Shown here: piece after piece, positions 1 through 64,000 of the stretch
Numbering within the stretch: position 1 is the stretch's first letter
How the letters are laid out: every line of letters starts with the position of its first letter
The notes under the pieces: model-generated
Database searches by the model: none
What the model was told of the DNA's origin: nothing
Seen by the model: the letters and a program-made list of their open reading frames with translations, nothing else
Translations under genes and position numbers: made by a program
Source of the DNA: a phage
Sequence record: PZ496580.1
DNA: 64,000 bases
Strand: one strand, 5' to 3'

Positions 1-1827
<1,827 letters not shown>

Positions 1828-1858
1828 CGATAATGCATAAAAAGATGAGGAAATTCTA

Positions 1859-3865
1859 ATGACTCTATTATCACCGGGTTTCGAAACGAAAGAAACTACT
1901 CTCTCCACTACCATTGTGCAATCTGCGACTGGTCGCGCGGCACTGGTGGGTAAATTCCAATGGGGTCCAGCTTTCCAGATTGTTCAAGTAACTAATGAAG
2001 TTGAATTAGTTAATAAATTTGGTCAGCCGGATAATAACACCGCAGACTATTTCATGAGTGGGGCTAACTTCCTCCAGTATGGTAATGATCTGCGTGTTGT
2101 TCGTGTACTGAATAAAGAAAAAGCAAAAAACGCAACTGCACTGGCTGGTAACGTAGAGTTTGAAATCACAAACGAAGGTTCAAACTATGAAGTTGGAGAC
2201 ACTATCAAGATTAAACATAACCGTCAAGATATTGAAACGGCGGGTAAAGTAACTAAAGTTGATGGTGATGGTAAAGTTAAGGGCGTATTTATCCCAACTG
2301 GTAAAATTATCGCTCACGCTAAAGCAATCGGTGTATATCCAGAACTTGGTGGCGGTTGGACGGCAGAGTTCACTTCTTCGTCAGGTAACGGTAGTGCGGC
2401 GCTGTCAGTAACTAAAATTGTTACTGATTCCGGTCTTCTGTTAACGGATCTGGAAACTTCCCGCGCCAATATCACAAATCAAACTTTCTTGACTAAACTC
2501 AAGAAGTATGATATGCCAGCGGTAAGCGCGATCTATGCTGGTGAGATTGGCAACTCGCTGGAAGTTGAAATTCTGGCGCGTAGTGCGTTTAAGAACACTG
2601 CACCGGATCTGACCATGTATCCTTATGGTGGCGAGCGCACCGCAGCACGCAACCTGATTCCATATGCACCGCAGAATGATAATCAATATGCATTTATTGT
2701 TCGTCGCGATGGTGTTGTGGTAGAATCCTATGTACTGTCTACTCTGAAAGGGGATAAAGACGTATATGGCAATTCTATCTATATGGACGACTTCTTTGCT
2801 CGTGGTTCTAGCCAGTACATCTATGCAACCGCTCAAGGGTGGGTAGATGGTTTCAGTGGCATTATCTCTCTTGCTGGTGGTGTTTCTGCTAACGAATCCG
2901 CAACTGCTGGTGTTGGTGTTGGTGCTGATCCGTTCATTGGCGCAATGATGAAAGGATGGGATCTGTTTGCTGAACGTGAATCTATTCACGTAAACCTGTT
3001 GATTGCTGGTGCATGTGCTGGCGAAGGCGATGCGTTCTCTACCGTACAGAAACATGCTGTTTCCATCGGTGATGAGCGTCAGGATTGCTTAGTGATGGTT
3101 TCTCCGCCACGTAGCACTGTTGTTAATATTCCGGTCACTACCGCAATTGATAACCTGATTGCATGGCGAGAAGGAAAGAGCAATTATTCAGAAAACAACA
3201 TGAACATTAATACCACTTACGCGGTTATTGATGGTAACTACAAGTATCAGTATGACAAATATAACGATGTAAACCGTTGGGTTCCGTTGGCTGCTGATAT
3301 TGCCGGTTTGTGTGCTCGCACTGATGCTGTATCTCAGCCGTGGATGAGTCCGGCAGGTTATAACCGTGGTCAGATCATGAACGTGGTTAAACTGGCAATC
3401 GAGCCTCGCAAGGCGCACCGTGATCGTCTGTATCAGGCCGCAATTAACCCGGTAATCGGTGCTGGTGGTGAAGGGTTTATCCTGATGGGCGATAAAACCG
3501 CTACGACTGTTCCTAGCCCGTTTGACCGCATTAACGTTCGTCGTCTGTTTAATATGCTGAAAAAGAATATCGGCGATTCAAGCAAATACAAACTGTTTGA
3601 AAACAACGATAACTTTACTCGCGCTTCCTTCCGTATGGAGGTTTCGCAATATCTCAGCACGATTCGCTCTCTGGGTGGCATTTATGACTTCCGAGTACAA
3701 TGCGACACCACGAACAACACGCCGGATGTAATTGATCGTAACGAATTTGTTGCTAGTATGTTCATCAAACCAGCAAAATCGATCAACTATATCATGCTCA
3801 ATTTCACTGCTGTTGCAACTGGTGCTGATTTTGACGAAATTATCGGTCCAGCTAACCAGGCATAA
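1859..3865 (+). CDS. 18: Tail sheath protein (gp18)
   Basis: 668 aa; size and position match T4 gp18; N-terminal MTLLSPGFETKE sheath-like start. Confidence 0.9.
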   Translation: MTLLSPGFETKETTLSTTIVQSATGRAALVGKFQWGPAFQIVQVTNEVELVNKFGQPDNNTADYFMSGANFLQYGNDLRVVRVLNKEKAKNATALAGNVEFEITNEGSNYEVGDTIKIKHNRQDIETAGKVTKVDGDGKVKGVFIPTGKIIAHAKAIGVYPELGGGWTAEFTSSSGNGSAALSVTKIVTDSGLLLTDLETSRANITNQTFLTKLKKYDMPAVSAIYAGEIGNSLEVEILARSAFKNTAPDLTMYPYGGERTAARNLIPYAPQNDNQYAFIVRRDGVVVESYVLSTLKGDKDVYGNSIYMDDFFARGSSQYIYATAQGWVDGFSGIISLAGGVSANESATAGVGVGADPFIGAMMKGWDLFAERESIHVNLLIAGACAGEGDAFSTVQKHAVSIGDERQDCLVMVSPPRSTVVNIPVTTAIDNLIAWREGKSNYSENNMNINTTYAVIDGNYKYQYDKYNDVNRWVPLAADIAGLCARTDAVSQPWMSPAGYNRGQIMNVVKLAIEPRKAHRDRLYQAAINPVIGAGGEGFILMGDKTATTVPSPFDRINVRRLFNMLKKNIGDSSKYKLFENNDNFTRASFRMEVSQYLSTIRSLGGIYDFRVQCDTTNNTPDVIDRNEFVASMFIKPAKSINYIMLNFTAVATGADFDEIIGPANQA

Positions 3866-3899
3866 TCAGTAAATTAGCATAGATTAAAAGTTAAATCAA

Positions 3900-3924
3900 G
3901 CGGGGAGAAAATCCCCGCTCTATT
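3900..3924 (+). terminator. Hairpin GCGGGGAGAAAATCCCCGC plus T-rich tail after gene 18
   Basis: Perfect inverted repeat followed by TCTATT. Confidence 0.5.
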
Positions 3925-3938
3925 AAGGAATATCAATT

Positions 3939-4433
3939 ATGGCACTCGATTTGAATGATATTACACGCGGTTTCGAGTCTGGCGATTTTGCTCGTCCTAA
4001 CCTGTTTGAAGTTGAGATCCCTTATCTGGGGCAAAACTTTAAGCTGATGTGTAAAGCGGCAACTGTCCCTGCTGCAACCGTAGAAAAAATCGCTATAGGT
4101 TATCAAAACCGTAAAATTAACATCGCTGGCGACCGTGTATATGACGACTGGACCATCACTGTATTCAACGATGACGCGCACAAGATCCGTGATGCTATCG
4201 TTGCATGGAGCGATCAGACACATGGCACTGGATCGGCGATCACTGGCGCAACTCCTGCACAATATAAGAAACAAGCTATTGTTCGTCAACTTAACCGTAA
4301 CACCGAATCAACTAGCGAAAAAACATTGTACGGTATTTTCCCGACCAACGTTGGTGAAGTAACCCTAGATTGGGAACAAAACAACGAAGTTGAAACGTTT
4401 GAAGTTACTTTTGCTATCGATTGGGTAGAATAA
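3939..4433 (+). CDS. 19: Tail tube protein (gp19)
   Basis: 164 aa; size and synteny with T4 gp19. Confidence 0.85.
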   Translation: MALDLNDITRGFESGDFARPNLFEVEIPYLGQNFKLMCKAATVPAATVEKIAIGYQNRKINIAGDRVYDDWTITVFNDDAHKIRDAIVAWSDQTHGTGSAITGATPAQYKKQAIVRQLNRNTESTSEKTLYGIFPTNVGEVTLDWEQNNEVETFEVTFAIDWVE

Positions 4434-4445
4434 ATATATTATCAT

Positions 4446-4471
4446 GCGGGGAGAAGTTCCCCGCTTAATTT
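4446..4471 (+). terminator. Hairpin GCGGGGAGAAGTTCCCCGC after gene 19
   Basis: Inverted repeat followed by TTAATTT; near-copy of the hairpin after gene 18. Confidence 0.5.
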
Positions 4472-4491
4472 CTCCCAATTCGAGGTGAATA

Positions 4492-6057
4492 ATGTTTAGT
4501 AGATTAAAAATGCTTGCGCGTTGGGCTGATTTTGACAACGACAAATACGAAGAACAAATTAAAGATAAAGCAGAGTCTATCGCCGCACCTAAAAACAATG
4601 ATGGTGCTACGGAAGTAGAAATTAATGATAACTCCCCGGCTAGCGCATGGAACTCTCTTACCCAGCAATTTTACAGCACCGACCAGAAAATCAGTACAAC
4701 TAAGCAATTAGTTAACACATATCGCGGTTTGATGAATAACCATGAAGTCGAAAACGCTGTACAAAATATCGTTAACGATGCGATTGTATTTGAAGAAGGT
4801 CATGACGTTGTTTCATTAAATCTTGAGGCGACTGGTTTTAGTGAATCTGTAAAAGAGCGCATTCATGAAGAATTTAAAGATCTTTTAAACACTATCCAGT
4901 TTGATAAGCGCGGTCAGGATATGTTCCGTCGCTGGTATGTCGATTCGCGTATTTTCTTCCATAAGATCATCGGTAAAAATCCAAAAGATGGTATCGTAGA
5001 ATTACGCCAGCTTGATCCACGAAATCTTGAATATGTTCGCGAGATCATTACAGAAGACACGCCAGAAGGTAAAATTTATAAAGCAACGAAAGAATATTTC
5101 ATTTACACTGTAGGCAATAGCTCTTATTGCGCAGGTGGTCAAGTATTCTCTCCTAATAGTCGCGTTAAAATCCCGCGTAGTGCTATTACATACGCTCACA
5201 GCGGCTTGATGGATTGCGATGATAAATATATCATTGGTTATTTGCATCGGGCTGTTAAGCCAGCAAACCAGCTTAAATTGTTGGAAGACGCAATGGTCGT
5301 TTATCGTATCACGCGTGCACCGGAACGCCGAGTGTTCTTTATTGATACCGGAAACATGAACAACCGCAAGGCTGCACAGCACATGAACTCAGTGGCACAG
5401 TCTTTTAAAAACCGCGTTGTTTATGATGCATCGACTGGTAAACTTAAAAACCAGCAAGCAAATCTATCAATGACAGAGGACTACTGGTTACAGCGTCGAG
5501 ATGGTAAAGCAATCACCGATGTTACTACTTTACCGGGTGCCTCCGGTATGAGTGATATCGATGATATTCGCTACTTTAACCGTAAATTGTATGAAGCGTT
5601 GCGTGTACCATTGTCACGTAGCAATCTCTCCGATGCTAATATGGTGATCGGTGGTGACGGTTCAGAAATTACTCGCGATGAGTTGGAATTTTCGAAATTC
5701 ATTAGAACTCTGCAATCACAATTTTCGGAAGTATTGCGCGATCCGCTTAAATATAATCTGATTCTCAAAAATGTAATTACGGAAGACGATTGGGATCGTG
5801 AAATAAATAATATCAAGGTGGTTTTCCATCGGGACTCTTATTATACAGAAGTTAAAGACGCGGAAATTTTAGAACGTCGAATCGGTCTAATCGAACGTAT
5901 CGCCCCTTACATTGGTAAGTATTTCTCCAACCAGACAGTGATGCGTGACATTCTGAAATATACCGATGACCAGATGGACACCGAGAAGAAACAGATCGAA
6001 GAAGAAGCGAACGATCCGCGCTTTAAACAAACTCCCGATGAAATAGAGGATTTTTAA
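4492..6057 (+). CDS. 20: Portal vertex protein (gp20)
   Basis: 521 aa; size and position as T4 gp20. Confidence 0.9.
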   Translation: MFSRLKMLARWADFDNDKYEEQIKDKAESIAAPKNNDGATEVEINDNSPASAWNSLTQQFYSTDQKISTTKQLVNTYRGLMNNHEVENAVQNIVNDAIVFEEGHDVVSLNLEATGFSESVKERIHEEFKDLLNTIQFDKRGQDMFRRWYVDSRIFFHKIIGKNPKDGIVELRQLDPRNLEYVREIITEDTPEGKIYKATKEYFIYTVGNSSYCAGGQVFSPNSRVKIPRSAITYAHSGLMDCDDKYIIGYLHRAVKPANQLKLLEDAMVVYRITRAPERRVFFIDTGNMNNRKAAQHMNSVAQSFKNRVVYDASTGKLKNQQANLSMTEDYWLQRRDGKAITDVTTLPGASGMSDIDDIRYFNRKLYEALRVPLSRSNLSDANMVIGGDGSEITRDELEFSKFIRTLQSQFSEVLRDPLKYNLILKNVITEDDWDREINNIKVVFHRDSYYTEVKDAEILERRIGLIERIAPYIGKYFSNQTVMRDILKYTDDQMDTEKKQIEEEANDPRFKQTPDEIEDF

Positions 6058-6276
6058 ATGAAACAATTTATCGAAGCAATTAAAACTCGCGATCTAACGC
6101 TGATCGAAAAAGAATTTGATAAGATCATGGAGGCTAAAAAAGCCCAGATCATCGAATCCCAGCGTGTCGAAATCGCATCCAGTGTCATGATCGAAGGTGA
6201 AGAAGAAAAAGACCGCGATGATGAGGACGACGAAGATCACAAAGACGATAAAAAAGACAAAGAAGACGACGAATAA
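6058..6276 (+). CDS. 67: Prohead core protein (gp67-like), acidic C-terminus
   Basis: 72 aa; position between 20 and 68; highly acidic tail. Confidence 0.6.
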   Translation: MKQFIEAIKTRDLTLIEKEFDKIMEAKKAQIIESQRVEIASSVMIEGEEEKDRDDEDDEDHKDDKKDKEDDE

Positions 6277-6288
6277 TAGGAAGCCAAC

Positions 6289-6696
6289 ATGATTAAAGAT
6301 TTTACTCCTAAAGCTGACTTGGAAACTTTTCTGCCGGAAGCACAGGAAAAATTGGACATGTTGGCTATGTTTGAGTCAGAAGAACTATTGAAAATCGTTG
6401 AAGGTATCTCCGAAGATGAGCCAGAATTGGCTGTAGCAATGTTGTCTATTATCGACGGAATTACTGTAAACGAAGCAATGGTTAAACATGTAAACGCACG
6501 CGGGGAAGTTGCACGTAAGAAAGATCGCAAAACCCGTGAGCGTAATGCTTACATGACTACTGGCCTAAGCAAAGCTAAACGCCGTCAAATTGCCCGTCGT
6601 GCTGCAAAAACCAAACGTGCAAATCCATCTATCGAACGTCATGCGGAACGTAAACGCAAAAAAGCAATGCGCAAACGTAAGGCGTTAGGATTATAA
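6289..6696 (+). CDS. 68: Prohead core protein (gp68-like), basic C-terminus
   Basis: 135 aa; synteny; Lys/Arg-rich C-terminal tail. Confidence 0.6.
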   Translation: MIKDFTPKADLETFLPEAQEKLDMLAMFESEELLKIVEGISEDEPELAVAMLSIIDGITVNEAMVKHVNARGEVARKKDRKTRERNAYMTTGLSKAKRRQIARRAAKTKRANPSIERHAERKRKKAMRKRKALGL

Positions 6697-6707
6697 CAGG
6701 AAACAAC

Positions 6708-7403
6708 ATGGAAAAGAACGAATTACTGATCGAACAATGGGGCGTTCCTTGTGCTCGCGGTAGTTCGTCATTGCTTGAATCATTTGATGATAAGGCTACA
6801 GGAAATCTCTATATTCAAGGGATTTTCCTGCAAGCCGAAACGGTAAACCGTAATAAACGCTGGTATCCTCGCAGTGTTCTAGAAAATGCGGTTACTAAAT
6901 ACATACATGAACAAGTTGAGACACATCAAGCTCTAGGCGAACTTAATCACCCAGCAAGAGCAATGCCAGATCCATCTAATGCTTGCATCATAATTGAAAA
7001 ATTGTGGTGGGAAGGTAATAACGTGATGGGTAAAGCCCGTGTTATTGAAGGGGATAAAGGCGCAGGTGATAAACTTGCTGCACTGATTCGCGCTGGCTGG
7101 ATTCCTGGCGTTTCATCCCGTGGGTTGGGTCGTTTAAAAGACTCTGGTCGCGGATACAATATTGTACAGGAAGGTTTTGTGTTGACGGTTGGTGTTGATG
7201 TTGTATGGGGTCCGAGCGCACCAGATGCGTGGGTAACTCCGGTGGTTGAGTCAACGGATAGCGATTCTAGCGCGTCAGACGCACCAGAAAGCGATAAAAC
7301 CGAAAAAGTGACTAACACTACAGCCTCACAACAAAACATCGTAGAATCGAATAATAGCGCGTTTATGGCGCTCGCAGAAGCGTTATCTAAACGCTATAAA
7401 TAA
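6708..7403 (+). CDS. 21: Prohead core scaffold protein and protease (gp21)
   Basis: 231 aa; strong similarity to T4 gp21 (LLIEQWG..GIFLQAE.VNRNKR.YP..ALGELNHP..). Confidence 0.85.
   Translation: MEKNELLIEQWGVPCARGSSSLLESFDDKATGNLYIQGIFLQAETVNRNKRWYPRSVLENAVTKYIHEQVETHQALGELNHPARAMPDPSNACIIIEKLWWEGNNVMGKARVIEGDKGAGDKLAALIRAGWIPGVSSRGLGRLKDSGRGYNIVQEGFVLTVGVDVVWGPSAPDAWVTPVVESTDSDSSASDAPESDKTEKVTNTTASQQNIVESNNSAFMALAEALSKRYK
7395..7402 (+). promoter_or_regulatory. Late promoter TATAAATA upstream of gene 22
   Basis: Exact TATAAATA about 33 nt upstream of ATG. Confidence 0.45.
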
Positions 7404-7434
7404 TAACGTCGTTATCAACAAGAAGGTTATAACC

Positions 7435-8229
7435 ATGCTTAAAGAAATGCTGCTCGAAGAAGCAAAACAGATCACCGTAGACGTTGCTCTCGATGACCTG
7501 TTTGAATCCGTCGAACTGTCGCCGGAAGTAAAAGAAAATTTTGGTACTATCTACGCTCAAGCGGTAAAAGCTAATGCTGTTGCACTGGCAGAAAGCCACA
7601 TTGAAAAAATCGCCGCTAAAGCCGATGAACTGGTAGAATCAAAGGTCGAAGAAGCACGCACCGAGATCGAAACCAAACTGTACGAAGATGCGGATAAATT
7701 CCTGAATCACTTAGGAGCTAAATGGCTGGCAGAAAATAAAGAAGCCGTTACCCGTAATATTAAAGCGGATCTGTGCGAATCCCTGATTGGTTCTCTGAAA
7801 GATGTTTTCGTTACTCACAATGTTGTAGTACCGGAAGAATCTGTAGACGTTGTTGCTGAACTTGACGAAGCACTCAAAGAAGAAAAAGAAAAAACATCTG
7901 AACTCTTTGATGCCAAACTGCAACTTGAAAGCGAAATTCGTGGCATGAAGCGCGAACAAGCGATCAATGAAAGCACTCGTGATCTTTCCGATACTCAGAA
8001 AGAAAAAGTAACCGCGCTGATTGAAGGTCTGGAATATAGCGAAACTTTCGATAAGAAATTAACTGCAATTGTCGAAATGGTTGCTAAGAAAGAAGACAAA
8101 CCAGCGAAGATTGAAGAATCACTAAATACTGATGCCGACAAGCTGAATGTTATTGCAGAAGCTGTCGAAGAATCAGAGAAAAAGGCAACTGTAGATTCCG
8201 GCGTATCCCGCTACCTGAATTTCATCTAA
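7435..8229 (+). CDS. 22: Prohead core scaffold protein (gp22)
   Basis: 264 aa; acidic coiled-coil-like composition; synteny. Confidence 0.8.
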   Translation: MLKEMLLEEAKQITVDVALDDLFESVELSPEVKENFGTIYAQAVKANAVALAESHIEKIAAKADELVESKVEEARTEIETKLYEDADKFLNHLGAKWLAENKEAVTRNIKADLCESLIGSLKDVFVTHNVVVPEESVDVVAELDEALKEEKEKTSELFDAKLQLESEIRGMKREQAINESTRDLSDTQKEKVTALIEGLEYSETFDKKLTAIVEMVAKKEDKPAKIEESLNTDADKLNVIAEAVEESEKKATVDSGVSRYLNFI

Positions 8230-8247
8230 TGTAATTCAAATCTACTT

Positions 8248-8255
8248 TATAAATA
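8248..8255 (+). promoter_or_regulatory. Late promoter TATAAATA upstream of gene 23
   Basis: Exact TATAAATA about 34 nt upstream of ATG. Confidence 0.55.
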
Positions 8256-8288
8256 CTTTAGGTTAACAACAAACAAGGTTTAAAGAAC

Positions 8289-9875
8289 ATGAAAACTACC
8301 AAAGAACTGATGGAAAAATGGTCCCCGCTGCTGGAGAACGAAAAACTGCCGGAAATCGCAACTGCGTCTAAGCAGAAACTGGTTGCTAAAATTCTGGAAT
8401 CTCAGGAAGCGGATTTTGCTGTAGATCCGATCTATAAGGATGAAAAAGTTGTTGAAGCATTTGGCGGCTTTATCACCGAAGCAGAAGTTGCTGGCGACCA
8501 CGGTTATGATGCATCCAAAATCGCCGCAGGTCAGACTACTGGTGCAATCACCAACGTAGGTCCGGCTGTTATCGGTATGGTTCGCCGTGCTATTCCTAAC
8601 CTGATCGCATTTGATATTTGTGGCGTTCAGCCGATGAGCACCCCGACTAGCCAGATCTTTGCAATCCGTTCTGTGTACGGTGGTGATCCGCTGGCTGAAC
8701 ACGCTAAAGAAGCATTCCATCCGATGTACTCTCCGAATGCGTTCCATAGCTCTCTGGCTGCTAAAGGTGCAACCACTGGTTCCCCTACTGGTACTGCATT
8801 TGGTAAATTAACTCTGCAAACTGCTATTCCTACTGGCGATATTGTATATCACGTATTCGCAGAAACTGGTATTGCATATCTGCAAAACGTAACTGGTGAA
8901 TCTGTAACACCACAGAAAGCAGGTAGCGAATCCGAAGATGAAGTAGTAATGAAGCTGATGGAAGAAGGTAAACTGGTAGAAATCGCTTTCGGTATGGCTA
9001 CCTCTATTGCCGAAATTCAGGAAGGCTTTAACGGTTCTCGTAATAACCCGTGGGCTGAAATGTCAATGCGTATTGACAAACAGGTTGTTGAAGCGAAATC
9101 TCGCCAACTGAAAGCCCGTTATTCTATCGAAGTTGCGCAGGATCTGCGTGCTGTACACGGTATGGATGCTGACGCTGAACTGAATGCTATCCTGGCTAAC
9201 GAAGTTCTGCTGGAAATCAACCGTGAAATCGTTGACGTTATCAACTTTACCGCACAGGTTGGTAAGACTGGCATGACTCAGACCGTTGGTTCTAAAGCTG
9301 GTGTATTTGACCTGCAAGACCCGATCGATACTCGCGGTGCTCGTTGGGCTGGTGAATCCTTCAAATCTCTGATCTACCAGATCGACAAAGAAGCTGCTGA
9401 AATCGCTCGTCAGACTGGTCGCGGTGCTGGTAACTTTGTTATCGCTTCCCGTAACGTTGTAAACATTCTGGCTTCTGCTGATCAGGGTATCAGTGTTGCT
9501 ATGCAGGGTGCTGCAAAAGGTCTGAATACCGACACCACTAAAGCTGTTTTCGCTGGTGTTCTGGCTGGTAAGTACAAAGTATTCATCGACCAGTATGCTC
9601 GTCAAGACTACTTCACCGTAGGTTACAAAGGCGACAACGAAATGGATGCTGGTATCTACTATGCGCCGTATGTTGCTCTGACTCCGCTGCGTGCGACTGA
9701 TCCGCAGTCTTTCCACCCGGTTCTGGGCTTCAAGACTCGCTACGGTATCGGTATTAACCCGTTTGCAGACAGCAAAACCCAGGCACCGTCCGCTCGCATC
9801 ACCTCCGGTATGTTGAGCAAAGACAGCGTAGGTAAAAACGCATACTTCCGCCGTGTATGGGTTAAAGGTTGCTAA
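8289..9875 (+). CDS. 23: Major capsid protein (gp23)
   Basis: 528 aa; size, composition and position match T4 gp23. Confidence 0.95.
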   Translation: MKTTKELMEKWSPLLENEKLPEIATASKQKLVAKILESQEADFAVDPIYKDEKVVEAFGGFITEAEVAGDHGYDASKIAAGQTTGAITNVGPAVIGMVRRAIPNLIAFDICGVQPMSTPTSQIFAIRSVYGGDPLAEHAKEAFHPMYSPNAFHSSLAAKGATTGSPTGTAFGKLTLQTAIPTGDIVYHVFAETGIAYLQNVTGESVTPQKAGSESEDEVVMKLMEEGKLVEIAFGMATSIAEIQEGFNGSRNNPWAEMSMRIDKQVVEAKSRQLKARYSIEVAQDLRAVHGMDADAELNAILANEVLLEINREIVDVINFTAQVGKTGMTQTVGSKAGVFDLQDPIDTRGARWAGESFKSLIYQIDKEAAEIARQTGRGAGNFVIASRNVVNILASADQGISVAMQGAAKGLNTDTTKAVFAGVLAGKYKVFIDQYARQDYFTVGYKGDNEMDAGIYYAPYVALTPLRATDPQSFHPVLGFKTRYGIGINPFADSKTQAPSARITSGMLSKDSVGKNAYFRRVWVKGC

Positions 9876-9945
9876 TTAAACTCCGGTCGGGTGCAATGCC
9901 CGACTTATCATAAACCTTATGACAGTGTAAAGTGTTAATTCCAAA

Positions 9946-9977
9946 GGGAAGACTCGAAAGGGTCTTCCCTTTTTGCG
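9946..9977 (+). terminator. Rho-independent terminator after gene 23
   Basis: GGAAGACTCGAAAGGGTCTTCC hairpin followed by CTTTTTG; a second hairpin lies at about 9885-9905. Confidence 0.6.
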
Positions 9978-9990
9978 TATTATATCCCGT

Positions 9991-9998
9991 TATAAATA
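9991..9998 (+). promoter_or_regulatory. Late promoter TATAAATA upstream of the inserted fibre-like module
   Basis: Exact TATAAATA about 38 nt upstream of the ATG at 10037. Confidence 0.45.
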
Positions 9999-10036
9999 AG
10001 GTTGCAAGCCTATATTCTAAGGGGAGCGAAAATTAG

Positions 10037-10345
10037 ATGCACACACTTATAAAGACCAAAACTCCAGCCGTTTCCGCGTCGGTAAACTGCGTTCATAGTA
10101 CGCACATGACAGTACAGATGACCGTAGAAGGTGCGCGGGAAGGGCAAAAAGTCATTGCGGAAGCCTCGTTAGAAGGTTCTCTAGATGGCAAAGGTTGGTT
10201 CACTATTTCAGAATTGAAAGCTGATGGTAATGAATATGCAACTGATGGTGGAGCGTTTGAAACATTATGGTCATTTATTAGGGCAAAAGTAAAATCTGTT
10301 TCTAATGATTCTACTGTAACCGTGTATCTTGCTAAACGGGGGTAA
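10037..10345 (+). CDS. Hypothetical late protein (102 aa)
   Basis: ORF with SD GGGGAG; first gene of the module inserted between 23 and 24. Confidence 0.5.
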   Translation: MHTLIKTKTPAVSASVNCVHSTHMTVQMTVEGAREGQKVIAEASLEGSLDGKGWFTISELKADGNEYATDGGAFETLWSFIRAKVKSVSNDSTVTVYLAKRG

Positions 10346-10352
10346 TTATTAT

Positions 10353-12083
10353 ATGAAGCTAAATCCACAAGCTATCATTAATGCTGGTTCCGTGAGTGGT
10401 GGTTGTTCTGGTGGTGGTATTCAGATCGGAACTAACGTACCTAGTGGAATTAAAAATACTCACCGTTTCGAAAATGAAGAAGCTAGGGATGCATATTTTA
10501 CCGAACATTTTCCAGAATTGGAGAGACTAAAAACAATTATTGTTTGTGGCGAAAAACTCCAATTATGGACGGGTAAAACAGCACAATCTCCCTACGATAA
10601 ATCAAAATGGGTCGATATGACCTGGGTTATTCAGGGTGAACAGGGTATTCCTGGTGAGAAGGGCGAAAATGGTCGTGGTATTGCTAAAATCGAAGCGAAT
10701 TTGTCCGAGGACGATCGCAACTGGACTCTAGAAGTCACGTACTCAGACGGAACACAGGAGTCTCTTGTATTTCCAGTACCAGAAGTATTAGCTAACGTTG
10801 CGCAGCGTCTATCTGCAATTGAAGTAAAATGGACTACGACGAATCCGATTAATAATCTGGATGTAACCACATCACCCGGACGCTATCCGGTAGGTGATGC
10901 AACCTATGGCAAACCTCCAATGATGGCGAATAAGGGGTCCGCAGATGTATATGTCGTTGATGGTAGCATTCTTCAAGTGGTCCGTTCTATTGATGGTGGT
11001 GTTTACTCTCGTATCCGACACAATGGTGCATGGCGTGAGTGGAACTCTCAAAGCGGGGAAGGAAGTGGTGGCGGTGGTTTAAATGGTGATCAGGAGGCGA
11101 TGTTAACCAGTCTGGGTAAACGTCTACCTGAAATTTCACCCGAAACACTGGACCTAAACACCTTGACTAAACAAGGCCGTTTCTGTTACTTTGAGGGGTC
11201 GGCAAACCGTCCAAATGGAACACAAACACATGGTTCTGTAGATGTTCATGCATGTAAAGATCATGTATTGCAGATCGCAACAAGCATTGATGGCGTAATG
11301 TATCACCGTTCCTATACAAAGAGAACTGATCTATGGACCGAATGGTTGCAGATCAGCGATCACACTGGCGGTGCTACCATTTATGCATTCCCTCGTGTAT
11401 CAAGCGTGTTTACTACGGCACAAAACCTGATAGAAGTAACTAATCCAGGAACAGGGAACGGTTCATTTTATATTCCGTGGAAATATGTTATTCATGATAA
11501 CTATGGATGCACACCACAAATAAAAGAGCCACAAAGACAGGAAGACGCTGATCATTGGTGGGTCGCGCCTAAATCCGGTAGCTATGATATGGAATTGCTT
11601 TTTGATGTTGGATTTATTAAAACACAACAAACAATTCCACCAATTTTCGTAGTAACTGCATGGCACAGGACCAATGAAGGAAATGAGCGATTAGCCGCTC
11701 GTTATAATATCGGTTTTGACGTATCAACAAAAAACCAAAAAACCAAATCTCTAAAATTGAGATTGAATCAAATACCATCCGGTGAGATGTTCCGCTGGCA
11801 AGTTACATTTAGCGGTGGTAGTTGGTCATCAAACGATAACCCAGATGTTTCACTTGTACCATTCCGCACATTGCTGATGGTCGACGAAGTAGAACACGAC
11901 ACAGCAAAACGAGTTGGTGCATTGGCGTATAACACATGGGCTAACTTCCAAGCTAAAAAAGGTCTCGCGGCAACCGTAGGTGAGGATGAACTACAAAAAG
12001 CTCGTCTTAACGCGGTTAAATGGGGTGCTATCATCGAAAGCGTTGAAGCAACTCCACAACCAGGCCAGCAACCAGTGCAATAA
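10353..12083 (+). CDS. Fibre-like protein with collagen-like Gly-X-Y run and repeated knob-like segments
   Basis: ATG at 10353 with SD GGGGG (track ORF begins at an upstream TTG); GEQGIPGEKGENG triplets; two similar segments (SILQVVRSIDGGVYSRIRHNGAWREW and HVLQIATSIDGVMYHRSYTKRTDLWTEW). Confidence 0.55.
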   Translation: MKLNPQAIINAGSVSGGCSGGGIQIGTNVPSGIKNTHRFENEEARDAYFTEHFPELERLKTIIVCGEKLQLWTGKTAQSPYDKSKWVDMTWVIQGEQGIPGEKGENGRGIAKIEANLSEDDRNWTLEVTYSDGTQESLVFPVPEVLANVAQRLSAIEVKWTTTNPINNLDVTTSPGRYPVGDATYGKPPMMANKGSADVYVVDGSILQVVRSIDGGVYSRIRHNGAWREWNSQSGEGSGGGGLNGDQEAMLTSLGKRLPEISPETLDLNTLTKQGRFCYFEGSANRPNGTQTHGSVDVHACKDHVLQIATSIDGVMYHRSYTKRTDLWTEWLQISDHTGGATIYAFPRVSSVFTTAQNLIEVTNPGTGNGSFYIPWKYVIHDNYGCTPQIKEPQRQEDADHWWVAPKSGSYDMELLFDVGFIKTQQTIPPIFVVTAWHRTNEGNERLAARYNIGFDVSTKNQKTKSLKLRLNQIPSGEMFRWQVTFSGGSWSSNDNPDVSLVPFRTLLMVDEVEHDTAKRVGALAYNTWANFQAKKGLAATVGEDELQKARLNAVKWGAIIESVEATPQPGQQPVQ

Positions 12084-12099
12084 TTAGCGGGGGTGATTG

Positions 12100-13032
12100 A
12101 TGACCGATATTAAAGCAAAGATCAGTAAGTTGCAAAATGATTTTGTTCAAGGTGAAATTACACATTTCACTGGTAATGAGTCTAATGCTCTAATGGAAAG
12201 TGATGTTGAAAGAATTTCAAATTCAATCAACACTCAGTTAATAGATCCTGTAATTGATTTTGTTATTGCGTGTGATGACGTAATATCAGAAACAGCAAGT
12301 TCGGCACACCGAACGGCAGAAGTCGCAAAAAATACGGCTGATGTTGCGGATCGAACGGCTGGGCAATCTATGAGCAAAGCAACTGATGCACTGACTAAAG
12401 CGACTACCGCAGAATCGGAGGCAGCACGAGCACACAGCCGATTAGATGGATTGAATATTCCACAATTGCCAAACCTAGACAATCAAACATGGAATTGGCT
12501 ATCACGTTCATTTGATAGTGTCAGTATTAAGCCAGCCGTAGGTGTGACTCTTGTCGATCCTGTAAGCGGAAAACCACACATCACATGGACACCAATTAGA
12601 CAAAACTTTGAAACTGGTCGGTATTACGTGGAAGGGCGTTTTGAGGCTAGATTTAAGGTTATGCTAATGGACTGGACACAATCTTCACAAGGTGGTCATA
12701 TTCATTATCTAGGTGGTGGTCAAAGTCTGGCGTCATTTAATGGACGAGTAGAACTATCTGGTTTGTCTAACGATGTAATGAAACCAACCAACATACAGGT
12801 CAATGCATATACGGCAAAAGATACTCAAGTAATTTTTGGTGCATGTGCTGACGCTGCGATCTCAAATTCTAATGAGATTAAATTAGCGTTCATGGTTGAT
12901 ATTGGGTCGGATCGATTTGATAGATTTACAGATCCGGTTTATGTCGACCTTGTTATGACATTCCAGCGTGACGCTAGCGGTAATTTTGGTTTTGGTACGC
13001 TGTTCCCTGAATTAACCCCAAATTCTCCATAA
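12100..13032 (+). CDS. Fibre-like protein with Ala/Thr/Ser-rich N-terminal repeats
   Basis: ATG at 12100; N-terminal TAEVAKNTADVADRTAGQSMSKATDALTKATTAESEAARA resembles tail-fibre stalk repeats. Confidence 0.5.
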   Translation: MTDIKAKISKLQNDFVQGEITHFTGNESNALMESDVERISNSINTQLIDPVIDFVIACDDVISETASSAHRTAEVAKNTADVADRTAGQSMSKATDALTKATTAESEAARAHSRLDGLNIPQLPNLDNQTWNWLSRSFDSVSIKPAVGVTLVDPVSGKPHITWTPIRQNFETGRYYVEGRFEARFKVMLMDWTQSSQGGHIHYLGGGQSLASFNGRVELSGLSNDVMKPTNIQVNAYTAKDTQVIFGACADAAISNSNEIKLAFMVDIGSDRFDRFTDPVYVDLVMTFQRDASGNFGFGTLFPELTPNSP

Positions 13033-13203
13033 GGAGGAATGCATGAGTAAGAAAGAAAACAGCTATGTTATGACTCGTAAGGAATACGACGAATTGATGT
13101 TAGCATTAGCTTATGCAATTATTCGTTCTGATCATGCAATTAATCTGGTAAACAAAGTTAACCGTAGCGTTGATAATGTTTCTAGGAAGAAGTAATTTTA
13201 TTT

Positions 13204-13234
13204 GGGAATCCTTCGGGATTCCCTTTTCTTTTTG
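13204..13234 (+). terminator. Hairpin GGGAATCCTTCGGGATTCCC plus T-run after the fibre-like module
   Basis: Perfect inverted repeat followed by TTTTCTTTTTG. Confidence 0.55.
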
Positions 13235-13242
13235 TATAAATA
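13235..13242 (+). promoter_or_regulatory. Late promoter TATAAATA upstream of gene 24
   Basis: Exact TATAAATA 38 nt upstream of ATG 13280. Confidence 0.5.
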
Positions 13243-13279
13243 TGATATATCCATTAAGGCAAATACAGGATTCATAAAC

Positions 13280-14521
13280 ATGACTCATATTTTTACTGAA
13301 CTGTTGCGGGAATCTACTTCCTCAGTAGCTAACCAGACAGCGCGACCGCAACTATTATCATTAACTCGCGCGGTAAACAACCTGATTTTCTCTGATCTGG
13401 TAGCAATCCAGCCAACGGATCAACCAGTGTCTGCATTGTACGGCCTACGCTATCTTAACCGTGATGGTCAGATGACTTTCCGGTCCGCTGCAACCTATGG
13501 TGGCGCGGCTGGCGATCGCACAGAGATCGAAGAGTTTTCAAAAGAAAAATCTTATGACGAAGGCGCATTATTCAAATCAGGCGATGTTGTATACGAAGTT
13601 GTGACCGCTGGTACAGTCGGTGAAGATGCCGCAACTCCAGAAGCTGCGATCTTTAAAGGCGTAATGACGAATAAAATTCGTTTCTATAGCGATTGTGCAT
13701 CGGTAGAATACTTTGAAGATAAAAACACAGAAATTGCGTCTACCTCTATGCAGTTTGACAAGTGGCAAGTTAATGTAGGTTCTCGTAAACTGAAAACCTC
13801 GTTCACCACTGAATTAATGCAGGATCTTGAAGCAAGCCAAATCAACTCGGAAAACTCTGTAATTGATCTTCTGGCTACTGTCGCTTCCGAAGAGATCAAC
13901 AAAGATATTATACAGAAGTTGATCACTGTATCATCTCGCTATAAAATTAAAGGAATCACCCCTGATGGCGTACTTTCTCTAGTTAGCGTTCAGGATGCAC
14001 CGAAACAAGCTCGAGAACTTTACCGCTACGCGTGCGAAATGAGCAATCAAATGTTGCGTACTTCCTCCTTTGCTGGTACATACGTTTTGGCGTCTTCTCG
14101 CGTGGTTGGCCTCCTGCAATCTACCGGATGGATGGAAGAAACCGACAACGCTCTAAGCGAAGGTCGTCTACGTTGCGGTCTGGAAGTGTACGCAGACACG
14201 ACAACACCTTTCGATTATATGCTCGTTGGTTGTAAGCACATGATCGGTGATATGGAGAGTGTAGGTTCTCTGTTCTACTCCCCATATACAGAAGCCGACG
14301 GCGCTGGCGCGTATAAGAGCGTAATTGACCCTAATAGCTTCCAGCATCATGTAGCTATTATGAATCGTTATTCACTCTCTGTCAACCCATACACATCAAA
14401 AGTTGATCAGGAAGCACACCAGATCATCAAGGGTGACGATTGGGGTAAAATGGCTGGACGTTCAGAAATGTCCTACATTTTAGGAATCGAACTGCCACCG
14501 CTTGAGATTGACAACGCTTAA
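13280..14521 (+). CDS. 24: Capsid vertex protein (gp24)
   Basis: 413 aa from ATG 13280 (SD AGGA); similarity to T4 gp24 (ELLRES..RP.L..LTRA...L..SD.VA.QPT.QPV). Confidence 0.85.
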   Translation: MTHIFTELLRESTSSVANQTARPQLLSLTRAVNNLIFSDLVAIQPTDQPVSALYGLRYLNRDGQMTFRSAATYGGAAGDRTEIEEFSKEKSYDEGALFKSGDVVYEVVTAGTVGEDAATPEAAIFKGVMTNKIRFYSDCASVEYFEDKNTEIASTSMQFDKWQVNVGSRKLKTSFTTELMQDLEASQINSENSVIDLLATVASEEINKDIIQKLITVSSRYKIKGITPDGVLSLVSVQDAPKQARELYRYACEMSNQMLRTSSFAGTYVLASSRVVGLLQSTGWMEETDNALSEGRLRCGLEVYADTTTPFDYMLVGCKHMIGDMESVGSLFYSPYTEADGAGAYKSVIDPNSFQHHVAIMNRYSLSVNPYTSKVDQEAHQIIKGDDWGKMAGRSEMSYILGIELPPLEIDNA

Positions 14522-15109
14522 CTAAATATCTAACCAAGACAAGTCAGATCCGCCCAAGATTTTTTCGACGGCGGATCTATTTTCTTGATGATATAAGTTA
14601 AAACATGGTATCCCATGTCTACGGGCAACATAAACAGCAATTCGAGTCCCGCCAGAAACAATCCCATTAACTTCTTTCGCCCAGAATAACACACAATCTA
14701 CAGGATCATCAAGTGTCTCACCTAAGACTTGAGCAACATTTCTAGAAAACAGATTTTGCATGTATAACGGTATAGAACGAGGATTATCATAAACGTGTTC
14801 TAATTCATCCATCGCCAGATCTTTTTGTTCTAAGGTTTGCCATGCAATCACATCATGACCGTTATGCTTGTGGTCATAAAACTTCCAATTTGGAATGAAA
14901 ATTTTTCTATAATCTGGATCGTAATACTTCATGAAAGCATTGTCCATACCGTAAGCCCCTCCAGAATGCGCTACAACGCGATTTTCTGACAATACCCTCC
15001 CAATGGTACTAGCCATTATCAAAATGTCGCTAGGAGCTTTTCTAGAGCCGATTAAAGCACATCTACGAAGTGGTTTTACTCCAAATAGATCTTGTAACTG
15101 GTCAAACAT
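14522..15109 (-). CDS. DprA/Smf-like (SLOG-fold) Rossmann protein
   Basis: 195 aa; IGSRKAP...HSGGAYGMD and VSGGTRIAVYVA motifs resemble the DprA/LOG nucleotide-binding core; SD GGAGG. Confidence 0.45.
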   Translation of the reverse strand: MFDQLQDLFGVKPLRRCALIGSRKAPSDILIMASTIGRVLSENRVVAHSGGAYGMDNAFMKYYDPDYRKIFIPNWKFYDHKHNGHDVIAWQTLEQKDLAMDELEHVYDNPRSIPLYMQNLFSRNVAQVLGETLDDPVDCVLFWAKEVNGIVSGGTRIAVYVARRHGIPCFNLYHQENRSAVEKILGGSDLSWLDI

Positions 15110-15261
15110 AATATTTCCTCCATAGAAAGCAATATCATACTACAAGTTAATAACAAATACAAGTATCCGCGTAGCGGAAGCGAGCACAGCGAGCAATAAA
15201 ACACTTCCAGTAATTGATTAATAAATGTTCGAAACAAATTTTTATTATTCTATAAGATAAG

Positions 15262-15287
15262 TCTTCGTTTTGATCATAATTTAATCA
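15262..15287. repeat. 26 bp direct repeat copy 1 (TCTTCGTTTTGATCATAATTTAATCA) in a 410 bp non-coding region
   Basis: Identical 26-mer recurs at 15411-15436; both are followed by CACATGTAAA(A)CT. Confidence 0.6.
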
Positions 15288-15410
15288 CACATGTAAAACT
15301 ACACAAAAAGGATATCGCTTCGCGAACTCCTACGGAGTATAACATTTGTGTTACATTATGTGGTGATTAATAATTAATCAAAGATACATTTTCTATGTTC
15401 TAAAGATCTT

Positions 15411-15436
15411 TCTTCGTTTTGATCATAATTTAATCA
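15411..15436. repeat. 26 bp direct repeat copy 2
   Basis: Identical to 15262-15287. Confidence 0.6.
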
Positions 15437-15489
15437 AACAGTATTAATATTGTCCACATGTAAACTAAAATTATGTCAATAATAGATAC

Positions 15490-15513
15490 AAAAAAGCCGC
15501 CCAGAAGGACGGC
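15490..15513 (-). terminator. Rho-independent terminator after ORF 15523-15960
   Basis: Minus-strand hairpin GCCGTCCTTCTGGGCGGC followed by TTTTTT. Confidence 0.55.
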
Positions 15514-15522
15514 TAATGTTAA

Positions 15523-15960
15523 TTATTTGTTGATAACGATCTGATTTCGGCGAATGGTAACATTACTCTTAGAGATGATCAGATCATCCGGCACTACGTT
15601 AGTTTTGTATGGCTGGAAGCGAACAAGCATCTGATTGCGTTTAGACCCTTCCTTAATCTTGATTTCCATCTGGATATTGTTGCCTACGTGAGCAACCGCA
15701 ATTTCACCTTTATTCTCATAGACCCACTTGCTGGTAACGTCGCCAGCAAAAGCCTTAATAACTTGCAATGCTTCGTCGTATGCGGTAGAGCTGTGAACTT
15801 TCAGAAGGCCAGCCGTAGCAAGACGGGAGCAGGTGATCGCCGGAGATTGCCAAACATCAACATTAATTTGCTCAATCAGAGTAACACCGCCCTGATCAAC
15901 TGCTTTGAATGCTTCGAACATTGCTTTTTTCATTGCTACGTGATTTTTACGGAATTTCAT
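15523..15960 (-). CDS. Hypothetical protein (145 aa)
   Basis: ORF with SD GAGGTG; no recognised motif. Confidence 0.5.
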   Translation of the reverse strand: MKFRKNHVAMKKAMFEAFKAVDQGGVTLIEQINVDVWQSPAITCSRLATAGLLKVHSSTAYDEALQVIKAFAGDVTSKWVYENKGEIAVAHVGNNIQMEIKIKEGSKRNQMLVRFQPYKTNVVPDDLIISKSNVTIRRNQIVINK

Positions 15961-16006
15961 AATTAGTCACCTCTATTGATTAGTTATTCAGAATATTAAT
16001 TACAAA

Positions 16007-16282
16007 TTAGGACATTGCCCGTTTGAATGCGTCCATTATAACAGTGTTATTTGGCTTGTCAACACGTTTTTGAACTTTATTTTTAAATTTTTTGTTGATG
16101 TGGTGTTTACGATAAACAACCTTTTCACGGTTGGCGTAAGCCTCTCGTGCATCTTTTACCATCAACCATGCCTTAGCCGCATCTTGTCCGCTGATCCCGC
16201 CAATCTTTTTAGCAATATCAACAAAATTAAGACCGTGGTCTTCACGTAGCATGTAAACCATTAACGCTGTTTTCTTGTCCAT
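16007..16282 (-). CDS. Hypothetical basic protein (91 aa)
   Basis: ATG overlaps stop of the upstream ORF (TGATG coupling); Lys/Arg-rich C-terminus. Confidence 0.4.
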   Translation of the reverse strand: MDKKTALMVYMLREDHGLNFVDIAKKIGGISGQDAAKAWLMVKDAREAYANREKVVYRKHHINKKFKNKVQKRVDKPNNTVIMDAFKRAMS

Positions 16283-16479
16283 CACTTCGCCCCATTGACG
16301 ATTAACAGGATAGTGATCAGTACCGGAAACTGGATCATGACAGTACCAAAAAACCGGATAAACGCATTTTCTGACTTCCACACATGACATGCGACTAGCT
16401 GATAGACCATTGTTGCAACCAAAGCCAGAAAATACATCTCGATTGGTGCTTCTTTGATCAATCGTACAATCTCATTCAT
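16282..16479 (-). CDS. Small membrane protein (65 aa)
   Basis: Two hydrophobic segments; SD GAGGTG. Confidence 0.4.
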   Translation of the reverse strand: MNEIVRLIKEAPIEMYFLALVATMVYQLVACHVWKSENAFIRFFGTVMIQFPVLITILLIVNGAK

Positions 16480-16624
16480 ACTTCACCTCATACATTCATA
16501 AACACAACAACGAATAGGACAGTAACAGTTATTAAAGCCATTTTCAACCCCATATTCATAATATTTTCCTCATAGGGTAACGCCCTGTTGATGTTTGCCA
16601 TTATAAGCCACTAAATCACACTGT

Positions 16625-16653
16625 CAAGCACTAAAAACAAAAAAGCCACCCCG
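16625..16653 (-). terminator. Rho-independent terminator after the short Hoc paralog
   Basis: Hairpin GCCATCCTTCGGGGTGGC plus T-run on minus strand. Confidence 0.55.
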
Positions 16654-16674
16654 AAGGATGGCTGATAAATTTCA

Positions 16675-17901
16675 TTAAGCAGGAGGCGTTTCACGAATCC
16701 GTAGGACACGCTCTAATGTCTCGCGATCCAGCTTGTGGAACTCTTTGGACTGATACATGAAACCATTGCGAGATTCCATGCAAGTGCAATCACTATATTT
16801 TTCTTCCGCTGCCGCGATTGTCTCCAGATCTTTGGCGTACTTGCTGGTTGAATAAACTTCTCGGTGACGCCACTCTAAACCAGCCTCATTGAATTTAACA
16901 ATCTCGTCAAATACCCACCATCCAATATAGATGAATGAAGTTTTGCGCCACGGGATCGGGTGCACGTAACGGAACATTTTATGAAGAGATTCAACAACTT
17001 CCATTGAACACTTTCTGCTTGTACGTGCTGCAAGTTCTACTGTTGCGTCTTCGATCTGTTGATATAGTTTAGCAACACACCAGAATTTGGCTGTATCATC
17101 GTAAGTAGCACGCTCTTTGAACAGATGACCGTCTGGCATGATAGAAAATCCTTCCAGTGCTTCGCCGACCTCACTACCGATCAGAGTCGGTGACGGTTGC
17201 CCTTCGCGCTGCAAATACCAGTTATGTTTGATCGTCAATTTAGGCATACCGCTAGAATCGCCTACAATGTCCTCTGACACAACATAATTAAGTAAGATCT
17301 CCTTACCTAGTGCTACGGTCTTTGATTCCACCACATCCTGATCTACGCTCATTGTAGCCAGCATGATTTTAGTGGATGCGCTATCGGCTGAATCTTCCGA
17401 TTCGCCCCATACTTTGACAGTATACACGCCGTTGTTATCTGCTGTAAATTCTTGGATCGTGATATCCTGTGTCGTGTCTATAACTTCTTCGCCCTTACTC
17501 CAACTATAATGTAGTTCATAATTGTCTGTTGGAGTCTTCCCGCCAGAAAATTTTACTGTTGCATGTAATTCTACGTCTGTTTGTGTTGGTACGTAGAATT
17601 GCGGCGGTTCGGTGATCTTAACGATTAATTCAGCTTCTTCCATACGGAAAACGTCAGATTCTACCGATTCCCCGCTATCGGTATCTTGCACAGTGACTTT
17701 ATAGTTACCCGCATTTTCACTTGTTGCACCTGCTACAGTTAGCGTAGCGGTGTTATTTTCGTGTGGTTTGTTGTCTTTTGTCCATGTATAGGTCAAATTG
17801 CTGGGTAATGGTTCGTCACCTGCTACCGTCGCTGTTAATGTGAAACCATCTCCAGCAAGAAAACATCTTTTGTCAGATTTAATTGATACTGTGAAAGCCA
17901 T
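16675..17901 (-). CDS. hoc: Hoc-like outer capsid protein (3 Ig-like domains)
   Basis: N-terminus MAFTVSIKSDK resembles T4 Hoc MTFTVDITPK; C-terminal YVHPIPWRKTSFIYIGWWVFDEI...ESRNGF matches the T4 Hoc capsid-binding domain; start placed at second ATG with SD. Confidence 0.8.
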   Translation of the reverse strand: MAFTVSIKSDKRCFLAGDGFTLTATVAGDEPLPSNLTYTWTKDNKPHENNTATLTVAGATSENAGNYKVTVQDTDSGESVESDVFRMEEAELIVKITEPPQFYVPTQTDVELHATVKFSGGKTPTDNYELHYSWSKGEEVIDTTQDITIQEFTADNNGVYTVKVWGESEDSADSASTKIMLATMSVDQDVVESKTVALGKEILLNYVVSEDIVGDSSGMPKLTIKHNWYLQREGQPSPTLIGSEVGEALEGFSIMPDGHLFKERATYDDTAKFWCVAKLYQQIEDATVELAARTSRKCSMEVVESLHKMFRYVHPIPWRKTSFIYIGWWVFDEIVKFNEAGLEWRHREVYSTSKYAKDLETIAAAEEKYSDCTCMESRNGFMYQSKEFHKLDRETLERVLRIRETPPA

Positions 17902-17916
17902 ATAAAGCCACTCCAT

Positions 17917-17940
17917 AGAAAAGCCGCCCCGAAGGACGGC
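17917..17940 (-). terminator. Hairpin terminator after the large Hoc paralog
   Basis: GCCGTCCTTCGGGGCGGC hairpin with short T-run on minus strand. Confidence 0.4.
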
Positions 17941-17950
17941 ATTTAATTAA

Positions 17951-20491
17951 TTAAAATAGTTGAGTACCATCAACCAGATAACCATTACGAGATTCCAATA
18001 CATGAGTATTAGAATAGTGATGCAACGAGGCTGCAATAGTCTCGATCTCGTCCGGGTATTTGGTATGTTCAAAGTCTTCTAACCAGTTAAGCCCTTCTCG
18101 GTTGCAACGATCAATTTCATCAAGTACCCAATAGCCTTGATACTGGAACGAAGTACGACGCCACGGAATCGGGTGTACATAGCGTTTTAATTTCGCGGTA
18201 GTAAACACTACACGAACTTTTTCACTATGTTTAACATGTCCTTCGTCGTCAGTAATTTCTGCATAATAGGTTGCTTGATGTGTCTCCTTGCTAATTTGTT
18301 CTTTAGGAATAGTATACACCTTACTATTAGCACCCTCAATAACAGTATCTTTACCGCCCTGAATTTTATGCCACTTCCATTGAACTTCTTTTTCATCATC
18401 AACGTGTTCGGCATGAGCTTCTAAGGTAATATCCTGTTTCTGTCCTTCTTTAGCAACCACATCCACCGGATGTTTCAGAATATTGATATTTGAATGATGA
18501 GTCATTGTCACTAATGCAGGATTAGATTCAATGGTATTCTCACCAGCCGTAATTACCGCTGTGTAGCTGCCTACGTCAGACGGTTTTGCGTGTTCAATAA
18601 TCAATACATCTGAATTTGCACCAGGAATAATCTCACCGTCTTTTTTCCATTGATATGATGGTTTAATACCAATAGATGTTTGTGCGGCAGCGTGTAACAT
18701 AATTTTTTCATTATATTTCACATGCGCATCTTGTGGGTGAGTTGTGACTGCTAGGTCATTTGGAACAACCGTCACATCGTCGGAGATCAATACCCTAACC
18801 GCCTCTGACATTTTAGAAACTCGATGTTCACCGAATCCAGCCGATACACGGCATGTATAAACGCCAGTAGATGTTAATTGTGCATGGTCTTCGCCGTATA
18901 CGTTTCGTTGTTCAATTCCTGCTGGGAAAAGATCCTCACCATCTTTAAACCAACGGTAGCGAACTGGTAAAGCATCGTTAGACGTTGCTTTGATCGTCAG
19001 CGCCCATTGTCCACCTGAACGAACTTTAACGGCTTTAGGTTGTACAGTGATTTCAAGATTAGCCTTTGAGTTGTCTACCGTCACCTGAACTTCGTTAGAT
19101 TCCTTAGAAATACGATGATTCTGTATACCCATAGAAACCTTACATTTATAACGTCCTTCGTCAGATTTGGCGATTGAAGAGAAATGTAATGTTTTAGCAG
19201 TTTTACCCGGTAATAGTTCATCGTCTTTATACCACTGATAATCAAGTTTATAATGCTCGTAGGTAGTTTCTGCCTCACAAATTAAAGTTTGTGAAGAACT
19301 AACGCGAACGTTATTGATTGCTTGTGGTTGTTTCGTGATTCTAATTTCAGGTGCAGCACCAACTAAAAGATCGGCCTCGTCCGAGTCTGCGACTTGATTG
19401 TCGCCATAAGTGACTTTAGCCTTATATTTCGCCTGATTTAATTCTTGCGTAGCAGGTGTAATATGAAGATCTTTATTTGTTGCGCCAACAATTGGTTTAA
19501 ATTCCGGTTCCCCATTTTTCTTGATGTACCATTGAACTTTTACCGGTTCGTAGTTGGTTGCAAAATCAACACTGAACAAACCTAAAGCACCAGCACCAAC
19601 ATTTATTGTGAGTGGTTGTTTAGTGAAGCGGAAAAACGCTCGTCCTTGTATTGTAACATGACAATCTTTCGAATAGACCGTAGTTTCTGCTTGACGAACT
19701 TCAAGACGCCAAACACCCTCGTCTTTTTTGGTTACATGTGGTATGATCAGTGCGGTCCCGTCTTGTTCCAGCACCATCCTGTCATTATGAATCCACACGT
19801 AAGACAATGGTCGCGTTTTATCGTCTGTCGTGACAGACACTTCAAGATCCAATCGCGTGTCCTCTGCCACTGTAACCGCTGATGGGTAATGTTCCTGAAT
19901 ATGAACTTTAGGAGCATCTTTATTTTGTTCCACTACTACCGGACTGATCCAATAGTGAGAACGTGCATCATCGGTAACAAATACCTTACAAGTATAGTTA
20001 CCAAAATCCTCATAACCAACTCGATCTACATGGACGTTTTTTTCTCTAACTTTATTAGGATCTAACTGAATGTGGTTTTTATACCAAATAGTATCAAATT
20101 GCTTGTTATCTTCGATGAACGGAGTAACAAAAATATCCAATTCTTCGCCTAAACGCTTATAAATGTAGGTCGGAGATTGATCCTGTGGTGCAAGGAAGGT
20201 GCGACGTTCAACAAGAATAGGCTTAATATCAACCGATTCAAGCGGATTATCTTTCAGCTTAACTTTCGCTGTATACGTGCCGAATTGATCTTGAGTCATT
20301 TCAGCAATATACAGAGATTGATCTGGTTCTGCAACCTGATCTGATGGTACGCTTTGACCGTTTAGCTTCCATTCTACGATATAGTCTTTAAAATCTGCGG
20401 TACTTACTACGAGCTTAAGAACAAGTTCATGTCCTACAGACGCGTAGACCGGACCCATAGTTTGATGTAAAATGTTGATTTTATCAGACAT
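17951..20491 (-). CDS. Giant Hoc-like protein with expanded Ig-like array (about 846 aa)
   Basis: Repeated Ig-like segments (recurring W-x-K/R-D/N-G and Y-x-C-x-V patterns) and C-terminal Hoc capsid-binding domain YVHPIPWRRTSFQYQGYWVLDEI...ESRNGY; start at ATG 20491 with SD AGAGGA. Confidence 0.75.
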   Translation of the reverse strand: MSDKINILHQTMGPVYASVGHELVLKLVVSTADFKDYIVEWKLNGQSVPSDQVAEPDQSLYIAEMTQDQFGTYTAKVKLKDNPLESVDIKPILVERRTFLAPQDQSPTYIYKRLGEELDIFVTPFIEDNKQFDTIWYKNHIQLDPNKVREKNVHVDRVGYEDFGNYTCKVFVTDDARSHYWISPVVVEQNKDAPKVHIQEHYPSAVTVAEDTRLDLEVSVTTDDKTRPLSYVWIHNDRMVLEQDGTALIIPHVTKKDEGVWRLEVRQAETTVYSKDCHVTIQGRAFFRFTKQPLTINVGAGALGLFSVDFATNYEPVKVQWYIKKNGEPEFKPIVGATNKDLHITPATQELNQAKYKAKVTYGDNQVADSDEADLLVGAAPEIRITKQPQAINNVRVSSSQTLICEAETTYEHYKLDYQWYKDDELLPGKTAKTLHFSSIAKSDEGRYKCKVSMGIQNHRISKESNEVQVTVDNSKANLEITVQPKAVKVRSGGQWALTIKATSNDALPVRYRWFKDGEDLFPAGIEQRNVYGEDHAQLTSTGVYTCRVSAGFGEHRVSKMSEAVRVLISDDVTVVPNDLAVTTHPQDAHVKYNEKIMLHAAAQTSIGIKPSYQWKKDGEIIPGANSDVLIIEHAKPSDVGSYTAVITAGENTIESNPALVTMTHHSNINILKHPVDVVAKEGQKQDITLEAHAEHVDDEKEVQWKWHKIQGGKDTVIEGANSKVYTIPKEQISKETHQATYYAEITDDEGHVKHSEKVRVVFTTAKLKRYVHPIPWRRTSFQYQGYWVLDEIDRCNREGLNWLEDFEHTKYPDEIETIAASLHHYSNTHVLESRNGYLVDGTQLF

Positions 20492-20568
20492 GTAATATCC
20501 TCTTTTTAATTGCATAACGGAACTACAATTAAAAACATAACAAATATTTCACAACTTTTACGCTCTTA

Positions 20569-21294
20569 TTATTTAAGAGTGTGGAATTGGCTGTGTTTAG
20601 TCTCTCGCACCTTGACAGACCCATCACGTTTGATATAATAGATCAGTGACTTGAGGGTGTCGTGTACATACGCGTGAGGGAAACGCTCTGGATACTTCTT
20701 CCAATCTGGAGTATTAACGATCCAGTCGAAAATCCACCACGGGCAGGAGTAGTAACCACGACCGCCACCGATCAAGCAAATGGTCGGACGGAAGCCAGTA
20801 AGATCGCAAAATGAATCAGTGTCATGTGCTGGGGAACGATGCTCTGCTTCGTCGGAGAAAATGTTTGCTACCGGAGATTCCACTTTAACTTCCGGTGCTT
20901 CTTCAACATCTGACTTAACTTCTTCGACCACTGGTTCAACTGCTGGAGATTCTTCTTTTGTTTCTTCAATGACGATCTCAGGTTCTTTCATTGCTTCAAC
21001 CAGAGACGGATCAACTTCGTCGAATACCACTTTATCATCTGCGGTGTCTGCTGCCAGAATAAGATCGTTAATACTGGTTCCTTCTTCTTGGGTTTCTTCT
21101 TCCATTTCGGAAGCCAGTTTAGTTAATTCGGTTTCTACGAACTCGATCATGTTCTCTAGCGATAGCGTCTTTTTGACCTTGATATCAAATTGTTTTGCAT
21201 AGTCAGCTAATTCTGTTTTAGCTGTTTTCTGTGCTTCTTTGTCGTCGGACGCCGCAATAGCGCGGAGTTCTTCGAAATATTCTTTATCAAACAT
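20569..21294 (-). CDS. Acidic protein, Inh-like by position only
   Basis: 241 aa; very acidic middle; lies between hoc and uvsW where T4 has inh; assignment by synteny only. Confidence 0.35.
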   Translation of the reverse strand: MFDKEYFEELRAIAASDDKEAQKTAKTELADYAKQFDIKVKKTLSLENMIEFVETELTKLASEMEEETQEEGTSINDLILAADTADDKVVFDEVDPSLVEAMKEPEIVIEETKEESPAVEPVVEEVKSDVEEAPEVKVESPVANIFSDEAEHRSPAHDTDSFCDLTGFRPTICLIGGGRGYYSCPWWIFDWIVNTPDWKKYPERFPHAYVHDTLKSLIYYIKRDGSVKVRETKHSQFHTLK

Positions 21295-21320
21295 GTTATT
21301 CTCCTGATTGGGGGTGTTTG

Positions 21321-21328
21321 TATAAATA
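21321..21328 (+). promoter_or_regulatory. Late promoter TATAAATA upstream of uvsW
   Basis: Exact TATAAATA 37 nt upstream of ATG 21365. Confidence 0.45.
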
Positions 21329-21364
21329 TTTGTATACTGTATTTATTGAGTGAGGCTATTCGCT

Positions 21365-22867
21365 ATGCAAGATATTAAAATTCACTTTCTGAACTACTCC
21401 CATGTTCAAATTGAATGTAGCGATTCAATTTTATTAGAAATGCGAGATTATTTTAGTTTTGAAGTCGAGGGAGCAAGATTTCAAAAACGATTTAAGTACG
21501 GCGGTTGGGATGGGCGTATTCGTCTTTTAGATTACAATGGAAAGCTGCCAATCGGCCTAACTAAAACCGTGGGAATTTTCGCTAAAAATATGGGCTATAG
21601 CGTATGGGTAGACCCTCGCTTATTCGAGAAAGAACAGGTTACAGAAGAAGAGATCACAAAATGGTGTAACGACTTAGAATTATATTCCGGTGCTAACAGG
21701 ATCACCCCGCATTGGTATCAATCAAAGGCTGTCTTTGAAGGTATTCATCATAAACGCCGTATGTTAGTTTTGCCTACGTCCGCTGGTAAATCTGCGATTG
21801 CTTGTATGTTGTCTCGCTGGTACTTAGAGAACTACGAAGGGAAAGTGCTGATCATCGTTCCTACCACGTCGCTAGTGCTGCAAATGCGTGATGATTTTGT
21901 TGATTATCGCCAGTTTCCTTATGAAGCAATTCATACTATCATGAGCGGTACTAGTAAACACGTAGGTGATCGCCTGATCGTTGTTAGTACGTGGCAGTCT
22001 GCATGTAAACAACCTCGTGAGTGGTTCCAACAATTCGGGATGGTTATTGTTGACGAATGTCACAAGGCCACTGCTAAAAACCTGCTAAACATCGTTACTG
22101 ATATGGAACATTGCCAATTTAAGATCGGTATGACTGGTTCCCCTCGTGACGGGAAAGCTAACATGATGCAGTATGTCGGGCTGTTCGGTGATATTTCTAA
22201 GATCGTGAGTATTGACCGCCTGATGGAAGAAGGCCAAGTTACGAAACTGAAAATTAACTGTCTTTTCCTTCGTTATACCGATGAGGAATGTAGCGCGGTT
22301 AAGGGGAGAGAATATGCGGAAGAGATCAAGTATATTACATCTAACCCACGACGAAATAAGTTTGCTTGCAATTTGGCGCTAAAACTCGCTAAGAAGGGCG
22401 AAAACGTATTCCTGATGTTCCGCAACACTAAGCACGGAAAACTTATGTATGATGCGTTACAGAAGGTACACGACAAGGTTTATTATATTGACGGTGGAGT
22501 TAAGACAGAAGAACGTGATGAATTTAAGAAAATGGCGGAGGGTGACACCGGGATCATCTGTGTTGCGTCTTATGGTGTGTTCTCTACTGGTGTTTCAATT
22601 AAGAATTTGCACCATGTTATTTTCGGTCATCCAGTGAAGGAATCAACTATCGTTCGTCAGAGTATCGGTCGTGCATTGCGTAAACATGGTTCTAAAGACA
22701 TTGCAACGGTCTGGGATCTTATCGATCATTTGGCGGTTAAGACAAAGAGCAAGAATGCTAAGAAACAGTTTAGCCACCTTAATTATGCTCTTAAACATGC
22801 GCTTGAAAGAATAAAAATTTACAACACCGATCGATTCGAATATGTCACGAAAACAATCGAGATTTAA
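21365..22867 (+). CDS. uvsW: UvsW helicase
   Basis: MQDIKIHF start matches T4 UvsW MDIKVHF; helicase motifs PTSAGKS, DECH, GSLRDGKAN conserved. Confidence 0.9.
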   Translation: MQDIKIHFLNYSHVQIECSDSILLEMRDYFSFEVEGARFQKRFKYGGWDGRIRLLDYNGKLPIGLTKTVGIFAKNMGYSVWVDPRLFEKEQVTEEEITKWCNDLELYSGANRITPHWYQSKAVFEGIHHKRRMLVLPTSAGKSAIACMLSRWYLENYEGKVLIIVPTTSLVLQMRDDFVDYRQFPYEAIHTIMSGTSKHVGDRLIVVSTWQSACKQPREWFQQFGMVIVDECHKATAKNLLNIVTDMEHCQFKIGMTGSPRDGKANMMQYVGLFGDISKIVSIDRLMEEGQVTKLKINCLFLRYTDEECSAVKGREYAEEIKYITSNPRRNKFACNLALKLAKKGENVFLMFRNTKHGKLMYDALQKVHDKVYYIDGGVKTEERDEFKKMAEGDTGIICVASYGVFSTGVSIKNLHHVIFGHPVKESTIVRQSIGRALRKHGSKDIATVWDLIDHLAVKTKSKNAKKQFSHLNYALKHALERIKIYNTDRFEYVTKTIEI

Positions 22868-22873
22868 TAAATA

Positions 22874-22896
22874 GGGGCTTTAATGCCCCTTTATTC
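22874..22896 (+). terminator. Hairpin GGGGCTTTAATGCCCC plus TTTATT after uvsW
   Basis: Inverted repeat followed by T-rich tract. Confidence 0.45.
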
Positions 22897-22910
22897 TACG
22901 GAGATTAAAA

Positions 22911-23147
22911 ATGATTAGCTTTAAACGTTTTTTGGTTGAGGCCGCTATTGACGGTTTCATGAGTAAGATTTATTCTTGTAATACTATCGAGGGATTAAAT
23001 GAACTTGAGGCATATTATGAGAAGCGCAAGAAAGAAACAGAATTGAAACCTGCTGATGACATTTCGATCCGTGATGCCATCGCTGGACGCCGTAAGCAAT
23101 TGGAAGCGGACAACGAGCCAGAAGAGGAGCCGGAAGAGGATTTTTAA
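22911..23147 (+). CDS. uvsW.1: UvsW.1-like small protein
   Basis: 78 aa ORF directly after uvsW as in T4; acidic C-terminus. Confidence 0.55.
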   Translation: MISFKRFLVEAAIDGFMSKIYSCNTIEGLNELEAYYEKRKKETELKPADDISIRDAIAGRRKQLEADNEPEEEPEEDF

Positions 23148-23152
23148 GATAT

Positions 23153-23177
23153 AAAAAAGCCCCATCAATGATGGGGC
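23153..23177 (-). terminator. Terminator closing the uvsY transcription unit
   Basis: Minus-strand hairpin GCCCCATCATTGATGGGGC followed by TTTTTT. Confidence 0.5.
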
Positions 23178-23211
23178 AAAATAAACCAATTAAAATCGGT
23201 TATCAACAAAT

Positions 23212-23388
23212 TACATTAACAGCATTGTTTGCTCTACGAGTTGTTCTTGTTCTTCGCCGTTCGCATCTTCACTAATCGAACGTTCTGTTACTAGCTGTAA
23301 GCAGTAGCCAGTGTGAACAACGCCGTTTTCTGTCTGGACGGCTAACGCATCCTCGACAGGTTGTTTACAACAAATACAGATTTTCATA
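23212..23388 (-). CDS. Small Cys-rich ORF downstream of uvsY (58 aa)
   Basis: MKICICCKQP...; below the track length cutoff; position of T4 uvsY.-1. Confidence 0.3.
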
Positions 23389-23407
23389 AAATTCCTCCTG
23401 CATGTAT

Positions 23408-23815
23408 TTAGCGACCAGATTCCAGCATACGCAATTCTATAGCATTCTTGATCGCAAATCCACGAGATTTAACGATATCAAGTGCGCGACCAGCGAAATC
23501 CATTACCATCTGGTAATATGCAATTTTCGTATCAAGTGGTAAGATCTCGTCGTCTGCTGCCATGACAACTTTCAATTCTGATTTCTCATACTCGGCGCGA
23601 CACCAGTCATCACTACGGTTAGTGTAAAAGTCAAGACGATTTTTCATAGCCTTTTTCTTTTTAGCCTCAAGAGCAATCGTCTCTCTTTTCGCCTCGCTGT
23701 AAATCCTTAACCACTTTGAGTATACTACCGGATTATTCAGCGCCTCCCATTGCAACTTAGTAGCATCGATCTTCATGTCAGCTTCTAATTGTTCTTTCAA
23801 ATCGTTTAGGTCCAT
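23408..23815 (-). CDS. uvsY: UvsY recombination mediator
   Basis: 135 aa; similarity to T4 UvsY incl. C-terminal KSRGFAIK. Confidence 0.9.
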   Translation of the reverse strand: MDLNDLKEQLEADMKIDATKLQWEALNNPVVYSKWLRIYSEAKRETIALEAKKKKAMKNRLDFYTNRSDDWCRAEYEKSELKVVMAADDEILPLDTKIAYYQMVMDFAGRALDIVKSRGFAIKNAIELRMLESGR

Positions 23816-23862
23816 AATATCCCCTTATTCACACTAAGACCTATATCATATCACACACAAAA

Positions 23863-24249
23863 TCACTTTGCAAGTCTTATGCGTAGTTGTTCAAGATCAT
23901 CCGGGTTATCTATTACTGAAAAGTAGATTGATACTATGATTGAATTATCGTCGTACTGCGGAGTTACTTCTACTGTCAGGTTTCGGACCCGTGGTTCATA
24001 GTTTCGGATCGCCTCATTGATGTTTTTTGATAAGGTATCCACCGTTAGTGGGTTCATGTTCTCAAACAGTGATTTATTGAGATCGCATCCAAACAGTGGA
24101 TCAAATGGACGAGATCCCTTGCGAGTAGTCACGATCAGTAGAATAGAATCCTTAACCGCTTTAATCCCTATGTTCTTTTTAACGTCGTTATTCCACGATC
24201 TGGATATATTGAGATCCAAATCAGTATACATCTGATTAATAGTTGCCAT
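23863..24249 (-). CDS. 25: Baseplate wedge subunit (gp25)
   Basis: TTRKGSRPFDP.FGCDL...SVIDNPDD matches T4 gp25; start at MATINQ. Confidence 0.85.
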   Translation of the reverse strand: MATINQMYTDLDLNISRSWNNDVKKNIGIKAVKDSILLIVTTRKGSRPFDPLFGCDLNKSLFENMNPLTVDTLSKNINEAIRNYEPRVRNLTVEVTPQYDDNSIIVSIYFSVIDNPDDLEQLRIRLAK

Positions 24250-24257
24250 GTTATACC

Positions 24258-24887
24258 TCAAAGAATTTTAAGGAAACTGGATAGACCTGATAATGAATAT
24301 ACACCAGATTCCCCGCATTCGCACTTGATCGGTACTGCCAGCGTGATTTGATTTCTTGTTAGCTCGTCGATCACTTCTTCCACTTTATCAGTGGTAAGCA
24401 TATCCAGAACGCGGTCAAAGTCCTGTGCGTTCAGGTCGTCTATATTGAATTGCTGATCGCCGATCACGATATATTCGATACATGCAATTACCATCTGCAT
24501 AATATCAACATCTTCTGTAAACTTAGGTTGACGAAACTTGATTTTTATTTGTCCTAAGTCTAGAATATACGGTTCGACTTCTGGTATCTGTGTGCGTGAA
24601 ACATCAAGAGAATATACTTTCTCTTTATTGCATACACCACATACCCAAGTAGCATCAATTTTCATCTTATTGAGGCTGTGACACCATAAGAGAAGAAAAA
24701 TATATTCTGCTTCGCATTTCTCTAGCTCTAATGCATTGATCCCCGTACATTCATGTATGATCTCTATAACAACCTCTGACAGCTTGCCAGTCTCTTTTGC
24801 TGCTACCAGTTTTTGAAATTCGCCGAAGGTGAAAGCACGGGCGTGTATCAACTTTTCGCCTAATTGGATCTTGAAAAAGTATTGCAT
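24258..24887 (-). CDS. 26: Baseplate hub subunit (gp26)
   Basis: 209 aa; synteny between 25 and 51; opposite orientation to 51-27-28 as in T4. Confidence 0.65.
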   Translation of the reverse strand: MQYFFKIQLGEKLIHARAFTFGEFQKLVAAKETGKLSEVVIEIIHECTGINALELEKCEAEYIFLLLWCHSLNKMKIDATWVCGVCNKEKVYSLDVSRTQIPEVEPYILDLGQIKIKFRQPKFTEDVDIMQMVIACIEYIVIGDQQFNIDDLNAQDFDRVLDMLTTDKVEEVIDELTRNQITLAVPIKCECGESGVYSLSGLSSFLKIL

Positions 24888-24929
24888 AATAAAACACCCT
24901 TTATAAACACATAGAATTATTTAGTATTT

Positions 24930-24937
24930 TATAAATA
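24930..24937 (+). promoter_or_regulatory. Late promoter TATAAATA upstream of gene 51
   Basis: Exact TATAAATA 21 nt upstream of ATG 24958. Confidence 0.45.
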
Positions 24938-24957
24938 CCCGAAAGGGGGATTATACC

Positions 24958-25728
24958 ATGAATATTATCCGAATAAAACTGCCGGAAGGTGTGCAGAGAT
25001 TTAAACCATTCACGGTAAAAGATTATAGAGATTTCCTTCTGGTGTCAACTGAAATTAAGATGAATCCAGAAGAAGAACAAACGATTCTGGATGAGCTATT
25101 AGAAGAAATATATCCAGAAGTAGATCCGGCATTTCGTGAATATATTTTCCTGAATGTCTTTACTAGTTCAATTGGTAAAACTAAGATACCGCTTTGCTTT
25201 ACTTGCCCGACTTGCAACAAAGAAAGAAAAATGTTGCTTAACTTACAGGTTGAAGCACTAAAACCAATCGTTCTAGAGGCCGCAGGGCTTAAAATAACTT
25301 TCCGGTATGTTAAACCATCAACCGACTATGCAAAAACGTTTCTTGATGCGATAGAGCGTGTATCTGATGGTATTAATGATTATCTATGGACTGAATTACC
25401 GGAAGAAGTTAGAGAACAGGTTATCGATTCAATCTCATTTGCTGAATTTGAAGAAGTTGTTAAGCAGATGCACACAATCAAGATCGAACAAAAGATATCT
25501 TGTTGTGAAAGTCATGACCTGAAATACATAGGTCTTCTTCCATTATTCAAATTGTTGTTGAATCCAGATGAGTTATTCATCTTTTATCGAATAAACCATT
25601 TATTGGCAAAATCAAATTATTCTATCAGTGATCTTATGGACATGTTACCAGTCGAGAGAAACATTGCACTGACACTGGTCGAGAAAGACGTAAAAGAGGC
25701 AAATAATGCAAAGAACGGGGTTTCCTAA
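24958..25728 (+). CDS. 51: Baseplate hub assembly catalyst (gp51)
   Basis: 256 aa; synteny. Confidence 0.65.
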   Translation: MNIIRIKLPEGVQRFKPFTVKDYRDFLLVSTEIKMNPEEEQTILDELLEEIYPEVDPAFREYIFLNVFTSSIGKTKIPLCFTCPTCNKERKMLLNLQVEALKPIVLEAAGLKITFRYVKPSTDYAKTFLDAIERVSDGINDYLWTELPEEVREQVIDSISFAEFEEVVKQMHTIKIEQKISCCESHDLKYIGLLPLFKLLLNPDELFIFYRINHLLAKSNYSISDLMDMLPVERNIALTLVEKDVKEANNAKNGVS

Positions 25729-26815
25729 TGTCTCAATAAAACTTTATCAGGATTATGAGGCATTTCTAAATCATCGCTTTATAGAATTGGGTGCTACCTT
25801 TGTTACAATGACTCTGCGTGATTCGATTCGTGGGGTGAACGAAGGATTGTTGCAATTCTATGATAATAAGGCGATGCATACAAAATTAAACGGGAGAGAG
25901 ATCATTCAGATTTCGCTATCCACTGCTAATACAGATGAAGTGTTTAACCGAATCTATGGGATCTCTCATAGTAATGTAACAATTGACCAAAAATCCGACA
26001 ACATTTTAACATTCCAGTTAAAGAGCTATCACGAAACACTAAACCTTAAATTTTCTCGCTCATTGACAAATAACGCTGTTAATAACGTAACTAGCATGAT
26101 TGATGCCATCTATAAGGAAGTTCCTTTATGGAAACCTACTATAAAGGGTGATAACGTTGTTATTCCTCGTTGTCCGTGGGTTAGTACCATAAATGACTAT
26201 ATGGATTATGTGAGGGCATACGGGCAAAGCGTAGAAACCGAGTCTTTCGTGTATTGCTGGGAAGATTTTGATGGTATAACGATCGCTGGACACGATACAA
26301 TATTAAAAAATGAGCCAATACCAGCTATAATCTGTGAGCCTCGACTCATGGGGCAATTTATTGATATGTCGCCTAATCTGATGGTTTTTAATTTCGAGTG
26401 GCAGACTAAGAGCAATGCTAAAGTTAAAAATTCATTTAGCAATGTGACATACACAACTATTGATTTTGTTACTAAGCAGTATAATAAAATTGTTGTTGGT
26501 AATGGGGATAATATTGCACACTTTGCTCATGGTGGCGCTTATGGCGATTTAACTTATAAGAATGCGTTTTTGGAAGGTTCTAAACTTGCCACAATAGAAC
26601 AATATGATTCATATGCTACCGCCGTGTGTCACGGTAATTTTTCGTTGCGCCCTGGTATGGTTATTCGATTCTTTGATGAGAAGCAACAAGCACGCAATGA
26701 TTTTATTGTTGACGAAGTGGTGCATGAAATTAGCCGAGAGCAATCATTAACTCACCTGTATATGATCGGTAACAGCGAAGAATTACAGGAAGTCAAATTT
26801 GAAGGTAAGATATAA
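25706..26815 (+). CDS. 27: Baseplate hub subunit (gp27)
   Basis: MQRTGFPNVSIKLY... matches T4 gp27 N-terminus (MLQRPGYPNLSVKLF). Confidence 0.85.
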   Translation: MQRTGFPNVSIKLYQDYEAFLNHRFIELGATFVTMTLRDSIRGVNEGLLQFYDNKAMHTKLNGREIIQISLSTANTDEVFNRIYGISHSNVTIDQKSDNILTFQLKSYHETLNLKFSRSLTNNAVNNVTSMIDAIYKEVPLWKPTIKGDNVVIPRCPWVSTINDYMDYVRAYGQSVETESFVYCWEDFDGITIAGHDTILKNEPIPAIICEPRLMGQFIDMSPNLMVFNFEWQTKSNAKVKNSFSNVTYTTIDFVTKQYNKIVVGNGDNIAHFAHGGAYGDLTYKNAFLEGSKLATIEQYDSYATAVCHGNFSLRPGMVIRFFDEKQQARNDFIVDEVVHEISREQSLTHLYMIGNSEELQEVKFEGKI

Positions 26816-27333
26816 TGACAGAAACTAAACCTATGTTAAAATTTGTTGTTCCTGTAAAAAAATTAGAGATAAACGGGAAATATATCAAGATCCCAAAAAT
26901 GGGGATTAAGCAACATCGATTATTAAAAGATGTTCGTAGCTGTGATGAAACATTAAAGATTCTTCTTGATTCAATCTGTCCTGGGTTAAACGCTGCCGAG
27001 TCTGAATTAGTTATGCTTAACCTTTGTGCGTTTAATGGTAAGTGTCTGGAAGAAAAAGATGGTCTTAAGCTGTCTGATGTGTATATTTGTACAGAGACGG
27101 AATTTACTTTAAATGGTAAAGTCTTTAAATTTAAAAATCCAATGTATACTTCTGACCCCATTATCGATGACGCTGATTTCTTGAGTCATCATTATCACGA
27201 TCCTAGTGTAGACTTCCATGATTTCCCAGCTTTTATTATGGATTGGGCTACAGGATTAAGAAAAACTATTGCACTGGATACACCGGAAGGTACTATCTAT
27301 GGTGGAATTAACATATTGGATCGCCTATCATGA
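26815..27333 (+). CDS. 28: Baseplate hub distal subunit (gp28)
   Basis: 172 aa; TAATG coupling to gp27; synteny. Confidence 0.65.
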   Translation: MTETKPMLKFVVPVKKLEINGKYIKIPKMGIKQHRLLKDVRSCDETLKILLDSICPGLNAAESELVMLNLCAFNGKCLEEKDGLKLSDVYICTETEFTLNGKVFKFKNPMYTSDPIIDDADFLSHHYHDPSVDFHDFPAFIMDWATGLRKTIALDTPEGTIYGGINILDRLS

Positions 27334-29063
27334 ATGACGCATTAACATCATTTCGCGGGATGCGCAAGGAAGCGGAAGAAAACCCGATTGATAAACTTAA
27401 CAAATTAGATAAACTTGATTCTATTGATAATTTGCAAGCCGCTACCGAATTGGTGGCGGAGACAGTAGAACAAAAATCTAATGAAGTTGTTGGTGCGGTA
27501 GAGGATAACACCGCAGCCAATGAATTGACGGCAGAGAATACCCAATCTACCGCTGGCAATACCCAAAAAACTTATGAAGAATTGCAAAAACTCAATAATT
27601 TCTCTTCTCAGATGAATGAGAAATTACGTGGTTTTGGTGTTATGATGGAACGTAGATTTGGTGTTGTCAGTAAAATGGCTAGCGGTATTGGTGCGATTGA
27701 AGAAGCACTGAAAAAACCGGAACAACCGCAAACAATGCCATCACCTCAGCCAGTTTTGCCTACTGTACCGGAACAGCCTAATAATGACAACTATCAAGGT
27801 CTTCCAAAGAAAAAACCAGATGTTGAGGAACGGAAGAAAAAGAACGCCGCAGATAAGCGCAATGCGGATTCTATGGAAAATCTTCTTAAAGTTGTTCGTG
27901 GAGGATTTAAAGAAACCATAGGTATCTCTAATAAGGTCTTAGGGATGTTATTTAAGATCACCTTGACCGCTATGGCAGAAGCCGCAAAATGGGGCGCTAT
28001 TTTGATGGGTATTGTTTTTGCCATTGATACCCTTATGATTCATTTCAGATATTGGAGTGATTTATTCGAAACAAAATTTGATGAATTTATGGATAAAGCC
28101 GGAGAATGGGCTGGACCAATTAGTGATATTCTAACAACTATTCGTCAAGTTCGAGATTATTGGTCTAAAGGTGAATATGGAGAATTAATTAAATCTCTTG
28201 TTATGGGTATTGGTGATGCATTCTATAAAACCTTTATCCAACTTGATCGAATTATCACTACTGGTATTGCTAAAATTCTTCGCATGATCCCTGGTATGGG
28301 TGATTATGCCGATAAGTTAGAATATGGTGCTTTAAAATCTGCTGTCGCTCAAGGCTATACGCCAAATGAAAGAGAACTCGAATTAATGGATAAGGTCGAG
28401 TCTGAACACGAAGAAGACAAATACGGGGAGCGTACTGGTTGGACCGGAAAAGCCCGTGATATTGGTGAGGCTATCGGTGACTCCATTAAAGATAAAGTTA
28501 ACGAGGGTCTTGTTAGTCTGGGCTGGAGAGATCAAAAGGATGTTGACGCAGAGAAGCGACAAGAAGAATTAAAGCGCGGAGAATATGAGTCTGTTTCTGC
28601 TGAACAACGATCTGCTAGTCGTAAACTTAGAATTAAAAGTGAGGGCGCGATCAACAATATTAATGAAGTTATGGAGAATTTGAGCGGTGACTATGACAAA
28701 GAAAGAATTGGAGAGTTGAAAAAGGATATTGATGTTTACCGTGAGAAAGTTCAAGATCCTACATTAGTTGAAAGTGATCGTTCTCAGTTAGAGCGTCTTA
28801 TTGAAAAATTTGATGAGATGTATGCTGATAAAACTAAGGGTGTGGTTCCAACTAAACCTGTTCCTGCAACTGAAACGGAAACAGCAAGACAAGCGGAACG
28901 TACTGAACAAATGCAGAAACAAGCTGCAATCCAGCAACAAACGACAAATCAGACCTCAAACGTAAATAATACACAGATTGTAACAAACAATAGAACTATT
29001 AAACAGGGTGCACCAACAACTAGAATTGATGCCCCTGGTACAATTAATATGGGGAACTTTTAA
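27330..29063 (+). CDS. 29: Baseplate hub / tail length determinator (gp29)
   Basis: 577 aa; synteny and size. Confidence 0.75.
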   Translation: MNDALTSFRGMRKEAEENPIDKLNKLDKLDSIDNLQAATELVAETVEQKSNEVVGAVEDNTAANELTAENTQSTAGNTQKTYEELQKLNNFSSQMNEKLRGFGVMMERRFGVVSKMASGIGAIEEALKKPEQPQTMPSPQPVLPTVPEQPNNDNYQGLPKKKPDVEERKKKNAADKRNADSMENLLKVVRGGFKETIGISNKVLGMLFKITLTAMAEAAKWGAILMGIVFAIDTLMIHFRYWSDLFETKFDEFMDKAGEWAGPISDILTTIRQVRDYWSKGEYGELIKSLVMGIGDAFYKTFIQLDRIITTGIAKILRMIPGMGDYADKLEYGALKSAVAQGYTPNERELELMDKVESEHEEDKYGERTGWTGKARDIGEAIGDSIKDKVNEGLVSLGWRDQKDVDAEKRQEELKRGEYESVSAEQRSASRKLRIKSEGAINNINEVMENLSGDYDKERIGELKKDIDVYREKVQDPTLVESDRSQLERLIEKFDEMYADKTKGVVPTKPVPATETETARQAERTEQMQKQAAIQQQTTNQTSNVNNTQIVTNNRTIKQGAPTTRIDAPGTINMGNF

Positions 29064-30121
29064 TGAAAATTAGTGTTATCAATGATGCCGTTGATAGCTT
29101 TAAAGCGGGGGTTAAAACCTCCGCTGGTTTTACCTCAAAAAATAAAGGGAAAACATTAACCGCTCAATTCCCCGCTGAACGTGCTAGCGGTAATGATGCT
29201 AGCGGTTATTATATCAACGACTTATATAATAATGGTCTGTTATTCACTGCATACGATTACACATCTCGTACTACTGGATCGCTGCGTGATTTCAGGAAAA
29301 AGAAAAATGTTGCTGGCGGTTTTGGTGGTAGCGTTAATATCGCTGGTTTTGATTTAAATTTGGGAGGGAGAAATGCTGCATTTGACCGCGAGGCAATTGC
29401 TAATATTCTTCTTCCTCGTAGTCAATCTGACGTTGACGCTGCTAGCCATAAGTTTAATGATGTTGGTGAATCTGTTATTTCTCGCGGCGGTGGTACTTTA
29501 GGCGGTGCTCTTTCTAATATGGCATCTACTGCCGTTTTTGGTGGTATCGAAAGTATTACTGGTGGATACCTTGCCGATCACGGTGAACAGATTTATAATA
29601 CTGCAAGAAGCATGTATGCTGGTGCTGACGCACGAACTAAAAACTACGTATGGCATCTAACCCCACGTAGTATTGAAGACCTTCGTAATATTCTGATCAT
29701 ATACGAAACGTTTTTAGAGTTGTCTTATGGTTCTAGTGGTATTTCCAGCACCGCAAAAGAATTAAAAGCGGAAGTTGATGCGTGGTATAAAAATACACTA
29801 TTGAGCAAATCCACTCCAGCCGAGGCAAAGAGAAATGATACGCTGTTTGAAGGGATCACCGATTTTCTATCCAACGTAATTACTGTATCTAACCCGACAA
29901 TATGGATGATCTCTAACTTCGGTAAGCGTACATCATTTGAAGGGCGTAGCGATGCATTTGGTCCCGCTCAGATCTCAAGTGTACGTCTGGACAAGTCGCC
30001 TGATGGTAAGTTTAATGGCCTTGCTATTTCTCCTAACTTGCCTAGTACCTTTGTTCTGGAAGTATCATTTAGAGAGATCTTGACACTTTCCCGTGGTACT
30101 ATATTTGGGAGTGCGGCATAA
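29063..30121 (+). CDS. 48: Baseplate tail tube cap (gp48)
   Basis: 352 aa; synteny and size. Confidence 0.75.
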   Translation: MKISVINDAVDSFKAGVKTSAGFTSKNKGKTLTAQFPAERASGNDASGYYINDLYNNGLLFTAYDYTSRTTGSLRDFRKKKNVAGGFGGSVNIAGFDLNLGGRNAAFDREAIANILLPRSQSDVDAASHKFNDVGESVISRGGGTLGGALSNMASTAVFGGIESITGGYLADHGEQIYNTARSMYAGADARTKNYVWHLTPRSIEDLRNILIIYETFLELSYGSSGISSTAKELKAEVDAWYKNTLLSKSTPAEAKRNDTLFEGITDFLSNVITVSNPTIWMISNFGKRTSFEGRSDAFGPAQISSVRLDKSPDGKFNGLAISPNLPSTFVLEVSFREILTLSRGTIFGSAA

Positions 30122-31053
30122 TGTTTGATTTAAATGATTTTAACGAACAAGCCGCTAACCTTGACTTTCAGCGATCTAACTTATTCAGCGTGGCATTTGC
30201 CACCACTCCAAGTAATAAGACACAAGCGATCCTAGAAAGTATGGGTGGTGCGGTATATGATATTATACCAAATGCATTAAATGACTATTTCGGGATTACT
30301 CGCGGTGATTATACGGACGCATTAACAAATCTTGCTGTACAGGGCGTTAGGCGTGCTGTTGATTCATCCGGCGTCAAAAAGTATCTTTTAGGTGCAATGT
30401 CATCCCGCGTAGTTCAATCTCTTCTGGGGCAATTTGATGTTGGTACATATGCGCTTGATTGGTTCAATATGGCATATAAGACAAGCGGTCTTCTGGTGTA
30501 TGCTGTTAAGGTTCCAGAAAACAGATTGAGTTATGAAATGGACCGTAACCACAATGCGCCAAACATTCGAATTACCGGACGTGATTTTGATCCGCTTGTA
30601 TTGAGCTTTAGAATGGACTCTAGCGCATCAAACTATAGAGCAATGCAGGATTGGGTTAACTCAGTAGAAGACCCCGTTACAGGGCTTCGTGCGCTTCCTG
30701 TTGACGTTGAAGCAGATATTCAGGTTAACTTACATAACCGAATGGGAGTTCCTCACACGATCATGATGTTTAACGGTTGTGTTCCTGTTGGTGTGAGTGC
30801 ACCGGAATTAACCTATGAAAATAACAACGAAATCACAACATTCGATGTTACTTTTGCATATCGTTCTATGCAAACTGGTGCTGTGGGAGAGCAAGCCGCG
30901 CGAGAATGGATTGAGGATAAGGCAATAAACGCAATAACAAACACTTTCGGCAATAATTTACTTGATAGTGGGTTATCTGCTGCTGGTAATGCTTTATCGC
31001 GTCTAAATGGCGTTGGTGGGCGTGTGGTGAATACTGTCACTAACTGGTTCTGA
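30121..31053 (+). CDS. 54: Baseplate tail tube initiator (gp54)
   Basis: 310 aa; synteny and size. Confidence 0.75.
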   Translation: MFDLNDFNEQAANLDFQRSNLFSVAFATTPSNKTQAILESMGGAVYDIIPNALNDYFGITRGDYTDALTNLAVQGVRRAVDSSGVKKYLLGAMSSRVVQSLLGQFDVGTYALDWFNMAYKTSGLLVYAVKVPENRLSYEMDRNHNAPNIRITGRDFDPLVLSFRMDSSASNYRAMQDWVNSVEDPVTGLRALPVDVEADIQVNLHNRMGVPHTIMMFNGCVPVGVSAPELTYENNNEITTFDVTFAYRSMQTGAVGEQAAREWIEDKAINAITNTFGNNLLDSGLSAAGNALSRLNGVGGRVVNTVTNWF

Positions 31054-31060
31054 TAAGCGA

Positions 31061-31092
31061 AAGGCGGGGATTATCCCCCGCCTTTTTATTTT
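31061..31092 (+). terminator. Terminator after gene 54
   Basis: GGCGGGGATTATCCCCCGCC hairpin followed by TTTTTATTTT. Confidence 0.6.
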
Positions 31093-31571
31093 GCTAAATC
31101 ATTGCAATATTTTAGTGCCTTAGTTTGAAATTCTGCGCTGTTAAGTTCTTCATAACGGTCATAATCACCGTTTAATGCTGCCTTTCTTGCTTCTTGCTCT
31201 ATCTGCATGTCAGACATGATAATACAGCGATCCCGTGCTTTCATCTTCTCAAGTTGTATAGACTCTTCTTTCTGCTTGCGCAATTCTTCTTGACGCTTCT
31301 TTTCTTCTTGTGCTTTCTCTTCCCGCGCTTCTTTGATTGCATCCTTGAACATCTGCGTTTGTGGTGCTAAACCAACTTTAACGCGATCCACGTCTCGACG
31401 TTCCATTTTAGAAATAAAGCATGATTCGATCTGATCATCGCTTGCATATGCTGCTTTACATTCACGAAGCAAGAAAACCGGATCTGATTTAGCATTCATC
31501 ATAGCTTCCATGTTAGCACAACCAGTAAGCATGAATGCAGCCGCAAGACCAATCAGTTTAATCATTTTCAT
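31086..31571 (-). CDS. Putative lipoprotein (161 aa)
   Basis: Signal peptide with lipobox LTGC; charged coiled-coil region. Confidence 0.55.
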   Translation of the reverse strand: MKMIKLIGLAAAFMLTGCANMEAMMNAKSDPVFLLRECKAAYASDDQIESCFISKMERRDVDRVKVGLAPQTQMFKDAIKEAREEKAQEEKKRQEELRKQKEESIQLEKMKARDRCIIMSDMQIEQEARKAALNGDYDRYEELNSAEFQTKALKYCNDLAK

Positions 31572-32392
31572 TTAGTCACCTCACCGAAAATTGTAAATTG
31601 TCTACGATTCTCATCGCCGAAGGATTCTACTACGTCGTTTACCTTGATGCAAGTCCCGCGCGGTAAAATTACTTCACATTCGCAAGGATTCCATGCAATA
31701 GACCCAACAACAAAACCTTTATGATCTTTTACGTCAATTACCCATGATACATTACAAGAATGTTGCATCTTTCCGGTCATTGATTCATATCGATTCTCAC
31801 AATAAAGGCTAGTGCTGTTTGAAAGCCATCCTCCAAAGATGATCGGTGTCATGCTGGTCGACACAAAGTTTTTAAAGGTAAACTCCTTATCTTCAATGAT
31901 ACGCTCTATTGTCTGAATGTCAAGATGTTGACCACGATAAAGAGTACCGTTTAACTTTTCGGTTTTATCCATGACGCAATCCATCAAATCAACAATTTCT
32001 GATATCTCGTCGGTCATGTCTTCTTCCCCTAAGAGAGCACCATTTACCCATTCGTATTGTTCAGACACATAATCACAGATTGCATTATATTCTGCTGGGG
32101 TTATGTTGTTATGTTTGTAATGTTTGAATACATTATCTCCAAAGTCTTCGGAGTGTACTTCATACATCACATTAATGATTTTCTTGACAAATCCATAATC
32201 TTGCGTCTCACGCTCAAGGAAGCGAATAACCTTCACGTAATCATCAAAGTTAATCTGATCGCTGATCATCTCAGTGATCATGTAACCATTAATCCCCTCA
32301 ATGCCATATGTTTCGATGTAATTATCCATACGTTCCATCATTGATTCGCGTGATTCTTCTGAAAGACGAAAATCCTGTAATTGTTTGAACAT
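31568..32392 (-). CDS. Alt-like ADP-ribosyltransferase paralog (274 aa)
   Basis: R-S-E triad: LYRG, FVSTS, CECEVILPRG. Confidence 0.7.
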   Translation of the reverse strand: MFKQLQDFRLSEESRESMMERMDNYIETYGIEGINGYMITEMISDQINFDDYVKVIRFLERETQDYGFVKKIINVMYEVHSEDFGDNVFKHYKHNNITPAEYNAICDYVSEQYEWVNGALLGEEDMTDEISEIVDLMDCVMDKTEKLNGTLYRGQHLDIQTIERIIEDKEFTFKNFVSTSMTPIIFGGWLSNSTSLYCENRYESMTGKMQHSCNVSWVIDVKDHKGFVVGSIAWNPCECEVILPRGTCIKVNDVVESFGDENRRQFTIFGEVTK

Positions 32393-32410
32393 TTTAAACC
32401 TCCCATATAA

Positions 32411-32446
32411 CAGAAAACGGGGCTAGTATAAAACTAGTCCCCGTTT
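32411..32446 (-). terminator. Terminator after alt
   Basis: Minus-strand hairpin ACGGGGACTAGTTTTATACTAGCCCCGT followed by TTTTCTG. Confidence 0.5.
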
Positions 32447-32470
32447 GAGTCAACCATTATTTCTTAAAAA

Positions 32471-34522
32471 TTACATTTTAAATTTATCTGGCATTGCGTC
32501 TACAGATACCAGATCAGCGATAAGCTGACGTAGAGTTGCCTTATCTGCTTTCTTACGTTCGGTTTTAGCTTCGGTAATGAAGCTGGAGAAAGAAAGGTCA
32601 GAAGCAGGTTTAACAACACCTTCACGGATGAATGCATCACCGTCCGCGATCATCTCGCCAGATTCTTGTAATGCTGCCAGTTCATTTTTGTTCATAATAT
32701 GTGCCTCAATGTAATAAGTTTCTTGTGAATCCGTTGATGCCGTAGCACGAGTTACCGTATCAAAGGATAACACAACACCGCGAGGAAGTAAAATCTCGCA
32801 TTCTTTGTAAGCAAATGCCTTGTTACCTACTGGCAATACAGGGATGTTTTCCGCGCCAGCGATAGAGAAAGCAACATTAGCGCCACCTTCACCGCGAGAT
32901 CCCGCCATAGAATCAACACCAGCAACGGCACTAGCCACGTTTGCATTCCACCCACCAAAAATATTAGGTGCAAGGGAAGTGCTCACATAGTTTTTAAAGT
33001 AAAACGCTTTTTGCTTACGTGCAGTTTCCCACATTTGAGACCGGAAGTCCATACCACGATACAGAATAGTACCAGGATCAAGTTTAACGCCATAGTTAGA
33101 GAAGGCATTATCCAGTGCATCACACATCTTGACCAATTCTTCTGGGTCTGCGATGCCATCAAACTCTTCCAGCTTACGATCGGTTAGGAAGTTGTTCATA
33201 TTGATGTATGCTGCATCGGCATATTCGCTCAACACAAAACCTTCCGCGCCAGGCAGGTCAAGATCAATATCTGCCATCATTTCACCCATGTTGCTAGCAA
33301 TTGCTTCAAACATACCGGAAGCAACATTACGCAGGGCATCGGTTTTAATCTGCGTGATGTGACTACGAAGCATTTCAGCTTTTACATCTGCTGGCATAGA
33401 CTGGTCTACTCGATCCATTGCTAAGGCAGTGATCTTGTTTTCGAATACTTCCTCGTTCATGATTTCTTTTAAGCGTTTGATTGATGCTGCGATAACTTCC
33501 GCAGACAACGGATCATATTGATCCTGAACTTTTACCAGTTCGCTTACTGCGTATTTTGCATCGGCCTCGCTTTCAAAAATAGTACGCATGAAACCATAGC
33601 GAGTGATAATATCACTTGTCCAATCATTCAGAGAACGCGCGGTTGAACGTTCTAAGGCTTGACGGTCAATCAGAGTATTAAACTGTTTCTTAGGTTCGGC
33701 TTCGGTGATATCTTCTTCCGGTTTAAGATTAATTTTTTCTGGATGATTCACATAGTCGCTGTTATAGGTCGCTTGAGTTTTCAGCATTTCTTCTTTAGTC
33801 AAACGAGATTTAGCCGCTACGCGTTGTTCTGCTTCCGCGTTTCGTTCTTCTTCTGACACAAGACTAGCCGCATACGCTTCATCTTTAGTCAGAGATTCGC
33901 CAGTAGCCTTAGATACCCAGCGATCACCTAAATCACTTTCTACTTTAGTGAACAAGGATTCATCAAGTTTAATCCCTTTAATCTTATCAATCGCCATCCC
34001 GCGACGTTTGACAACAACTAAAGCGATCTTTTTGCTGGTCATTACTTCCTGCTGGAATACTTCAAACTTCGGTGTACGACGCACCAAACGCTCTATAACG
34101 CGCTTAACCAGTTCGGTCTTACCTTTCATGCGGGATACGTTAAAACGGAACATAACAGCGTCTAATTGCGCTTTACGGGCTGTTTCCATAACCACATCAA
34201 AAGCACTTGCCATAACTGCAATCGGGTTATCGCCTAGACCATTTTTAAGCTGTACAATACGACCGCTTTTGTTCATTTCGCACAGTACAACATGTGCGGT
34301 CTTGTCACCCATACGAATGATTTTAGGTGTTTTGTTGGTGAAGTTACAAAGACGGACAATCACATCTTTATCGCGTGTCTGTACTGCAAAAAGCTGTTTA
34401 GGATTCTGCTTAGGCTTTAAGCACTGTACCGGGGCAATACTGCCAAAGTTTTCTTCCTCTTCTGTCAACAGCCATTTCTCGAAAGATTCAATCATTAGAT
34501 CGTCGATTTCTAAGTTAAACAT
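32471..34522 (-). CDS. alt: Alt ADP-ribosyltransferase
   Basis: 683 aa (T4 Alt 682); R-S-E triad ILYRG, YVSTS, ECEILLPRG. Confidence 0.85.
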   Translation of the reverse strand: MFNLEIDDLMIESFEKWLLTEEEENFGSIAPVQCLKPKQNPKQLFAVQTRDKDVIVRLCNFTNKTPKIIRMGDKTAHVVLCEMNKSGRIVQLKNGLGDNPIAVMASAFDVVMETARKAQLDAVMFRFNVSRMKGKTELVKRVIERLVRRTPKFEVFQQEVMTSKKIALVVVKRRGMAIDKIKGIKLDESLFTKVESDLGDRWVSKATGESLTKDEAYAASLVSEEERNAEAEQRVAAKSRLTKEEMLKTQATYNSDYVNHPEKINLKPEEDITEAEPKKQFNTLIDRQALERSTARSLNDWTSDIITRYGFMRTIFESEADAKYAVSELVKVQDQYDPLSAEVIAASIKRLKEIMNEEVFENKITALAMDRVDQSMPADVKAEMLRSHITQIKTDALRNVASGMFEAIASNMGEMMADIDLDLPGAEGFVLSEYADAAYINMNNFLTDRKLEEFDGIADPEELVKMCDALDNAFSNYGVKLDPGTILYRGMDFRSQMWETARKQKAFYFKNYVSTSLAPNIFGGWNANVASAVAGVDSMAGSRGEGGANVAFSIAGAENIPVLPVGNKAFAYKECEILLPRGVVLSFDTVTRATASTDSQETYYIEAHIMNKNELAALQESGEMIADGDAFIREGVVKPASDLSFSSFITEAKTERKKADKATLRQLIADLVSVDAMPDKFKM

Positions 34523-34561
34523 TTTATATCCTCTAGTTGATAACCTATAAACCTATATTTA

Positions 34562-34587
34562 TGAAAAAGGGGCTTAACGCCCCTTTT
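34562..34587 (-). terminator. Terminator GGGGCGTTAAGCCCC plus T-run
   Basis: Same hairpin recurs at 39020-39040. Confidence 0.5.
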
Positions 34588-34588
34588 A

Positions 34589-34801
34589 TTATAATGCACC
34601 ATCAAGCAATTGCTCTAAGGTGTATCCTGAATAGTCTTTTTCAATCAGGATATATTTTCCTACTCGTTTAATCCAACCGCGCATTTCAACGTATTCTGCG
34701 TAGTTGATGGTACGAGTTGTTCCATCTTCCAGTAATGCAGTACCGATTTCGTTGATGCGGTCATAAGTTACGTCGGTAATGATGATTTCGATGTTAGCCA
34801 T
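34589..34801 (-). CDS. Hypothetical protein (70 aa, MANIE start)
   Basis: ATG 9 nt after SD AAGGAG of promoter cassette 34838-34866; shares first five codons with ORF 36856-37107. Confidence 0.45.
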   Translation of the reverse strand: MANIEIIITDVTYDRINEIGTALLEDGTTRTINYAEYVEMRGWIKRVGKYILIEKDYSGYTLEQLLDGAL

Positions 34802-34837
34802 TTGATACTCCTTAGTAGTTCGTTTCGGTATGTGTGC

Positions 34838-34866
34838 ATTATAGGGGATCACCGATCCCCTGTCAA
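34838..34866 (-). promoter_or_regulatory. Early promoter cassette (PeSL-type): TTGACA-N17-TATAAT with palindromic spacer
   Basis: Minus strand reads TTGACAGGGGATCGGTGATCCCCTATAAT; spacer is a perfect inverted repeat. Confidence 0.7.
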
Positions 34867-34874
34867 CAACTTTT

Positions 34875-35393
34875 TTAGTTATTTTTTAATTGCTCATCTT
34901 GCAATAGGGCAATCACATGCTGGCGATGTTCTTCCGATTGAGGCACACCGAAAAAGTTTGTTTTGTAGAAATACTCTAATCGGTCTTCTCGTGTGCTCTC
35001 TTCCATCATGATCGCTGGTAGACCAAGATTGCGGAAACGTCGCTTTTCTGCTGGCGTAAAATCGCTGTAATACAGCATAGAATCATCATTACCAGCAATG
35101 CTAAACTCATCCTTCATGAAGGAGAATATTGCGTTTAAACGCTGTTTACCGTCCACGATTTCGATCTCATAGCGAGAGCCATCATCAATCTTAGCCATTG
35201 CGATAGCGCCTACCGGAAAATCATTAATCAGGTTTTCGATAAACATACGTTTGTTTTCTGTGTCCCATACCAAAGGACGCTGATAATCTGGGTTCATGTT
35301 GATATAGCCATCTTCTAACCATGCTTCGTAAACAGAGATGACAAAGTTTTTAGTATTGGTATAGTAACGGCGTTTAGGCGTTAAACGGTTCAT
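34875..35393 (-). CDS. DUF262 / ParB-like nuclease-domain protein
   Basis: DYQRPLVW...FPVGAI...IVDGKQRL matches the DUF262 (GmrSD N-terminal) signature. Confidence 0.6.
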   Translation of the reverse strand: MNRLTPKRRYYTNTKNFVISVYEAWLEDGYINMNPDYQRPLVWDTENKRMFIENLINDFPVGAIAMAKIDDGSRYEIEIVDGKQRLNAIFSFMKDEFSIAGNDDSMLYYSDFTPAEKRRFRNLGLPAIMMEESTREDRLEYFYKTNFFGVPQSEEHRQHVIALLQDEQLKNN

Positions 35394-35569
35394 AATGTGC
35401 TTACCTTTTCAATATATGCGTCCGCATACTGGCGAATGCTCATTTCTTCTCGTACTGCTGCTACAAATTCTTTCATGGATTCAAACCATTTGTAGGTGTC
35501 GCGATACATGACCAACTCTTCCCAAGTAAGATCGCAAATCTCTTTACCGTGTAGTTGTGGTGTTATCAT
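35390..35569 (-). CDS. Small ORF (59 aa), translationally coupled
   Basis: ATGA overlap with the downstream DUF262 gene; below track length cutoff. Confidence 0.3.
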   Translation of the reverse strand: MITPQLHGKEICDLTWEELVMYRDTYKWFESMKEFVAAVREEMSIRQYADAYIEKVSTL

Positions 35570-35901
35570 AATATAGTTCTCCTGAATGGATCATCACGTA
35601 AATCAATATCTTTTAAGAACTCATCCCATGAATGGCGGATATTGTTCTTAATTCTCCAGATAAGCGCAGGGATTGAACGCTCACCCATCTGGAAGTAAGG
35701 ATCATATGATCCGTATGCCCAATATGCTACTACAATTCCACAATCAGCGCAATAGTATTCTATCTCGCTTGCTGGCGACCAAAGTCCATCAATATGATCG
35801 GTGATCTTGCTTTCAATGTTATGACTATGGCAATTAGGGCAACGTATGCAATGACCTTGTTTATCGTAATTTGACGTTAGAGAATACTTAAACAATCTCA
35901 T
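35566..35901 (-). CDS. Zinc-ribbon protein (111 aa)
   Basis: CIRCPNCH ... CADCG four-Cys arrangement; TAATG coupling to the upstream MTase-like gene. Confidence 0.5.
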   Translation of the reverse strand: MRLFKYSLTSNYDKQGHCIRCPNCHSHNIESKITDHIDGLWSPASEIEYYCADCGIVVAYWAYGSYDPYFQMGERSIPALIWRIKNNIRHSWDEFLKDIDLRDDPFRRTIL

Positions 35902-36617
35902 TATAGATCCTTATTGGCTTCAAATACTGCCTTTGCGAATCCTCGCGGGGTAAGTGACCTGATAGTCTTTGTTCTGGTTCCTTTCCCGCCTAGCTTAGAA
36001 TGCTGTTTGCTGTACCCTTTATTAATCGGCAACGGTTTCTTTTCTGGCATTATAAAGCCTTGTCCGGTCCACAAGCAAGTCTTTTTCGGGTACATATCAC
36101 GGGAGGCAATATACTCAGGAAACGTAGGATGTATATCATCTTCCGGCAAATAACCGCCATATTCCCACGGATGGAACATGTAATCAGGCTTACGCCACAT
36201 GCTAGAGATAACGCTTACAGGATTCTCTATCATGTAGGGAACTCCTAGCCATTCACCCAAATAAGCGGTTATTTTAGCTGCCCTTACATCATGAATTTGA
36301 ATTAATGGTCCTTGCTCTCGTTTCTTTCGTTCAAAGTGTGCAGCGCCACTAACAGCTAAATTGGTGCATGGTGGGAATGCAAATATAATATCCGGTTTCC
36401 CCCATTCAAGGTCCATTGCTCTTTCCAGCCAGTTCAAATCAATCCATGTGTTTACATAGGTAATGTTTGGATGTTCAAATCGGGTATTATATTTTTTGTA
36501 TGTACCGTGGTCGCCATCGTCAGCATTAAAGCAGATCACCTTATGACCTGCTTTAGCCCATTCTAGCCCCATTATCCCCGATCCGTCAAAGTTGCAGAAT
36601 ATTAATTTTTGTTTCAT
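35901..36617 (-). CDS. Minimal C5-cytosine methyltransferase-like protein (238 aa)
   Basis: Motif I-like FDGSGIMG, motif IV DIIFAFPPC, motif VI ENP, motif IX-like RSLTPRG; no room for a target-recognition domain. Confidence 0.55.
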   Translation of the reverse strand: MKQKLIFCNFDGSGIMGLEWAKAGHKVICFNADDGDHGTYKKYNTRFEHPNITYVNTWIDLNWLERAMDLEWGKPDIIFAFPPCTNLAVSGAAHFERKKREQGPLIQIHDVRAAKITAYLGEWLGVPYMIENPVSVISSMWRKPDYMFHPWEYGGYLPEDDIHPTFPEYIASRDMYPKKTCLWTGQGFIMPEKKPLPINKGYSKQHSKLGGKGTRTKTIRSLTPRGFAKAVFEANKDL

Positions 36618-36859
36618 ATACGCCCCTTTAACCCAACACAGATTTTAGAAGGTTCTTTACCGTGCCACATTAAGTAAAGTCCGTTAGTGCGGCCTTGTTT
36701 TGTATATGATTCTTTTCTAATCTTCTTATAGTGTCGTGCTTCCTCAACCGATTGTTTAGAATACCAATCATAAAGGAAGATGAACAAAGGCCAACCATTA
36801 GCGGCCTTAATGCAGTTATTAAGAAATTCCTTATTGCGTTTAATTAATTTTCTTTTCAC
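36614..36859 (-). CDS. Hypothetical basic protein (81 aa)
   Basis: Probable GTG start overlapping upstream stop; hydrophobic core segment. Confidence 0.35.
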   Translation of the reverse strand: MKRKLIKRNKEFLNNCIKAANGWPLFIFLYDWYSKQSVEEARHYKKIRKESYTKQGRTNGLYLMWHGKEPSKICVGLKGRI

Positions 36860-37107
36860 GCTGCCCCCGTTGGTTTGATAGTAACAGAATCTAAAAGACC
36901 TTTGTTAGCCAGTTCGCGGCAAGTTTTCAGATCCGCAACTTCCCAGCCAGCCGCAATCAGGTTATCAATCAGGCTGTTAGCAACTTCTTCGCTCATGAAA
37001 GAGCACTGTTTGCCGATGGTGTAGCGTACACGCTGTAATTTCAGTTTACGGAAGCCTTTAACGTTCAGGTCTTTAGCGATTTTCTTTGCGGTTTCGATGT
37101 TAGCCAT
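36856..37107 (-). CDS. Hypothetical protein (83 aa, MANIE start)
   Basis: First gene behind promoter cassette 37148-37176. Confidence 0.5.
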   Translation of the reverse strand: MANIETAKKIAKDLNVKGFRKLKLQRVRYTIGKQCSFMSEEVANSLIDNLIAAGWEVADLKTCRELANKGLLDSVTIKPTGAA

Positions 37108-37147
37108 TGTTTGATTCTCCTAAGTAGTATCTCGTCTTGATGTGTGT

Positions 37148-37176
37148 ATTATAGGGGATGGTGTCTCCCCTGTCAA
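37148..37176 (-). promoter_or_regulatory. Early promoter cassette (PeSL-type)
   Basis: TTGACA-GGGGAGACACCATCCCC-TATAAT on minus strand. Confidence 0.7.
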
Positions 37177-37190
37177 CACTTTTTATAAAA

Positions 37191-37358
37191 TTATTTGTTA
37201 ATTTCCGGTGCGTTGCTCGGATAGTAACCTTCTTTAACTCCGAGGTATTTCGCAACCATCCCTACAATCTTCTGTGCTACTACAATGTCAAATTTCAGAT
37301 AATCTTCGCCGTGGGTTTCAATGATATATGCTTCACATGCTGCTTTAGTCTCGAACAT
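37191..37358 (-). CDS. Small protein (55 aa), paralog of 40945-41112
   Basis: MFETKAACEAYIIETHGEDYLKFDIVVAQKIVGMVAKYLGVKEGYYPSNAPEINK; about 85 percent identical to the copy at 40945-41112. Confidence 0.45.
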   Translation of the reverse strand: MFETKAACEAYIIETHGEDYLKFDIVVAQKIVGMVAKYLGVKEGYYPSNAPEINK

Positions 37359-37391
37359 TTTGATTCTCCTATTTCGTTTCGGTATGTGTGT

Positions 37392-37421
37392 ATTATAGGG
37401 GATCTCCCGATCCCCGTCAAC
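37392..37421 (-). promoter_or_regulatory. Early promoter cassette (PeSL-type)
   Basis: GTTGAC-GGGGATCGGGAGATCCCC-TATAAT. Confidence 0.65.
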
Positions 37422-37434
37422 AACTTTTTTAAAA

Positions 37435-37716
37435 TTATTCGTGATTAGTTTCGATATTGTACATTTTGCACCAGTTCAGCCAATCGCCCAGATCTTGATA
37501 GTTGATGCTTTTATCTGCTGCCATAGTTTTTGTCTTGATACCCATATGTGCGTTATGAGTAAGCATTTTTACAGTGAACTCGATTTTATCGCCTTTAGCT
37601 TTAACATCAACCAGTTTGGTCCACTGGCTACCAGCGCCGCGAATGTTCATACCAACGATGTTTCCGATGTATGCTTCTTTGTTTTTCAGGATTTCGGTTG
37701 CTTTGATGAATTTCAT
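37435..37716 (-). CDS. Hypothetical protein (93 aa)
   Basis: ORF behind promoter cassette 37750-37778. Confidence 0.5.
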   Translation of the reverse strand: MKFIKATEILKNKEAYIGNIVGMNIRGAGSQWTKLVDVKAKGDKIEFTVKMLTHNAHMGIKTKTMAADKSINYQDLGDWLNWCKMYNIETNHE

Positions 37717-37749
37717 TTTTGATTCTCCAGTTCGTTTCGGTATGTGTGT

Positions 37750-37778
37750 ATTATGCTATGTTCTTACTTTGGTGTCAA
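37750..37778 (-). promoter_or_regulatory. Early promoter cassette (variant, -10 CATAAT)
   Basis: TTGACA-N17-CATAAT plus conserved UTR ACCGAAACGAACTGGAGAATCAAAA. Confidence 0.6.
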
Positions 37779-37786
37779 CAACTTTT

Positions 37787-38056
37787 TTAGATATTTTCAG
37801 AAATAAATTTTAAAACTTGACGTAAATGTTTCTCATCTTTGATAGTCGCCGGAAGTTCTTCTTTTACTTCCTGTGCAAGATAGATATTTCCGTTCCAAGT
37901 GAAAGATCCGTCTTCGTTTACGCGATAGCTGAACATCCACTCGCAATCATTTTCGATTTCATATACACACAGAAGGGTGTAATCATTAAAGCTGTTGATT
38001 TCAAGGTCGAGGCCGTGACGTTTTGCAAAGTTGGTAGTGGTTTTAGTCAATGCCAT
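37787..38056 (-). CDS. Hypothetical protein (89 aa)
   Basis: ORF behind promoter cassette 38097-38125. Confidence 0.5.
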   Translation of the reverse strand: MALTKTTTNFAKRHGLDLEINSFNDYTLLCVYEIENDCEWMFSYRVNEDGSFTWNGNIYLAQEVKEELPATIKDEKHLRQVLKFISENI

Positions 38057-38096
38057 TGTTTGATTCTCCTAAGTGGTATCTCGTTTCGATAGGTGT

Positions 38097-38125
38097 ATTA
38101 TGATATAGGCGTGATCTGGTGTCAA
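38097..38125 (-). promoter_or_regulatory. Early promoter cassette (variant)
   Basis: TTGACA-N17-CATAAT. Confidence 0.6.
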
Positions 38126-38145
38126 CAACTTTTTTAAAATTTAGG

Positions 38146-38172
38146 CAATAAAAAGCCGACACTAAGGTCGGC
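38146..38172 (-). terminator. Terminator GCCGACCTTAGTGTCGGC plus TTTTTATT
   Basis: Hairpin plus T-run; duplicated at 38653-38679. Confidence 0.6.
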
Positions 38173-38177
38173 ACATT

Positions 38178-38432
38178 TTAAAAATTCTTGCTATATATGC
38201 AAGCCTCATAATCTAGAGGATGACCGCCAATCCTACCAGGCTTAATATTCCAACCGCATCGATATTTGCTGACCATGCTAACCGTTTCGGTTCTTAGAGC
38301 ATTTCTTTGCAAATCATACCCCCTAAATTCTTGTCTATAAGGACAGTCCGCTTTGCAAGTTGGCGGTTCTACGTCATTTAGCGGGTCAGAAGCAGTTGGC
38401 TTTATTATCAATTCTTTGTTTGCAATAATCAT
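38178..38432 (-). CDS. Hypothetical protein (about 84 aa), overlapping the preceding ORF
   Basis: Start placed at internal ATG (MIIANKEL); overlaps the 3' end of ORF 38386-38565 in another frame; start uncertain. Confidence 0.3.
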   Translation of the reverse strand: MIIANKELIIKPTASDPLNDVEPPTCKADCPYRQEFRGYDLQRNALRTETVSMVSKYRCGWNIKPGRIGGHPLDYEACIYSKNF

Positions 38433-38565
38433 AAGCACATCCCATTGAAGGCAATTTAACATCTTCGCAATAAGTGTTGAATCCGTCAAATACAATCACT
38501 TCGTATTTGACTCCATCGGCGATAGCTTTTACTTTATACCATCCATGCTTGTATAAAATCTTCAT
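38386..38565 (-). CDS. Hypothetical Cys-containing protein (59 aa)
   Basis: ATG at 38565 after promoter cassette 38599-38627. Confidence 0.4.
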   Translation of the reverse strand: MKILYKHGWYKVKAIADGVKYEVIVFDGFNTYCEDVKLPSMGCAYDYCKQRIDNKANCF

Positions 38566-38598
38566 CTTTATTTCCCTCAATCTCGTTTCGATGGGTGT

Positions 38599-38627
38599 AT
38601 TATGCTATAGGCGTGATCTGGTGTCAA
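38599..38627 (-). promoter_or_regulatory. Early promoter cassette (variant)
   Basis: TTGACA-N17-CATAAT. Confidence 0.6.
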
Positions 38628-38652
38628 TGCCTTTTTTTTTAAAAATTTTATG

Positions 38653-38679
38653 CAATAAAAAGCCGACACTAAGGTCGGC
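38653..38679 (-). terminator. Terminator GCCGACCTTAGTGTCGGC plus T-run
   Basis: Copy of 38146-38172. Confidence 0.6.
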
Positions 38680-38687
38680 TAATAAAA

Positions 38688-38997
38688 TCATTTAGACAAA
38701 TAATCATTCTGTGCAATCCGGTCGGCGTATGCTGGTGTTATGTCAATCGCCAGCACTTTAACGCGTGCTTTCTTGCGACCTGAGTTTTCTCGTAACCAGT
38801 GCTCATGACCGTGAACATTTTTATACTTTGATGCTGTTTCGAAAGTACGGATCGGACCTGGGTAATCAGCGTAAAGGATCTCTAGGTCTTCGGTGATGTA
38901 AAAATATACATCATAATTACTGTTCTCTAGTTTAAGCAGAGAGTTGCGTAATTGTGGTAAATTCTCGCGGGTAAATTCAACTACAAGATTTTTCATA
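38688..38997 (-). CDS. Small protein, HxHW family member A (102 aa)
   Basis: C-terminal GHEHW...VKVLAIDI signature shared with four or five other ORFs; start at MKNLVV. Confidence 0.5.
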
Positions 38998-39019
38998 GTG
39001 ATATCCTCATTCAGATAGA

Positions 39020-39040
39020 TTAAAAGGGGCTTAACGCCCC
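39020..39040 (-). terminator. Terminator GGGGCGTTAAGCCCC plus T-run
   Basis: Same hairpin as 34562-34587. Confidence 0.5.
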
Positions 39041-39045
39041 ATATA

Positions 39046-39333
39046 TTAAAACAGTCCTTCCTGTACACCGTAGTAGAGTTCATCGCTGATAATTTCATTA
39101 ATGCGACGGTGTGCATATTCCTGATTTGCGAAGTTGTCAGCAAGTTCTACTTTAGTTTCGCCGTCATGAGTCCATTTAGTGATAACTTTACCATCTGCAA
39201 ATTTGAAGTTGAACTCTTTAGCTACTGCATCGCGTACCAGACGTGCAAACTTGTTGTTACGGATTGCATTATCGGTCTCGTGTGCAGCGTGAGCAAATTT
39301 GTTAACTTTCAGCGTGATAGTGATGTATGCCAT
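39046..39333 (-). CDS. Hypothetical protein (95 aa)
   Basis: ORF behind promoter cassette 39374-39402. Confidence 0.5.
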   Translation of the reverse strand: MAYITITLKVNKFAHAAHETDNAIRNNKFARLVRDAVAKEFNFKFADGKVITKWTHDGETKVELADNFANQEYAHRRINEIISDELYYGVQEGLF

Positions 39334-39373
39334 TGTTTGATTCTCCTAAGTGGTATCTCGTTTCGATGGGTGT

Positions 39374-39402
39374 ATTATGCTATACACCCGATCTTATGTC
39401 AA
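39374..39402 (-). promoter_or_regulatory. Early promoter cassette (variant)
   Basis: TTGACA-N17-CATAAT. Confidence 0.6.
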
Positions 39403-39407
39403 CACTT

Positions 39408-39686
39408 TTATAAAATAATTTTTTGATATTTTTCTATGATGTTTGAGTAGGTCACATCAACCGCTAGCACCGTTGCTTCGAATCCACCGTCTAGCCAATG
39501 GCTATGGTCATGATCGTGAAAGAAACCAAGACCAGTACGAAGACCTTCTTTATATTCGGCGCGTACATTCAGTTTGTCGTCGATAAACAGATAAAACCAT
39601 GAATTTTTACTAGGATTGATGATACAACCTTTCAGATTAGGGAGAATATCACGACTAAGAATAAACTTATCACCTACTTTGAACAT
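39408..39686 (-). CDS. Small protein, HxHW family member B (92 aa)
   Basis: FYLFIDDK ... HDHDHSHW ... TVLAVDV; SD GAGGA. Confidence 0.5.
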   Translation of the reverse strand: MFKVGDKFILSRDILPNLKGCIINPSKNSWFYLFIDDKLNVRAEYKEGLRTGLGFFHDHDHSHWLDGGFEATVLAVDVTYSNIIEKYQKIIL

Positions 39687-39709
39687 AATATTGTCCTCAC
39701 TTATAAAGT

Positions 39710-40009
39710 TTAACTGTTGTTTTTCTCGTAATGCTGCATACGTGCTTGATCTGCTTCCGCTGGTGATAGATTCCATGCGATCACTACAACTTCTGACGCA
39801 TCATGATCATTATCACTTACCCAATGATTATGATTCATACAATTGTTTGCTATCGCGTGAGCAAATGATCTCATTACAGGAGACGTATAATCATAGTAAC
39901 GGATTTTCAGATTTTCATCAACGTACAAATAGATCGTATAAGGTTTATATTCAGTAACCAGTAACAGACAGTTACGCAATTCTGGGAAAATCTTTTTAGT
40001 TAATTTCAT
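39710..40009 (-). CDS. Small protein, HxHW family member C (99 aa)
   Basis: YLYVDENL ... NHNHW ... VVVIAWNL. Confidence 0.5.
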   Translation of the reverse strand: MKLTKKIFPELRNCLLLVTEYKPYTIYLYVDENLKIRYYDYTSPVMRSFAHAIANNCMNHNHWVSDNDHDASEVVVIAWNLSPAEADQARMQHYEKNNS

Positions 40010-40211
40010 ATTCTAGTTCTCCGTAATACACGGTAATCCATTTTTCTTCATACTTTGTATCTTTCCAGCACACAATCCCGTTTACTGCGCAATCTTTGGA
40101 ATTGACGAATGATTCATATTGTTCTGCATCTTCCATCATTGCATGAGCGGTCTTTTCATCGAATATATCGCAGATCGCTTTATATGCTCGATAATCTTTA
40201 AATTTGCTCAT
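39996..40211 (-). CDS. Small protein, MSKFKDY family copy 1 (71 aa)
   Basis: MSKFKDYRAYKAICDIFDEKTAHAMMEDAEQ; tandem paralog of 40214-40423. Confidence 0.45.
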   Translation of the reverse strand: MSKFKDYRAYKAICDIFDEKTAHAMMEDAEQYESFVNSKDCAVNGIVCWKDTKYEEKWITVYYGELEYEIN

Positions 40212-40213
40212 AA

Positions 40214-40423
40214 TTAACACCATTCAAGAGTTTTTGAAAACACGTCTATCCATTGTTGAGTGTAGCATGTTTCTTTCCATGATACAATACGAGTAGAATA
40301 ATGGTTTTTGTTTCCAGAAAAGGACGGGCATTTTGATGCATCTTCCATCATCTTTTCGGCGAACTCTGGTTCGTATACCCGCAGGATCTGTTGATATGCT
40401 TTATAATCTTTAAATTTGCTCAT
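40214..40423 (-). CDS. Small protein, MSKFKDY family copy 2 (69 aa)
   Basis: MSKFKDYKAYQQILRVYEPEFAEKMMEDASK. Confidence 0.45.
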   Translation of the reverse strand: MSKFKDYKAYQQILRVYEPEFAEKMMEDASKCPSFSGNKNHYSTRIVSWKETCYTQQWIDVFSKTLEWC

Positions 40424-40688
40424 AATTGTTAACTACCTTATCAGCTTCTTTTATTGTTTTTACATCAACTGCGATAATCCGTAAAGGTTCGTCGAAGGTC
40501 CACCAATGATCGTGAATATCAGCTTGTGATTTATCACCAAAGGAATCACGAATATCATTTTTACATTTATAGCTAATATGGCCTTCATAGTCAACATAAA
40601 GGTAATTATCGAAAATCGGCGTTTTTAAGATCATACCGAAAAATCTTTCTTTGTGTGTCTTATCCAGCGTTGCAGTAATTCGCATCAT
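40410..40688 (-). CDS. Small protein, HxHW family member D (92 aa)
   Basis: YLYVDYEG ... DIHDHWW ... RIIAVDV. Confidence 0.5.
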   Translation of the reverse strand: MMRITATLDKTHKERFFGMILKTPIFDNYLYVDYEGHISYKCKNDIRDSFGDKSQADIHDHWWTFDEPLRIIAVDVKTIKEADKVVNNYEQI

Positions 40689-40700
40689 AATATATTCCTC

Positions 40701-40880
40701 TTAGAAAGGGATGGTCATTTCTTGAGCTTGTACATTCTCATTAGGATTAAACTTCATCCAGCCGATATTGTCTACCAGCATATGCACATTTTTATCATAT
40801 CCTACGTGGGTAGTCAATACTGTATGTGCTTTACCTTCAATTATGAGTTCCATGTACTTCTGAACTTCGATAGCTTTCAT
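40701..40880 (-). CDS. Small ORF (59 aa)
   Basis: MKAIEVQKYMELIIEGKAH...; ATG after promoter cassette 40913-40941; below track cutoff. Confidence 0.35.
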   Translation of the reverse strand: MKAIEVQKYMELIIEGKAHTVLTTHVGYDKNVHMLVDNIGWMKFNPNENVQAQEMTIPF

Positions 40881-40912
40881 TTTGATTCTCCGTTTGTTGT
40901 CTTGATGGGAGT

Positions 40913-40941
40913 ATCTTACTACTCCCTTTAATCATTGTCAA
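40913..40941 (-). promoter_or_regulatory. Early promoter cassette (variant, stem-loop overlapping -10 TAAGAT)
   Basis: TTGACA-N17-TAAGAT with GGGAGTAGTAAGATACTCCC palindrome. Confidence 0.5.
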
Positions 40942-40944
40942 CTA

Positions 40945-41112
40945 TTATTTGTTAATTTCTGGTGCGTTGCTCGGATAGTAACCTTCTTTAACACCCAGAT
41001 ATTTTGCAACCATTCCGGTGATCTTCTGTGCTACTACGATATCGAATTTCAGGTAGTCTTCACCGTGGTTTGCTACAATGTATGCTTCGCATTCTGCTTT
41101 AGTCTGGAACAT
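40945..41112 (-). CDS. Small protein (55 aa), paralog of 37191-37358
   Basis: MFQTKAECEAYIVANHGEDYLKFDIVVAQKITGMVAKYLGVKEGYYPSNAPEINK. Confidence 0.45.
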   Translation of the reverse strand: MFQTKAECEAYIVANHGEDYLKFDIVVAQKITGMVAKYLGVKEGYYPSNAPEINK

Positions 41113-41147
41113 TTTTTGATTCTCCTATATCTCGTTGGTATGTGTGC

Positions 41148-41176
41148 ATTATAGGGGATCACCGATCCCCTGTCAA
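41148..41176 (-). promoter_or_regulatory. Early promoter cassette (PeSL-type)
   Basis: Core is a reverse-complement copy of 34838-34866 (spacer GGGGATCGGTGATCCCC). Confidence 0.7.
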
Positions 41177-41181
41177 CAACT

Positions 41182-41475
41182 TTATAATGCTTTATATGCG
41201 TATTTCATAAATTTGTCTGCCACTTCATTGGCATGTTCAGCTTCTACGCCTGATTCGAGAACAATAGCTAGGTCGGTTTCGTCATTCCCGCCGTACCAAT
41301 GATTTGATGTTCGATTTTTTTCAATTGGAAATTGGTCACTTTTATCTGTGCGACAAAATACATCTAAATGCTCGTCGATGTAAAAGATCCAATCTTCATA
41401 AAGAATAACGGTATTAGCCAGATTTTTATTGCCTTCAACGAAAGGTTCGGCTACAAACAAATTAGTATGTTCCAT
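41182..41475 (-). CDS. Small protein, divergent HxHW-family member F (97 aa)
   Basis: ILYEDWIFYIDEHLD ... NHWYGG ... LAIVLE; start at MEHTNL with SD GAGGAA. Confidence 0.4.
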   Translation of the reverse strand: MEHTNLFVAEPFVEGNKNLANTVILYEDWIFYIDEHLDVFCRTDKSDQFPIEKNRTSNHWYGGNDETDLAIVLESGVEAEHANEVADKFMKYAYKAL

Positions 41476-41491
41476 AACAATTTCCTCAAAA

Positions 41492-41683
41492 TTATACAAC
41501 TTCGTAAACTTCCCAATGTTCAGCGCCAGCACGCTTAACGAAAAGGTTTTCTTTGATGTTATTCATAAACGTATGAATGGATTTAATGCGGTTGGAAGGT
41601 TTCCAGTCTTCGTTAGCATTGCGGCGATACATTATAACATTACCAGATCGCTTATATTCAGCAACCATTTTAAGACCACACAT
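41492..41683 (-). CDS. Hypothetical basic protein (63 aa)
   Basis: ORF with SD GAGGAT. Confidence 0.4.
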   Translation of the reverse strand: MCGLKMVAEYKRSGNVIMYRRNANEDWKPSNRIKSIHTFMNNIKENLFVKRAGAEHWEVYEVV

Positions 41684-41740
41684 AATATTATCCTCAATTT
41701 GTGGGAGAGTATTACCCCTCCCGATGTTTGTTATATTACA

Positions 41741-42061
41741 TTACACAAAATGGCGTGTCAATGCTTCTTTTGCTGTTCCGCTAAGACTTTCGATCTCGCC
41801 TGGCATAACATCAACTGCCAGAACTTCTACAACATCCTCGGACCCTAACCAGTGAGTATGACCTTTGTAGAACTTGATGACCAGACTACCTTCCTCGTCC
41901 CATTTAACGCTATCGCTAGCCCACCACACATCACCGTCGATAAAGTTGATGTAAAGCACACTACGCCACATTGAATTAATTACTTTCAATACTGCGCCTT
42001 TCATCTCTTCCACGGTATGGTCTTCCATTTTGAAGACCTCACCTACCTGAACTTTTGCCAT
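41741..42061 (-). CDS. Small protein, HxHW family member E (106 aa)
   Basis: VLYINFIDGD ... KGHTHW ... VEVLAVDV. Confidence 0.5.
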   Translation of the reverse strand: MAKVQVGEVFKMEDHTVEEMKGAVLKVINSMWRSVLYINFIDGDVWWASDSVKWDEEGSLVIKFYKGHTHWLGSEDVVEVLAVDVMPGEIESLSGTAKEALTRHFV

Positions 42062-42081
42062 TTAGTTTTACCTCTCGTTAA

Positions 42082-42261
42082 TTACATTACGATCACGCCA
42101 GCCGTTGAAAGTTGATGTTTCAACTGAGCATTTTCTGCTACCGTCAAATCAATGATTTCTTGTGACGCTGCAATCATATAGCCATTGGTGATATTGTTTT
42201 GCATCAGTTCAATGGTTTCTTCGTTGTAGCGGATTTTAGCGATGATTTCGTTGAAGTTCAT
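42082..42261 (-). CDS. Hypothetical protein (59 aa)
   Basis: ATG behind promoter cassette 42296-42324. Confidence 0.4.
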   Translation of the reverse strand: MNFNEIIAKIRYNEETIELMQNNITNGYMIAASQEIIDLTVAENAQLKHQLSTAGVIVM

Positions 42262-42295
42262 AATTGATTCTCCTAGTTCGTTTCGGTATGTGTGT

Positions 42296-42324
42296 AGTAT
42301 AGGGGATCGGTGATCCCCTGTCAA
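42296..42324 (-). promoter_or_regulatory. Early promoter cassette (PeSL-type)
   Basis: TTGACA-GGGGATCACCGATCCCC-TATACT. Confidence 0.65.
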
Positions 42325-42337
42325 CAACTTTTTTGAA

Positions 42338-42814
42338 TTATTTTTCTTGATGCTCGCGCTCGTACTTTTCGAAATAAAATTCTACTGGCTGGTCGTGGAT
42401 TGAAAGCAAGCCAAAGCGTTTAGCCGCTCGTAATCCCATATTGCGCTGAATGTACTTCTGGAAGTTCTCGCGTATACACTTACGCCAGTATTCTAAGCCC
42501 ATACAGCTTTTATAAAGATTGCATTGCACACATGCCGGATTCATGTTATCAAGTATATCATGCTCCGGTTTATGCATTCCTACAACCTTATACTTCCACG
42601 ATCCATCATCGTTACGGGAAATGCGCCCATTTTCATCATAGACTACTTTTGAGCGTCGTAATACTGGTTTGATATGATCCGCGTGCCAGCGTTCTCCTAG
42701 TACCTCTCCGCAATAGGCACAACGTCCACCGTATTTCATTTTCAGGATCTGGCGTTGCTCTTTCTTTGACAATTTTTTAGGTTTAGGGGCTTTCGCCCCT
42801 TCATTATCACACAT
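42338..42814 (-). CDS. HNH endonuclease
   Basis: CAYCG...HADHIKP...NMNPACVQCN HNH motif; overlaps the ligase 3' end by 8 nt. Confidence 0.7.
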   Translation of the reverse strand: MCDNEGAKAPKPKKLSKKEQRQILKMKYGGRCAYCGEVLGERWHADHIKPVLRRSKVVYDENGRISRNDDGSWKYKVVGMHKPEHDILDNMNPACVQCNLYKSCMGLEYWRKCIRENFQKYIQRNMGLRAAKRFGLLSIHDQPVEFYFEKYEREHQEK

Positions 42815-44309
42815 CGAATACCTCTTTTACTGTATTTGCAGTGGTCTTGTCGTAGCGAATACGTTTGATGATCGGGAGAAATAAAGAGAACTCCGGTTCA
42901 TCTTCTTTACGTGATTTGCTGCGGATATACCCGTTGCATGTCATCTCAATGACTTTTCCGATCAGGTTATGACGGTCAGCCCATAACATTTCTCGGTCAA
43001 GTTCATTTCGACGATCGAACGGAATTACACGTTCAATACCATCATCACCTTTTTCGGTTGTGGTGTCGGTCAATCCCGATCCGGTGTTAGTCATCATTCG
43101 TCCGCACGCACTACGGACAGTAAAACCGCCTACCTTATTAGGATCTTTACTATGCGGATATACATCAACAATTTCCGCGTCGAAGTCAATCACTTCTTTA
43201 AATTTAACCTGATCTTTACTGCGACGATCTTCAAATACACCATGTAAATTTTTAAGGATAATACCTTCTAAGCCCATGTTTACATAGCGATGATATACTT
43301 CGCGAGCTTCATCTATATTGTTAACTACAGTGTTTTCGATTATCTGAACACGAGGATCGTTAAGTTCTTCAACAATCTGTTTTAGTTCTTCGAATCGATC
43401 TTTATATTGCTTCGTTGCTTTCTCGTTTCCGTAATACACATCACGGTCGATAACATCCCAGACAGTGTAAACAATACATTGGGCTTCTTCTTTTGGAATA
43501 GTTCCTTTCAGTGATTTGTTGAGGATGCCATTTCCGGTCTGACGATCTGCAACAACGGATTCTTTCACTGCTTCCGCTACTGGCGTTAATGGCATTTCCT
43601 CTTCTTCAAATATCCATGACAGAGTACCGTCATAAACGCTCTCAACGAAGTTCTGCGCTGGTGTTTGCGAAAGGGTAGGCATATATACCAATTCGCCATC
43701 TAGAACAATTCCACGTCCTCGTAGACGCTCTAAAACCGCAAACAAATCATCAAGCCCCTGATAGGTATTACCTGAACGGGTATAGATTGCTAATGTTTCC
43801 CCGTCAATATCAGCCATACCACGAGCGCCATCGCTTTTAAGTTGTGCATATGCAGGATATTTGATATTAGCAATGGCCTTATCAGAATATGACGATGCAA
43901 GGTGGCACGGTTGCTGGGGGATCAGTTTCTTCCATACCTTGTTTGCAGTGGTAGCGGAACAACCGCATTCCAGGTCACGATTCAGGACCATCATTGCAAC
44001 TTTAGCATCATCTTCTGACAAGCAAGTCAGAGTATCGGTAACTAGCTGTAATGCTGCATTGCCAGTTACTTGACGTGTGGCAAGTTTATTTTTAAAGACT
44101 TGTAATGCACCGGATAAAGACAATACAGACGAATATCGCGATGGTTTATCGTATTTCTTTACGCCAAACGTAACCTGTTTGCAATATGCCAGATAAAAGC
44201 ATTCTTTCAGAGTGTCATTGCTTGCTGATTCTTTCAGGATCTTTTCTTTCAGCGATGTTTTGTCTGTTGCTGCAAGCTGATTAATGATATTAAGAATTGA
44301 CATTTTCAC
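42807..44309 (-). CDS. 30: ATP-dependent DNA ligase (gp30)
   Basis: 500 aa; adenylation motif AQLKSDGAR and overall similarity to T4 ligase. Confidence 0.9.
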   Translation of the reverse strand: MKMSILNIINQLAATDKTSLKEKILKESASNDTLKECFYLAYCKQVTFGVKKYDKPSRYSSVLSLSGALQVFKNKLATRQVTGNAALQLVTDTLTCLSEDDAKVAMMVLNRDLECGCSATTANKVWKKLIPQQPCHLASSYSDKAIANIKYPAYAQLKSDGARGMADIDGETLAIYTRSGNTYQGLDDLFAVLERLRGRGIVLDGELVYMPTLSQTPAQNFVESVYDGTLSWIFEEEEMPLTPVAEAVKESVVADRQTGNGILNKSLKGTIPKEEAQCIVYTVWDVIDRDVYYGNEKATKQYKDRFEELKQIVEELNDPRVQIIENTVVNNIDEAREVYHRYVNMGLEGIILKNLHGVFEDRRSKDQVKFKEVIDFDAEIVDVYPHSKDPNKVGGFTVRSACGRMMTNTGSGLTDTTTEKGDDGIERVIPFDRRNELDREMLWADRHNLIGKVIEMTCNGYIRSKSRKEDEPEFSLFLPIIKRIRYDKTTANTVKEVFDV

Positions 44310-44769
44310 CTCGTTTTGTTAAACGTTCACGAATATCATTGAGGATACTACAAAATTCTGATTCGGTCAATATGGTCTTTAACGGATCAGTTCCACCTAT
44401 GCTATGACGTAATTTCTTATTTCCGGTAGCGAGTAACGCTTTACAAAATTCCGGGTTATTCCTTGCCATCGTAACAAATGCCAGATGTACCAGTCTGTAA
44501 TAATGCTCACTCATTCGATGAATCGGGCGACCCTGAAAATATAACATGTGATTCTCTATCTTTTCAGTCCTTCCGGTTCTTTTTGCTTTGCCACCGTACA
44601 TCAAAAAGATTTCTCTTTGTCTCTGAGGGTTCTTAAATCTTAGCCCCTGTAAAAATCCTTCTGTGCTGTTAATATCGCAACCAAATAGACGGAATGGTCT
44701 TTTATTGAAATTACTCAATTCACCAGATGGATAAGGTCCACCCGCATAGATATCAATTTCAGAAGTCAT
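44290..44769 (-). CDS. NADAR / YbiA-like domain protein
   Basis: GELSNF ... EFCKALLATGNKKLRH resemble E. coli YbiA (GDFSNF ... ELRALLLAT) landmarks. Confidence 0.55.
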   Translation of the reverse strand: MTSEIDIYAGGPYPSGELSNFNKRPFRLFGCDINSTEGFLQGLRFKNPQRQREIFLMYGGKAKRTGRTEKIENHMLYFQGRPIHRMSEHYYRLVHLAFVTMARNNPEFCKALLATGNKKLRHSIGGTDPLKTILTESEFCSILNDIRERLTKRGENVNS

Positions 44770-45006
44770 TGAAACTAATCTCGCTAATCAGAGAGAACGG
44801 ATCATAATCGTCATGAGGAATATCGATAGTAATCGAATGAGGATTTACCCATACACCAAACTGGTCTTCTTCGGTGAATACTTCGGTATGGATTTCGTGG
44901 ATGTTTACATTCATAGTTTTCATAATAAAAATTCCTTAATAATCAATAACTTACAAAATCATATAGCCAAAATATAGGCGGGATTATTACCCGCCGTTTA
45001 AAATCA

Positions 45007-45330
45007 TTAACCGTAAACTACCACAATATTCTGTTTGTGCGTTACAGTCCATTTCAGGTCGATCTCTTCTTCCTTCTTAACGCCGTTAATAACGTCTGGA
45101 TGAGGAACTTTATTCATCTTTCCATGTGGCAGTAGAACAGTTTTACCCAGCAATTCTTTATCTACCGTTTCACCAATATCAATAATCTTACCTACCAGCG
45201 GAATCTCGCCCATAGTGCGCTTTTGCTCAATAATGATCCCCATAGAGCTTTTTACTTCGGTCCCTGCGCTTTCTGCTTTAGCTTCGATAATTACATAATC
45301 ACCAAGTGCTTTAGGAGTTTTAACGGTCAT
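45007..45330 (-). CDS. 31: Co-chaperonin (gp31, GroES-like)
   Basis: 107 aa; GDYVII ... KVPHP match T4 gp31 landmarks; synteny. Confidence 0.75.
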   Translation of the reverse strand: MTVKTPKALGDYVIIEAKAESAGTEVKSSMGIIIEQKRTMGEIPLVGKIIDIGETVDKELLGKTVLLPHGKMNKVPHPDVINGVKKEEEIDLKWTVTHKQNIVVVYG

Positions 45331-45371
45331 AATTTTATTACCTCTTCAAATCAATACAGTTTAATGATGAA

Positions 45372-45686
45372 TTATTTATAAATTTCGACGATCTGCGCTG
45401 GCGTCAATCCGTCTACATGAATCAGGCTATCAAGACCAAAACTACGAAAACCTTCAACTGCAATTTCATATACTGGCAAAGATGTTTCTGATTCTTTACG
45501 CGGTTTTTCAACATTCGGAACTAACCATTTTTCGTATGTTTCGAAAGGCATCAGTGCCGGATCTCGCGTGGCGATCATCTCGCGGACAGTACCATCTTTC
45601 TTAGTAAACTGCAAAGAGTGAGTACCGACCGAAAACATTTTCTTTAGTGCTTCACGAAGTGCGATATTATCAATTTGTTCAGTCAT
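45372..45686 (-). CDS. Hypothetical protein (104 aa)
   Basis: ORF between cd and 31; start at MTEQID. Confidence 0.45.
   Translation of the reverse strand: MTEQIDNIALREALKKMFSVGTHSLQFTKKDGTVREMIATRDPALMPFETYEKWLVPNVEKPRKESETSLPVYEIAVEGFRSFGLDSLIHVDGLTPAQIVEIYK
45373..45380 (-). promoter_or_regulatory. Possible late promoter (TATAAATA on minus strand) upstream of gene 31
   Basis: Plus-strand TATTTATA about 43 nt upstream of the gp31 ATG. Confidence 0.3.
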
Positions 45687-46185
45687 TATCAATACCCTTC
45701 AAATCAGTCAATAATGCTTTTGGAATACGCGTGATCGTAATATCTGCATTATTCAGAATATCAGCCCAATCACGCCCACCATTTCGATCATATGTGTCGC
45801 AATAGTATAGATGTTTAATTCCACTGTTTGCAATTGCTTTAGCGCAATCTGGACACGGTGAAGCAGTACACCACATACTAGCGCCTTCAATCGATACACC
45901 GCTACGGGCAGCAAACAAAATAGCATTTAATTCAGCATGGATCTCGTTTTTCTGTGACCATGCACTATGTTCTGGTCGTTTTTCTGGGATCATTTTGCCG
46001 TCATCATCCAGCCAACCGCTTTTATGTGCATGACAGCTACAATTTACTTGCCCTGCTGGAGTGCCGTTAAATCCAGTAGAAATGATTCGCCCGTCTTTTT
46101 CAATTAGTGCGCCTACCTTCCACGAAACGCATTTAGAGTTCTTTGCGATTAGATAGGCGATCTGCATGTAAGTTTGTGACAACAT
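45679..46185 (-). CDS. cd: dCMP deaminase
   Basis: HAELNAI and CTASPCPDCAKAI zinc-binding motifs. Confidence 0.85.
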   Translation of the reverse strand: MLSQTYMQIAYLIAKNSKCVSWKVGALIEKDGRIISTGFNGTPAGQVNCSCHAHKSGWLDDDGKMIPEKRPEHSAWSQKNEIHAELNAILFAARSGVSIEGASMWCTASPCPDCAKAIANSGIKHLYYCDTYDRNGGRDWADILNNADITITRIPKALLTDLKGIDND

Positions 46186-46206
46186 AATATAATCCTCACA
46201 TATTAA

Positions 46207-46410
46207 TTAACCGTATACGCGAAAGTATTCTACCGATCCGTCGCTATACTGTTTTACATTGAATGTATTCACACCATGATCATTGCTCATAATGACATAT
46301 ACACTGCGACGCTCATCACCAAACGGGTTAACTGGTGCGGGTTCAATTTCAACATTAAAACCACGTTTAGCAAGTGCTTCGCCTAATTGCTTGAGTTTAT
46401 CGGTAAACAT
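46207..46410 (-). CDS. Hypothetical protein (67 aa)
   Basis: ORF between pseT and cd. Confidence 0.4.
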   Translation of the reverse strand: MFTDKLKQLGEALAKRGFNVEIEPAPVNPFGDERRSVYVIMSNDHGVNTFNVKQYSDGSVEYFRVYG

Positions 46411-47288
46411 TAAAAGTCTCCGTAGTTAACCTGAAAACATTCTACACCAATTGAGCGGTACATGTCAACCACTTGATCACGGTCATCTACTGCCAAAACA
46501 ACATGATAACGCGGTGCAATTTCAGAGAAGAAAATCTCTTTCTTTACTTCATGATCAGGACGACGATCATTAGTTTCACGCTGGAAGTGATCGCTAGGTT
46601 CAATACCCTGTTCACGCAGCCATTGCAGAGTATCTTCTTCGCAAACATCCTCACGCCCTGAGCATGTAATGATACGATAACCATTATCACGATACAGTTT
46701 AAGCATTTCGATCACTTGCGGACGCGGTTTATCTTCTTTGACCTTTGTCCAGTCAAACGGATGACGACCGCCCTTATCCGCTAATGTACCATCAATATCA
46801 AAGATCACTGCCTTTGGCAGCATGGTATTAGGTTTGTATACTTCTTGACCCATATATTCCTGCATCAGATAAAATTGGTTACGCAAATGAGATAGCGGAA
46901 TTGCTTTCTCTCCGCGATAGAAATTACGTTTCTTTAGTGTCTCAAACGGTTCATTGAACACTTGTTCAGTATACACCGCGTTAAATTCTTTTGCAAGTTC
47001 TTTGTAGAATACACGATGTTTTTCTTTCAGGTTGGTATCAGAGATAATGATACTCAATCCGCGTGATAGAGTCTCACGAGCAATCATTCTCTGAATAGAC
47101 TCTACCAGCTTTTCTTTTTCCTTAGTATACTTGTATTTCAAAAGTGAGTCAACACCAAACAACATAAGACGAAGATCATCACGATTCACATTACGATAAT
47201 TACTAAACCGTTTACATGTTTCCATAGCCCATGTAGTTTTACCGGACCCAGAACAACCAACGGTTAAAATCACTTCACATTTCGGCAT
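46410..47288 (-). CDS. pseT: Polynucleotide kinase / 3'-phosphatase (PseT)
   Basis: Kinase P-loop GCSGSGKTTW and phosphatase motif FDIDGTL; C-terminal GVECFQVNYGDF matches T4 Pnk; start at MPKCEV. Confidence 0.9.
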   Translation of the reverse strand: MPKCEVILTVGCSGSGKTTWAMETCKRFSNYRNVNRDDLRLMLFGVDSLLKYKYTKEKEKLVESIQRMIARETLSRGLSIIISDTNLKEKHRVFYKELAKEFNAVYTEQVFNEPFETLKKRNFYRGEKAIPLSHLRNQFYLMQEYMGQEVYKPNTMLPKAVIFDIDGTLADKGGRHPFDWTKVKEDKPRPQVIEMLKLYRDNGYRIITCSGREDVCEEDTLQWLREQGIEPSDHFQRETNDRRPDHEVKKEIFFSEIAPRYHVVLAVDDRDQVVDMYRSIGVECFQVNYGDF

Positions 47289-47740
47289 TATTTCTCCTTC
47301 GGTTTGCACCTTTCCTCATTAAGTTCTTTGCGATAATAACACATGATCATCTTACTTTCAAGTGTATATCTCTTAATATCCGCAAGCCAGACTCTGAATT
47401 TTTGGGAGTCCTCCCACGACATAGAAACTCTAGGTTTACCGTCTATTGTATCCACTTTCAGGTCAATGTCAACTTTTTCTATTGGTGCTGGTAGTGGTGG
47501 ATGTAATTTCGGTTCCTGTGAATAATGGTCCATTGTACACGAAGAAAGAGCAAATACAATAGGTACAGCGAAGACATGGATTATGGCGGTCTGAAAATTC
47601 TTATGTGCTTTCTTAAACATCCAGTGTATCACGAAAATTGAAAACACCATCAGGATAATAATGCTTGCACCTATCCCCAGATAATCAACCAGATTAAAAT
47701 TGCTTATCTGCTCTTGCGTAGGCAATATTTCTATGCTCAT
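47288..47740 (-). CDS. Membrane protein (150 aa)
   Basis: Two hydrophobic helices; TAATG coupling to pseT. Confidence 0.45.
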   Translation of the reverse strand: MSIEILPTQEQISNFNLVDYLGIGASIIILMVFSIFVIHWMFKKAHKNFQTAIIHVFAVPIVFALSSCTMDHYSQEPKLHPPLPAPIEKVDIDLKVDTIDGKPRVSMSWEDSQKFRVWLADIKRYTLESKMIMCYYRKELNEERCKPKEK

Positions 47741-48060
47741 TTAGTCGCCTCCTTTAATTCTTCGGTAAACTCCTTAAATGAATCATTAAGCTGTTTCTCT
47801 ACCAACTTGGGTTTTTGTGCTACTACATAGCCTCGTGTAGCGTCTTTCATTGCTTTGTTTTGTTCTTCTGCAAACTTAGTTCTTATTCCGTACATCTCCT
47901 TTTGCAGCGAGTCTACAATCTTCATCTTCTCATCTGTCTTTTTCTTATATTCTGTAAATTCCTGATTCAGTCGATCTACCTCCTTTTTATTTTCCCACCA
48001 CATATTGCCACCTACCCCCAGCAACACAGATATGATAACAATGTATATCAGCTTTGACAT
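47737..48060 (-). CDS. Membrane-anchored coiled-coil protein (about 107 aa)
   Basis: N-terminal TM segment; start at MSKLIY with SD GGGGGT. Confidence 0.4.
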   Translation of the reverse strand: MSKLIYIVIISVLLGVGGNMWWENKKEVDRLNQEFTEYKKKTDEKMKIVDSLQKEMYGIRTKFAEEQNKAMKDATRGYVVAQKPKLVEKQLNDSFKEFTEELKEATK

Positions 48061-48073
48061 ATTACCCCCAACG

Positions 48074-48098
48074 ACAAAAGGCGGGGAACTAGCCCCGC
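48074..48098 (-). terminator. Terminator after rnlA
   Basis: Minus-strand hairpin GCGGGGCTAGTTCCCCGC followed by CTTTTGT. Confidence 0.5.
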
Positions 48099-48104
48099 TT
48101 ATTA

Positions 48105-49274
48105 TTACCAATCAATCTTATCAGCCGGAATCAGTTTCTTATAATTCCGTAGATAGTAAGTTTTCATTGAAGCCAGAATACGGTCATAATCAAGACCATC
48201 AAATGCAATCATCAGACACATGAAAATATATGCTTGTGCATCACCATGTTTACGTGATTCGATAGTCGCATTGGATGCATATGTCTTTCTGTCTTCTCCC
48301 GCGTGCGCGTTATAAAATTCTGTTGCTGTCGTAAAGGCATTGCGAAGAATGGACCTGAATGCTTCCTCGAATAGCTCGATTCGTTCCAGTGCTTCCGGTT
48401 CGCCTTCATATGCAGCACGCAAATCATCGGTTTCACTTTCTACGACATAGTAGATCAGGTTATTAGGAAACATCGATGTGTTTTTAATGTTATGCACACC
48501 AATATACCATTCACTCTTCACCTTGAACATTTGACCGTCTTTAGTGCGTGCAACAATTCCTTCGATACCTTCTGCGGTCCGAACTTCATCAAGAATATTG
48601 CTAAACCGCGCTGAATCAACCTGTAACGCGTTTACCAGATGAGGACGTAGGATTGCATCGGCGAATAGCATTTGATGCGGTACATACTCTCCTGTGACGT
48701 TATGGCGTACATTCAGAAGTGTTAGCGACGGTTCAGAATATTCTACAACAATTCGGTTGCTGGGTGCTGTATATTCAAAGTTGAAAGTATAATCAGATCC
48801 AATATCGGCGATCTTAGCGCGTAGATCCGCATACTTCTCGGAATACAGAAGACCGTTTGCTCTCTCTGCCTGGCTTGAGTACAAGGCCGCTTTAGACTTC
48901 AACTGAACATAGCCGTTATCAATGTATGTGCTTACTAGACTACCGTCCATTTTGTCCATGACCATTTCCACATCTTCCGGCTTAAAGCGAGCGCGATCAT
49001 TCTCACCTAAATTAAAAAACTTCTCCATAGGACGAGATGCAATGCGGACAGGTCGGTCTTTATCATCGATTTCAAACATGATCCCTCGACACTCTAACGC
49101 GTCTGGTTTATTCCACATTTCCGGTTTGCTCAAGTACAGATAACTAAAAATGCGCATACGGGTTTGCATCGCCGTAATTTCATCTTTGTAATAGAACGTA
49201 TCAGATCCGTTACATAGTGCCATCAGATTTTTGAACAATGCTAAAACTTTTTTGTTGTTTTCTTTTGTTGACAT
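48105..49274 (-). CDS. rnlA: RNA ligase 1 (RnlA, gene 63)
   Basis: PDALECRGIMFE ... VRIASRPMEKFFNL matches T4 Rnl1. Confidence 0.85.
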   Translation of the reverse strand: MSTKENNKKVLALFKNLMALCNGSDTFYYKDEITAMQTRMRIFSYLYLSKPEMWNKPDALECRGIMFEIDDKDRPVRIASRPMEKFFNLGENDRARFKPEDVEMVMDKMDGSLVSTYIDNGYVQLKSKAALYSSQAERANGLLYSEKYADLRAKIADIGSDYTFNFEYTAPSNRIVVEYSEPSLTLLNVRHNVTGEYVPHQMLFADAILRPHLVNALQVDSARFSNILDEVRTAEGIEGIVARTKDGQMFKVKSEWYIGVHNIKNTSMFPNNLIYYVVESETDDLRAAYEGEPEALERIELFEEAFRSILRNAFTTATEFYNAHAGEDRKTYASNATIESRKHGDAQAYIFMCLMIAFDGLDYDRILASMKTYYLRNYKKLIPADKIDW

Positions 49275-49671
49275 AATTTGTGTTCCATTCTGGTTTAAAT
49301 TTGGTGATCAAAACAGGTTCTTCGATATCGGCAGTGCTTATAATATCCTTACCCGTTGGATTCTCGATGTACAACTCAAAGCACTGGCGGTAATAGAATG
49401 TTACTGTCTTACCTTCCTCTAGCGCCTTATGAATATTCTTACTCTTGCGAGTATCCGCCGTTGGTGTTTGTCTGTTAATGCTAGTCCGGTAATAATTGAT
49501 CCGCTTTCTGAGATTAACAGTCTGACCAATGTATACCAGTTCATCATCAACCGCAATAGCGTAAAGAACATTTAAACGGTTCTTCTGAGGCGGTAGAATC
49601 ACATCACCATCTTTACACTCTAAACATGAATATTTAACGAATCCATAGTTTTCTATTAGCTCATTAATCAT
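49210..49671 (-). CDS. denA: GIY-YIG endonuclease (DenA / endonuclease II-like)
   Basis: VLYAIAVDDELVYIGQT ... RKRINYYRT GIY-YIG motif; position between nrdB and rnlA as T4 denA. Confidence 0.7.
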   Translation of the reverse strand: MINELIENYGFVKYSCLECKDGDVILPPQKNRLNVLYAIAVDDELVYIGQTVNLRKRINYYRTSINRQTPTADTRKSKNIHKALEEGKTVTFYYRQCFELYIENPTGKDIISTADIEEPVLITKFKPEWNTNYVNKRKQQKSFSIVQKSDGTM

Positions 49672-49689
49672 TATCCTTTCCTCACGTCA

Positions 49690-49718
49690 CAACAAAGGCG
49701 GGATTTCTCCCGCCCGCC
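49690..49718 (-). terminator. Terminator after ORF 49722-50120
   Basis: Hairpin GGCGGGCGGGAGAAATCCCGCC followed by TTTGTTGT. Confidence 0.5.
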
Positions 49719-49721
49719 TTA

Positions 49722-50120
49722 TTAACTTTCCAGAATATCTCGAGCTTCGTTACGCTCCTTGATGATTTTCAGGACAAATTCCAGTTTTTCTTTGTTCAGT
49801 GTTCCGTTTTCCATTGCTTCTTTGACGGTAAACACTCCGCCACCTTGCCCGTATACAGTGACAGTGATTTCACCTAACATCGTGGTATGAAAACCGCCAA
49901 TTTTCGGTGATTCGAAAGAAACAATTACCTCGCGGACAGTATTACCGTCGTTGATTTCTGAGAGGGTAATGTCGTTTTTGTAGGCGGTTGCTTTAACCAT
50001 ACGGATCAGCATAGTCTGATCTGGGGAGATGGTCATTTTGTCCATTGCATGTTGCAATGCAGCGTAACCGAAAACTTTAACGAAGTCCAGAACGTCTTTG
50101 CGAGTTTGAAATTTAATCAT
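49722..50120 (-). CDS. Hypothetical protein (132 aa)
   Basis: ORF behind promoter cassette 50162-50190. Confidence 0.5.
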   Translation of the reverse strand: MIKFQTRKDVLDFVKVFGYAALQHAMDKMTISPDQTMLIRMVKATAYKNDITLSEINDGNTVREVIVSFESPKIGGFHTTMLGEITVTVYGQGGGVFTVKEAMENGTLNKEKLEFVLKIIKERNEARDILES

Positions 50121-50161
50121 CTTGATACTCCTTAGTAAGTGTGTTTCGTTTCGATGGGGGT

Positions 50162-50190
50162 ATATTACTACCCCCGTTTCATGCTGTCAA
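50162..50190 (-). promoter_or_regulatory. Early promoter cassette (variant, -10 TAATAT)
   Basis: TTGACA-N17-TAATAT with GGGGGTAGTAATATACCCCC palindrome. Confidence 0.55.
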
Positions 50191-50409
50191 CTACTTTTTA
50201 ATGACAAGTTCGAATTTTGCTACCTTACGTCCTCGTTTATTGAAAGCAACCCACGGACGGTTTTCAATGTAGAACAATTCTTCACCAATAATGAATACTG
50301 GCTGATTGTAAAGGCGACCCATCAGGTCACGCTGGCGAATGGTAGTAGATTCGTATACTTCGCCTACTACAAAGTGTTTGCTGATAGAGTCGGTGCAGAT
50401 AAATTTCAT
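50191..50409 (-). CDS. Hypothetical protein (72 aa)
   Basis: ORF behind promoter cassette 50443-50471. Confidence 0.45.
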   Translation of the reverse strand: MKFICTDSISKHFVVGEVYESTTIRQRDLMGRLYNQPVFIIGEELFYIENRPWVAFNKRGRKVAKFELVIKK

Positions 50410-50442
50410 TTTGATTCTCCTTTGTTTCGTTTCGATGGGAGT

Positions 50443-50471
50443 ATCTTACTACCCCCGTTATTCAGTGTCAA
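50443..50471 (-). promoter_or_regulatory. Early promoter cassette (variant, -10 TAAGAT)
   Basis: TTGACA-N17-TAAGAT with palindrome across the -10. Confidence 0.5.
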
Positions 50472-50478
50472 CTACTTT

Positions 50479-50697
50479 TTACTTGTTGTATTCATTCCAC
50501 CATTGGGTTAACTTATCAATTATTTTTGTGTTTCTATCCAACTTATCCCACCGTTTTCGAGGGTTTATCAACCGGAATAGGTAAGGTGTACTTGTTAAGT
50601 GAACTCGGTCAATATAGTGATTGATGTACTGCTTTTCGATTCTAAGTTTCATCTTTTTACGATGAAAATATGCAATGACTTGTTCTTCTGTTTCCAT
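50479..50697 (-). CDS. Hypothetical basic protein (72 aa)
   Basis: ORF behind promoter cassette 50722-50750. Confidence 0.45.
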   Translation of the reverse strand: METEEQVIAYFHRKKMKLRIEKQYINHYIDRVHLTSTPYLFRLINPRKRWDKLDRNTKIIDKLTQWWNEYNK

Positions 50698-50721
50698 ATG
50701 TTCCTCCGTTTCGATGTGCGT

Positions 50722-50750
50722 ATTATGCTATGGCAAGATCCGATTGTCAA
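50722..50750 (-). promoter_or_regulatory. Early promoter cassette (variant, -10 CATAAT)
   Basis: TTGACA-N17-CATAAT. Confidence 0.55.
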
Positions 50751-50761
50751 CACCCAATAAC

Positions 50762-50786
50762 AAAAAAGTCGCCACTATGGGCGACT
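50762..50786 (-). terminator. Terminator after the HAD-like gene
   Basis: Hairpin GTCGCCCATAGTGGCGAC followed by TTTTTTG. Confidence 0.55.
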
Positions 50787-50797
50787 TTGAACAAACA

Positions 50798-51274
50798 TTA
50801 ATCATGACCGTGATTTGCAATATCCGCTCGCGTCTTATCTTTGTGATTTCCTACGTCAAAGACACGATAACCATTTTCACGCAAAACTTTAATCACTTCT
50901 GGGTTATCCTCAAAGACTCCCACCACTTCATCTTTATCAAAGGATTTAATTACCTCTAATTTGATGTGATAGTCTTTACGAGAATCGGTACGGCCTCTCA
51001 TAAAGATTTTATCAAAACACACCCCGTTAGAAATTAACCAATCAATTGTTTCCATGTAAGCATGTGAACTTCGTCCGGTGAGGATGTAAATCAAATGCCC
51101 GTTGTCGGAAAGAGCATTAATAACACGAATTACATCGTAAATGGGGGAATCTCCCCCACATGCCTTGTTATATTCGATCCATGACTCGACTTTATCAAGA
51201 TTTTCGGTTGGCATCTTTGCTAGTCGATGTGTTGGATCTGTGATCGTAAAATCTAAATCGACAAAATATATCAT
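50798..51274 (-). CDS. HAD-superfamily phosphatase-like protein
   Basis: DLDFT (DxDxT motif I), ILTGR (motif II), FEDNP (motif IV); ATGA coupling to nrdB. Confidence 0.55.
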   Translation of the reverse strand: MIYFVDLDFTITDPTHRLAKMPTENLDKVESWIEYNKACGGDSPIYDVIRVINALSDNGHLIYILTGRSSHAYMETIDWLISNGVCFDKIFMRGRTDSRKDYHIKLEVIKSFDKDEVVGVFEDNPEVIKVLRENGYRVFDVGNHKDKTRADIANHGHD

Positions 51275-52431
51275 AGATATTTCCCGAATCGGTTGTAGTC
51301 ATCGTCTGTTAAATCGGTATTAACCTGAGATACCAGATACATGATCTCTACTTCTTGCGCCGCGTTTTGAACTTCGTCAGAGTTTAACCACTTACGCATC
51401 CACGGTAAAGGATGACGACGAACACTAAACGGGCTTTTCAGTCCGGCAGCACGCATACGGGAATCTGCCAAATATTCTACATAGGTTTTCAGAATTTCCG
51501 GTGATAGGTTAGGAATTGCCCCCATTGCGAATAGGTGGTCTACCCATTCTTTTTCTTGCTCGACAACATCCAGAAAGATTTTCGTTGCTTCGTCTTCAAG
51601 TTCTTCCGCAATCTGTTTCCACTCATCACCATCAGCCCCCGTTTGCCATTGACGAATAATGTATTGTGTGCCTTTTAAGTGAAGTTGTTCATCACGCGCA
51701 ATAAATTTCATGATCTTCGCGTTACCTTCCAGTAAACCACGTTCGGCAAAGCTGAAAGTACATGCAAAGGACACATAAAAACGGATTGCTTCCAGTGCAT
51801 TAACGCAGTGTGCACACAGATAAATCGAAGCCATCAGATCTCGTTTTGTATCTTCAAAAAATCTTCTTGCATCATCTAATGCTGTCTGGTCGTCTCGTTC
51901 TTCCCAATAGCGGAGATCTTCTTTTGCATTCTCATACTTACGAATCCAATAGAGAACATCATCATAATATTGCCCGATAGATTCCGCTCGCTTCATGATA
52001 GCAGGGTTATCGATGATCTGGTCAAACTCACTAGCCGGATCAATGAAACAGTTACGCATGATGTGTGTATAGCTTCGGCTATGAATCGTTTCGCTGAATG
52101 TCCATGTTTGCAACCATGTATCAAGAGTTGGATCAGATACAATTGGACCAAATGCTGCGGACGGTGCGCGACCTTGAATAGAATCAAGTAATGTCTGATA
52201 CTTCAAGTTTTCTGTAAAGAAACGTTTTTCAACATCGCCCATATTCAGATATTGAATGCGGTCGGTTGCAAGTGAAATCTCTTCTGGACGCCAGAAAAAT
52301 GACAATTGCTTTTCGATCAGTTCTTCAAATACTTGATGACGCTGAATATCATAGCGAGCGATACCCAACCCACTACCCAGAAACATCGGTTCGTTCATAA
52401 TATCAACATGTTCGCGGTTAAATACGCTCAT
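51271..52431 (-). CDS. nrdB: Ribonucleotide reductase beta subunit (NrdB)
   Basis: 386 aa; similarity to class Ia R2; uninterrupted. Confidence 0.9.
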   Translation of the reverse strand: MSVFNREHVDIMNEPMFLGSGLGIARYDIQRHQVFEELIEKQLSFFWRPEEISLATDRIQYLNMGDVEKRFFTENLKYQTLLDSIQGRAPSAAFGPIVSDPTLDTWLQTWTFSETIHSRSYTHIMRNCFIDPASEFDQIIDNPAIMKRAESIGQYYDDVLYWIRKYENAKEDLRYWEERDDQTALDDARRFFEDTKRDLMASIYLCAHCVNALEAIRFYVSFACTFSFAERGLLEGNAKIMKFIARDEQLHLKGTQYIIRQWQTGADGDEWKQIAEELEDEATKIFLDVVEQEKEWVDHLFAMGAIPNLSPEILKTYVEYLADSRMRAAGLKSPFSVRRHPLPWMRKWLNSDEVQNAAQEVEIMYLVSQVNTDLTDDDYNRFGKYL

Positions 52432-52446
52432 TAATTCACCTCACTA

Positions 52447-52614
52447 TCACTTTTTAACACAAAAGAACTTAGTATTTCTGTTTATTTCGTTATCCTGTTG
52501 CAATTCCTGCACGGCTTCAAAACAACTTTGATGTGATGAAAACTCCACGCTGGTAACAGTTCCTTTATTATATGATCCTACGCTAACGGAAAGCAATAAC
52601 CATATTGTAGCCAT
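52447..52614 (-). CDS. Small hydrophobic-N-terminus protein (55 aa), tandem paralog
   Basis: MATIWLLLSVSVGSYNKG...; TAATG coupling. Confidence 0.4.
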   Translation of the reverse strand: MATIWLLLSVSVGSYNKGTVTSVEFSSHQSCFEAVQELQQDNEINRNTKFFCVKK

Positions 52615-52787
52615 TAGTTCACCTTCTGCTTTTCAATGCAATACAGATTCATAAAGCGTTTATTGTCTTCGCGGATAATCTCGCGAGCTTTAACGCAATC
52701 CTGCTTTGTTGCAAATTCAATGCTTGACATATTTCCGTAATTATACATTGAATTGCTTATTGCAATCAATAACCATACAGTAGCCAT
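52614..52787 (-). CDS. Small hydrophobic-N-terminus protein (57 aa), tandem paralog
   Basis: MATVWLLIAISNSMYNYG...; TAATG coupling. Confidence 0.4.
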   Translation of the reverse strand: MATVWLLIAISNSMYNYGNMSSIEFATKQDCVKAREIIREDNKRFMNLYCIEKQKVN

Positions 52788-52954
52788 TATCCGACAACCT
52801 CAAAACATTTATCATCAGGAAGAATAGCCCATTCTACGCCGTATTCATCCTCAACGTAGTAGCAAGTCCCATCATGTCGAGCATCATATACATCACCGAC
52901 AACAAAGCTATCAGCTAGTTCAAAATCTACAGCAACACATTTTAATTTGGTCAT
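52787..52954 (-). CDS. Hypothetical protein (55 aa)
   Basis: MTKLKCVAVDF...; SD GAGGAT; first gene behind promoter cassette 52986-53015. Confidence 0.4.
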   Translation of the reverse strand: MTKLKCVAVDFELADSFVVGDVYDARHDGTCYYVEDEYGVEWAILPDDKCFEVVG

Positions 52955-52985
52955 AATAAAATCCTCACTTGTTTTTGATGGTTGA

Positions 52986-53015
52986 ATTATAGCGGGGATT
53001 TCTCCCCGCGTCAAC
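52986..53015 (-). promoter_or_regulatory. Early promoter cassette between nrdA and nrdB
   Basis: GTTGAC-GCGGGGAGAAATCCCCGC-TATAAT. Confidence 0.6.
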
Positions 53016-53022
53016 ACTTATT

Positions 53023-55266
53023 TTACAGTTTACAAGATGAACATTCACTAGAGTCTTCCGTACCATCAGCACCATCACGCACGTTAGCGTAATACAGTGT
53101 CTTGAGGCCGTAATATTGAGCAAACAACATATCATCTAATACATCAGCAATATCGACTTTACCAGTCTTATAAGTGCTTGGATCATAGGATGTGTTGGAA
53201 CTAATCGCCTGATCTACAAACTTCTGCATGATCGCTGCCAGTGTCAGATAAGGCTTGTTACCTTTCTTGATCAGTGTCCAAAGCAGGTCAATAACATCAG
53301 CATTATTCTCTACGTTCGGAATAACCTGATTAAATTGCCCTTCTTTCGATCCTTTAACCGATACAATCCCGCGAGGCGGTTCAATACCGTTTGTGCTGTT
53401 AGATACCTGAGAAGACGACTCACAAGGCATCAGAGCCGAAAGCGTACTGTTACGAATGCCATATTTTTTCAGGTCTTCGCGCAGTTCCTCCCAATCCATC
53501 TCATACACCGGATCAACCAGTTCATCTACTGTCTTTTTGTACCAGTCGATAGGAAGTTCACCGCGACCATAACGTGTTTCGTGCATCAGTTCGCAAGCAC
53601 CCTTCTCTTTAGCCAGTTGCACACTAGCCTTAATCAGAGCATATTGCAAGCGTTCAAACGTTTTATGCGTAAACTCGTTAGCGTCTTCATATGTGAAGAA
53701 ATTATCCGCGAGATACGATGCAAAGTTAGTCACACCAACACCCAGAGATCGACGTTTTTTGGCTGTCAGAGCTTGTTCTACAGGATAATCCTGGTAATCT
53801 AACAAGTTGTCAAGTGCACGCACCATAACCATAGCAATGCGTTCTACTTCTTCCATATTTTCGATATCGAAATTACCTAAAACATATGCTGCCAAAGTAC
53901 ATAGGCTGATCTCTGAATCATCACGACCCATCGGTTTAGTAGGCAGTGCAATTTCACAACACAGGTTAGATTGTTTAATCGGTGCTACATTACGAATAAA
54001 CGCCCCGTGATTGTTCATGTTGTCTGTGAACGCTGGATAGATTCGACCAGTGTTAAAACGTTCAATTGCCACCGCTAAAAACAGGTCTTCGGCTTTAACA
54101 CGAGTTTTACGAACACTCGGATCTTTTTCCAGTTTTTCGTAAAGCTGGCGGAAACCTTCCTCATCTCGGAAGTACAGATCCCACAACAAGCCACCTGCAA
54201 CATCTGGACTAAACAGAGTAATGTAATCCCGTTTAAGGAATCGCTCTACCATCAGGTTATTAATCTGTACGCCGTAATCAAGATGGCGAATGCGGTTATC
54301 TTCTACCCCTTTGTTGTTCTTCAACACAATAAGACTTTCAAACTCTAAATGCCACATTGGGTAATAGAGAGTCGCCGCCCCGCCACGAATACCGCCTTGT
54401 GAGCATGACTTAACGGCAGTCTGAAAATGTTTCCAGAATGGGATAACGCCAGTATGACGAACTTCACCATGCCCGATCTTAGATCCTTCCGCGCGAATCA
54501 TGCCAGCGTTGATACCGATGCCAGCACGCTTACTAATATACTTGATGATTGCATTTGCTGTTTCGTTGATGCCCTGCAATGAGTCATCAGATTCGATCAC
54601 CACACACGAACTAAATTGGCGTGTTGGAGTACGCACACCAGCCATAATCGGAGTAGGAAGAGAAATTTGCTTATTAGCAACAGCATTATAAAAATCAATC
54701 ACATGTTCAAGTCGATTTTCTGTCTCTTCTTGATGTAAACACATACCGATCAGCATATACGCAAATTGCGGTGTTTCGATGATTTTCTTAGTGCTGCGAT
54801 CCTGAACAAGATATTTCTCTTTTAATTGCATCGCACCAGCATAGGTCATTTTAAAATCAAGTTTATGATCGATGAATTTCTCCAGATATTCCACTTCTTC
54901 ACGGGAATACTTTTGCAGAATTTCACGATCATATTTTCCGGTTGCAATATTACGCTCAATGTGGCTATAAAAATCAATAGGTTGGAATTGACCGTATACT
55001 GATTTACGAAGCGCGAACATTGCAAGGTTACTTGCTACATATTGATAATCTGGTGTTTCTACAGTAATGTTATCTGCTGCGACCTTAATCAATACTTTCT
55101 GGATATCATTGGTAGACATACCTTCTGTCAGAAGTGGTTCAACCATATCAAACAATTCATATGGATCAACGTTATGACCTTCGGCTGCCGCTTCCAGAAT
55201 TTTCATTACTTTTTCTTTTTCAAACGGAACAGTCAGACCGGAAGACTTAACAACATTTTTAATCAT
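53023..55266 (-). CDS. nrdA: Ribonucleotide reductase alpha subunit (NrdA)
   Basis: 747 aa; C-terminal CSSCKL; class Ia R1 similarity. Confidence 0.95.
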   Translation of the reverse strand: MIKNVVKSSGLTVPFEKEKVMKILEAAAEGHNVDPYELFDMVEPLLTEGMSTNDIQKVLIKVAADNITVETPDYQYVASNLAMFALRKSVYGQFQPIDFYSHIERNIATGKYDREILQKYSREEVEYLEKFIDHKLDFKMTYAGAMQLKEKYLVQDRSTKKIIETPQFAYMLIGMCLHQEETENRLEHVIDFYNAVANKQISLPTPIMAGVRTPTRQFSSCVVIESDDSLQGINETANAIIKYISKRAGIGINAGMIRAEGSKIGHGEVRHTGVIPFWKHFQTAVKSCSQGGIRGGAATLYYPMWHLEFESLIVLKNNKGVEDNRIRHLDYGVQINNLMVERFLKRDYITLFSPDVAGGLLWDLYFRDEEGFRQLYEKLEKDPSVRKTRVKAEDLFLAVAIERFNTGRIYPAFTDNMNNHGAFIRNVAPIKQSNLCCEIALPTKPMGRDDSEISLCTLAAYVLGNFDIENMEEVERIAMVMVRALDNLLDYQDYPVEQALTAKKRRSLGVGVTNFASYLADNFFTYEDANEFTHKTFERLQYALIKASVQLAKEKGACELMHETRYGRGELPIDWYKKTVDELVDPVYEMDWEELREDLKKYGIRNSTLSALMPCESSSQVSNSTNGIEPPRGIVSVKGSKEGQFNQVIPNVENNADVIDLLWTLIKKGNKPYLTLAAIMQKFVDQAISSNTSYDPSTYKTGKVDIADVLDDMLFAQYYGLKTLYYANVRDGADGTEDSSECSSCKL

Positions 55267-55334
55267 ATTACCTCACTTCATATTTTAGCAGGAACAAGTT
55301 TATCCTCCATAACGGGGGCTTTCGCCCCCTTTGT

Positions 55335-56567
55335 TTATACTGCCATTTGAGCGGTGATTGCTGGATGGCTTTGATAGTTGTGAATTTTAAAGTCTTTCGG
55401 AGTCTTTGTCAATACCTCATCTAAAGATTTAAATTCCGGCAACTCGATTGTTGGTTTATCAAACGGAACACGGCTTAACTGTTCCATAACTTGATCAAAA
55501 TGGTTTTTGTAAATGTGAGTATCTCCACCAGAGAAAATCAGTTCTCCTACCTCAAGATCACACATTTTCGCTATGATGTGAGTTAACAGCGCATAGCTGG
55601 CAACATTAAAGGGCAAGCCCAAAAAGCTGTCTACGCTTCGCTGAAACCACATACAAGACAGTTTACCTTCATTGACATAGAATTGTACGAACGGATGACA
55701 TACACCCAATACAGCATTATGTGTTCCTTGTACGTTCCATGAGTCAATGATGATACGTCGATCCGTTGGATTGTTTTTAATTTGTTCAATCACGTTTTGT
55801 AACTGGTCTTCCCAAATCTTCGGGCGATAGACATATTCTTCATCGTCTTTAGTGCTCGATGTGTCTACGTCCATACTAGCAAAGATCGTGGTATCTGGCG
55901 CTAAAATATCCCCGCCCAGATAATCACTATCAAGCAGATAACCGAAATAACCATCATCTACCCATTCCTGGAATCCCCACAAGCAATATGCATCATTAAC
56001 AAAATTAGATTGAGTCTTCCAGTGGTCTGCTACTAAGAATAGATTATATTCAGAATCAAACTCTTCATAACGCATACCACGCCAGATAGCACATAAACGG
56101 TCTTCTGTTTCATTGGTTGGCGTAAAGTCTTCTACCCACGGGTGCTTAAATGTATGTGTATATTTGCTCTTAACGCGCTTAATTTTGATTTCACCGTGTG
56201 GATGAATCGGTTTGCGTCGCCACGCCATACCATACATATTGCCGACATTATAACCATTGAATCGCAAAGGATTCTTTTCTTTCATATCAAGACAGTTGCC
56301 GCGCCAAATGTCGAAGGCTTCTTCGTCAAACTGACCGCGTGTAATTTCCTGTAAGCGACGGCGGTCAAGTGATCCCTCCATAAACCATAGCAACTCGCCA
56401 ATTACAGAGGCTGTAGCCATCTTTTTAGTGGTCAGTAATGGGAAACCCTTGTTTAAATCGATTCGCATCTCTGCGCCGAATTTAGAGAGCGTACCTACCC
56501 CCGTGCGGTCTTCACGAGGCCAGCCATTATCAAGAACATCACGCAACAGTTTCAAATATTCTTTCAT
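55335..56567 (-). CDS. td: Thymidylate synthase with large small-domain insertion
   Basis: Catalytic VLGVCHPFVQFYV, dUMP-specific FLGLPFNVASY, C-terminal PAITAQMAV; about 135 extra residues between YGMAWRR and DQLQNVIEQ; ORF continuous. Confidence 0.85.
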   Translation of the reverse strand: MKEYLKLLRDVLDNGWPREDRTGVGTLSKFGAEMRIDLNKGFPLLTTKKMATASVIGELLWFMEGSLDRRRLQEITRGQFDEEAFDIWRGNCLDMKEKNPLRFNGYNVGNMYGMAWRRKPIHPHGEIKIKRVKSKYTHTFKHPWVEDFTPTNETEDRLCAIWRGMRYEEFDSEYNLFLVADHWKTQSNFVNDAYCLWGFQEWVDDGYFGYLLDSDYLGGDILAPDTTIFASMDVDTSSTKDDEEYVYRPKIWEDQLQNVIEQIKNNPTDRRIIIDSWNVQGTHNAVLGVCHPFVQFYVNEGKLSCMWFQRSVDSFLGLPFNVASYALLTHIIAKMCDLEVGELIFSGGDTHIYKNHFDQVMEQLSRVPFDKPTIELPEFKSLDEVLTKTPKDFKIHNYQSHPAITAQMAV

Positions 56568-56808
56568 CCCACATCACCTTTTTCTTGTTGATTGCTTTCT
56601 TACGCAGTTTTGCTACTGTCTCGTCAATATTGATAAAGACAACGCCCGGATCGAATACAGTAACAGGTCTTGAAATATCGCTATTTTCCTGTACTGGAAG
56701 CCATGATGCTTTAGCTTCATCATAGAGATATTGTAAACCGTAATAATCTACGGCTACTGCGTAGTTTTCACTGGTAGCTGACCATAATTGAATAATGGTT
56801 ATTTTCAT
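56539..56808 (-). CDS. Hypothetical protein (89 aa)
   Basis: ORF between frd and td; start at MKITII. Confidence 0.4.
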   Translation of the reverse strand: MKITIIQLWSATSENYAVAVDYYGLQYLYDEAKASWLPVQENSDISRPVTVFDPGVVFINIDETVAKLRKKAINKKKVMWDERIFETVA

Positions 56809-56901
56809 TATTGTTCCCGTCCACAATGTAAACACCGACTACCAGCAAACATCAAAGATTCACCACAATGTTTGCACTCATAATCTGTCAGAATTTTCAT
56901 G

Positions 56902-57471
56902 TTACGCCTTCTTACGTTCCAAAATTTGCTCACTGATCAGGTAATCATCAAGGAAGTAATTATGTTCTTCTTTTGTTGCAAAGTCAAAATATAATTCCTG
57001 AATCATTTCCTTAGAGATACCAACATCATATTCGAACGGATCGTTGATTCCTGAACGTTGAACATACGTTAACACAATACGGTCCGCAAAGTCAACCGCT
57101 TTTTCAATCAGGGAAGGTCCGCCGATAACACTTACCAAACCTTGCGTTTTCTCTAGGGCTTTTAACAGATCCTTCAATTCAATTCCAGTGTACACATCTG
57201 GTTGGTCGCCGTTTTTTGTTTTCGGTTCTGGCTTGCTGGTATCGGTACTAACAACCACATTCAAACGTCCCCAAAGTGCTTTAGGCAGACTTTCAAAGGT
57301 ATTACGTCCCATTACTACCGCAGCAAAATCAACCTCGCCAATAGTGCGAATTTTAAAGTTTTCCATATCCTTTTTGATTGGACGACCCCACGGTAAACCG
57401 CCTTTAAAACCAAACGCCCAATTTTCATCTGACATTTTAGTGTCACCAATCGCAAATACACATTGAATCAT
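56902..57471 (-). CDS. frd: Dihydrofolate reductase
   Basis: FGFKGGLPWGRP ... VIGGPSL motifs; similarity to T4 Frd. Confidence 0.85.
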   Translation of the reverse strand: MIQCVFAIGDTKMSDENWAFGFKGGLPWGRPIKKDMENFKIRTIGEVDFAAVVMGRNTFESLPKALWGRLNVVVSTDTSKPEPKTKNGDQPDVYTGIELKDLLKALEKTQGLVSVIGGPSLIEKAVDFADRIVLTYVQRSGINDPFEYDVGISKEMIQELYFDFATKEEHNYFLDDYLISEQILERKKA

Positions 57472-57485
57472 AATATAATCTCCTA

Positions 57486-57815
57486 TTAAATCAGTTTAAA
57501 GAAGTTTTCGTTTACATTTTCTTCGGTGATTGCTGTCTTAAATTCTTGACCGTTATCCGGTGTGATGAAATAACGGTCAGAATAATCACGAAAACGTTTT
57601 AAGTGAGATACTCCAACATTAACACCATTTTCCCAGAAACGAAAGGTAATCATTTTTGGTTCATATCGATAGTCGCTGGTTAACACAGTACCATCACCGC
57701 GACGGGCTTCATAAACCGTAATACACTCACGATTAGCGGCTTTAAGGCATTCTTCAATAGTGCCGCACGAGATAATACTTACTGTTTCATCTACGATTTG
57801 TTCTACTGTCCACAT
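57486..57815 (-). CDS. Hypothetical protein (109 aa)
   Basis: ORF behind promoter cassette 57847-57874. Confidence 0.45.
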   Translation of the reverse strand: MWTVEQIVDETVSIISCGTIEECLKAANRECITVYEARRGDGTVLTSDYRYEPKMITFRFWENGVNVGVSHLKRFRDYSDRYFITPDNGQEFKTAITEENVNENFFKLI

Positions 57816-57846
57816 AATATAATCCTCTCTTTGTTTCGATGTTTGT

Positions 57847-57874
57847 ATTATACATCATCTGTATTCGGTGTCAA
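57847..57874 (-). promoter_or_regulatory. Early promoter cassette (variant)
   Basis: TTGACA-N16-TATAAT. Confidence 0.5.
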
Positions 57875-58200
57875 CCTTTTTGTTCCATGAAAAGCGGTGC
57901 TGTTTCTTCTTTCAGTTTGATAACTAGCGCGGAAACTTCATCAAGAAAATCTTTTTCCATATGAGCAAGCATTGATTTAGAATCTTTGATGACTTTCAAA
58001 GAATATTCACTTAGATTTCCTTTTCCTAACAATAATGCGGGATACACACTATGTGGGATCTCGATTTCGTGATATTCGCTCATAGTATAATATTTGTGAA
58101 TTTTTAAATCTATATTTCTTCGTTGTACGTCTACATCAGCAATGACATACAGAAGTTCGATTTTATCACTTTTCTGGGAAAGGGTAGCATTCAAAAACAT
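57871..58200 (-). CDS. Hypothetical protein (109 aa)
   Basis: ORF behind promoter cassette 58230-58258. Confidence 0.45.
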   Translation of the reverse strand: MFLNATLSQKSDKIELLYVIADVDVQRRNIDLKIHKYYTMSEYHEIEIPHSVYPALLLGKGNLSEYSLKVIKDSKSMLAHMEKDFLDEVSALVIKLKEETAPLFMEQKG

Positions 58201-58229
58201 TGTTAATCCTCCGTTGTTTCGATGCTTGT

Positions 58230-58258
58230 ATTATACAACCTCATCTCAGCATGTCAAT
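58230..58258 (-). promoter_or_regulatory. Early promoter cassette (variant)
   Basis: TTGACA-N17-TATAAT. Confidence 0.55.
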
Positions 58259-58281
58259 ATCTTTTTCATAAAATTTTAGGC

Positions 58282-58309
58282 AATAAAAAAGCCTCCCCGA
58301 AGGGAGGCT
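58282..58309 (-). terminator. Terminator after gene 32
   Basis: Hairpin GCCTCCCTTCGGGGAGGC followed by TTTTTTATT. Confidence 0.6.
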
Positions 58310-58319
58310 GTAAAATTCA

Positions 58320-59288
58320 TTACATCGCTAACAGAGAGTCCAGGTCATCCAGATCAGAAGCGGAGGAAGTACCGCCACCCAGATCCAGTGATGCCATCAG
58401 GTCATCAGCGGAAGAATCTGACGCCGTGCTAGCTGCGTTAATACCAACTACAGTGCTAGCTGCGGTAATACCAGAATCGAATGCATTTAAAGCAGCGTCA
58501 AAATCGTCAAGCTGGCTGTTAATCGCTGCCGCAGCACTGGAAGCCGCAGCACCAGCTACCATAGAAACACCCATAGTTTTCTTAAATTTGGTTTCCAGTT
58601 CGTCAAACGGTTTAAACTGGCTAGGCGCTACAATCTCGCCCAGATCAACCATGTTTTCCATCAGATATTTCTGATATGCTTCGTCTTCAATTTTCGGAAG
58701 CTGTGATTGCTGCATGAAACGAGAATCATCATAGTTCTGGTGTTTATCAACTTTCTTAGCTTTCAGGAGGAAGTTAGAACCGGAGAACACACAAGTTACA
58801 TCTACCGGAACTTCGCCCATGTCGGTATTCACGTTCACCATTGCAACGATCTTATCATAAATTTTCTGACCGAAGCGGAATTTGAATACCTTACCTTCAT
58901 TTTCTGGTGCTTGAGGATCTTTCAGTACCAGAATATTTGCGTAGTAAGACGCTTTACGCTTAATCAGTTGCCATTCGGTTTTATCGGTATTGTACAGGTC
59001 TTTTTCGTTAATATATTTGCACACAGGGCAAGAATCAAAATCACCGTGGGTGCTGGAGCAGTTTTCCCAATACCATTTACCATTAACTTTGAAGGAATGG
59101 TTTACCAGTTTCACAATCGGCAGACCGTCTTCTGTCTTAGACGGCAGGAAGCGAATCAGGGCTTCACCGTTACCCGCTGCATCAGTCTTAATCTTCCACT
59201 CTTTCGGATCTTCTTTGGAGAAACCGTTGCCACCTTTCAGTGCGGCCAGTTGAGCTTGCAGTTTGGAAGAATCTTGGCGTTTAAACAT
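58320..59288 (-). CDS. 32: Single-stranded DNA-binding protein (gp32)
   Basis: IRFLPSK ... [14 protein letters not shown] zinc motif; acidic Ser/Ala/Asp-rich C-terminus; start at MFKRQD. Confidence 0.9.
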
Positions 59289-59348
59289 ATTCACTATTCC
59301 TTCTTTTGATTAATTTACTAGACTATTATACAGATTTAAATTTACTTG

Positions 59349-60029
59349 TCAACTATTTGTTTCGGCTTTTAATTGAGATATTTCTTTACACTCTTTAACT
59401 ACTTTAACAAATAATGCTCTTGCTTTTGCGGCGTCAATAACAAGTAGTTTCTTGTACGCCTTCATTTTAACACTATAAGTTTGCCAAATCAAGTCTTTGG
59501 CTACCTTGTCGTGTTCGTCGATTATATTTAGAAAGCTATCTAACAACATAAACGACTCAAACGATATAATCCGATTTTGCAGTAGTTTAAAGATACCGCT
59601 AGTTTCGGTTGCGGGATTGTATGTAATTAGCTCTTTAAGAGTAACCCCGCGTTTCTCGGAGAAGTATACCAGACTTTTAATGTCATCGTCAAATCTTGTT
59701 GCTGCATCGGTTATCTTTCCTATGTATTCCATATAAAAGCCGTATGCGTCAACATCAGTGATTTCACCTACCCATGCATCGGTATTAGCTACCAGATTGC
59801 TTAGGAATAGGAAGTATAATTCTCTTAGATTGTACTTTTCCGCTAATTTCGCGAAATAATACTTATCTCTGCGTTTATTGAATGCGGCATCAGACAACCG
59901 CATCCTCCAATTGTATTTTACGCAATCATAACGCCCGTTCATATGAGCTTTCATCATGCAATATAACATATACACAGATTTAGCATTAATTCGCATATCT
60001 GGATCTGGAGGAAGACGGTTTCTGATCAT
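59349..60029 (-). CDS. 59: Helicase loader (gp59)
   Basis: GKSVY.LY.M.K.HMNG.YD..KYNW.MR.SDAA..KRRDKY.F.KL.EKY matches T4 gp59. Confidence 0.85.
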   Translation of the reverse strand: MIRNRLPPDPDMRINAKSVYMLYCMMKAHMNGRYDCVKYNWRMRLSDAAFNKRRDKYYFAKLAEKYNLRELYFLFLSNLVANTDAWVGEITDVDAYGFYMEYIGKITDAATRFDDDIKSLVYFSEKRGVTLKELITYNPATETSGIFKLLQNRIISFESFMLLDSFLNIIDEHDKVAKDLIWQTYSVKMKAYKKLLVIDAAKARALFVKVVKECKEISQLKAETNS

Positions 60030-60038
60030 ACATACCCC

Positions 60039-60293
60039 TTAAATATCGAGAGTGTTGGTCGGTTCGTCGATCACTCCCTTCCTGAGCGTTCTATTTACTA
60101 TACATTCTTGTGTGATCTTGTCAATAATGGACACCGGAATATACTTCTGATAGTGACCATATTCGATAGAGTTTTCCTCTACAAACTGCGTTGTCGCTTC
60201 AAGATAAGTCAATCCCTCTTCAACAACCAGTTTTTCGATTGCAAGACCGTTTGCTGTTTTGTTCGCGGCTTTTACCGCATGTTCATTAAGCAT
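60039..60293 (-). CDS. 33: Late transcription accessory protein (gp33)
   Basis: YLEATT.F.EENSI and C-terminal TNTLD match T4 gp33; start at second ATG. Confidence 0.65.
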   Translation of the reverse strand: MLNEHAVKAANKTANGLAIEKLVVEEGLTYLEATTQFVEENSIEYGHYQKYIPVSIIDKITQECIVNRTLRKGVIDEPTNTLDI

Positions 60294-60561
60294 TGAACAC
60301 CCGATCATAGAGTTCTACTGCCTCGTCGCGTTCTGCTTCGAAAGTTTCGCGCTGTTGTTGGTGATACAGTTTAAACAGAATGCCCCACATTTTACCGTCT
60401 ACGCCTAATTCTTCTTTAGCACGCTGCTTGATCTCTTTGATCTTATCGCCATATGCTTCTTGAATGGTTTTCTGATCGCTGGCTTCTTTAATCAGTTGTG
60501 CCAGGGTATTTCCGTGCACTGCTTCGTCAAATACTACTTTTTCTTTTTTCTGTTCAGTCAT
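60286..60561 (-). CDS. dsbA: dsDNA-binding protein (DsbA-like)
   Basis: 91 aa; position between 33 and rnh as in T4. Confidence 0.55.
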   Translation of the reverse strand: MTEQKKEKVVFDEAVHGNTLAQLIKEASDQKTIQEAYGDKIKEIKQRAKEELGVDGKMWGILFKLYHQQQRETFEAERDEAVELYDRVFNA

Positions 60562-60565
60562 AATA

Positions 60566-61165
60566 TTAACCCTCTTTAGTCATTAATTGAAAACCACGTT
60601 CAGCTTTTGAGATTTCGCTAGGACTTAAATCGTCACCCACATATTCTAGCATCATTTCTCGGATAATGTCAAGTGCTTTTTCATCACCTGATTTTAACTC
60701 GAACTCAAGTTCATAGTGAGCAACATCACCAATTGATTCACCAAATTTGCCATAGTAGAACGTGTCTTTGCACATTTCAACTATACCACATCCCATATCT
60801 AGAGTCAATGCCTTGCGATATGTCAATACTTGCAATCGAGGAATGACATGGTCTGAGTTTACGCCTAGACTATCAACATAATGATCAAAATCATCCCATT
60901 TTGAAAATGTCATCTCCTCTCGGTTGAATAGCCCAGATTCAGCACTTCCTACTTTGACCATGACCAATGATCTGTTAAAGTCAAGTCGTGCATAAATTCC
61001 TTTTTGACGTAACGCATGATCTTCGGTATCATAATAAAATTCGTGTTTTAATATGTTATCTCGGTCTACGAGATTGTACCCGTCATACATTGCTACCCAC
61101 AAATCACAGATGGTTTCGACGCCAATTTGTGAGTGTGCATAGTATTTTAATTCAAGTTCTTTCAT
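60566..61165 (-). CDS. CYTH-like (triphosphate tunnel metalloenzyme-like) protein
   Basis: N-terminal ELELKY (ExExK), central FYYDTED ... LRQKGIYARL, C-terminal HYELEFEL acidic beta-strand motifs; absent at this position in T4. Confidence 0.5.
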   Translation of the reverse strand: MKELELKYYAHSQIGVETICDLWVAMYDGYNLVDRDNILKHEFYYDTEDHALRQKGIYARLDFNRSLVMVKVGSAESGLFNREEMTFSKWDDFDHYVDSLGVNSDHVIPRLQVLTYRKALTLDMGCGIVEMCKDTFYYGKFGESIGDVAHYELEFELKSGDEKALDIIREMMLEYVGDDLSPSEISKAERGFQLMTKEG

Positions 61166-61175
61166 ATGTCAACCC

Positions 61176-62123
61176 TTAGAACTCACCAATTTTCTGCAAC
61201 ATTTTAACTAACGCATTTGTTACAAAATAGTTATAAATTTTACCGCGTGGTGCTGGTTTAGATTTTTCCCATGCTAACAAAATTTCATATTCGATGTTAT
61301 CGGGAATAAATTCAAAATCAATAAGTTCGCGGTTTTCGTCAAAACGTCGTGCTTCTTCCTCTGTCATCAAAGACTTTGGATCTTCGGCATCGAAAATTTG
61401 CTCTAACCATTTGGTTGCAATTGGTTTAGCTCGTTCCCCTTCCAGTCGTGAGATAATGAAATCACTACGGCACTTGATAGAAGCTACACCGTCTTTTGCG
61501 TCACCCTTAACACATTTTACCATAAGGTCTTTGTAAGGGCTACCATATTTGCATTTCTTCCATGCTTTCTGTACTGGCGCCCACTGTTTCACGTTTTTGT
61601 ATTTGTGCAACTGTGTGTAGTCACCATCGCCGGAGTTGATCAGCACCTGACGACCTTCTACAGAAAACTTTTTAGTTAGCACAGCGATTATATCATCCGC
61701 TTCAACTTTGTCAACCTTAATAACGTGATAAGGCATGTTCTCTTTAAACTCTTCGGTGATCTTATTGATCGCAGCAAAGATCATCTCCCAATCACGCGGA
61801 TCTGCGTCTCGTTTTTCCTTACGGTTGCGTTTATAGTAAGGTGCGATATCACGTCGCCAGTAACCTTTGCTTGAATCAAAAGCAAGTACAGTAATCGGGT
61901 ATTGCTCTTTGAATTTTGTCATATTATAACGCATGGTGTCAAGAATAAGATGACGGATCATGCCTTCACTAATAGGATCTTCCGGTTTAAAGGTATGAGA
62001 GATAGTAGCAATCATAAGTTGAGACATATCAATCAAATGCACACCTTCCGGTAGTTTATCTTCTGGATCATCAAAAAAATCATTAAGTGTAGCGGTAGTT
62101 TTTGTAAACGGGTTATACGTCAT
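61176..62123 (-). CDS. rnh: RNase H (5'-3' exonuclease)
   Basis: SGDGDYTQLHKY.NVKQW.P ... KGDKKD.VASIK.RSDF ... PPRGKIY.YFV match T4 RNase H. Confidence 0.9.
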   Translation of the reverse strand: MTYNPFTKTTATLNDFFDDPEDKLPEGVHLIDMSQLMIATISHTFKPEDPISEGMIRHLILDTMRYNMTKFKEQYPITVLAFDSSKGYWRRDIAPYYKRNRKEKRDADPRDWEMIFAAINKITEEFKENMPYHVIKVDKVEADDIIAVLTKKFSVEGRQVLINSGDGDYTQLHKYKNVKQWAPVQKAWKKCKYGSPYKDLMVKCVKGDAKDGVASIKCRSDFIISRLEGERAKPIATKWLEQIFDAEDPKSLMTEEEARRFDENRELIDFEFIPDNIEYEILLAWEKSKPAPRGKIYNYFVTNALVKMLQKIGEF

Positions 62124-62125
62124 AA

Positions 62126-62311
62126 TTAAGTTCTCTCCACTCTCACAACAACATATTCGCCAAACGAGTTAGATACTTCACGATCATACCCGTATTTCTC
62201 CATAACTCGCAGAATTGCATTGTTTAATTCGGCACGGAAATAATTGTAATCCTTATCTGGGATTCTGTCAACTATCCATTTTGCACCGTCTGACAAATCA
62301 ACTTTAACCAT
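62126..62311 (-). CDS. Hypothetical protein (61 aa)
   Basis: Small ORF immediately upstream of rnh. Confidence 0.4.
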   Translation of the reverse strand: MVKVDLSDGAKWIVDRIPDKDYNYFRAELNNAILRVMEKYGYDREVSNSFGEYVVVRVERT

Positions 62312-62349
62312 AATATATCATCCTCTTTTGTTTCTATCAAGCCTTATTT

Positions 62350-62357
62350 TATAAATA
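62350..62357 (+). promoter_or_regulatory. Late promoter TATAAATA upstream of gene 34
   Basis: Exact TATAAATA 29 nt upstream of ATG 62386; SD AAGGAGA. Confidence 0.5.
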
Positions 62358-62385
62358 TGAACATACTATAAAAGGAGACCCAATA

Positions 62386-64000
62386 ATGGCAGATTTTTCT
62401 CAACATTTCAAGGCCACATTTGGCTTTGACGCTGGTAATGAAAAGGTCGTCAATGTAGCATTGGCTGATAAGAATGTCAACACCGATGCGGTCAACGTTG
62501 AATTTTTCAATTACCATAATGGTATTACTCAGTATGACACAACTCGCGGTTATGATCAATACGGAACTACAATCTATCAAAACCGCCCGTATTATGCAAA
62601 AGAAGATATCACAAAGCCAGCAGGTGATTTTGACCCGACTAAATGGCAAGCACTGCGCACGGACCCACGTTGGGATTATATTGCAGCAACTTCCGGTGAT
62701 ACTCCTTTAAAGTCTGGTGATTATATCGCAGCAGATGGTCAATTTGCAAACTTGACTTTCTCTATGCCAAATAAACCAGCAGAGGGAGACACTATAACAG
62801 TAAAAGATATCGGTGGCAAGTGTGGTGTTAACGAATTATCGTTCTTGAGTTCAGGACATGAGTTTTACCATAACGGTAATGTGTATAACCGCAAATGGTA
62901 TTGCACTACCCCGTATGCAATGAACTATTTCATCTTTGTTCGTAATCGTTGGCATGTTTATCAGACGGGAACAGAGCCACGCGGTGTGTACGCACAACCA
63001 GCGATTGATGCTATTCAAATGCAGAATGGTGATCAGGTATTTCGTCGTAGTTCGTTGGGTAATATTACCTTAGTGCTTCCTAAGTTTGCCAACAATGGCG
63101 ACATGATCCAAACTACAGATCTTGACGGGTTAACCGCAACCAACCACGTTACGGTTAAAGTTCATGAGCACGCAGAAGAACAATCAATTGGCACGTTCGG
63201 TCTAAAAGAGATTATCGGTAAGCGTAGCGGTCATGGTGTATTCATCTTTGACAAGCCGGAAAACTTATGGCGTGTGTGGGATGGTGATCAGTCTGTTCGT
63301 CTTAAACCGATCATCGATGACACTCGCTTGCAACCTAATAGCTATGTTGCTGTATTTGGTGATCATGATGTTACTCTGACGCTGCCGACCAATGTCGAGC
63401 CGGGTGATCGTATTCAAGTTTCTATGCAGTATATGCACGGAAACCAGAATTGCCGTATTATCACCGCCGCAGAGGATACAAAAATCCTTATGCAGAAAAA
63501 TATGGTTCAGTTTCCTAAGCGTAGCGAGTACCCATTCAACGGGACCGAGACATGGAAGGAAGTGTCTGAATTGTCGTTCAATGCGGCTAGTGATTATGTA
63601 CCTTATCTGGAGTTCTCTTATTCAGAAGGTGATGATGGTAAGAAACATTGGCTGGTAGCACACTCTCATCCGATCGTCGAACGAGTAGACCCTACTCGTA
63701 AAGAGCGTGTTGGTGTAATTGCACTGGCTACCCAGACTGAAACGAATAAAAACCATGAAGAGAATCCTAGCGACGAAGTTGCAGTAACACCAAAAATGCT
63801 GGCTAATAAAACCGCCAACGAAACTCGACGCGGTATTGCTCGTATTGCTACTCAGGCGGAAACGCATCAAGATACTGGTTCCAGCTTCCTGGATGATGTT
63901 ATCGTTACACCTAAAAAGTTAAATGACTGTGTTGCTACCGAAGCCCGTCGTGGTGTGATGGAAATTGCAACCCAGCACGAAACCAATGAAGGTTTAGATG
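62386..64000 (+). CDS. 34: Long tail fibre proximal subunit (gp34), 3' end outside window
   Basis: KVVNVALADKNV, FPKRSEYP, ERVDPTRKERVGVIALATQ, ETRRGIARIATQ, TPKKLND match T4 gp34; no stop before window end. Confidence 0.85.
   Translation, partial: MADFSQHFKATFGFDAGNEKVVNVALADKNVNTDAVNVEFFNYHNGITQYDTTRGYDQYGTTIYQNRPYYAKEDITKPAGDFDPTKWQALRTDPRWDYIAATSGDTPLKSGDYIAADGQFANLTFSMPNKPAEGDTITVKDIGGKCGVNELSFLSSGHEFYHNGNVYNRKWYCTTPYAMNYFIFVRNRWHVYQTGTEPRGVYAQPAIDAIQMQNGDQVFRRSSLGNITLVLPKFANNGDMIQTTDLDGLTATNHVTVKVHEHAEEQSIGTFGLKEIIGKRSGHGVFIFDKPENLWRVWDGDQSVRLKPIIDDTRLQPNSYVAVFGDHDVTLTLPTNVEPGDRIQVSMQYMHGNQNCRIITAAEDTKILMQKNMVQFPKRSEYPFNGTETWKEVSELSFNAASDYVPYLEFSYSEGDDGKKHWLVAHSHPIVERVDPTRKERVGVIALATQTETNKNHEENPSDEVAVTPKMLANKTANETRRGIARIATQAETHQDTGSSFLDDVIVTPKKLNDCVATEARRGVMEIATQHETNEGLD

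Follow-up and report, generated by a model that had tools for sequence, protein, structure and literature searches.

Organization of the gene 23–24 interval

The stretch of DNA analyzed here (the window, 64,000 nucleotides in length) derives from a Krischvirus, an RB49-like coliphage with 96.6% identity to phage Brandy49 across this stretch. The genes for gp23 (ending at 9875) and gp24 (starting at 13280), both of which match the Pfam Gp23 family (E = 8e-118 and 1e-87, respectively), bracket a cassette. The order within the gap is a terminator, the motif TATAAATA, four ORFs and a second terminator, all on the + strand. Three ORFs had been counted in the preliminary description; the four that are present encode proteins of 102, 576, 310 and 50 amino acids (10037–10345, 10353–12083, 12100–13032 and 13043–13195). 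All four are under purifying selection, with dN/dS values of 0.10–0.17 (0.10–0.11 for ORF102, 0.12–0.17 for ORF576 and 0.10–0.15 for ORF310), comparable to that of gp23 (0.09–0.14). Pfam, NCBIfam and PHROGs provided no functional name for ORF102, ORF576 or ORF50, and single-sequence searches of the PDB gave no match for ORF102 and ORF576 and only noise for ORF310.

The upstream boundary of the unit is an intrinsic terminator after gene 23 (9946–9974), in which a GGGAAGACTC-GAAA-GGGTCTTCCC hairpin (9946–9969) is followed by TTTTT; a terminator-like site is listed at 9955–9975. A counterpart of this hairpin is retained in JK32, L005, L013 and 44RR2.8t. The T4-type late promoter TATAAATA is located at 9991–9998, 39 nt 5′ of the first ATG. 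The exact motif stands at the equivalent position in JK32, and likewise in L013, a metagenomic T4-like contig. The downstream boundary (13204–13233) is formed by GGGAATCC-TTCG-GGATTCCC and a T-run, and is conserved in JK32 and L005. Its hairpin (13204–13223), with an 8-bp stem containing five G-C pairs, makes it a strong terminator, and both the late promoter and the strong terminator originally proposed were thus confirmed. The next TATAAATA, at 13235, is that of gp24.

As a bare motif, TATAAATA shows no enrichment across the window (9 found, 5.2 expected; 10 of 100 shuffles reach 9). Eight of the nine matches lie on the + strand, and four copies are positioned ∼40 nt upstream of gp22, gp23, the cassette and gp24, such that the late-promoter reading is based on the placement of the motif rather than its count. 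The promoter-to-terminator layout of the cassette recurs in JK32 and L013, and its assignment as a late transcription unit of its own, from TATAAATA to the terminator, is supported.

ORF102

ORF102 (10037–10345), a member of the phrog_16217 family (PHROG E = 2.4e-21), occupies the first place in the cassette as its constant member and is the partner of its fibre genes. Homologues are located directly 3′ of gp23 in 44RR2.8t, L005 and L013. A word-indexed homologue search recovered only five close relatives. The protein is probably a beta-sandwich. A faint F5/8-type-C/CBM32-like (discoidin-like) signal was detected, and the homologue in phage Orisa03 is fused to a GDSL esterase. ORF102 may serve as a small beta-sandwich adaptor or as a glycan-binding subunit.

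ORF576, a probable modular fibre protein

ORF576 (10353–12083) was present as initially described, except that its product is 576 aa in length, the previous value of 577 including the stop codon. It has 21 full-length homologues (45–99% identity), some of which carry a precomputed PF27308 assignment. Its remote homology is domain-wise, and the cluster names of the remote homologues provided nothing informative. The AF2 monomer model is poor overall (mean pLDDT 55.7, pTM 0.41), and the fold matches are based on three moderately confident domains. In Foldseek, the model matched baseplate/fibre chains of phage phi812 and the R1 pyocin fibre (E = 1e-9 to 2e-8), together with TNF/C1q jelly rolls.

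The N-domain (10428–10634; aa ∼26–94), a putative anchor with the motif F..n..RD.YF...LQ.W.G...W, is the most conserved part of the protein (mean pairwise identity 0.71–0.81 versus 0.52–0.63 elsewhere). The same domain heads many otherwise unlike fibre-like proteins of 391–954 aa, in which collagen repeats usually come next. A survey of IMG/VR with a narrow N-domain alignment gave three loci only, one of them uninformative, and the likeness between the motif and the start of Streptococcus phage C1 gp12 was not significant (E = 2.1). In ORF576 the domain is followed by five collagen-like G-X-Y triplets, GEQGIPGEKGENGRG (10635–10679; aa 95–109). With only five triplets, the segment has no Pfam match to PF01391 (Collagen); long Pfam Collagen regions occur at the same point in homologues sharing the N-domain.

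Two tandem knobs with a Gly-rich linker are located at 10830–11363 (aa ∼160–236 and ∼262–337). The duplication is a true internal repeat (aa ∼167–243 versus ∼267–343; 29% identity, BLASTP E = 2e-11), and Gly-rich tracts are found at aa 1–30 (23% Gly) and aa 231–262 (25% Gly), such that the Gly-rich tracts, collagen-like run and repeated knobs noted earlier in this protein all stand. The knobs may have the pyocin/myophage fibre fold: the model matched 6cl5_A (E = 1.8e-8) and phi812 fibre chains (1e-9) in Foldseek, although with a global TM of 0.12–0.18 and a mean pLDDT of 55.7. They have no Pfam match, and the ORF576 family profile reached the R2 pyocin knob in the PDB only at a non-significant E of 0.84–1.2. 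Homologues of the knob region belong to PHROG tail-fibre families.

The C-terminal beta-sandwich (11385–11897; aa ∼345–515) is the best-modelled part of ORF576, with a mean pLDDT of up to 89 in 10-residue blocks. Foldseek matches of ∼170–180 columns were obtained with CD40L, TL1A, the Caprin-2 C1q domain and TNF (probability 1.00, TM(target) 0.5–0.65). As their alignment coordinates are unreported, these matches were assigned to the C-terminal domain because of its size, and the domain is a probable TNF/C1q-like tip. Taken together, ORF576 is predicted to be a fibre in which the conserved N-domain is followed by a short collagen-like stretch, a pair of pyocin-type knobs and this tip.

A lipoprotein was also considered and rejected: there is no leader, and the Cys (Cys18 in ORF576) is not conserved.

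ORF310, a probable coiled-coil fibre

ORF310 (12100–13032; 310 aa) has 17 homologues (51–99% identity) and represents a coiled-coil fibre with a globular head. Its AF2 monomer model (mean pLDDT 75.5) comprises a helix at residues 33–117 and a beta-sandwich at 135–300. The N-terminal segment, with a putative docking role (12142–12285; aa 15–62; mean pairwise identity 0.80), falls inside aa ∼10–114, and only this stretch is shared with a third fibre of JK32, which is 614 aa in length (E = 8e-25).

The coiled coil (12196–12450; aa 33–117) would be ∼12 nm long if it is helical throughout. It looks like the alanine zipper of Lpp, and the family profile matches trimeric Lpp-56 (1jcc, E = 0.004), yet the scores remain under the family cutoffs of both Pfam Alanine_zipper (PF11839; E = 2e-4, 21.9 bits, cutoff 23.1) and NCBIfam Ala_zip_lipo (NF040598; E = 2.4e-4, 21.5 bits, cutoff 43). 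The region previously taken for an Ala/Thr/Ser-rich tail-fibre stalk repeat is modelled as a continuous alpha-helix forming an Lpp-like coiled coil, and not as a beta-stalk. The N-terminus, MTDIKAKISKLQNDF, shows no signal peptide or lipobox, and because it lacks a hydrophobic leader or Cys the label “major outer membrane lipoprotein” on one homologue is considered a misnomer.

The C-terminal beta-sandwich head (12502–12999; aa ∼135–300) resembles receptor-binding heads at the level of the model; with only 9% Gly, it does not qualify as the Gly-rich domain described earlier. ORF310 would thus constitute a second fibre, in which an N-terminal docking segment, the Lpp-like coiled coil and the receptor-binding-type beta-sandwich follow one another.

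ORF50, cassette remnants and gene loss

The last gene of the unit, ORF50 (13043–13195), encodes a small helical protein of 50 aa (phrog_16600, PHROG E = 8e-38), and is the sole cassette gene that is intact in relatives lacking the fibres. It is identical at 49 of 50 positions in RB49, GEC-3S, JSE and G37-3, with no indels, and L005 carries a 43-aa homologue. Since ORF50 outlives the deleted fibre genes, it probably acts independently of them.

The fibre genes themselves are deleted in the five relatives examined (RB49, GEC-3S, JSE, G37-3 and Whisky49), which contain decaying remnants with shared deletion junctions; the other matching records hold short remnants only. The surviving segments correspond to window positions 11531–11689 and 12871–13032 and retain 89–96% identity, with indels. 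In GEC-3S, RB49 and G37-3 the junctions are identical (10045|11531 and 11689|12871) and involve short microhomologies. Conversely, a 169-kb contig of another relative retains the four-gene set at the same place, with 45–60% identity. Because the remnants share their junctions and a relative with only 45% protein identity keeps all four genes, the cassette is ancestral and was lost elsewhere. Most sequenced relatives, RB49 included, have deleted it, and it is dispensable. Phages that carry it, besides the one analyzed here, include SSG23, UPWr_E1, G2248 and JK32. Recurrent loss in the laboratory was rejected as a cause, as the junctions are common to independent isolates, which indicates one ancestral lineage.

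These observations bear directly on the earlier proposal that a foreign fibre set was recently inserted by horizontal transfer into a T4-like head operon. Its attraction lies in the comparison with T4, in which the gene 23–24 interval presumably contains no structural gene, only segD, and in the occurrence of the cassette domains in unrelated phages. Moreover, the dS of the fibre genes relative to G2248 (0.80 and 0.92) is ∼4 times that of the flanking gp23 (0.19), which shows allele exchange and is to be expected of exchanged adhesin alleles. Against the proposal, the GC content is unremarkable (0.41–0.47), relatives that lack the genes carry internal remnants of them, and the four-gene set occurs at the same place with 45% protein identity. 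The comparison of the interval across relatives thus did not bear out an insertion in this genus; the distal parts have likely been exchanged, but we regard a recent arrival of the cassette as highly improbable. A homing endonuclease or mobile insert was likewise rejected: no such domains were found, and the remnants in relatives demonstrate loss rather than gain.

The gene 23–24 site in other T4-like phages

Cassette-type genes occupy the interval in the window, JK32, G2248, L005, L013 and the Aeromonas phage 44RR2.8t, and other T4-like lineages pair the 102-aa homologue with a different fibre at this site. In 44RR2.8t an ORF102 homologue (ORF162w, 35% identity) precedes a 288-aa fibre, ORF163w, which carries Phage_fiber_rpt and the Sf6-type needle knob PF16532 (E = 3.8e-27); the latter has no Pfam match in ORF576 or ORF310. 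The N-terminus of ORF163w, MILNPKAVLN, echoes that of ORF576, MKLNPQAIIN, although there is no detectable homology beyond the first ∼10 residues. L013 encodes, besides its ORF102 homologue, an 828-aa protein and a collagen fibre bearing the ORF576-type N-domain. In L018 an N-domain fibre adjoins hoc and inh, and JK32 encodes an extra third fibre that shares only the N-terminus of ORF310.

In both the ORF576 and ORF310 families the N-terminal parts are the most conserved and the distal parts vary, which supports the modular logic of receptor-binding proteins, i.e., a constant N-terminus with other distal parts. Given the fibre genes of an Aeromonas T4-like phage at the same site, the interval looks less like an empty spacer than like a conserved accessory-fibre slot.

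Proposed function and location on the virion

At the level of folds, the claim that the cassette encodes fibres or adhesins held, on the basis of the pyocin-type knobs, probable TNF-like tip, trimeric-type coiled coil and receptor-binding-type head. Foldseek matches of the cassette proteins include phi812 baseplate chains, the R1 pyocin fibre, the TM4 receptor-binding domain and TNF/C1q, and the models also match BFVD entries for tail fibres and receptor-binding proteins. We consider it probable that this locus of RB49-like T4 phages is a cassette for accessory fibres, ancestral in origin and dispensable. Both fibres would form trimers, judging from the kinds of folds matched by the monomeric models, and would be built into the virion. 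There they may give the phage an additional hold, probably a reversible one, on a glycan or protein of the host surface. This would help it to adsorb to natural hosts that bear an O-antigen and would be superfluous on laboratory strains.

The literature searched yielded no description of the cassette, no virion proteomics or cryo-EM of a cassette-bearing phage and no virion proteomics for ORF162w/163w of 44RR2.8t. Late-expressed, non-virion products, with which these negative searches would agree, are an alternative reading; the proteins could be lectin-like factors that, once freed at lysis, bind to glycans of the host or to debris, or factors acting inside the cell. The discoidin-like signal and esterase fusion of the ORF102 family would suit such a role, as would the retention of ORF50 without fibres. 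We nevertheless regard it as improbable, since neither a signal peptide nor a lipobox can be recognised, ORF310 begins directly with its helix, and the genes lie within structural-gene blocks in all recovered phage types. Furthermore, a conserved N-terminus, variable tips and collagen or coiled-coil shafts are the architecture of virion fibres.

A possible, if doubtful, alternative to capsid fibres is that these are accessory fibres of the tail, baseplate or neck (side- or whisker-like), which would work with gp37/gp38 and gp12 to widen receptor recognition. The closest folds are indeed those of tail fibres and baseplate receptor-binding proteins, the knob homologues belong to tail-fibre families, the C-terminal domain of ORF576 has a homologue in a T7-like phage, and the layout of ORF310 parallels that of T4 fibritin. 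ORF102 homologues also adjoin T7-gp17-like tail-fibre genes in ∼43-kb podovirus-like contigs. Because ORF102 and fibre-domain homologues occur in this setting, synteny is no proof of a head location. Every T4-like context recovered, however, consists of head genes (the 23–24 interval, or hoc/inh in L018), with no cassette-type genes in tail-fibre or baseplate clusters. No paralogue of the anchor domain was found among the other proteins of the window, from which the baseplate genes are absent. On this genomic context, attachment of the accessory fibres to the capsid, at gp24 vertices or three-fold sites, would be favoured over the neck or baseplate.

A broader proposal, which at present seems rather unlikely, is that T4-like phages of several genera possess unrecognised capsid-attached trimeric fibres with swappable tips, which make the first glycan contact. 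These would be encoded by a conserved cassette of an ORF102-family subunit and an N-domain fibre in the 23–24 interval, would be located at gp24 vertices or three-fold sites and would set the host range on smooth O-antigen strains, RB49, JSE and Phi1 being fibreless through one lineage's deletion.

Krischviruses are common therapeutic and biocontrol candidates, whose host range has so far been explained only by gp37/gp38 and gp12. A minority of isolates carry the cassette, as do many metagenomic relatives, and it points to a host-binding apparatus in T4-like phages that has gone unstudied. A second, dispensable adhesin set, if true, would be a determinant of host range that has been missed so far and would offer a handle for engineering. 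Brandy49, which infects O-antigen-shielded strains by a mechanism that its authors call elusive, carries the cassette (with a 1-nt frameshift in the deposited ORF576). This link is a single, circumstantial case in a phage whose gp38 is also divergent, and the cassette is a concrete, testable candidate for the behaviour. Capsid fibres, if present, would explain both its O-antigen penetration and its broad host range. As to annotation, short “hypothetical proteins” between RB49-type genes 23 and 24 should be regarded as gene remnants.

Relation to known fibre systems

The R-type pyocin and myophage fibres (6cl5, 6cl6, 6cxb, 6cu2) have knob-knob-foot C-terminal regions, and the ORF576 knobs resemble those of the R-pyocin, albeit without significant homology in sequence (E ∼1). 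In its N-terminal half, ORF576 has the N-domain and collagen triplets instead of a P2-like fibre shaft, and the cassette is located among T4-like head genes instead of in a tail-fibre locus, with no adjacent tail-fibre assembly chaperone recognised.

PRD1 P5 and the adenovirus fibre belong to the vertex or capsid fibres in which a shaft joins an N-terminal anchor to a TNF-like knob, and gp8.5 forms the head fibres of phi29. Capsid fibres are also described in Agrobacterium phage 7-7-1 (PMC12796354). The cassette is predicted to follow the overall design of such fibres, in which a conserved N-terminus leads into a short shaft, here collagen-like or coiled-coil, and a tip that is here probably a jelly roll. 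At the level of its genes it also shares with them a position beside capsid and vertex genes and a dispensable function. In ORF576, unlike fibres of the PRD1 P5/adenovirus type, pyocin-type knobs are interposed between shaft and tip.

T4 Hoc and fibritin (wac) are non-essential, late virion appendages thought to aid adhesion, to which the cassette may be likened at the level of genes. ORF310 and fibritin are alike in plan, with a coiled coil between an anchor and a C-terminal domain. The cassette differs from both in having an Lpp alanine-zipper-type coiled coil, no Pfam matches to Hoc-type Ig domains and no Pfam fibritin or Hoc matches. Two Ig-rich Hoc-like genes of the window itself are located at 16675–20515.

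Organization of the gene 23-24 interval

Four genes, ORF102 (10037-10345), ORF576 (10353-12083), ORF310 (12100-13032) and ORF50 (13043-13195), lie between gp23 (major capsid protein; 8289-9875; Pfam Gp23, E 8e-118) and gp24 (vertex protein; 13280-14521; Pfam Gp23, E 1e-87), and together make up an operon, termed here the cassette, that is late, self-contained, under selection and dispensable. The preliminary description had counted three ORFs; its coordinates and most of its account were otherwise correct. The ATG at 10353 is the true start of ORF576, since 19 of 19 aligned homologues begin with MK(L/I)NP. All 59 phage records matched by megablast with 9880-13240 belong to Krischvirus (RB49-like Straboviridae), the closest being Brandy49 (96.6% identity across the full length).

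A hairpin terminator with a T-run (9946-9969) precedes the cassette, and a second terminator (8-bp stem, TTCG loop and T-run; 13204-13223) follows ORF50. The motif TATAAATA occurs at 9991-9998 and 13235-13242, and is found ∼40 nt upstream of each of gp22 (7435-8229; preceded by gp21, 6708-7403), gp23, the cassette and gp24. The bare motif showed no enrichment in the window (9 matches versus 5.2 expected); its fit to T4-type late promoters rests on placement rather than on motif count. The order of terminator, promoter, genes and terminator was found again in phage JK32 and in a metagenomic T4-like contig. A smaller hairpin (GTCGGG...CCCGAC; 9884-9905), also present in JK32, is located directly 3' of the gp23 stop codon, before the main terminator.

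Selection on the cassette and its loss from related phages

Full-length homologues (45-99% identity) numbered 21 for ORF576 and 17 for ORF310, nearly all of metagenomic origin. In pairwise comparisons with G2248, JK32 and a divergent contig (L005), dN/dS was 0.10-0.17 for all four cassette ORFs, among the ORF/genome pairs with estimable dS, and 0.09-0.14 for the flanking gp23. Despite an ORF576 identity of only 45%, the divergent contig retains all four genes (100, 561, 303 and 43 aa), again flanked by gp23 and gp24. The cassette genes are real and under selection. Exchange of cassette alleles among phages is likely, judging from the sequence divergence, because dS versus G2248 is far higher in the fibre genes (0.80 for ORF576, 0.92 for ORF310) than in gp23 (0.19).

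At least 80% of the query DNA was covered in only five records (Brandy, SSG23, SFHK24, UPWr_E1 and G2248), while JK32 also bears the cassette, with one extra gene. In the other matching records the 23-24 interval measures ∼680 bp. In GEC-3S, RB49 and G37-3 this short interval consists of three pieces of the window (9801-10045, 11531-11689 and 12871 onwards), with the same deletion junctions in all three phages (10045|11531 and 11689|12871); in JSE and Whisky49 the left junction lies further in, at about 10045|11622. Short microhomologies are present at the junctions, e.g., AAATGAGCG versus AAATTAGCG.

The remnants corresponding to 11531-11689 and 12871-13032 share 89-96% identity with the window and show 1-5 gap openings, as opposed to 97-99% and no gap openings for the 3' end of gp23, ORF50 and the 5' end of gp24. 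These gaps and the lower identity mark the small 'hypothetical proteins' annotated there (GEC-3S 2666-2948, and the same interval in RB49, JSE, G37-3 and Whisky49) as decaying fragments of ORF576 and ORF310. One 45-aa family from the short-interval phages, phrog_20809, matches residues 264-303 of ORF310. From these sequence comparisons, the cassette was evidently carried by the common ancestor and lost stepwise in one lineage, which now dominates culture collections. The horizontal acquisition proposed in the preliminary description, taken as a recent insertion, is rejected in view of the decaying remnants in short-interval relatives, the shared junctions and the ordinary GC content of the cassette (0.41-0.47).

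Modular structure of the ORF576 protein

In domain grammar and in predicted fold, both ORF576 and ORF310 match phage fibres bearing receptor-binding tips. The AlphaFold2 monomer model of ORF576 was poor overall (mean pLDDT 55.7), with three moderately confident beta-domains at residues ∼160-235, ∼262-335 and ∼345-515, the last with pLDDT averages over 10-residue blocks of up to 89. With this model, Foldseek searches of the PDB matched two chains from the baseplate of Staphylococcus phage phi812 (E 1e-9 and 2e-9), the C-terminal region of the R1 pyocin fibre (E 1.8e-8) and the receptor-binding domain of TM4 gp23. Many jelly rolls of the TNF/C1q family, including CD40L, TL1A, Caprin-2 C1q, TNF and RANKL, were also matched (TM(target) 0.5-0.65, with ∼175 columns aligned); their size suggests assignment to the C-terminal domain of the model. 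The two knob-like segments noticed earlier constitute a true internal repeat (E 2e-11), and their sequence match to the R2 pyocin knob was weak and non-significant.

Profile searching against 1.84 billion representative proteins yielded 288 hits, only four of which were full-length relatives; the remainder, among the matches listed, align domain by domain. The N-terminal domain (residues ∼30-108) stands first in many proteins of 300-2000 aa; in those examined, collagen repeats usually come directly after it. The knobs recur in long proteins assigned to PHROG tail-fibre families, and the C-terminal domain in ∼300-aa proteins of T7-like phages. Conservation is highest in the N-terminal 95 residues (mean pairwise identity 0.71-0.81, versus 0.52-0.63 elsewhere); a conserved N-terminus is the usual pattern in fibres having a docking N-terminus and binding distal parts. 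Some of the ORF576 homologues (P0003, P0004 and P0007) carry a precomputed assignment to Pfam family PF27308.

ORF310 and the additional fibre of JK32

The ORF310 model was good (mean pLDDT 75.5), comprising a single long helix (residues 33-117) and a beta-sandwich (residues 135-300, pLDDT mostly 85-93). The match of the helix to the Lpp alanine zipper scores slightly below family thresholds, and the family profile matches trimeric Lpp-56 with an E of 0.004. One ORF310 homologue is labelled 'outer membrane lipoprotein', which is wrong, since no signal peptide was found in ORF310. Matches in BFVD include entries named tail fibre protein and RBP sandwich domain.

The extra JK32 gene (MK962753, 7183-9027), located between ORF310 and ORF50, encodes a 614-aa protein annotated as 'tropomyosin-like'. 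Only residues ∼10-114 are held in common with ORF310 (E 8e-25); beyond them the JK32 protein continues into a far longer coiled coil (roughly 450 residues) and has a C-terminus unlike that of ORF310. The shared N-terminus, combined with a different shaft and tip, indicates at the sequence level that both proteins dock at a common site and that their distal parts are interchangeable.

ORF102, ORF50 and the 23-24 site in other phages

ORF102 (phrog_16217) has homologues of about 35% identity in Aeromonas phages 44RR2.8t, 31 and relatives, just after gp23 (a position checked in genome context for 44RR2.8t), and one in Stenotrophomonas phage IME13. In 44RR2.8t (Biquartavirus), the 23-24 interval (4995-6159) contains the ORF102 homologue ORF162w, followed by ORF163w (288 aa), both annotated as hypothetical. 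The latter combines Phage_fiber_rpt with a needle knob of the Sf6 type (PF16532, E 3.8e-27), and begins with MILNPKAVLN, compared with MKLNPQAIIN in ORF576.

In contig L013, three genes occupy the 23-24 interval, encoding a homologue of ORF102, a collagen fibre of 675 aa that has the ORF576 N-terminal domain, and an 828-aa protein. An 869-aa protein with this domain follows an ORF102 homologue in L016, and in L018 such a protein adjoins hoc-like and inh genes. The settings are different beyond the T4-like phages. In Pseudomonas phage Orisa03 (5974-7758), the ORF102 domain forms the N-terminal part of a GDSL-esterase protein. In three viral contigs of ∼43 kb (L022-L024), a free ORF102 homologue of ∼96 aa (given as 131 aa in L024 by an ORF finder restricted to ATG starts) adjoins T7-gp17-like tail-fibre genes and is followed by a conserved 133-aa ORF.

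Two of 11 ORF102 family members gave a faint F5/8-type-C match (best E 0.002), and the profile weakly matched a CBM32 module. On the basis of these signals and the fibre-associated contexts, ORF102 most likely encodes a small protein of beta-sandwich fold that accompanies the fibres as an adaptor or a glycan-binding subunit. ORF50, which is identical at 49 of 50 residues in phages without the fibre genes, probably has a role of its own, apart from the fibres.

In six of six GenBank records the cassette genes are labelled 'hypothetical', and no description of the cassette was found in the literature. Its parts (knobs, jelly-roll tips, collagen or coiled-coil shafts) are of known kinds. The apparent novelty lies in the unit as such, in its fixed position between capsid and vertex genes across several T4-like lineages, in its constant ORF102 partner and in its loss from model phages.

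Putative attachment site and host range

The products of ORF576 and ORF310 would form trimeric virion appendages, thereby adding an adhesion step. Attachment to the capsid is favored, tentatively and at somewhat less than even odds, because every T4-like context recovered places the cassette genes among head genes, and by analogy with the vertex fibres of phage 7-7-1, PRD1 P5 and adenovirus. The nearest fold matches and the non-T4 contexts of the homologues are tail-associated, however, so that attachment to the tail or neck is a credible though somewhat less likely arrangement; about equal weight is left over, part of it for products that are absent from the virion. If the fibres should prove to be capsid-borne determinants of host range, the cassette would become markedly more interesting.

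Brandy49 has the broadest host range among the RB49-like phages tested, and infects O-antigen-shielded strains, using neither O antigen nor OmpA, by a mechanism that its authors describe as elusive (PMC9569957). The cassette is present in Brandy49, while RB49, Cognac49 and Whisky49 carry only remnants. The link between cassette and host range is circumstantial, involving a single phage whose gp38 is also divergent. The deposited Brandy49 sequence (MZ504876) has a 1-nt deletion (AAA to AA; 3700-3730, equivalent to 11081 of the window) within the Gly-rich linker of ORF576, so that the gene is annotated as two CDSs (250 and 327 aa). This deletion may reflect either an error in sequencing or a genuine frameshift; both ORF102 and ORF310 are intact.

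Besides the fibre cassette, the window phage appears to have two decoration genes of the Hoc type. These encode adjacent Ig-rich, Hoc-like proteins of 413 aa (16675-17916, minus strand) and 854 aa (17951-20515, minus strand), upstream of a 241-aa ORF at the inh position. Just downstream of gp24, a 195-aa ORF (14522-15109, minus strand) has a weak DprA-like match (DNA_processg_A, E 8e-5) that falls under the Pfam cutoff.

Follow-up and report, generated by a model that had tools for sequence, protein, structure and literature searches.

The DNA analysed here, referred to as the window, is a stretch of 64,000 nucleotides from an RB49-like coliphage of the genus Krischvirus (the RB49/phi1/JSE group). 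On its minus strand, an ORF for a DprA-like protein of 195 aa with a SLOG-fold Rossmann domain (14522-15109; the equivalent of RB49ORF164c) abuts the stop of gene 24, which encodes a Gp23-family vertex protein. A gap of 413 bp (15110-15522) separates this ORF from a second minus-strand gene (15523-15960; the equivalent of RB49ORF165c), whose 145-aa product has a predicted winged-helix-like fold. The GC content of the gap is 29%, compared with 41% for the window, and among the window's stretches without ORFs of at least 60 aa it ranks second in length. Just two ORFs of 20 aa or more lie wholly within it, each of 23 aa and one per strand; a small conserved ORF was rejected, since the minus-strand frame is not kept in relatives, whose indels are not multiples of three. 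An earlier note on this DNA had described a non-coding stretch of ~410 bp at the place where T4 carries rnlB. The stretch is borne out, and its placement is supported by synteny with Jiaodavirus-like loci, at which a true Rnl2 gene lies immediately upstream of the DprA-like gene, beside gene 24, with no long gap. No tRNA or tmRNA was found in the window by ARAGORN, and Rfam gave no real match, in E-value mode on the locus or at gathering score on the window; chance-level matches to MicX and SorY fell on the intrinsic terminator of the 145-aa gene. This terminator (15489-15514, minus strand; AGCCGTCC-TTCT-GGGCGGCT followed by T6) is of the strong type, the only such one at the locus, shows compensatory changes in relatives and was predicted in RB49 at 97821-97838 (Nolan et al. 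2006).

The DprA-like gene encodes a stand-alone DprA-type Rossmann domain of a widespread, already named phage family. The motifs that had been quoted for this ORF (IGSRKAP, SGGAYGMD and VSGGTRIAVYVA) are confirmed in the sequence, and the protein matches PHROG 768 ('DprA-like DNA recombination-mediator protein') with an E-value of 2.3e-60 (residues 15-187 against positions 4-181 of the 191 in the profile). The gene is therefore already known, as RefSeq (JSE) names the product "DprA-like" and homologues are found in 1272 phage records. PF02481 (DNA_processg_A) is the sole Pfam family matched by all seven relatives (best E-value 4.6e-6), with no LOG (Lysine_decarbox) match in the seven members; all scores checked lie under the cut-off, that of the 195-aa protein being 22.3 bits against 29.6, and 14.3 against 191 for TIGR00732. 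A profile search of the PDB returned HpDprA (E-value 0.002) with the GSR and SGGAxGxD motifs aligned, IGSRK and SGGAYGMD being placed on the IGTRR and SGGALGVD of HpDprA, and R23, G50, G51, A52, G54 and D56 are invariant in the alignment of DprA-like proteins. The AF2 model (pLDDT 86, pTM 0.84) is a single domain, for which Foldseek ranked HpDprA first in the PDB (E-value 1.6e-5, probability 1.0, TM-score 0.54), then ShosA and SpDprA, with LOG proteins (E-value of at least 1e-3) and Moco-carrier proteins (MCP) below; PADLOC gave weak matches to PsyrA and ShosA. Profiles and model thus support an assignment to the DprA branch of the SLOG fold; a place among the LOG enzymes, marked by Lysine_decarbox profiles and the motif PGGxGTxxE, is not supported. 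This bears out the DprA/SLOG-like call of the earlier note, which had proposed a DprA-versus-LOG comparison, specifically on its DprA side.

The protein shares with DprA (Smf), ShosA and PsyrA the Rossmann/SLOG fold and the G-S/T-R and SGGAxGxD motifs, whose arginine and loop serve DprA in binding ssDNA. In contrast to DprA, it consists of the Rossmann core only, as accessory SAM (N-terminal) and DML1/winged-helix (C-terminal) domains are absent from the model; it also falls below the Pfam and TIGRFAM cut-offs, with a Foldseek TM-score of only ~0.5, and its gene belongs to a virulent phage in which recombination functions of the UvsX/UvsY type already exist. Judged by homology, the protein most likely binds ssDNA and works with a recombinase. 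As another member of a large named family, the gene adds little, and the leads it offers are the coupling to RNA ligase 2 in sister genera and the resemblance to the antitoxins ShosA and PsyrA. Upstream of its start, a Shine-Dalgarno sequence GGAGG (15117-15121) can be read, with an SD-like GAGG core in most aligned relatives, together with a promoter-like site TTGTAT-17-TATGAT (15134-15162), both on the minus strand. Comparable sites occupy the equivalent position in relatives (TTGTTT-17-TATAAT in L018, TTGATT-17-TATAGT in L006 and TTGTGT-17-TATAAT in L008), and the region of this site varies at only 2 of 67 positions within the genus.

The remainder of the gap is dominated by a tandem duplication. 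The 26-bp sequence TCTTCGTTTTGATCATAATTTAATCA occurs at 15262-15287 and, as an exact match, at 15411-15436, which confirms the two identical direct repeats reported previously; there are no other occurrences in the 64 kb even at three mismatches, and none of 100 shuffles gave any match. The repeat is in fact a larger unit of ~77 nt (79% identity over a 77-78-nt match, spacing 149 bp), present as a tandem duplication. It had also been stated that each repeat is followed by CACATGTAAA, which holds for the first copy, where the motif follows immediately (15288-15297, plus strand; TTTACATGTG on the minus strand, just upstream of the proximal cassette), and not strictly for the second, where an insertion of 18 nt intervenes (15455-15464, plus strand). 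Each 26-bp repeat forms the core of one of two tandem, conserved, gene-less cassettes, which measure ~75 bp and carry a tail. A profile of the unit finds exactly two copies in the window, with E-values below 1e-13: cassette A, the proximal one (profile R1, 50.6 bits, E-value 1e-14), and cassette B, the distal one (54.2 bits, E-value 9e-16). The additional places returned by BLAST are the shared terminator hairpin and were rejected as repeat copies; likewise, a dispersed regulon within the window was rejected, the palindromes and the unit profile being confined to this locus in 64 kb.

Both cassettes are oriented on the minus strand. Cassette A (15214-15287) comprises the palindrome GTGATTA-N5-TGATCAA, the candidate hexamers TGATCA (15276-15271) and TAGAAT (15252-15247) separated by a conserved spacer of 18 bp, and ~40 bp of very AT-rich DNA; its palindrome, -35 zone and spacer make up the first 26-bp repeat. 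Cassette B (15363-15437) has TTGATTA-N5-TGATCAA, TGATCA (15425-15420)-17-TAGAAC (15402-15397) and, on the plus strand, TTGATC (15419-15424)-17-TATTAA (15442-15447), as well as a perfect palindrome TGATTAAT-N-ATTAATCA at 15364-15380. In its tail (15305-15337) lie the mini-hairpins CTCC-GTA-GGAG (15337-15327) and TCGC-GAA-GCGA (15325-15315) and a TTTTT run (15309-15305). Beyond cassette A, a conserved GCTCGCTGTGCTCGC block (15180-15194, minus strand), to which L010 and the E. coli prophage L022 have related GCTCGCTTCGCTCAC blocks, precedes mini-hairpin A, TCCGC-TAC-GCGGA, which is followed by T-rich DNA (15166-15178, minus strand). This terminator-like match lies just upstream of the -35 of the DprA-like gene and is a putative stop or insulator. 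Each cassette contains ~40-45 bp of AT-rich DNA that is the most easily melted in the window: the cassettes rank first for low duplex stability at 100, 200 and 400 bp, 15351-15450 is the window's least stable 100-bp stretch, and 15211-15260 is the least stable 50 bp of the gap and second-ranked in the window.

The repeats are present in related genomes, whose lack of them the earlier note would have counted against its proposal: two to three copies of the cassette persist in syntenic relatives in which the flanking proteins share only 46-59% identity. Over short distances the gap as a whole evolves faster than its surroundings (66% identity to L018, compared with 84-85% for the coding flanks). 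Within the genus, 2.7-6.7% of cassette positions are variable (2 of 74 in cassette A), compared with 11% in the neighbouring ORF and 16% in the linker, and the window and L006 share an unchanged TGATTAAT-N-ATTAATCA though the whole gap is only ~62% identical between them. The pairing of the mini-hairpins is kept through changes on both sides in at least six variants. Orthologues of hairpin A covary (TCGGC/GCCGA, CCCGC/GCGGG, ACCGC/GCGGT, ATACGC/GCGTAT, TTGCAGC/GCTGCAA), whereas seven of eight aligned B-type tails retain GCGAAGC (GCGTAGC in L008) within covarying flanks (TCGC/GCGA, ATGC/GCAT, GTTGC/GCAAC). Mimicry of a CRISPR repeat by hairpin A was rejected, as its stem sequence and loop orientation vary freely between lineages. 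Further Krischvirus copies, nearly identical to one another, occupy the interval from gene 35 to gene 36 and that from gene 3 to a divergent 84-aa ORF, which gives ~4 copies per genome at three loci (gene 3/2, gene 24/hoc and genes 35/36). Of 5426 E. coli genomes, 54 have a single copy each in a prophage region, and ~22 IMG/VR contigs of 17-45 kb also carry one each; the strict core pattern gave no match when one genome per species was scanned. One prophage copy lies ~400 bp from at least nine CCTACAC direct repeats, and the proteins flanking this copy had no family or structure matches that would identify a replication module. With their palindromes, the repeats form promoter-like cassettes on which purifying selection acts.

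On the minus strand, in which the flanking genes also run, a 7-5-7 palindrome (TTGATTA-N5-TGATCAA) would overlap a weak -35, followed by the conserved 17-18-bp spacer and a TAGAAT/TATAAT -10 box. Extremely AT-rich DNA of ~45 bp comes next, and a pair of GC mini-hairpins with a T-run closes the unit. We propose that the cassette may be read as a factor-dependent, partly bidirectional sigma-70-type promoter, which would launch a non-coding transcript of ~60-100 nt into the easily melted region and stop it ahead of the next gene; the DprA-like gene would be driven by its own promoter-like site and Shine-Dalgarno sequence, separate from the cassettes. In relatives, the geometry is (A)TGATCA-16/17-TATAAT in the sense direction, with 9-10 of 12 matches, and an equally good reverse-facing promoter, TTGATG-16/17-TATAAT, arises from the same -35 zone; at the gene-3 copy the antisense site is directed at a genuine ORF that has a Shine-Dalgarno sequence of its own. 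A sigma-70 consensus scan of the window listed neither of the proposed cassette promoters, because the final T is missing from TAGAAC and TATTAA and only 3 of 6 positions of TGATCA match. In RB49, the early-promoter HMM (Nolan et al.) placed nothing at the tandem pair or the gene-3 copy, and the prediction Pe:60244 was rejected as the gene-3 copy since the RB49 coordinates do not match. A late promoter was rejected, there being no TATAAATA in the gap, as was a T4-style middle promoter, since RB49 has neither MotA nor middle promoters (PMC1524935). The conservation of the spacer and of the DNA preceding the -35 exceeds the need of a plain promoter, and therefore something else may be read there. 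The spacings of the FNR, CRP, LexA, ArgR, Fur and ArcA boxes do not appear to fit the cassette.

The best overall explanation, to which we give a probability of roughly 0.4, is that a known DprA-like gene stands next to separate, factor-controlled, non-coding promoter cassettes; that the cassettes themselves are non-coding promoter cassettes is, on the sequence pattern, probable. Their anatomy, copy number, conservation, hairpin covariation and low duplex stability are shown here, and we infer their promoter activity, transcript ends, factor binding and biological role. Literature searches on Krischvirus returned nothing on transcripts, transcription starts or origins. Should they be promoters, a role in cis, in which transcription opens or primes the DNA in the manner of T4 oriF/oriG, is possible; a trans-acting small RNA is somewhat doubtful, and local regulation or insulation of downstream genes rather unlikely.

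A reading that extends the first of these roles takes the cassettes, as palindrome-controlled promoters joined to an unwinding element, to be R-loop origins of Krischvirus-type phages, which lack MotA and T4 middle promoters (~4 copies), and whose three loci would roughly parallel T4 oriE, oriF and oriG. The module in E. coli prophages, firing towards the iteron cluster, would then be a mobile origin or primer-promoter that passes between virulent phages and temperate ones. We consider this combination unlikely. The earlier proposal of regulator-binding or origin-like repeats is reasonable in direction, in that it agrees with the palindromes, the promoter-like signals, the purifying selection and the least stable DNA of the window; in contrast, the GC skew turns at the junction of gene 24 and the DprA-like gene and gives no origin signal at the repeats, which are not classical iterons either.

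An improbable alternative is that the cassettes are genes for trans-acting small RNAs, of 60-100 nt and ending at the mini-hairpins and a U-run, that pair with mRNAs of the phage or its host. A promoter-like site, hairpins and a T-run do form a self-contained layout in the tandem copies and in that at 35/36; the hairpins covary, orthologous copies keep their tails across lineages, and the gene-3 and 35/36 copies share near-identical predicted RNA bodies. Nonetheless, the predicted bodies of A, B and the 35/36-type copy differ strongly, and it is the untranscribed upstream part that is most conserved. No Rfam family is matched, RNAalifold detects no conserved RNA structure in the cassette core, and the mini-hairpins (whole tails at -5 to -12 kcal/mol) are weak as RNA terminators because they have only 4-5 bp stems with triloops; a clear T-run is absent from the gene-3 copy.

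Distinctly unlikely, in our view, is that the repeats are operators through which a phage DNA-binding protein (the 145-aa winged-helix-like protein or DUF2774) controls the DprA-like gene, gene 36 and gene 3 by way of palindromes flanking the -10. Two types of palindrome of 17-19 bp, ~56 bp apart, do flank the -10; that of cassette B is perfect and unchanged in L006, and sequence conservation goes beyond what a promoter needs. The 145-aa ORF, with its winged-helix-like model, always lies beside the tandem pair. Against this, E. coli prophages carry the cassette, and a homologue of the 145-aa protein was neither seen in its vicinity in L022, the single prophage inspected, nor found outside the Krischvirus lineage. 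The second palindrome, too, has been lost or is absent from the copies in prophages, at 35/36 and at gene 3. Moreover, half-sites change jointly between copies in one genome (TTGATTA..TGATCAA and TTGGTTA..TAACCAA), which would be odd for a single protein, and the DprA-like gene has its own promoter-like site downstream of the hairpin.

Very high recombination rates are expected of T4-type phages, and the persistence of the direct repeats in spite of this argues against the gap being functionless evolutionary debris, namely a duplicated, cargo-less PeSL-type remnant left after loss of rnlB or ORFans. The locus is plastic, with Rnl2 present in Jiaodavirus-like relatives and absent here, a copy number of two to three and a 160-bp insertion in L004, and PeSL-mediated deletions are documented in RB49 and phi1 (PMC2839356). 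Yet the cores are retained across lineages with presumably saturated synonymous sites, the cassettes vary less within the genus than the neighbouring ORF, and E. coli prophages as well as core late-gene regions hold further copies; we regard debris as very unlikely. The PeSL (promoter-early stem-loop) cassettes of RB49 and phi1 have the consensus TTGACA/TATAAT and polyG/polyC stems and stand directly before an ORF(an) (Arbiol et al. 2010, PMC2839356). They resemble the present cassettes as small intergenic promoter and stem-loop modules repeated within the genomes of the same phage group, and the hairpin just upstream of the -35 before the DprA-like gene is itself PeSL-like. The cassettes differ in that their hexamers are weak, their palindrome and spacer are conserved, and their mini-hairpins have triloops and lack the PeSL-defining GGGG/CCCC stems. 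The tandem pair has no cargo ORF, as cassette B precedes cassette A, followed by the hairpin and a separate promoter-like site, and there are ~4 cassettes per genome as opposed to ~50 PeSLs. Membership of the PeSL class was rejected, as the hexamers are not of the sigma-70 consensus and the position is not directly upstream of an ORF.

A classical iteron origin, in which the 145-aa protein would be a Rep-type initiator binding the direct repeats (plasmid-like, or as proposed for RepEA/RepEB at T4 oriE), is scarcely credible: its gene does adjoin direct repeats and AT-rich DNA, and the CCTACAC cluster lies close to a prophage copy, but there are only two repeats, 149 bp apart and not phased as 17-22-bp iterons, the remaining copies occur singly and at a great distance from the 145-aa gene, the GC skew gives no signal, and BFVD links the protein to small uncharacterised T4-type phage proteins, one of them named 24.3.

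The separate, factor-controlled promoter cassettes that we favour are the more useful result of this analysis, being a short, strongly conserved, gene-less module present ~4 times per genome in a genus of therapeutic phages and in E. coli prophages; no earlier description of it was found in the literature searched. If they form a promoter class with its own factor, they would make up for the "middle" mode of transcription that RB49-like phages lack. If instead they are an origin module, origin usage in T4 relatives beyond T4, listed as open in a review of T4 replication (PMC3016281), would become directly testable. In both cases, users of these genomes should be aware of the exact 26-bp direct repeats as substrates for recombination and as breakpoints in assemblies.

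Among known systems, T4 oriE offers one parallel, as direct repeats lie next to small phage genes and an early promoter is implicated at oriE (PMC3016281); oriE is a cluster of evenly spaced 12-nt repeats, whereas here two 26-bp cores lie in units of ~150 bp. The partly bidirectional character proposed for the cassette may be set beside the T4 oriE region, where transcription in both directions was reportedly seen by Vaiskunaite et al. in 1999. The earlier note had placed T4 origins near uvsY and gene 32, which is correct for oriF, or ori(uvsY), and not for oriG, which is ori(34). Both are modules of ~100 bp in which an activator-dependent promoter is followed by an A+T-rich unwinding element (PMC3016281). 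The cassette has an A+T-rich stretch of low stability and, before it, a promoter-like part of putative activity, and as in T4 late-gene regions hold several dispersed copies. In Krischvirus, one of these adjoins the gene 34-35 block and another is a few kb from uvsW/uvsY, positions that are near to those of the T4 origins and not identical with them. Unlike the T4 modules, the cassettes have no MotA box, in a phage group whose member RB49 has no MotA, show no sequence similarity to T4, and carry extra conserved hairpins and palindromes.

The sequence comparisons indicate that the two 26-bp direct repeats between the DprA-like gene and the 145-aa ORF belong to a real, selected and multi-copy non-coding cassette, a candidate element of the promoter/terminator or origin kind that is not described in the literature searched. 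The observation of the earlier note is confirmed as a whole. The 195-aa ORF with the motifs quoted there is present at 14522-15109 (-), and the region taken to be non-coding (15110-15522) wholly contains two ORFs only, of 23 aa each and one per strand, the minus-strand one in a frame that is not kept in relatives. The 26-mer occurs exactly twice in the window (15262-15287 and 15411-15436), nowhere else even at three mismatches, and never in shuffled sequence. The length of 26 bp holds for the exact cores, but these lie within a larger unit of ~77 nt (79% identity over a 77-78-nt match), whose spacing of 149 bp denotes a tandem duplication. The CACATGTAAA said to follow each repeat does so for the first copy, but an 18-nt insertion precedes it at the second. 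A TTTACATGTG motif lies upstream of both copies.

Read on the minus strand, the 413-bp gap opens with the 145-aa gene's strong terminator (15514-15495 plus T6), also predicted in RB49 by Nolan et al., followed by cassette B (15437-15363) and a tail in which the mini-hairpins CTCC-GTA-GGAG and TCGC-GAA-GCGA precede TTTTT (15337-15305). Cassette A (15287-15214) has a conserved GCTCGCTGTGCTCGC block on its 3' side, before the mini-hairpin TCCGC-TAC-GCGGA (15178-15166). TTGTAT-17-TATGAT and then the GGAGG and ATG of the DprA-like gene complete this order, which gives that gene its own promoter-like site directly behind the hairpin; relatives show this arrangement at the matching place.

Around the gap, 2.5 kb are 95-99% identical in 58 of the 59 Krischvirus records compared, including RB49, phi1, JSE and ECD7, and 90-95% identical in the remaining one. 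Gene 23-like and gene 24 lie on the plus strand, followed on the minus strand by the 195-aa ORF, the gap, the 145-aa ORF, a DUF2774 (gp24.3-like) ORF, Hoc-like genes and inh. The stop codon of gene 24 directly adjoins that of the DprA-like gene, within whose 3' coding end a hairpin GATCCGCC...GGCGGATC followed by TATTTT (14548-14584, +) probably terminates the convergent gene 24. The tandem Hoc-like Ig-domain genes (16675-17916 (-), 413 aa; 17951-20515 (-), 854 aa) encode a common C-terminal YVHPIPWR(K/R)TSF...GWWV.DEI module, and one terminator hairpin sequence is found 3' of both (16622-16666, 17919-17940) and of the 145-aa gene. Upstream of the latter, a perfect TTGACA-16-TATAAT with extended TG (16035-16062, -) has the sequence features of a typical RB49 early (PeSL-type) promoter; we take positions 98352-98401 of RB49 to be its equivalent. 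An early promoter was predicted at those RB49 positions by Nolan et al. The longest stretch of the window free of ORFs of at least 60 aa (681 bp, 62711-63391) gave no Rfam match, tRNA or cassette-profile copy.

The DprA-like gene is ordinary, already annotated and not new, the name standing in the JSE and KFS-EC RefSeq records, and by tblastn 1272 phage records spread over many genera contain a homologue. Its proposed SLOG/DprA relationship is borne out by family, profile and structure comparisons, which agree on the DprA side of the superfamily. The protein matches PHROG 768 ("DprA-like DNA recombination-mediator protein") end to end (E 2e-60); Pfam DNA_processg_A is the sole family matched by it and all six collected relatives, all checkable scores being below the curated cut-off, and the TIGRFAM dprA score is far under its own. 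A seven-sequence profile retrieves H. pylori DprA from the PDB (E 0.002), aligning IGSRK with IGTRR and SGGAxGMD with SGGALGVD. The confident AlphaFold model (pLDDT 86) has HpDprA (E 1.6e-5, TM ~0.54), ShosA and pneumococcal DprA as best solved neighbours, ahead of other SLOG members (LOG enzymes, molybdenum-cofactor carrier proteins). Unlike DprA, the phage protein consists of the Rossmann core alone, without SAM or C-terminal domains. PADLOC returns weak matches to the DprA-like antitoxins PsyrA and ShosA, the latter of which binds ssDNA and RecA and promotes short-repeat recombination (PMC12961424, PMC11961720); a role as antitoxin mimic is no more than a lead. In L012 (metagenome OQVL01003522.1, 1501-2102), a close relative with 97% identity across residues 1-61, two pieces of 70 aa and 131 aa take the place of the intact ORF; the gene may be dispensable.

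Several phage records call this ORF itself RNA ligase, a label that apparently came by transfer of annotation. In metagenomic loci of the Jiaodavirus-like type, the DprA-like start overlaps the stop codon of a true RNA ligase 2 gene (rnlB; RNA_ligase and T4_Rnl2_C domains) located beside gene 24, with no long gap, and the Krischvirus locus thus looks like the same block minus rnlB. The overlap in one such metagenomic locus (L013, 491-2046) suggests an operon and a possible functional link between the two encoded proteins.

Alignment of 14 units and a scan of all loci for sigma-70 geometry reveal two promoter-like arrangements on one common -35 zone, which is enclosed by the 7-5-7 palindrome TTGATTA-N5-TGATCAA. 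The sense arrangement, (A)TGATCA-16/17-TATAAT, is perfect in three relatives (L006, L009, L010); cassette A, like the extra copies, has TAGAAT as its -10, and cassette B has TAGAAC. The antisense arrangement, TTGATG/C-16/17-TATAAT, scores 10/12 in L004, L018, L021 and L010, and its -10 is degraded in the window (TATTAA in cassette B, TAAAAC in cassette A), where the promoter hexamers are weak. The ~45 bp downstream of the sense -10 have a counted GC content of ~15-20%. By nearest-neighbour energies, the cassettes rank as the least stable DNA of the 64-kb window at lengths of 100, 200 and 400 bp, and as the second least stable at 50 bp. The core, for which RNAalifold found no conserved RNA fold, is accordingly more likely to be a signal at the DNA level. 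The near-invariant mini-hairpin d(GCGAAGC) is famously stable in DNA, and its stability might hint at a single-stranded-DNA role; against this, the gene-3 copy has AAA as its loop.

A unit profile finds two copies only in the window. A BLAST search of E. coli genomes with the gap gives a ~75-bp match at one place in 54 of 5426 (~80% identity, E 4e-8). In strain C325, the cassette sits in a prophage, within a 1.3-kb non-coding region (L022 4926-6229; NZ_CP124819.1 851114-852417). Besides this single copy, the region contains CCTACAC as a direct repeat at least nine times, numerous GC mini-hairpins with loops of the GNA or UUCG type, blocks of the GCTCGC type and a perfectly palindromic TTGATTAATTATTAATC; by its sequence it resembles an origin or a control region, and the flanking proteins gave no family or structure matches pointing to function. 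Searching this region back against phages, with a strict core pattern in IMG/VR, uncovered further Krischvirus copies, outside the window, and ~22 prophage-sized IMG/VR contigs with one copy apiece. Tail-fibre genes 35 and 36 have one copy between them (KFS-EC, L023 2920-3121), in the order terminator, cassette, TGCC-TAC-GGCA, TCGC-GAA-GCGA, late promoter TATAAATA and gene 36. A near-identical copy (ECD7, L054 2094-2283) separates gene 3 from a divergent 84-aa ORF; it leads on its sense side into the gene 3-1-57A cluster and faces the 84-aa ORF with an antisense promoter TTGGTT-17-TATATT. Every copy parallels its flanking genes.

Exact-protein look-ups together with pattern scans yielded syntenic metagenome loci, with DprA-like and 145-aa proteins 92%, 83-92%, ~69%, 53-57% and 46-59% identical to those of the window. 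All keep the gap, at 326-574 bp with two or three units. At short range it diverges faster (L018: 66% nucleotide identity against 84-85% for the genes); at long range (L006) it equals its coding flanks at 62%, shuffled sequence giving ~50% in the same alignment. The conserved blocks are TTGaTTAAA..ATGATCAAA(A)CG, ATCTyTATA/TAGAAT, TTGrTTAATwATTAAyCA (18 nt identical between window and L006), the GCGAAGC mini-hairpin and the GCTCGC block. Variable positions, counted over nine sequences taken from Krischvirus genomes and their close relative L005, amount to 2.7% in cassette A, 6.7% in cassette B, 11% in the 145-aa ORF and 16% in the linker 15438-15494. Five metagenomic contigs (L007, L008, L019, L020, L021) begin or end within this intergenic region, consistent with assembly breaks at direct repeats.

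The simplest account, to whose anatomy we give a probability of about 0.6, is a small family of factor-controlled promoter cassettes that would make short non-coding transcripts. The weak -35 would be compensated or controlled by a factor reading the conserved palindrome and spacer, transcripts would be launched into very AT-rich DNA, and the mini-hairpins would limit read-through. The 145-aa protein has a weakly scoring winged-helix-like match, its closest viral structures being uncharacterised small T4-type phage proteins, one named 24.3; no such protein was found near the cassette in the one prophage examined. A reading of the cassettes as small-RNA genes agrees with the promoter-hairpin-U-run design; it agrees poorly with two observations, that the best-conserved part is the untranscribed one and that the predicted RNA bodies differ between copies A, B and the 35/36 type. 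The hairpins stay paired through changes on both sides, which argues for selection; hairpin A occurs as TCCGC/GCGGA, TCGGC/GCCGA, CCCGC/GCGGG, ACCGC/GCGGT, ATACGC/GCGTAT and TTGCAGC/GCTGCAA, and the B hairpins behave likewise. A reading of the gap as debris is rejected on this pairing.

A literature search for the genus Krischvirus found no transcriptome, 5'-end or origin mapping, and published RB49 promoter predictions include none at the tandem pair or the gene-3 copy. GC skew gave no signal at the repeats. On the T4 map, oriE lies near gene 5. The three cassette loci correspond loosely in position to T4 oriE, oriF (uvsY) and oriG (gene 34), a weak parallel, roughly estimated as a one-in-ten coincidence. 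The cassette layout resembles that of oriF and oriG, in which a factor-dependent promoter and a downstream unwinding element occupy ~100 bp in late-gene regions (PMC3016281). RB49-type phages are without MotA and middle promoters (PMC1524935), and their origins must therefore be differently built.

Follow-up and report, generated by a model that had tools for sequence, protein, structure and literature searches.

The 64,000-nucleotide stretch of phage DNA analyzed here (the window; record PZ496580.1), which derives from a Krischvirus, an RB49-like T4-type coliphage, encodes two intact hoc genes that adjoin each other on the minus strand in head-to-tail tandem (Table 1), and both are true members of the Hoc family. 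The first-pass annotation had claimed two adjacent minus-strand genes, one Hoc-sized (about 408 aa) and one with more Ig repeats, and ORFs were found at those places: the shorter encodes a 408-aa ortholog of RB49 Hoc and the longer an 846-aa protein with eight Ig-like domains vs three, as judged from Pfam Ig_3 and the strand pattern of the AlphaFold2 model. The long gene was checked for the interruption that the annotation had named as a reason for doubt, and its frame is open throughout. The claim that both proteins end in the capsid-binding domain (CTD; residues ~281-376 of T4 Hoc) was borne out by phmmer searches against 5vf3_Z, which matched residues 718-844 of the long protein (E 1.1e-10) and 310-384 of the short one (E 5.4e-11).

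Table 1. Features of the hoc region and of the gp23 docking loop (positions in the window; aa, amino acids).
Feature	Position	Strand	Remarks
Strong intrinsic terminator	16633..16663	-	AGCCATCC-UUCG-GGGUGGCU and long T-run; after short hoc; putative operon end
Short hoc	ORF 16675..17916 (413 aa); likely ATG 17901, giving 16675..17901 (408 aa)	-	RB49 Hoc ortholog
Short Hoc CTD	16678..16992 (aa 304-408)	-	YVHPIPWR, GWWVFDEI, ESRNG, then 27-aa tail
Short-hoc ribosome-binding site	17911..17914	-	GGAG, 9 nt upstream of ATG 17901; conserved across all loci compared
Inter-hoc hairpin	17917..17940	-	GCCGTCC-UUCG-GGGCGGC, then UUUUCU; putative leaky intrinsic terminator or mRNA 3' stabiliser
Long hoc	ORF 17951..20515 (854 aa); likely ATG 20491, giving 17951..20491 (846 aa)	-	
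Long Hoc CTD	17954..18190 (aa 768-846)	-	YVHPIPWR, GYWVLDEI, ESRNG
Long Hoc Ig array	18191..20491	-	aa 1-95, 96-190, 191-285, 286-381, 382-477, 478-579, 580-668, 669-767
Long-hoc ribosome-binding site	20498..20504	-	AAGAGGA, 6 nt upstream of ATG 20491; still present in RB49 and Phi1 scars
inh (prohead protease inhibitor)	20569..21294	-	Directly upstream of long hoc; synteny with RB49 inh
gp23 residues 334-352	9288..9344	+	GSKAGVFDLQDPIDTRGAR; equivalent to T4 gp23 Gly326-Arg344, the Hoc docking loop

Both genes are located at the canonical hoc locus, with inh on one side and 24.3 on the other, and the local gene order (24, a DprA-like gene, 24.3, short hoc, long hoc, inh, uvsW) follows that of the RB49 locus. 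With the start chosen for short hoc the protein opens with MAFTV, like RB49 Hoc. The predicted masses are 96 kDa (pI 5.8) for the long Hoc and 46 kDa for the short Hoc, and the two proteins share 28% identity overall (alignment E 3e-23).

The N-terminal part of both proteins is a string of Ig-like domains, as evidenced by matches to Pfam Ig_2, Ig_3 (E 1.8e-38 for the long Hoc) and I-set. PHROG 1149, 14282 and 11091, annotated as ‘Hoc-like head decoration’, also match both proteins (PHROG 1149 with E 1.6e-78 for the short and 1.8e-52 for the long Hoc). [quoted passage not shown] The AlphaFold2 model of the long Hoc contains eight beta-sandwich blocks with pLDDT of ~80-90, the secondary structure of which was used to set the domain boundaries; in the translation, every block carries a W in strand C and Y-x-[CA]-x-[VI] in strand F, and Foldseek ranks multi-Ig arrays highest, among them DSCAM and contactin. 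A recent duplication inside the array was ruled out, as the domains are at most 34% identical to one another and there is no tandem-repeat signal at the protein level.

Regarding the CTDs, the domain of the long Hoc was modelled alone (AlphaFold2, mixed alignment; pLDDT 89.6), the corresponding part of the full-length model having been dropped for a pLDDT below 50. The model shows the order beta-beta-helix-helix-beta-beta and forms a four-stranded sheet with two helices, as does the capsid-bound T4 Hoc CTD (8t1x_X), which was the sole Foldseek match among solved structures at E<=0.001 (TM 0.75, rmsd 1.6 A); the short CTD is tied to this fold by its 53% identity to the long one. The motifs that had been claimed as shared were found in part: YVHPIPWR and ESRNG are present in both proteins, whereas GWWV.DEI is exact in the short Hoc and reads GYWVLDEI in the long one. 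Among the conserved Hoc residues, reported as Y293, H295, R300, W309/W310, D313 and the E355-S-R-N-G359 loop in T4 numbering (PMC10385173), Y293, H295, R300, W310, D313 and the loop are kept in both, and YVHP, R, W310, D and ESRNG are invariant across 17 aligned CTDs. Position 309 is W in the short Hoc and Y in the long Hoc (F in some long alleles), that of T4 Trp306 is Tyr in the long CTD, and the Q354 contact position is M or L in these CTDs; based on the Tyr/Phe at Trp309 and the Tyr at Trp306, the affinity of the long CTD may differ.

The CTD is also the most conserved part of the long Hoc, with a mean pairwise identity of 91% among 14 family members vs 60-74% for the Ig domains, and the short CTD retains 95-97% amino-acid identity even against divergent alleles. 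A search with the long CTD alone of an index of 5.8 billion proteins returned two small proteins, both RB49-type scar ORFs, and the CTDs for comparison were drawn from a search with the full-length short Hoc. The two CTDs of the pair are mutually closest among phage Hoc CTDs (49-53%), which fits paralogy, although the margin is small, with those of RB16-type phages and Slopekvirus close behind at ~47%. Long hoc may have arisen by duplication in the lineage or by acquisition.

Phages with two Hocs have already been published (Muldoon, PG7), and the pair in the window is of the same kind, in an arrangement that is already deposited. The equivalent combination of a long and a short Hoc was described in the Serratia phage Muldoon (1174 aa with 10 Ig and 314 aa with 2 Ig; PMC10385173, section 3.6), a phage of another genus likened here by description; as in Muldoon, there are two separate intact Hoc-CTD genes with unequal Ig counts, 8/3 instead of 10/2. 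Enterobacter phage PG7 and Escherichia phage VR7 likewise have at least two genes with a Hoc CTD. In PG7, however, the CTD of the long protein is N-terminal and fused to a GDSL lipase, whereas both window genes have the Ig-then-CTD order, and in VR7 hoc and the adjacent ORF197w are convergent, in contrast to the head-to-tail tandem described here. T4 Hoc resembles both proteins in its string of Ig domains followed by a capsid-binding CTD, its place beside inh, its CTD fold and its key residues, but T4 has a single hoc of 376 aa with 3 Ig, and CTD identity to T4 is ~38%. The short Hoc is a direct ortholog of RB49 Hoc (92% amino-acid identity, 3 Ig and CTD, matching locus), although the RB49-type allele, of 404 aa, lacks four linker residues (ESLH) that precede the CTD in the 408-aa protein, and the long partner, intact in the window, is reduced in RB49 to a deletion scar. 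Hoc CTD matches were obtained at 1601 places in 1344 phage records, an excess partly due to RB49-type scars. Discussion of the hoc pair was not found in the Krischvirus literature, including that on JK32, Brandy, SSG23 and UPWr_E1, and the literature that could be searched yielded no virion proteomics, imaging or transcript data on a Krischvirus with two hoc genes.

The comparison with Hoc loci of related phages, proposed in the first-pass annotation, revealed the identical two-gene arrangement in 6 of the 59 Krischvirus records in GenBank: Shigella phage JK32, Brandy, SSG23, SFHK24, UPWr_E1 and vB_EcoM_G2248. The tandem order was read from the annotations of JK32 (which names both genes ‘Hoc head outer capsid protein’), Brandy, UPWr_E1 and G2248, while SSG23 and SFHK24 match over the whole two-gene region; nucleotide identity of this region between the window and the GenBank carriers is 75-94.5%. 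The pair occurs as well in metagenomic contigs, including a relative at 60% identity. Long Hocs fall into 13 clusters at 60-94% identity, with lengths of 841-847 aa throughout, and the ORF is intact in all carriers. The window has a new, mosaic allele of long hoc: the closest deposited one agrees with it at 94-95% of amino acids, and dS is much higher in blocks of Ig3-Ig5. Both hoc genes are under purifying selection (dN/dS 0.05-0.2; 0.11-0.13 for long hoc), the CTD being the most constrained part, and the pair stays together across saturated synonymous divergence (dS >1.5). In GenBank, short-Hoc alleles of 408 aa accompany two-hoc genomes, and alleles of this type are plentiful in assembly data, in contigs of 168-170 kb.

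In the remaining ~53 of the 59 records (~90%), including RB49 and Phi1, long hoc has been deleted leaving scars behind, and these scars in RB49, Phi1 and other single-hoc relatives indicate that two Hocs are the ancestral state. Natural loss of the long gene in ~90% of sequenced Krischviruses, namely RB49, Phi1 and about 50 further viable isolates, indicates that phages can do without it, at least on laboratory/enrichment hosts. As side observations, PHROG 19377, 32100 and 20809, labelled ‘unknown function’, correspond to remnants of deleted structural-region genes, and a module of two genes, placed between 23 and 24, is co-inherited with two hocs and was lost in the RB49 lineage. A relationship between ORF577 of this insert and the collagen-like ORF196w of VR7, which adjoins the second Hoc of that phage, was discarded since the common ground is just a 15-aa Gly-X-Y stretch; relatives of ORF577 were not found in the PDB.

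The hairpin between the two genes evidences conservation of its own. Across seven two-hoc loci it shows compensatory changes, with four of the eight pairs altered on both sides and 94.6% of cells paired, and in none of 500 shuffles was the covariation score equalled. It is annotated as a terminator in G2248, is shaped like the other terminators of this phage and is missing exactly in the phages without long hoc (RB49, Phi1). In UPWr_E1 the U-tract that follows is weak (UUAACG), and termination there may be negligible. The strong terminator after short hoc is identical across all Krischvirus loci compared. The canonical late promoter TATAAATA is absent from positions 16400-21500 of the minus strand, and from the upstream region of inh to the start of short hoc in all eight loci; upstream of inh, 1-mismatch TATAAATA motifs alone are conserved in position, so that the transcription model rests on such motifs. 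A separate internal late promoter for a hoc gene was rejected, as the 1-mismatch matches that lie within long hoc are missing from some alleles, and no promoter motif was found from the hairpin to the start of short hoc, by which read-through is the preferred interpretation. Altogether, this suggests that inh, long hoc, the hairpin and short hoc may constitute one late operon in which a leaky terminator would set the protein ratio.

With respect to the docking site, the gp23 loop of the window is identical to that of RB49, and T4 D336, P337 and R344, which belong to the contact residues for Hoc (PMC10385173), are conserved in the alignment to T4 gp23. According to PMC10385173, RB49 Hoc attaches to T4 capsids in vitro, meaning that the interface tolerates such divergence. 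Since the loop is the same as in the single-Hoc RB49, both Hocs most likely compete for one site at the hexamer centre; a second docking motif was not found.

In T4, Hoc is bound as a monomer to the mature capsid, one per gp23 hexamer, at its centre, and spans 180 A for four domains. Based on the available evidence, it is probable that the two proteins are working Hoc fibres, expressed from one late unit, which compete on one capsid and give rise to a mixed coat. The unit would run through inh, long hoc, the hairpin and short hoc to the strong terminator, with the UUCG hairpin setting the long:short mRNA ratio, either by partial termination or by stabilising a 3' end. Each CTD would dock at the centre of a gp23 hexamer, the short Hoc projecting three Ig domains and the long Hoc eight, with a reach of ~40 nm if the fibre is as extended as T4 Hoc. 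If the capsid geometry is as in T4, both would vie for ~155 common sites, and the outcome would be virions coated with fibres of both lengths, whose variable Ig arrays may let them adhere weakly, at two reaches, to bacteria, mucus or other surfaces.

It is conceivable, though we regard it as unlikely, that one paralog dominates the capsid through affinity, expression or conditions, each virion carrying essentially a single fibre type at a time. The single docking site per hexamer, the differences between the CTDs at W309 and Q354 and the 27-aa tail after ESRNG in the short Hoc would agree with such dominance, and a terminator-like hairpin could strongly cut the short-hoc mRNA; however, purifying selection on both genes and their joint retention at dS >1.5 are hard to explain if one of them never reaches the virion, and both have good ribosome-binding sites. 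The T4 hexamer sites are not all equivalent, as the vertex-proximal hexamers are not truly 6-fold symmetric and favour certain orientations of the bound Hoc (PMC10385173), and the CTDs are just 53% identical, observations that would suit a partition of the Hocs among non-equivalent sites (vertex-proximal/cap vs mid-section hexamers) or binding of the long Hoc to another partner. Nevertheless, the ESRNG loop, which lies at the capsomer axis, is invariant in both Hocs, as are the residues by which it is anchored, the gp23 loop is unchanged from that of RB49 and a second docking motif was not detected, which makes this explanation very unlikely.

A further possibility, which appears highly improbable, is that long hoc is a dispensable passenger heading for loss, with no role in the virion. 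While the scars left by its deletion in ~53 of 59 GenBank records speak in favor of this view, the ORF is intact in every carrier, with a dN/dS of 0.11-0.13 and 91% mean identity in the CTD, its length is fixed at 841-847 aa over 60-94% identity, and the 408-aa type of short Hoc is common in assembly data. An assembly or annotation artefact, such as a repeat that was collapsed or duplicated, is practically negligible as an explanation of the pair: no evidence favouring it was found, the paralogs are 28% identical, and the arrangement recurs in six independent GenBank genomes as well as in independent metagenome assemblies.

Two-hoc Krischviruses such as Brandy49 can infect O-antigen-shielded strains without using O antigen as receptor (PMC9569957). 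Extending the model of a mixed coat of competing fibres, it may be speculated, although we judge it distinctly unlikely as a whole, that the pair forms a regulated two-length adhesion coat in which the leaky terminator would fix the ratio of ~40-nm to ~18-nm fibres and the long Hoc would serve as first-contact adhesin through O-antigen/mucus. Together with the 23-24 module, such a coat could account for Brandy49-type infection, and the losses in the RB49 lineage (long gene, hairpin and module) would represent one coordinated simplification of the virion surface.

Hoc is the standard dispensable Ig-like capsid fibre, used in phage display and vaccine platforms and central to the mucus-adherence model. 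The current understanding of this protein is not overturned by the pair in the window. RB49, which has served for structural work on Hoc, derives from a form with a second Hoc of eight Ig domains, since lost. The Krischvirus pair is a handy system for the study of how two Hocs share one docking site per hexamer, with the advantages of an E. coli host, a short partner of known crystal structure and, for comparison, relatives such as RB49 in which the long gene was naturally deleted. The covarying hairpin between the two genes provides a simple and testable way in which the protein ratio could be set.

The window belongs to the RB49-like phages of the genus Krischvirus according to megablast, and the best match of its hoc region is phage Brandy (94.5%). 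Two genes encoding Hoc, the head-decoration fiber, lie in the order gene 24, DprA-like gene, 24.3, both hoc genes, inh, uvsW, uvsY and gene 25, a neighborhood recognizable as the T4-type head and recombination region. The sizes and coordinates assigned to the pair in the first-pass annotation agree exactly with the ORFs and their likely starts, and interruption of the long gene, which had been raised as a possibility, was not found in the ORF listing, where the 846-aa frame runs without a break.

Features of the hoc region, its neighbors and the corresponding RB49 and Phi1 remnants (window positions unless stated)
Feature	Coordinates	Strand	Product	Remarks
Gene 23	8289-9875			Flanks two-ORF module
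Two-ORF module	10329-13032	+		Between genes 23 and 24
Module ORF		+	about 577 aa	One short Gly-X-Y stretch
Module ORF		+	310 aa	Alanine-zipper or tail-fiber-like coiled segment
Gene 24	13202-14521			Flanks two-ORF module
DprA-like gene	14522-15109	-	195 aa	As in RB49
Predicted promoter	16600-16627	-		TTGACA-16-TATAAT, consensus
Strong terminator	16644-16663			After short hoc; end of proposed unit
Short hoc ORF	16675..17916	-	408 aa	Likely start ATG 17901; N-terminus MAFTV; GGAG 9 nt upstream
Long hoc ORF	17951..20515	-	846 aa	Likely start ATG 20491; AAGAGGA 6 nt upstream
Predicted sigma-70 promoter	20612-20639	+		TTGACA, 16 nt, TG-n-TATAAT, perfect consensus; within 3' end of inh
RB49p168.2	RB49 locus 6187-6384		65 aa	Annotated hypothetical; long-hoc deletion scar
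phi1p168.1	Phi1 locus 3811-3975		54 aa	Annotated hypothetical; long-hoc deletion scar

[quoted passage not shown] Residues 718-844 of the long Hoc match the same domain (E 1.1e-10), so that both proteins end in it, as had been proposed. The greatly expanded Ig-like array attributed to the 846-aa protein was borne out by multiple Ig_3, Ig_2 and I-set domains (Pfam, E 1.8e-38) and by an AlphaFold2 model built with 14 family members, in which eight beta-sandwich blocks follow in series (pLDDT about 80-90; boundaries near residues 95, 190, 285, 381, 477, 579, 668, and 767); its best structural matches are the long Ig arrays of contactin, Robo, DSCAM and titin. The CTD was poor in the full-length run and was modeled separately with 17 aligned long-, short- and T4-type CTDs, reaching a pLDDT of 89.6. 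The contact or loop-holding residues of T4 Hoc (Y293, H295, R300, W309/W310, D313, and E355-S-R-N-G359; PMC10385173) are all kept in both proteins with the sole exception of W309, which is Y (or F) in the long Hoc; the motif GWWV.DEI, ascribed to both, is therefore exact only in the short one. Overall identity between the two Hocs is 28% (E 3e-23) and 53% in the CTD, and the short Hoc is predicted to be more acidic (pI 4.8 vs 5.8). Their interpretation as Hoc paralogs is supported within the limits of sequence and structure prediction. Identity among the Ig domains is at most 34%, which rules out a recent internal amplification and indicates that the array is old. A Hoc-sized metagenomic protein (P0090, 394 aa, contig of 1956 nt), with space for about three Ig domains, carries a long-type CTD 90% identical to that of the window; thus, the long-type CTD also circulates on short fibers, and the protein may have originated either by loss of Ig domains from within the array or by domain shuffling.

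The comparison with Hoc loci of related phages suggested in the first-pass annotation revealed that the tandem pair recurs in GenBank relatives and metagenomic contigs. A long-type CTD with at least 90% identity was detected in 6 of 59 Krischvirus records of a phage collection. Annotation shows both hoc genes in JK32, Brandy, UPWr_E1 and G2248, and SSG23 and SFHK24 match across the whole two-gene region (93.9%); in the remaining records, including RB49 and Phi1, the match is limited to the short hoc and the final 119 nt of the long hoc. Direct alignment showed that RB49 retains the ribosome-binding site, ATG and first 11 codons of the long hoc, fused out of frame to its terminal ~118 nt. Phi1 keeps about 33 codons with the same right-hand junction, and RB49, with an extra deletion between CAGAA repeats, looks derived from a Phi1-like state through this second small deletion. 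RB49p168.2 (PHROG 32100) and phi1p168.1 (PHROG 19377), both labeled 'unknown function', are long-hoc remnants because the alignment shows the joined ends of this gene (window equivalents 17951-18069 and 20460-20491), the stop codon of the remnant being mutated from TAA to CAA. Since RB49 and Phi1 retain these scars, two Hocs are the ancestral Krischvirus state, from which the RB49 type derives by deletion. The RB49-type lineage is marked jointly by the loss of long hoc, of a hairpin and of a module between genes 23 and 24, and by a shortened linker. This linker precedes the CTD of the short Hoc (residues about 304-307, window about 16981-16992) and reads ESLH or similar in the alleles of two-hoc phages (408-414 aa), the four residues being missing in RB49-type alleles (404 aa).

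Comparison of the window with JK32, Brandy, UPWr_E1, RB49 and Phi1 gave dN/dS values of 0.11-0.13 for long hoc and 0.05-0.20 for short hoc. The CTD is the most constrained part of both proteins (95-96% amino acid identity to UPWr_E1 vs Ig domains down to 47-75%). Against JK32, dS along long hoc varies sharply, from 0.02 in Ig1 to 0.75-1.6 in Ig3-Ig5, which indicates recombinational mosaicism between alleles. In a large protein collection the long Hoc family comprised 13 clusters at 60-94% identity, every member having 841-847 aa, with mean pairwise identities of 91% in the CTD vs 60-74% in the Ig domains; the contigs of the 60%- and 71%-identity members both show the order inh, long hoc, short hoc, 24.3. 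Altogether, the dN/dS values, family lengths and shared contig order evidence that both genes stayed intact and paired over saturated synonymous divergence.

Between the hoc genes, 18 nt form a GC-rich hairpin that has a UUCG loop and is followed by UUUUCU; it ends 5 nt before the ribosome-binding site of short hoc. It is present, with differing stem sequences, at all seven two-hoc loci compared; RB49 and Phi1, which lost long hoc, have it in degraded form. Both sides changed in 4 of its 8 pairs, with 94.6% of cells paired, a covariation score reached by none of 500 shuffles and collapsing in slid registers. The hairpin is shaped like the other three UUCG terminators of the window and was independently marked as a terminator by the G2248 annotators. 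A TATAAATA late promoter follows the UUCG terminator preceding gene 24 but not this one; exact TATAAATA in coding orientation was absent from the inh upstream region to the short-hoc start in the 8 loci searched, and the only positionally conserved candidates are 1-mismatch motifs upstream of inh. These observations are consistent with inh, long hoc and short hoc forming a single late unit that would end at the strong terminator, with the hairpin acting as a leaky terminator or 3' stabilizer after long hoc. The predicted sigma-70 promoter inside inh is oriented against inh and hoc, is directed at uvsW and is kept in RB49, Phi1, JK32, Brandy, UPWr_E1 and G2248; it could produce early antisense transcription over inh or early uvsW expression. 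The predicted promoter directly after the short-hoc terminator, conserved in all aligned Krischvirus loci, is presumably used for early expression of the small genes downstream (24.3 region).

The two-ORF module occurs in the six GenBank long-hoc phages (Brandy, SSG23, SFHK24, UPWr_E1, G2248, and JK32, the latter with a divergent copy), and a homolog-sized ORF lies beside gene 24 in both metagenomic two-hoc contigs. In RB49 the gap holds only a 50-aa ORF, with internal module fragments (window equivalents 11531-11689 and 12871 onwards); PHROG 20809 ('unknown function') is what remains of the 310-aa ORF. Neither module ORF has relatives in Pfam or PDB, and homology to the collagen-like ORF196w of VR7 was rejected. 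The DprA-like protein gave a weak Pfam DNA_processg_A match (E 8e-5, under the gathering score); T4 and VR7 have rnlB (RNA ligase 2) at this position.

Two-Hoc phages are already known: Serratia phage Muldoon encodes a 1174-aa, 10-Ig Hoc and a second one of 314 aa, and Enterobacter phage PG7 two Hoc-like proteins (PMC10385173, section 3.6). In VR7 a Hoc-like ORF adjoins hoc, and both genes are annotated as Hoc in JK32. The Hoc CTD has 1601 matching places in 1344 phage records, an excess coming partly from RB49-type scars. A literature search found no paper that discusses the two hoc genes of Krischvirus, the RB49 deletion or the hairpin.

The Hoc docking site of T4 is formed by the Gly326-Arg344 loop of gp23, and in vitro binding of RB49 Hoc to T4 capsids is reported (PMC10385173). 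The gp23 of the window is 95% identical to that of RB49 with an identical docking loop, which differs from T4 at two positions and keeps D336, P337, and R344. Given the same gp23 site and two conserved CTDs, the most economical expectation is that both Hocs compete for one site per hexamer. Under such competition the capsid would be coated with a mixture of fibers about 18 nm and about 40 nm long, as scaled from the 180 A of the four-domain T4 Hoc.
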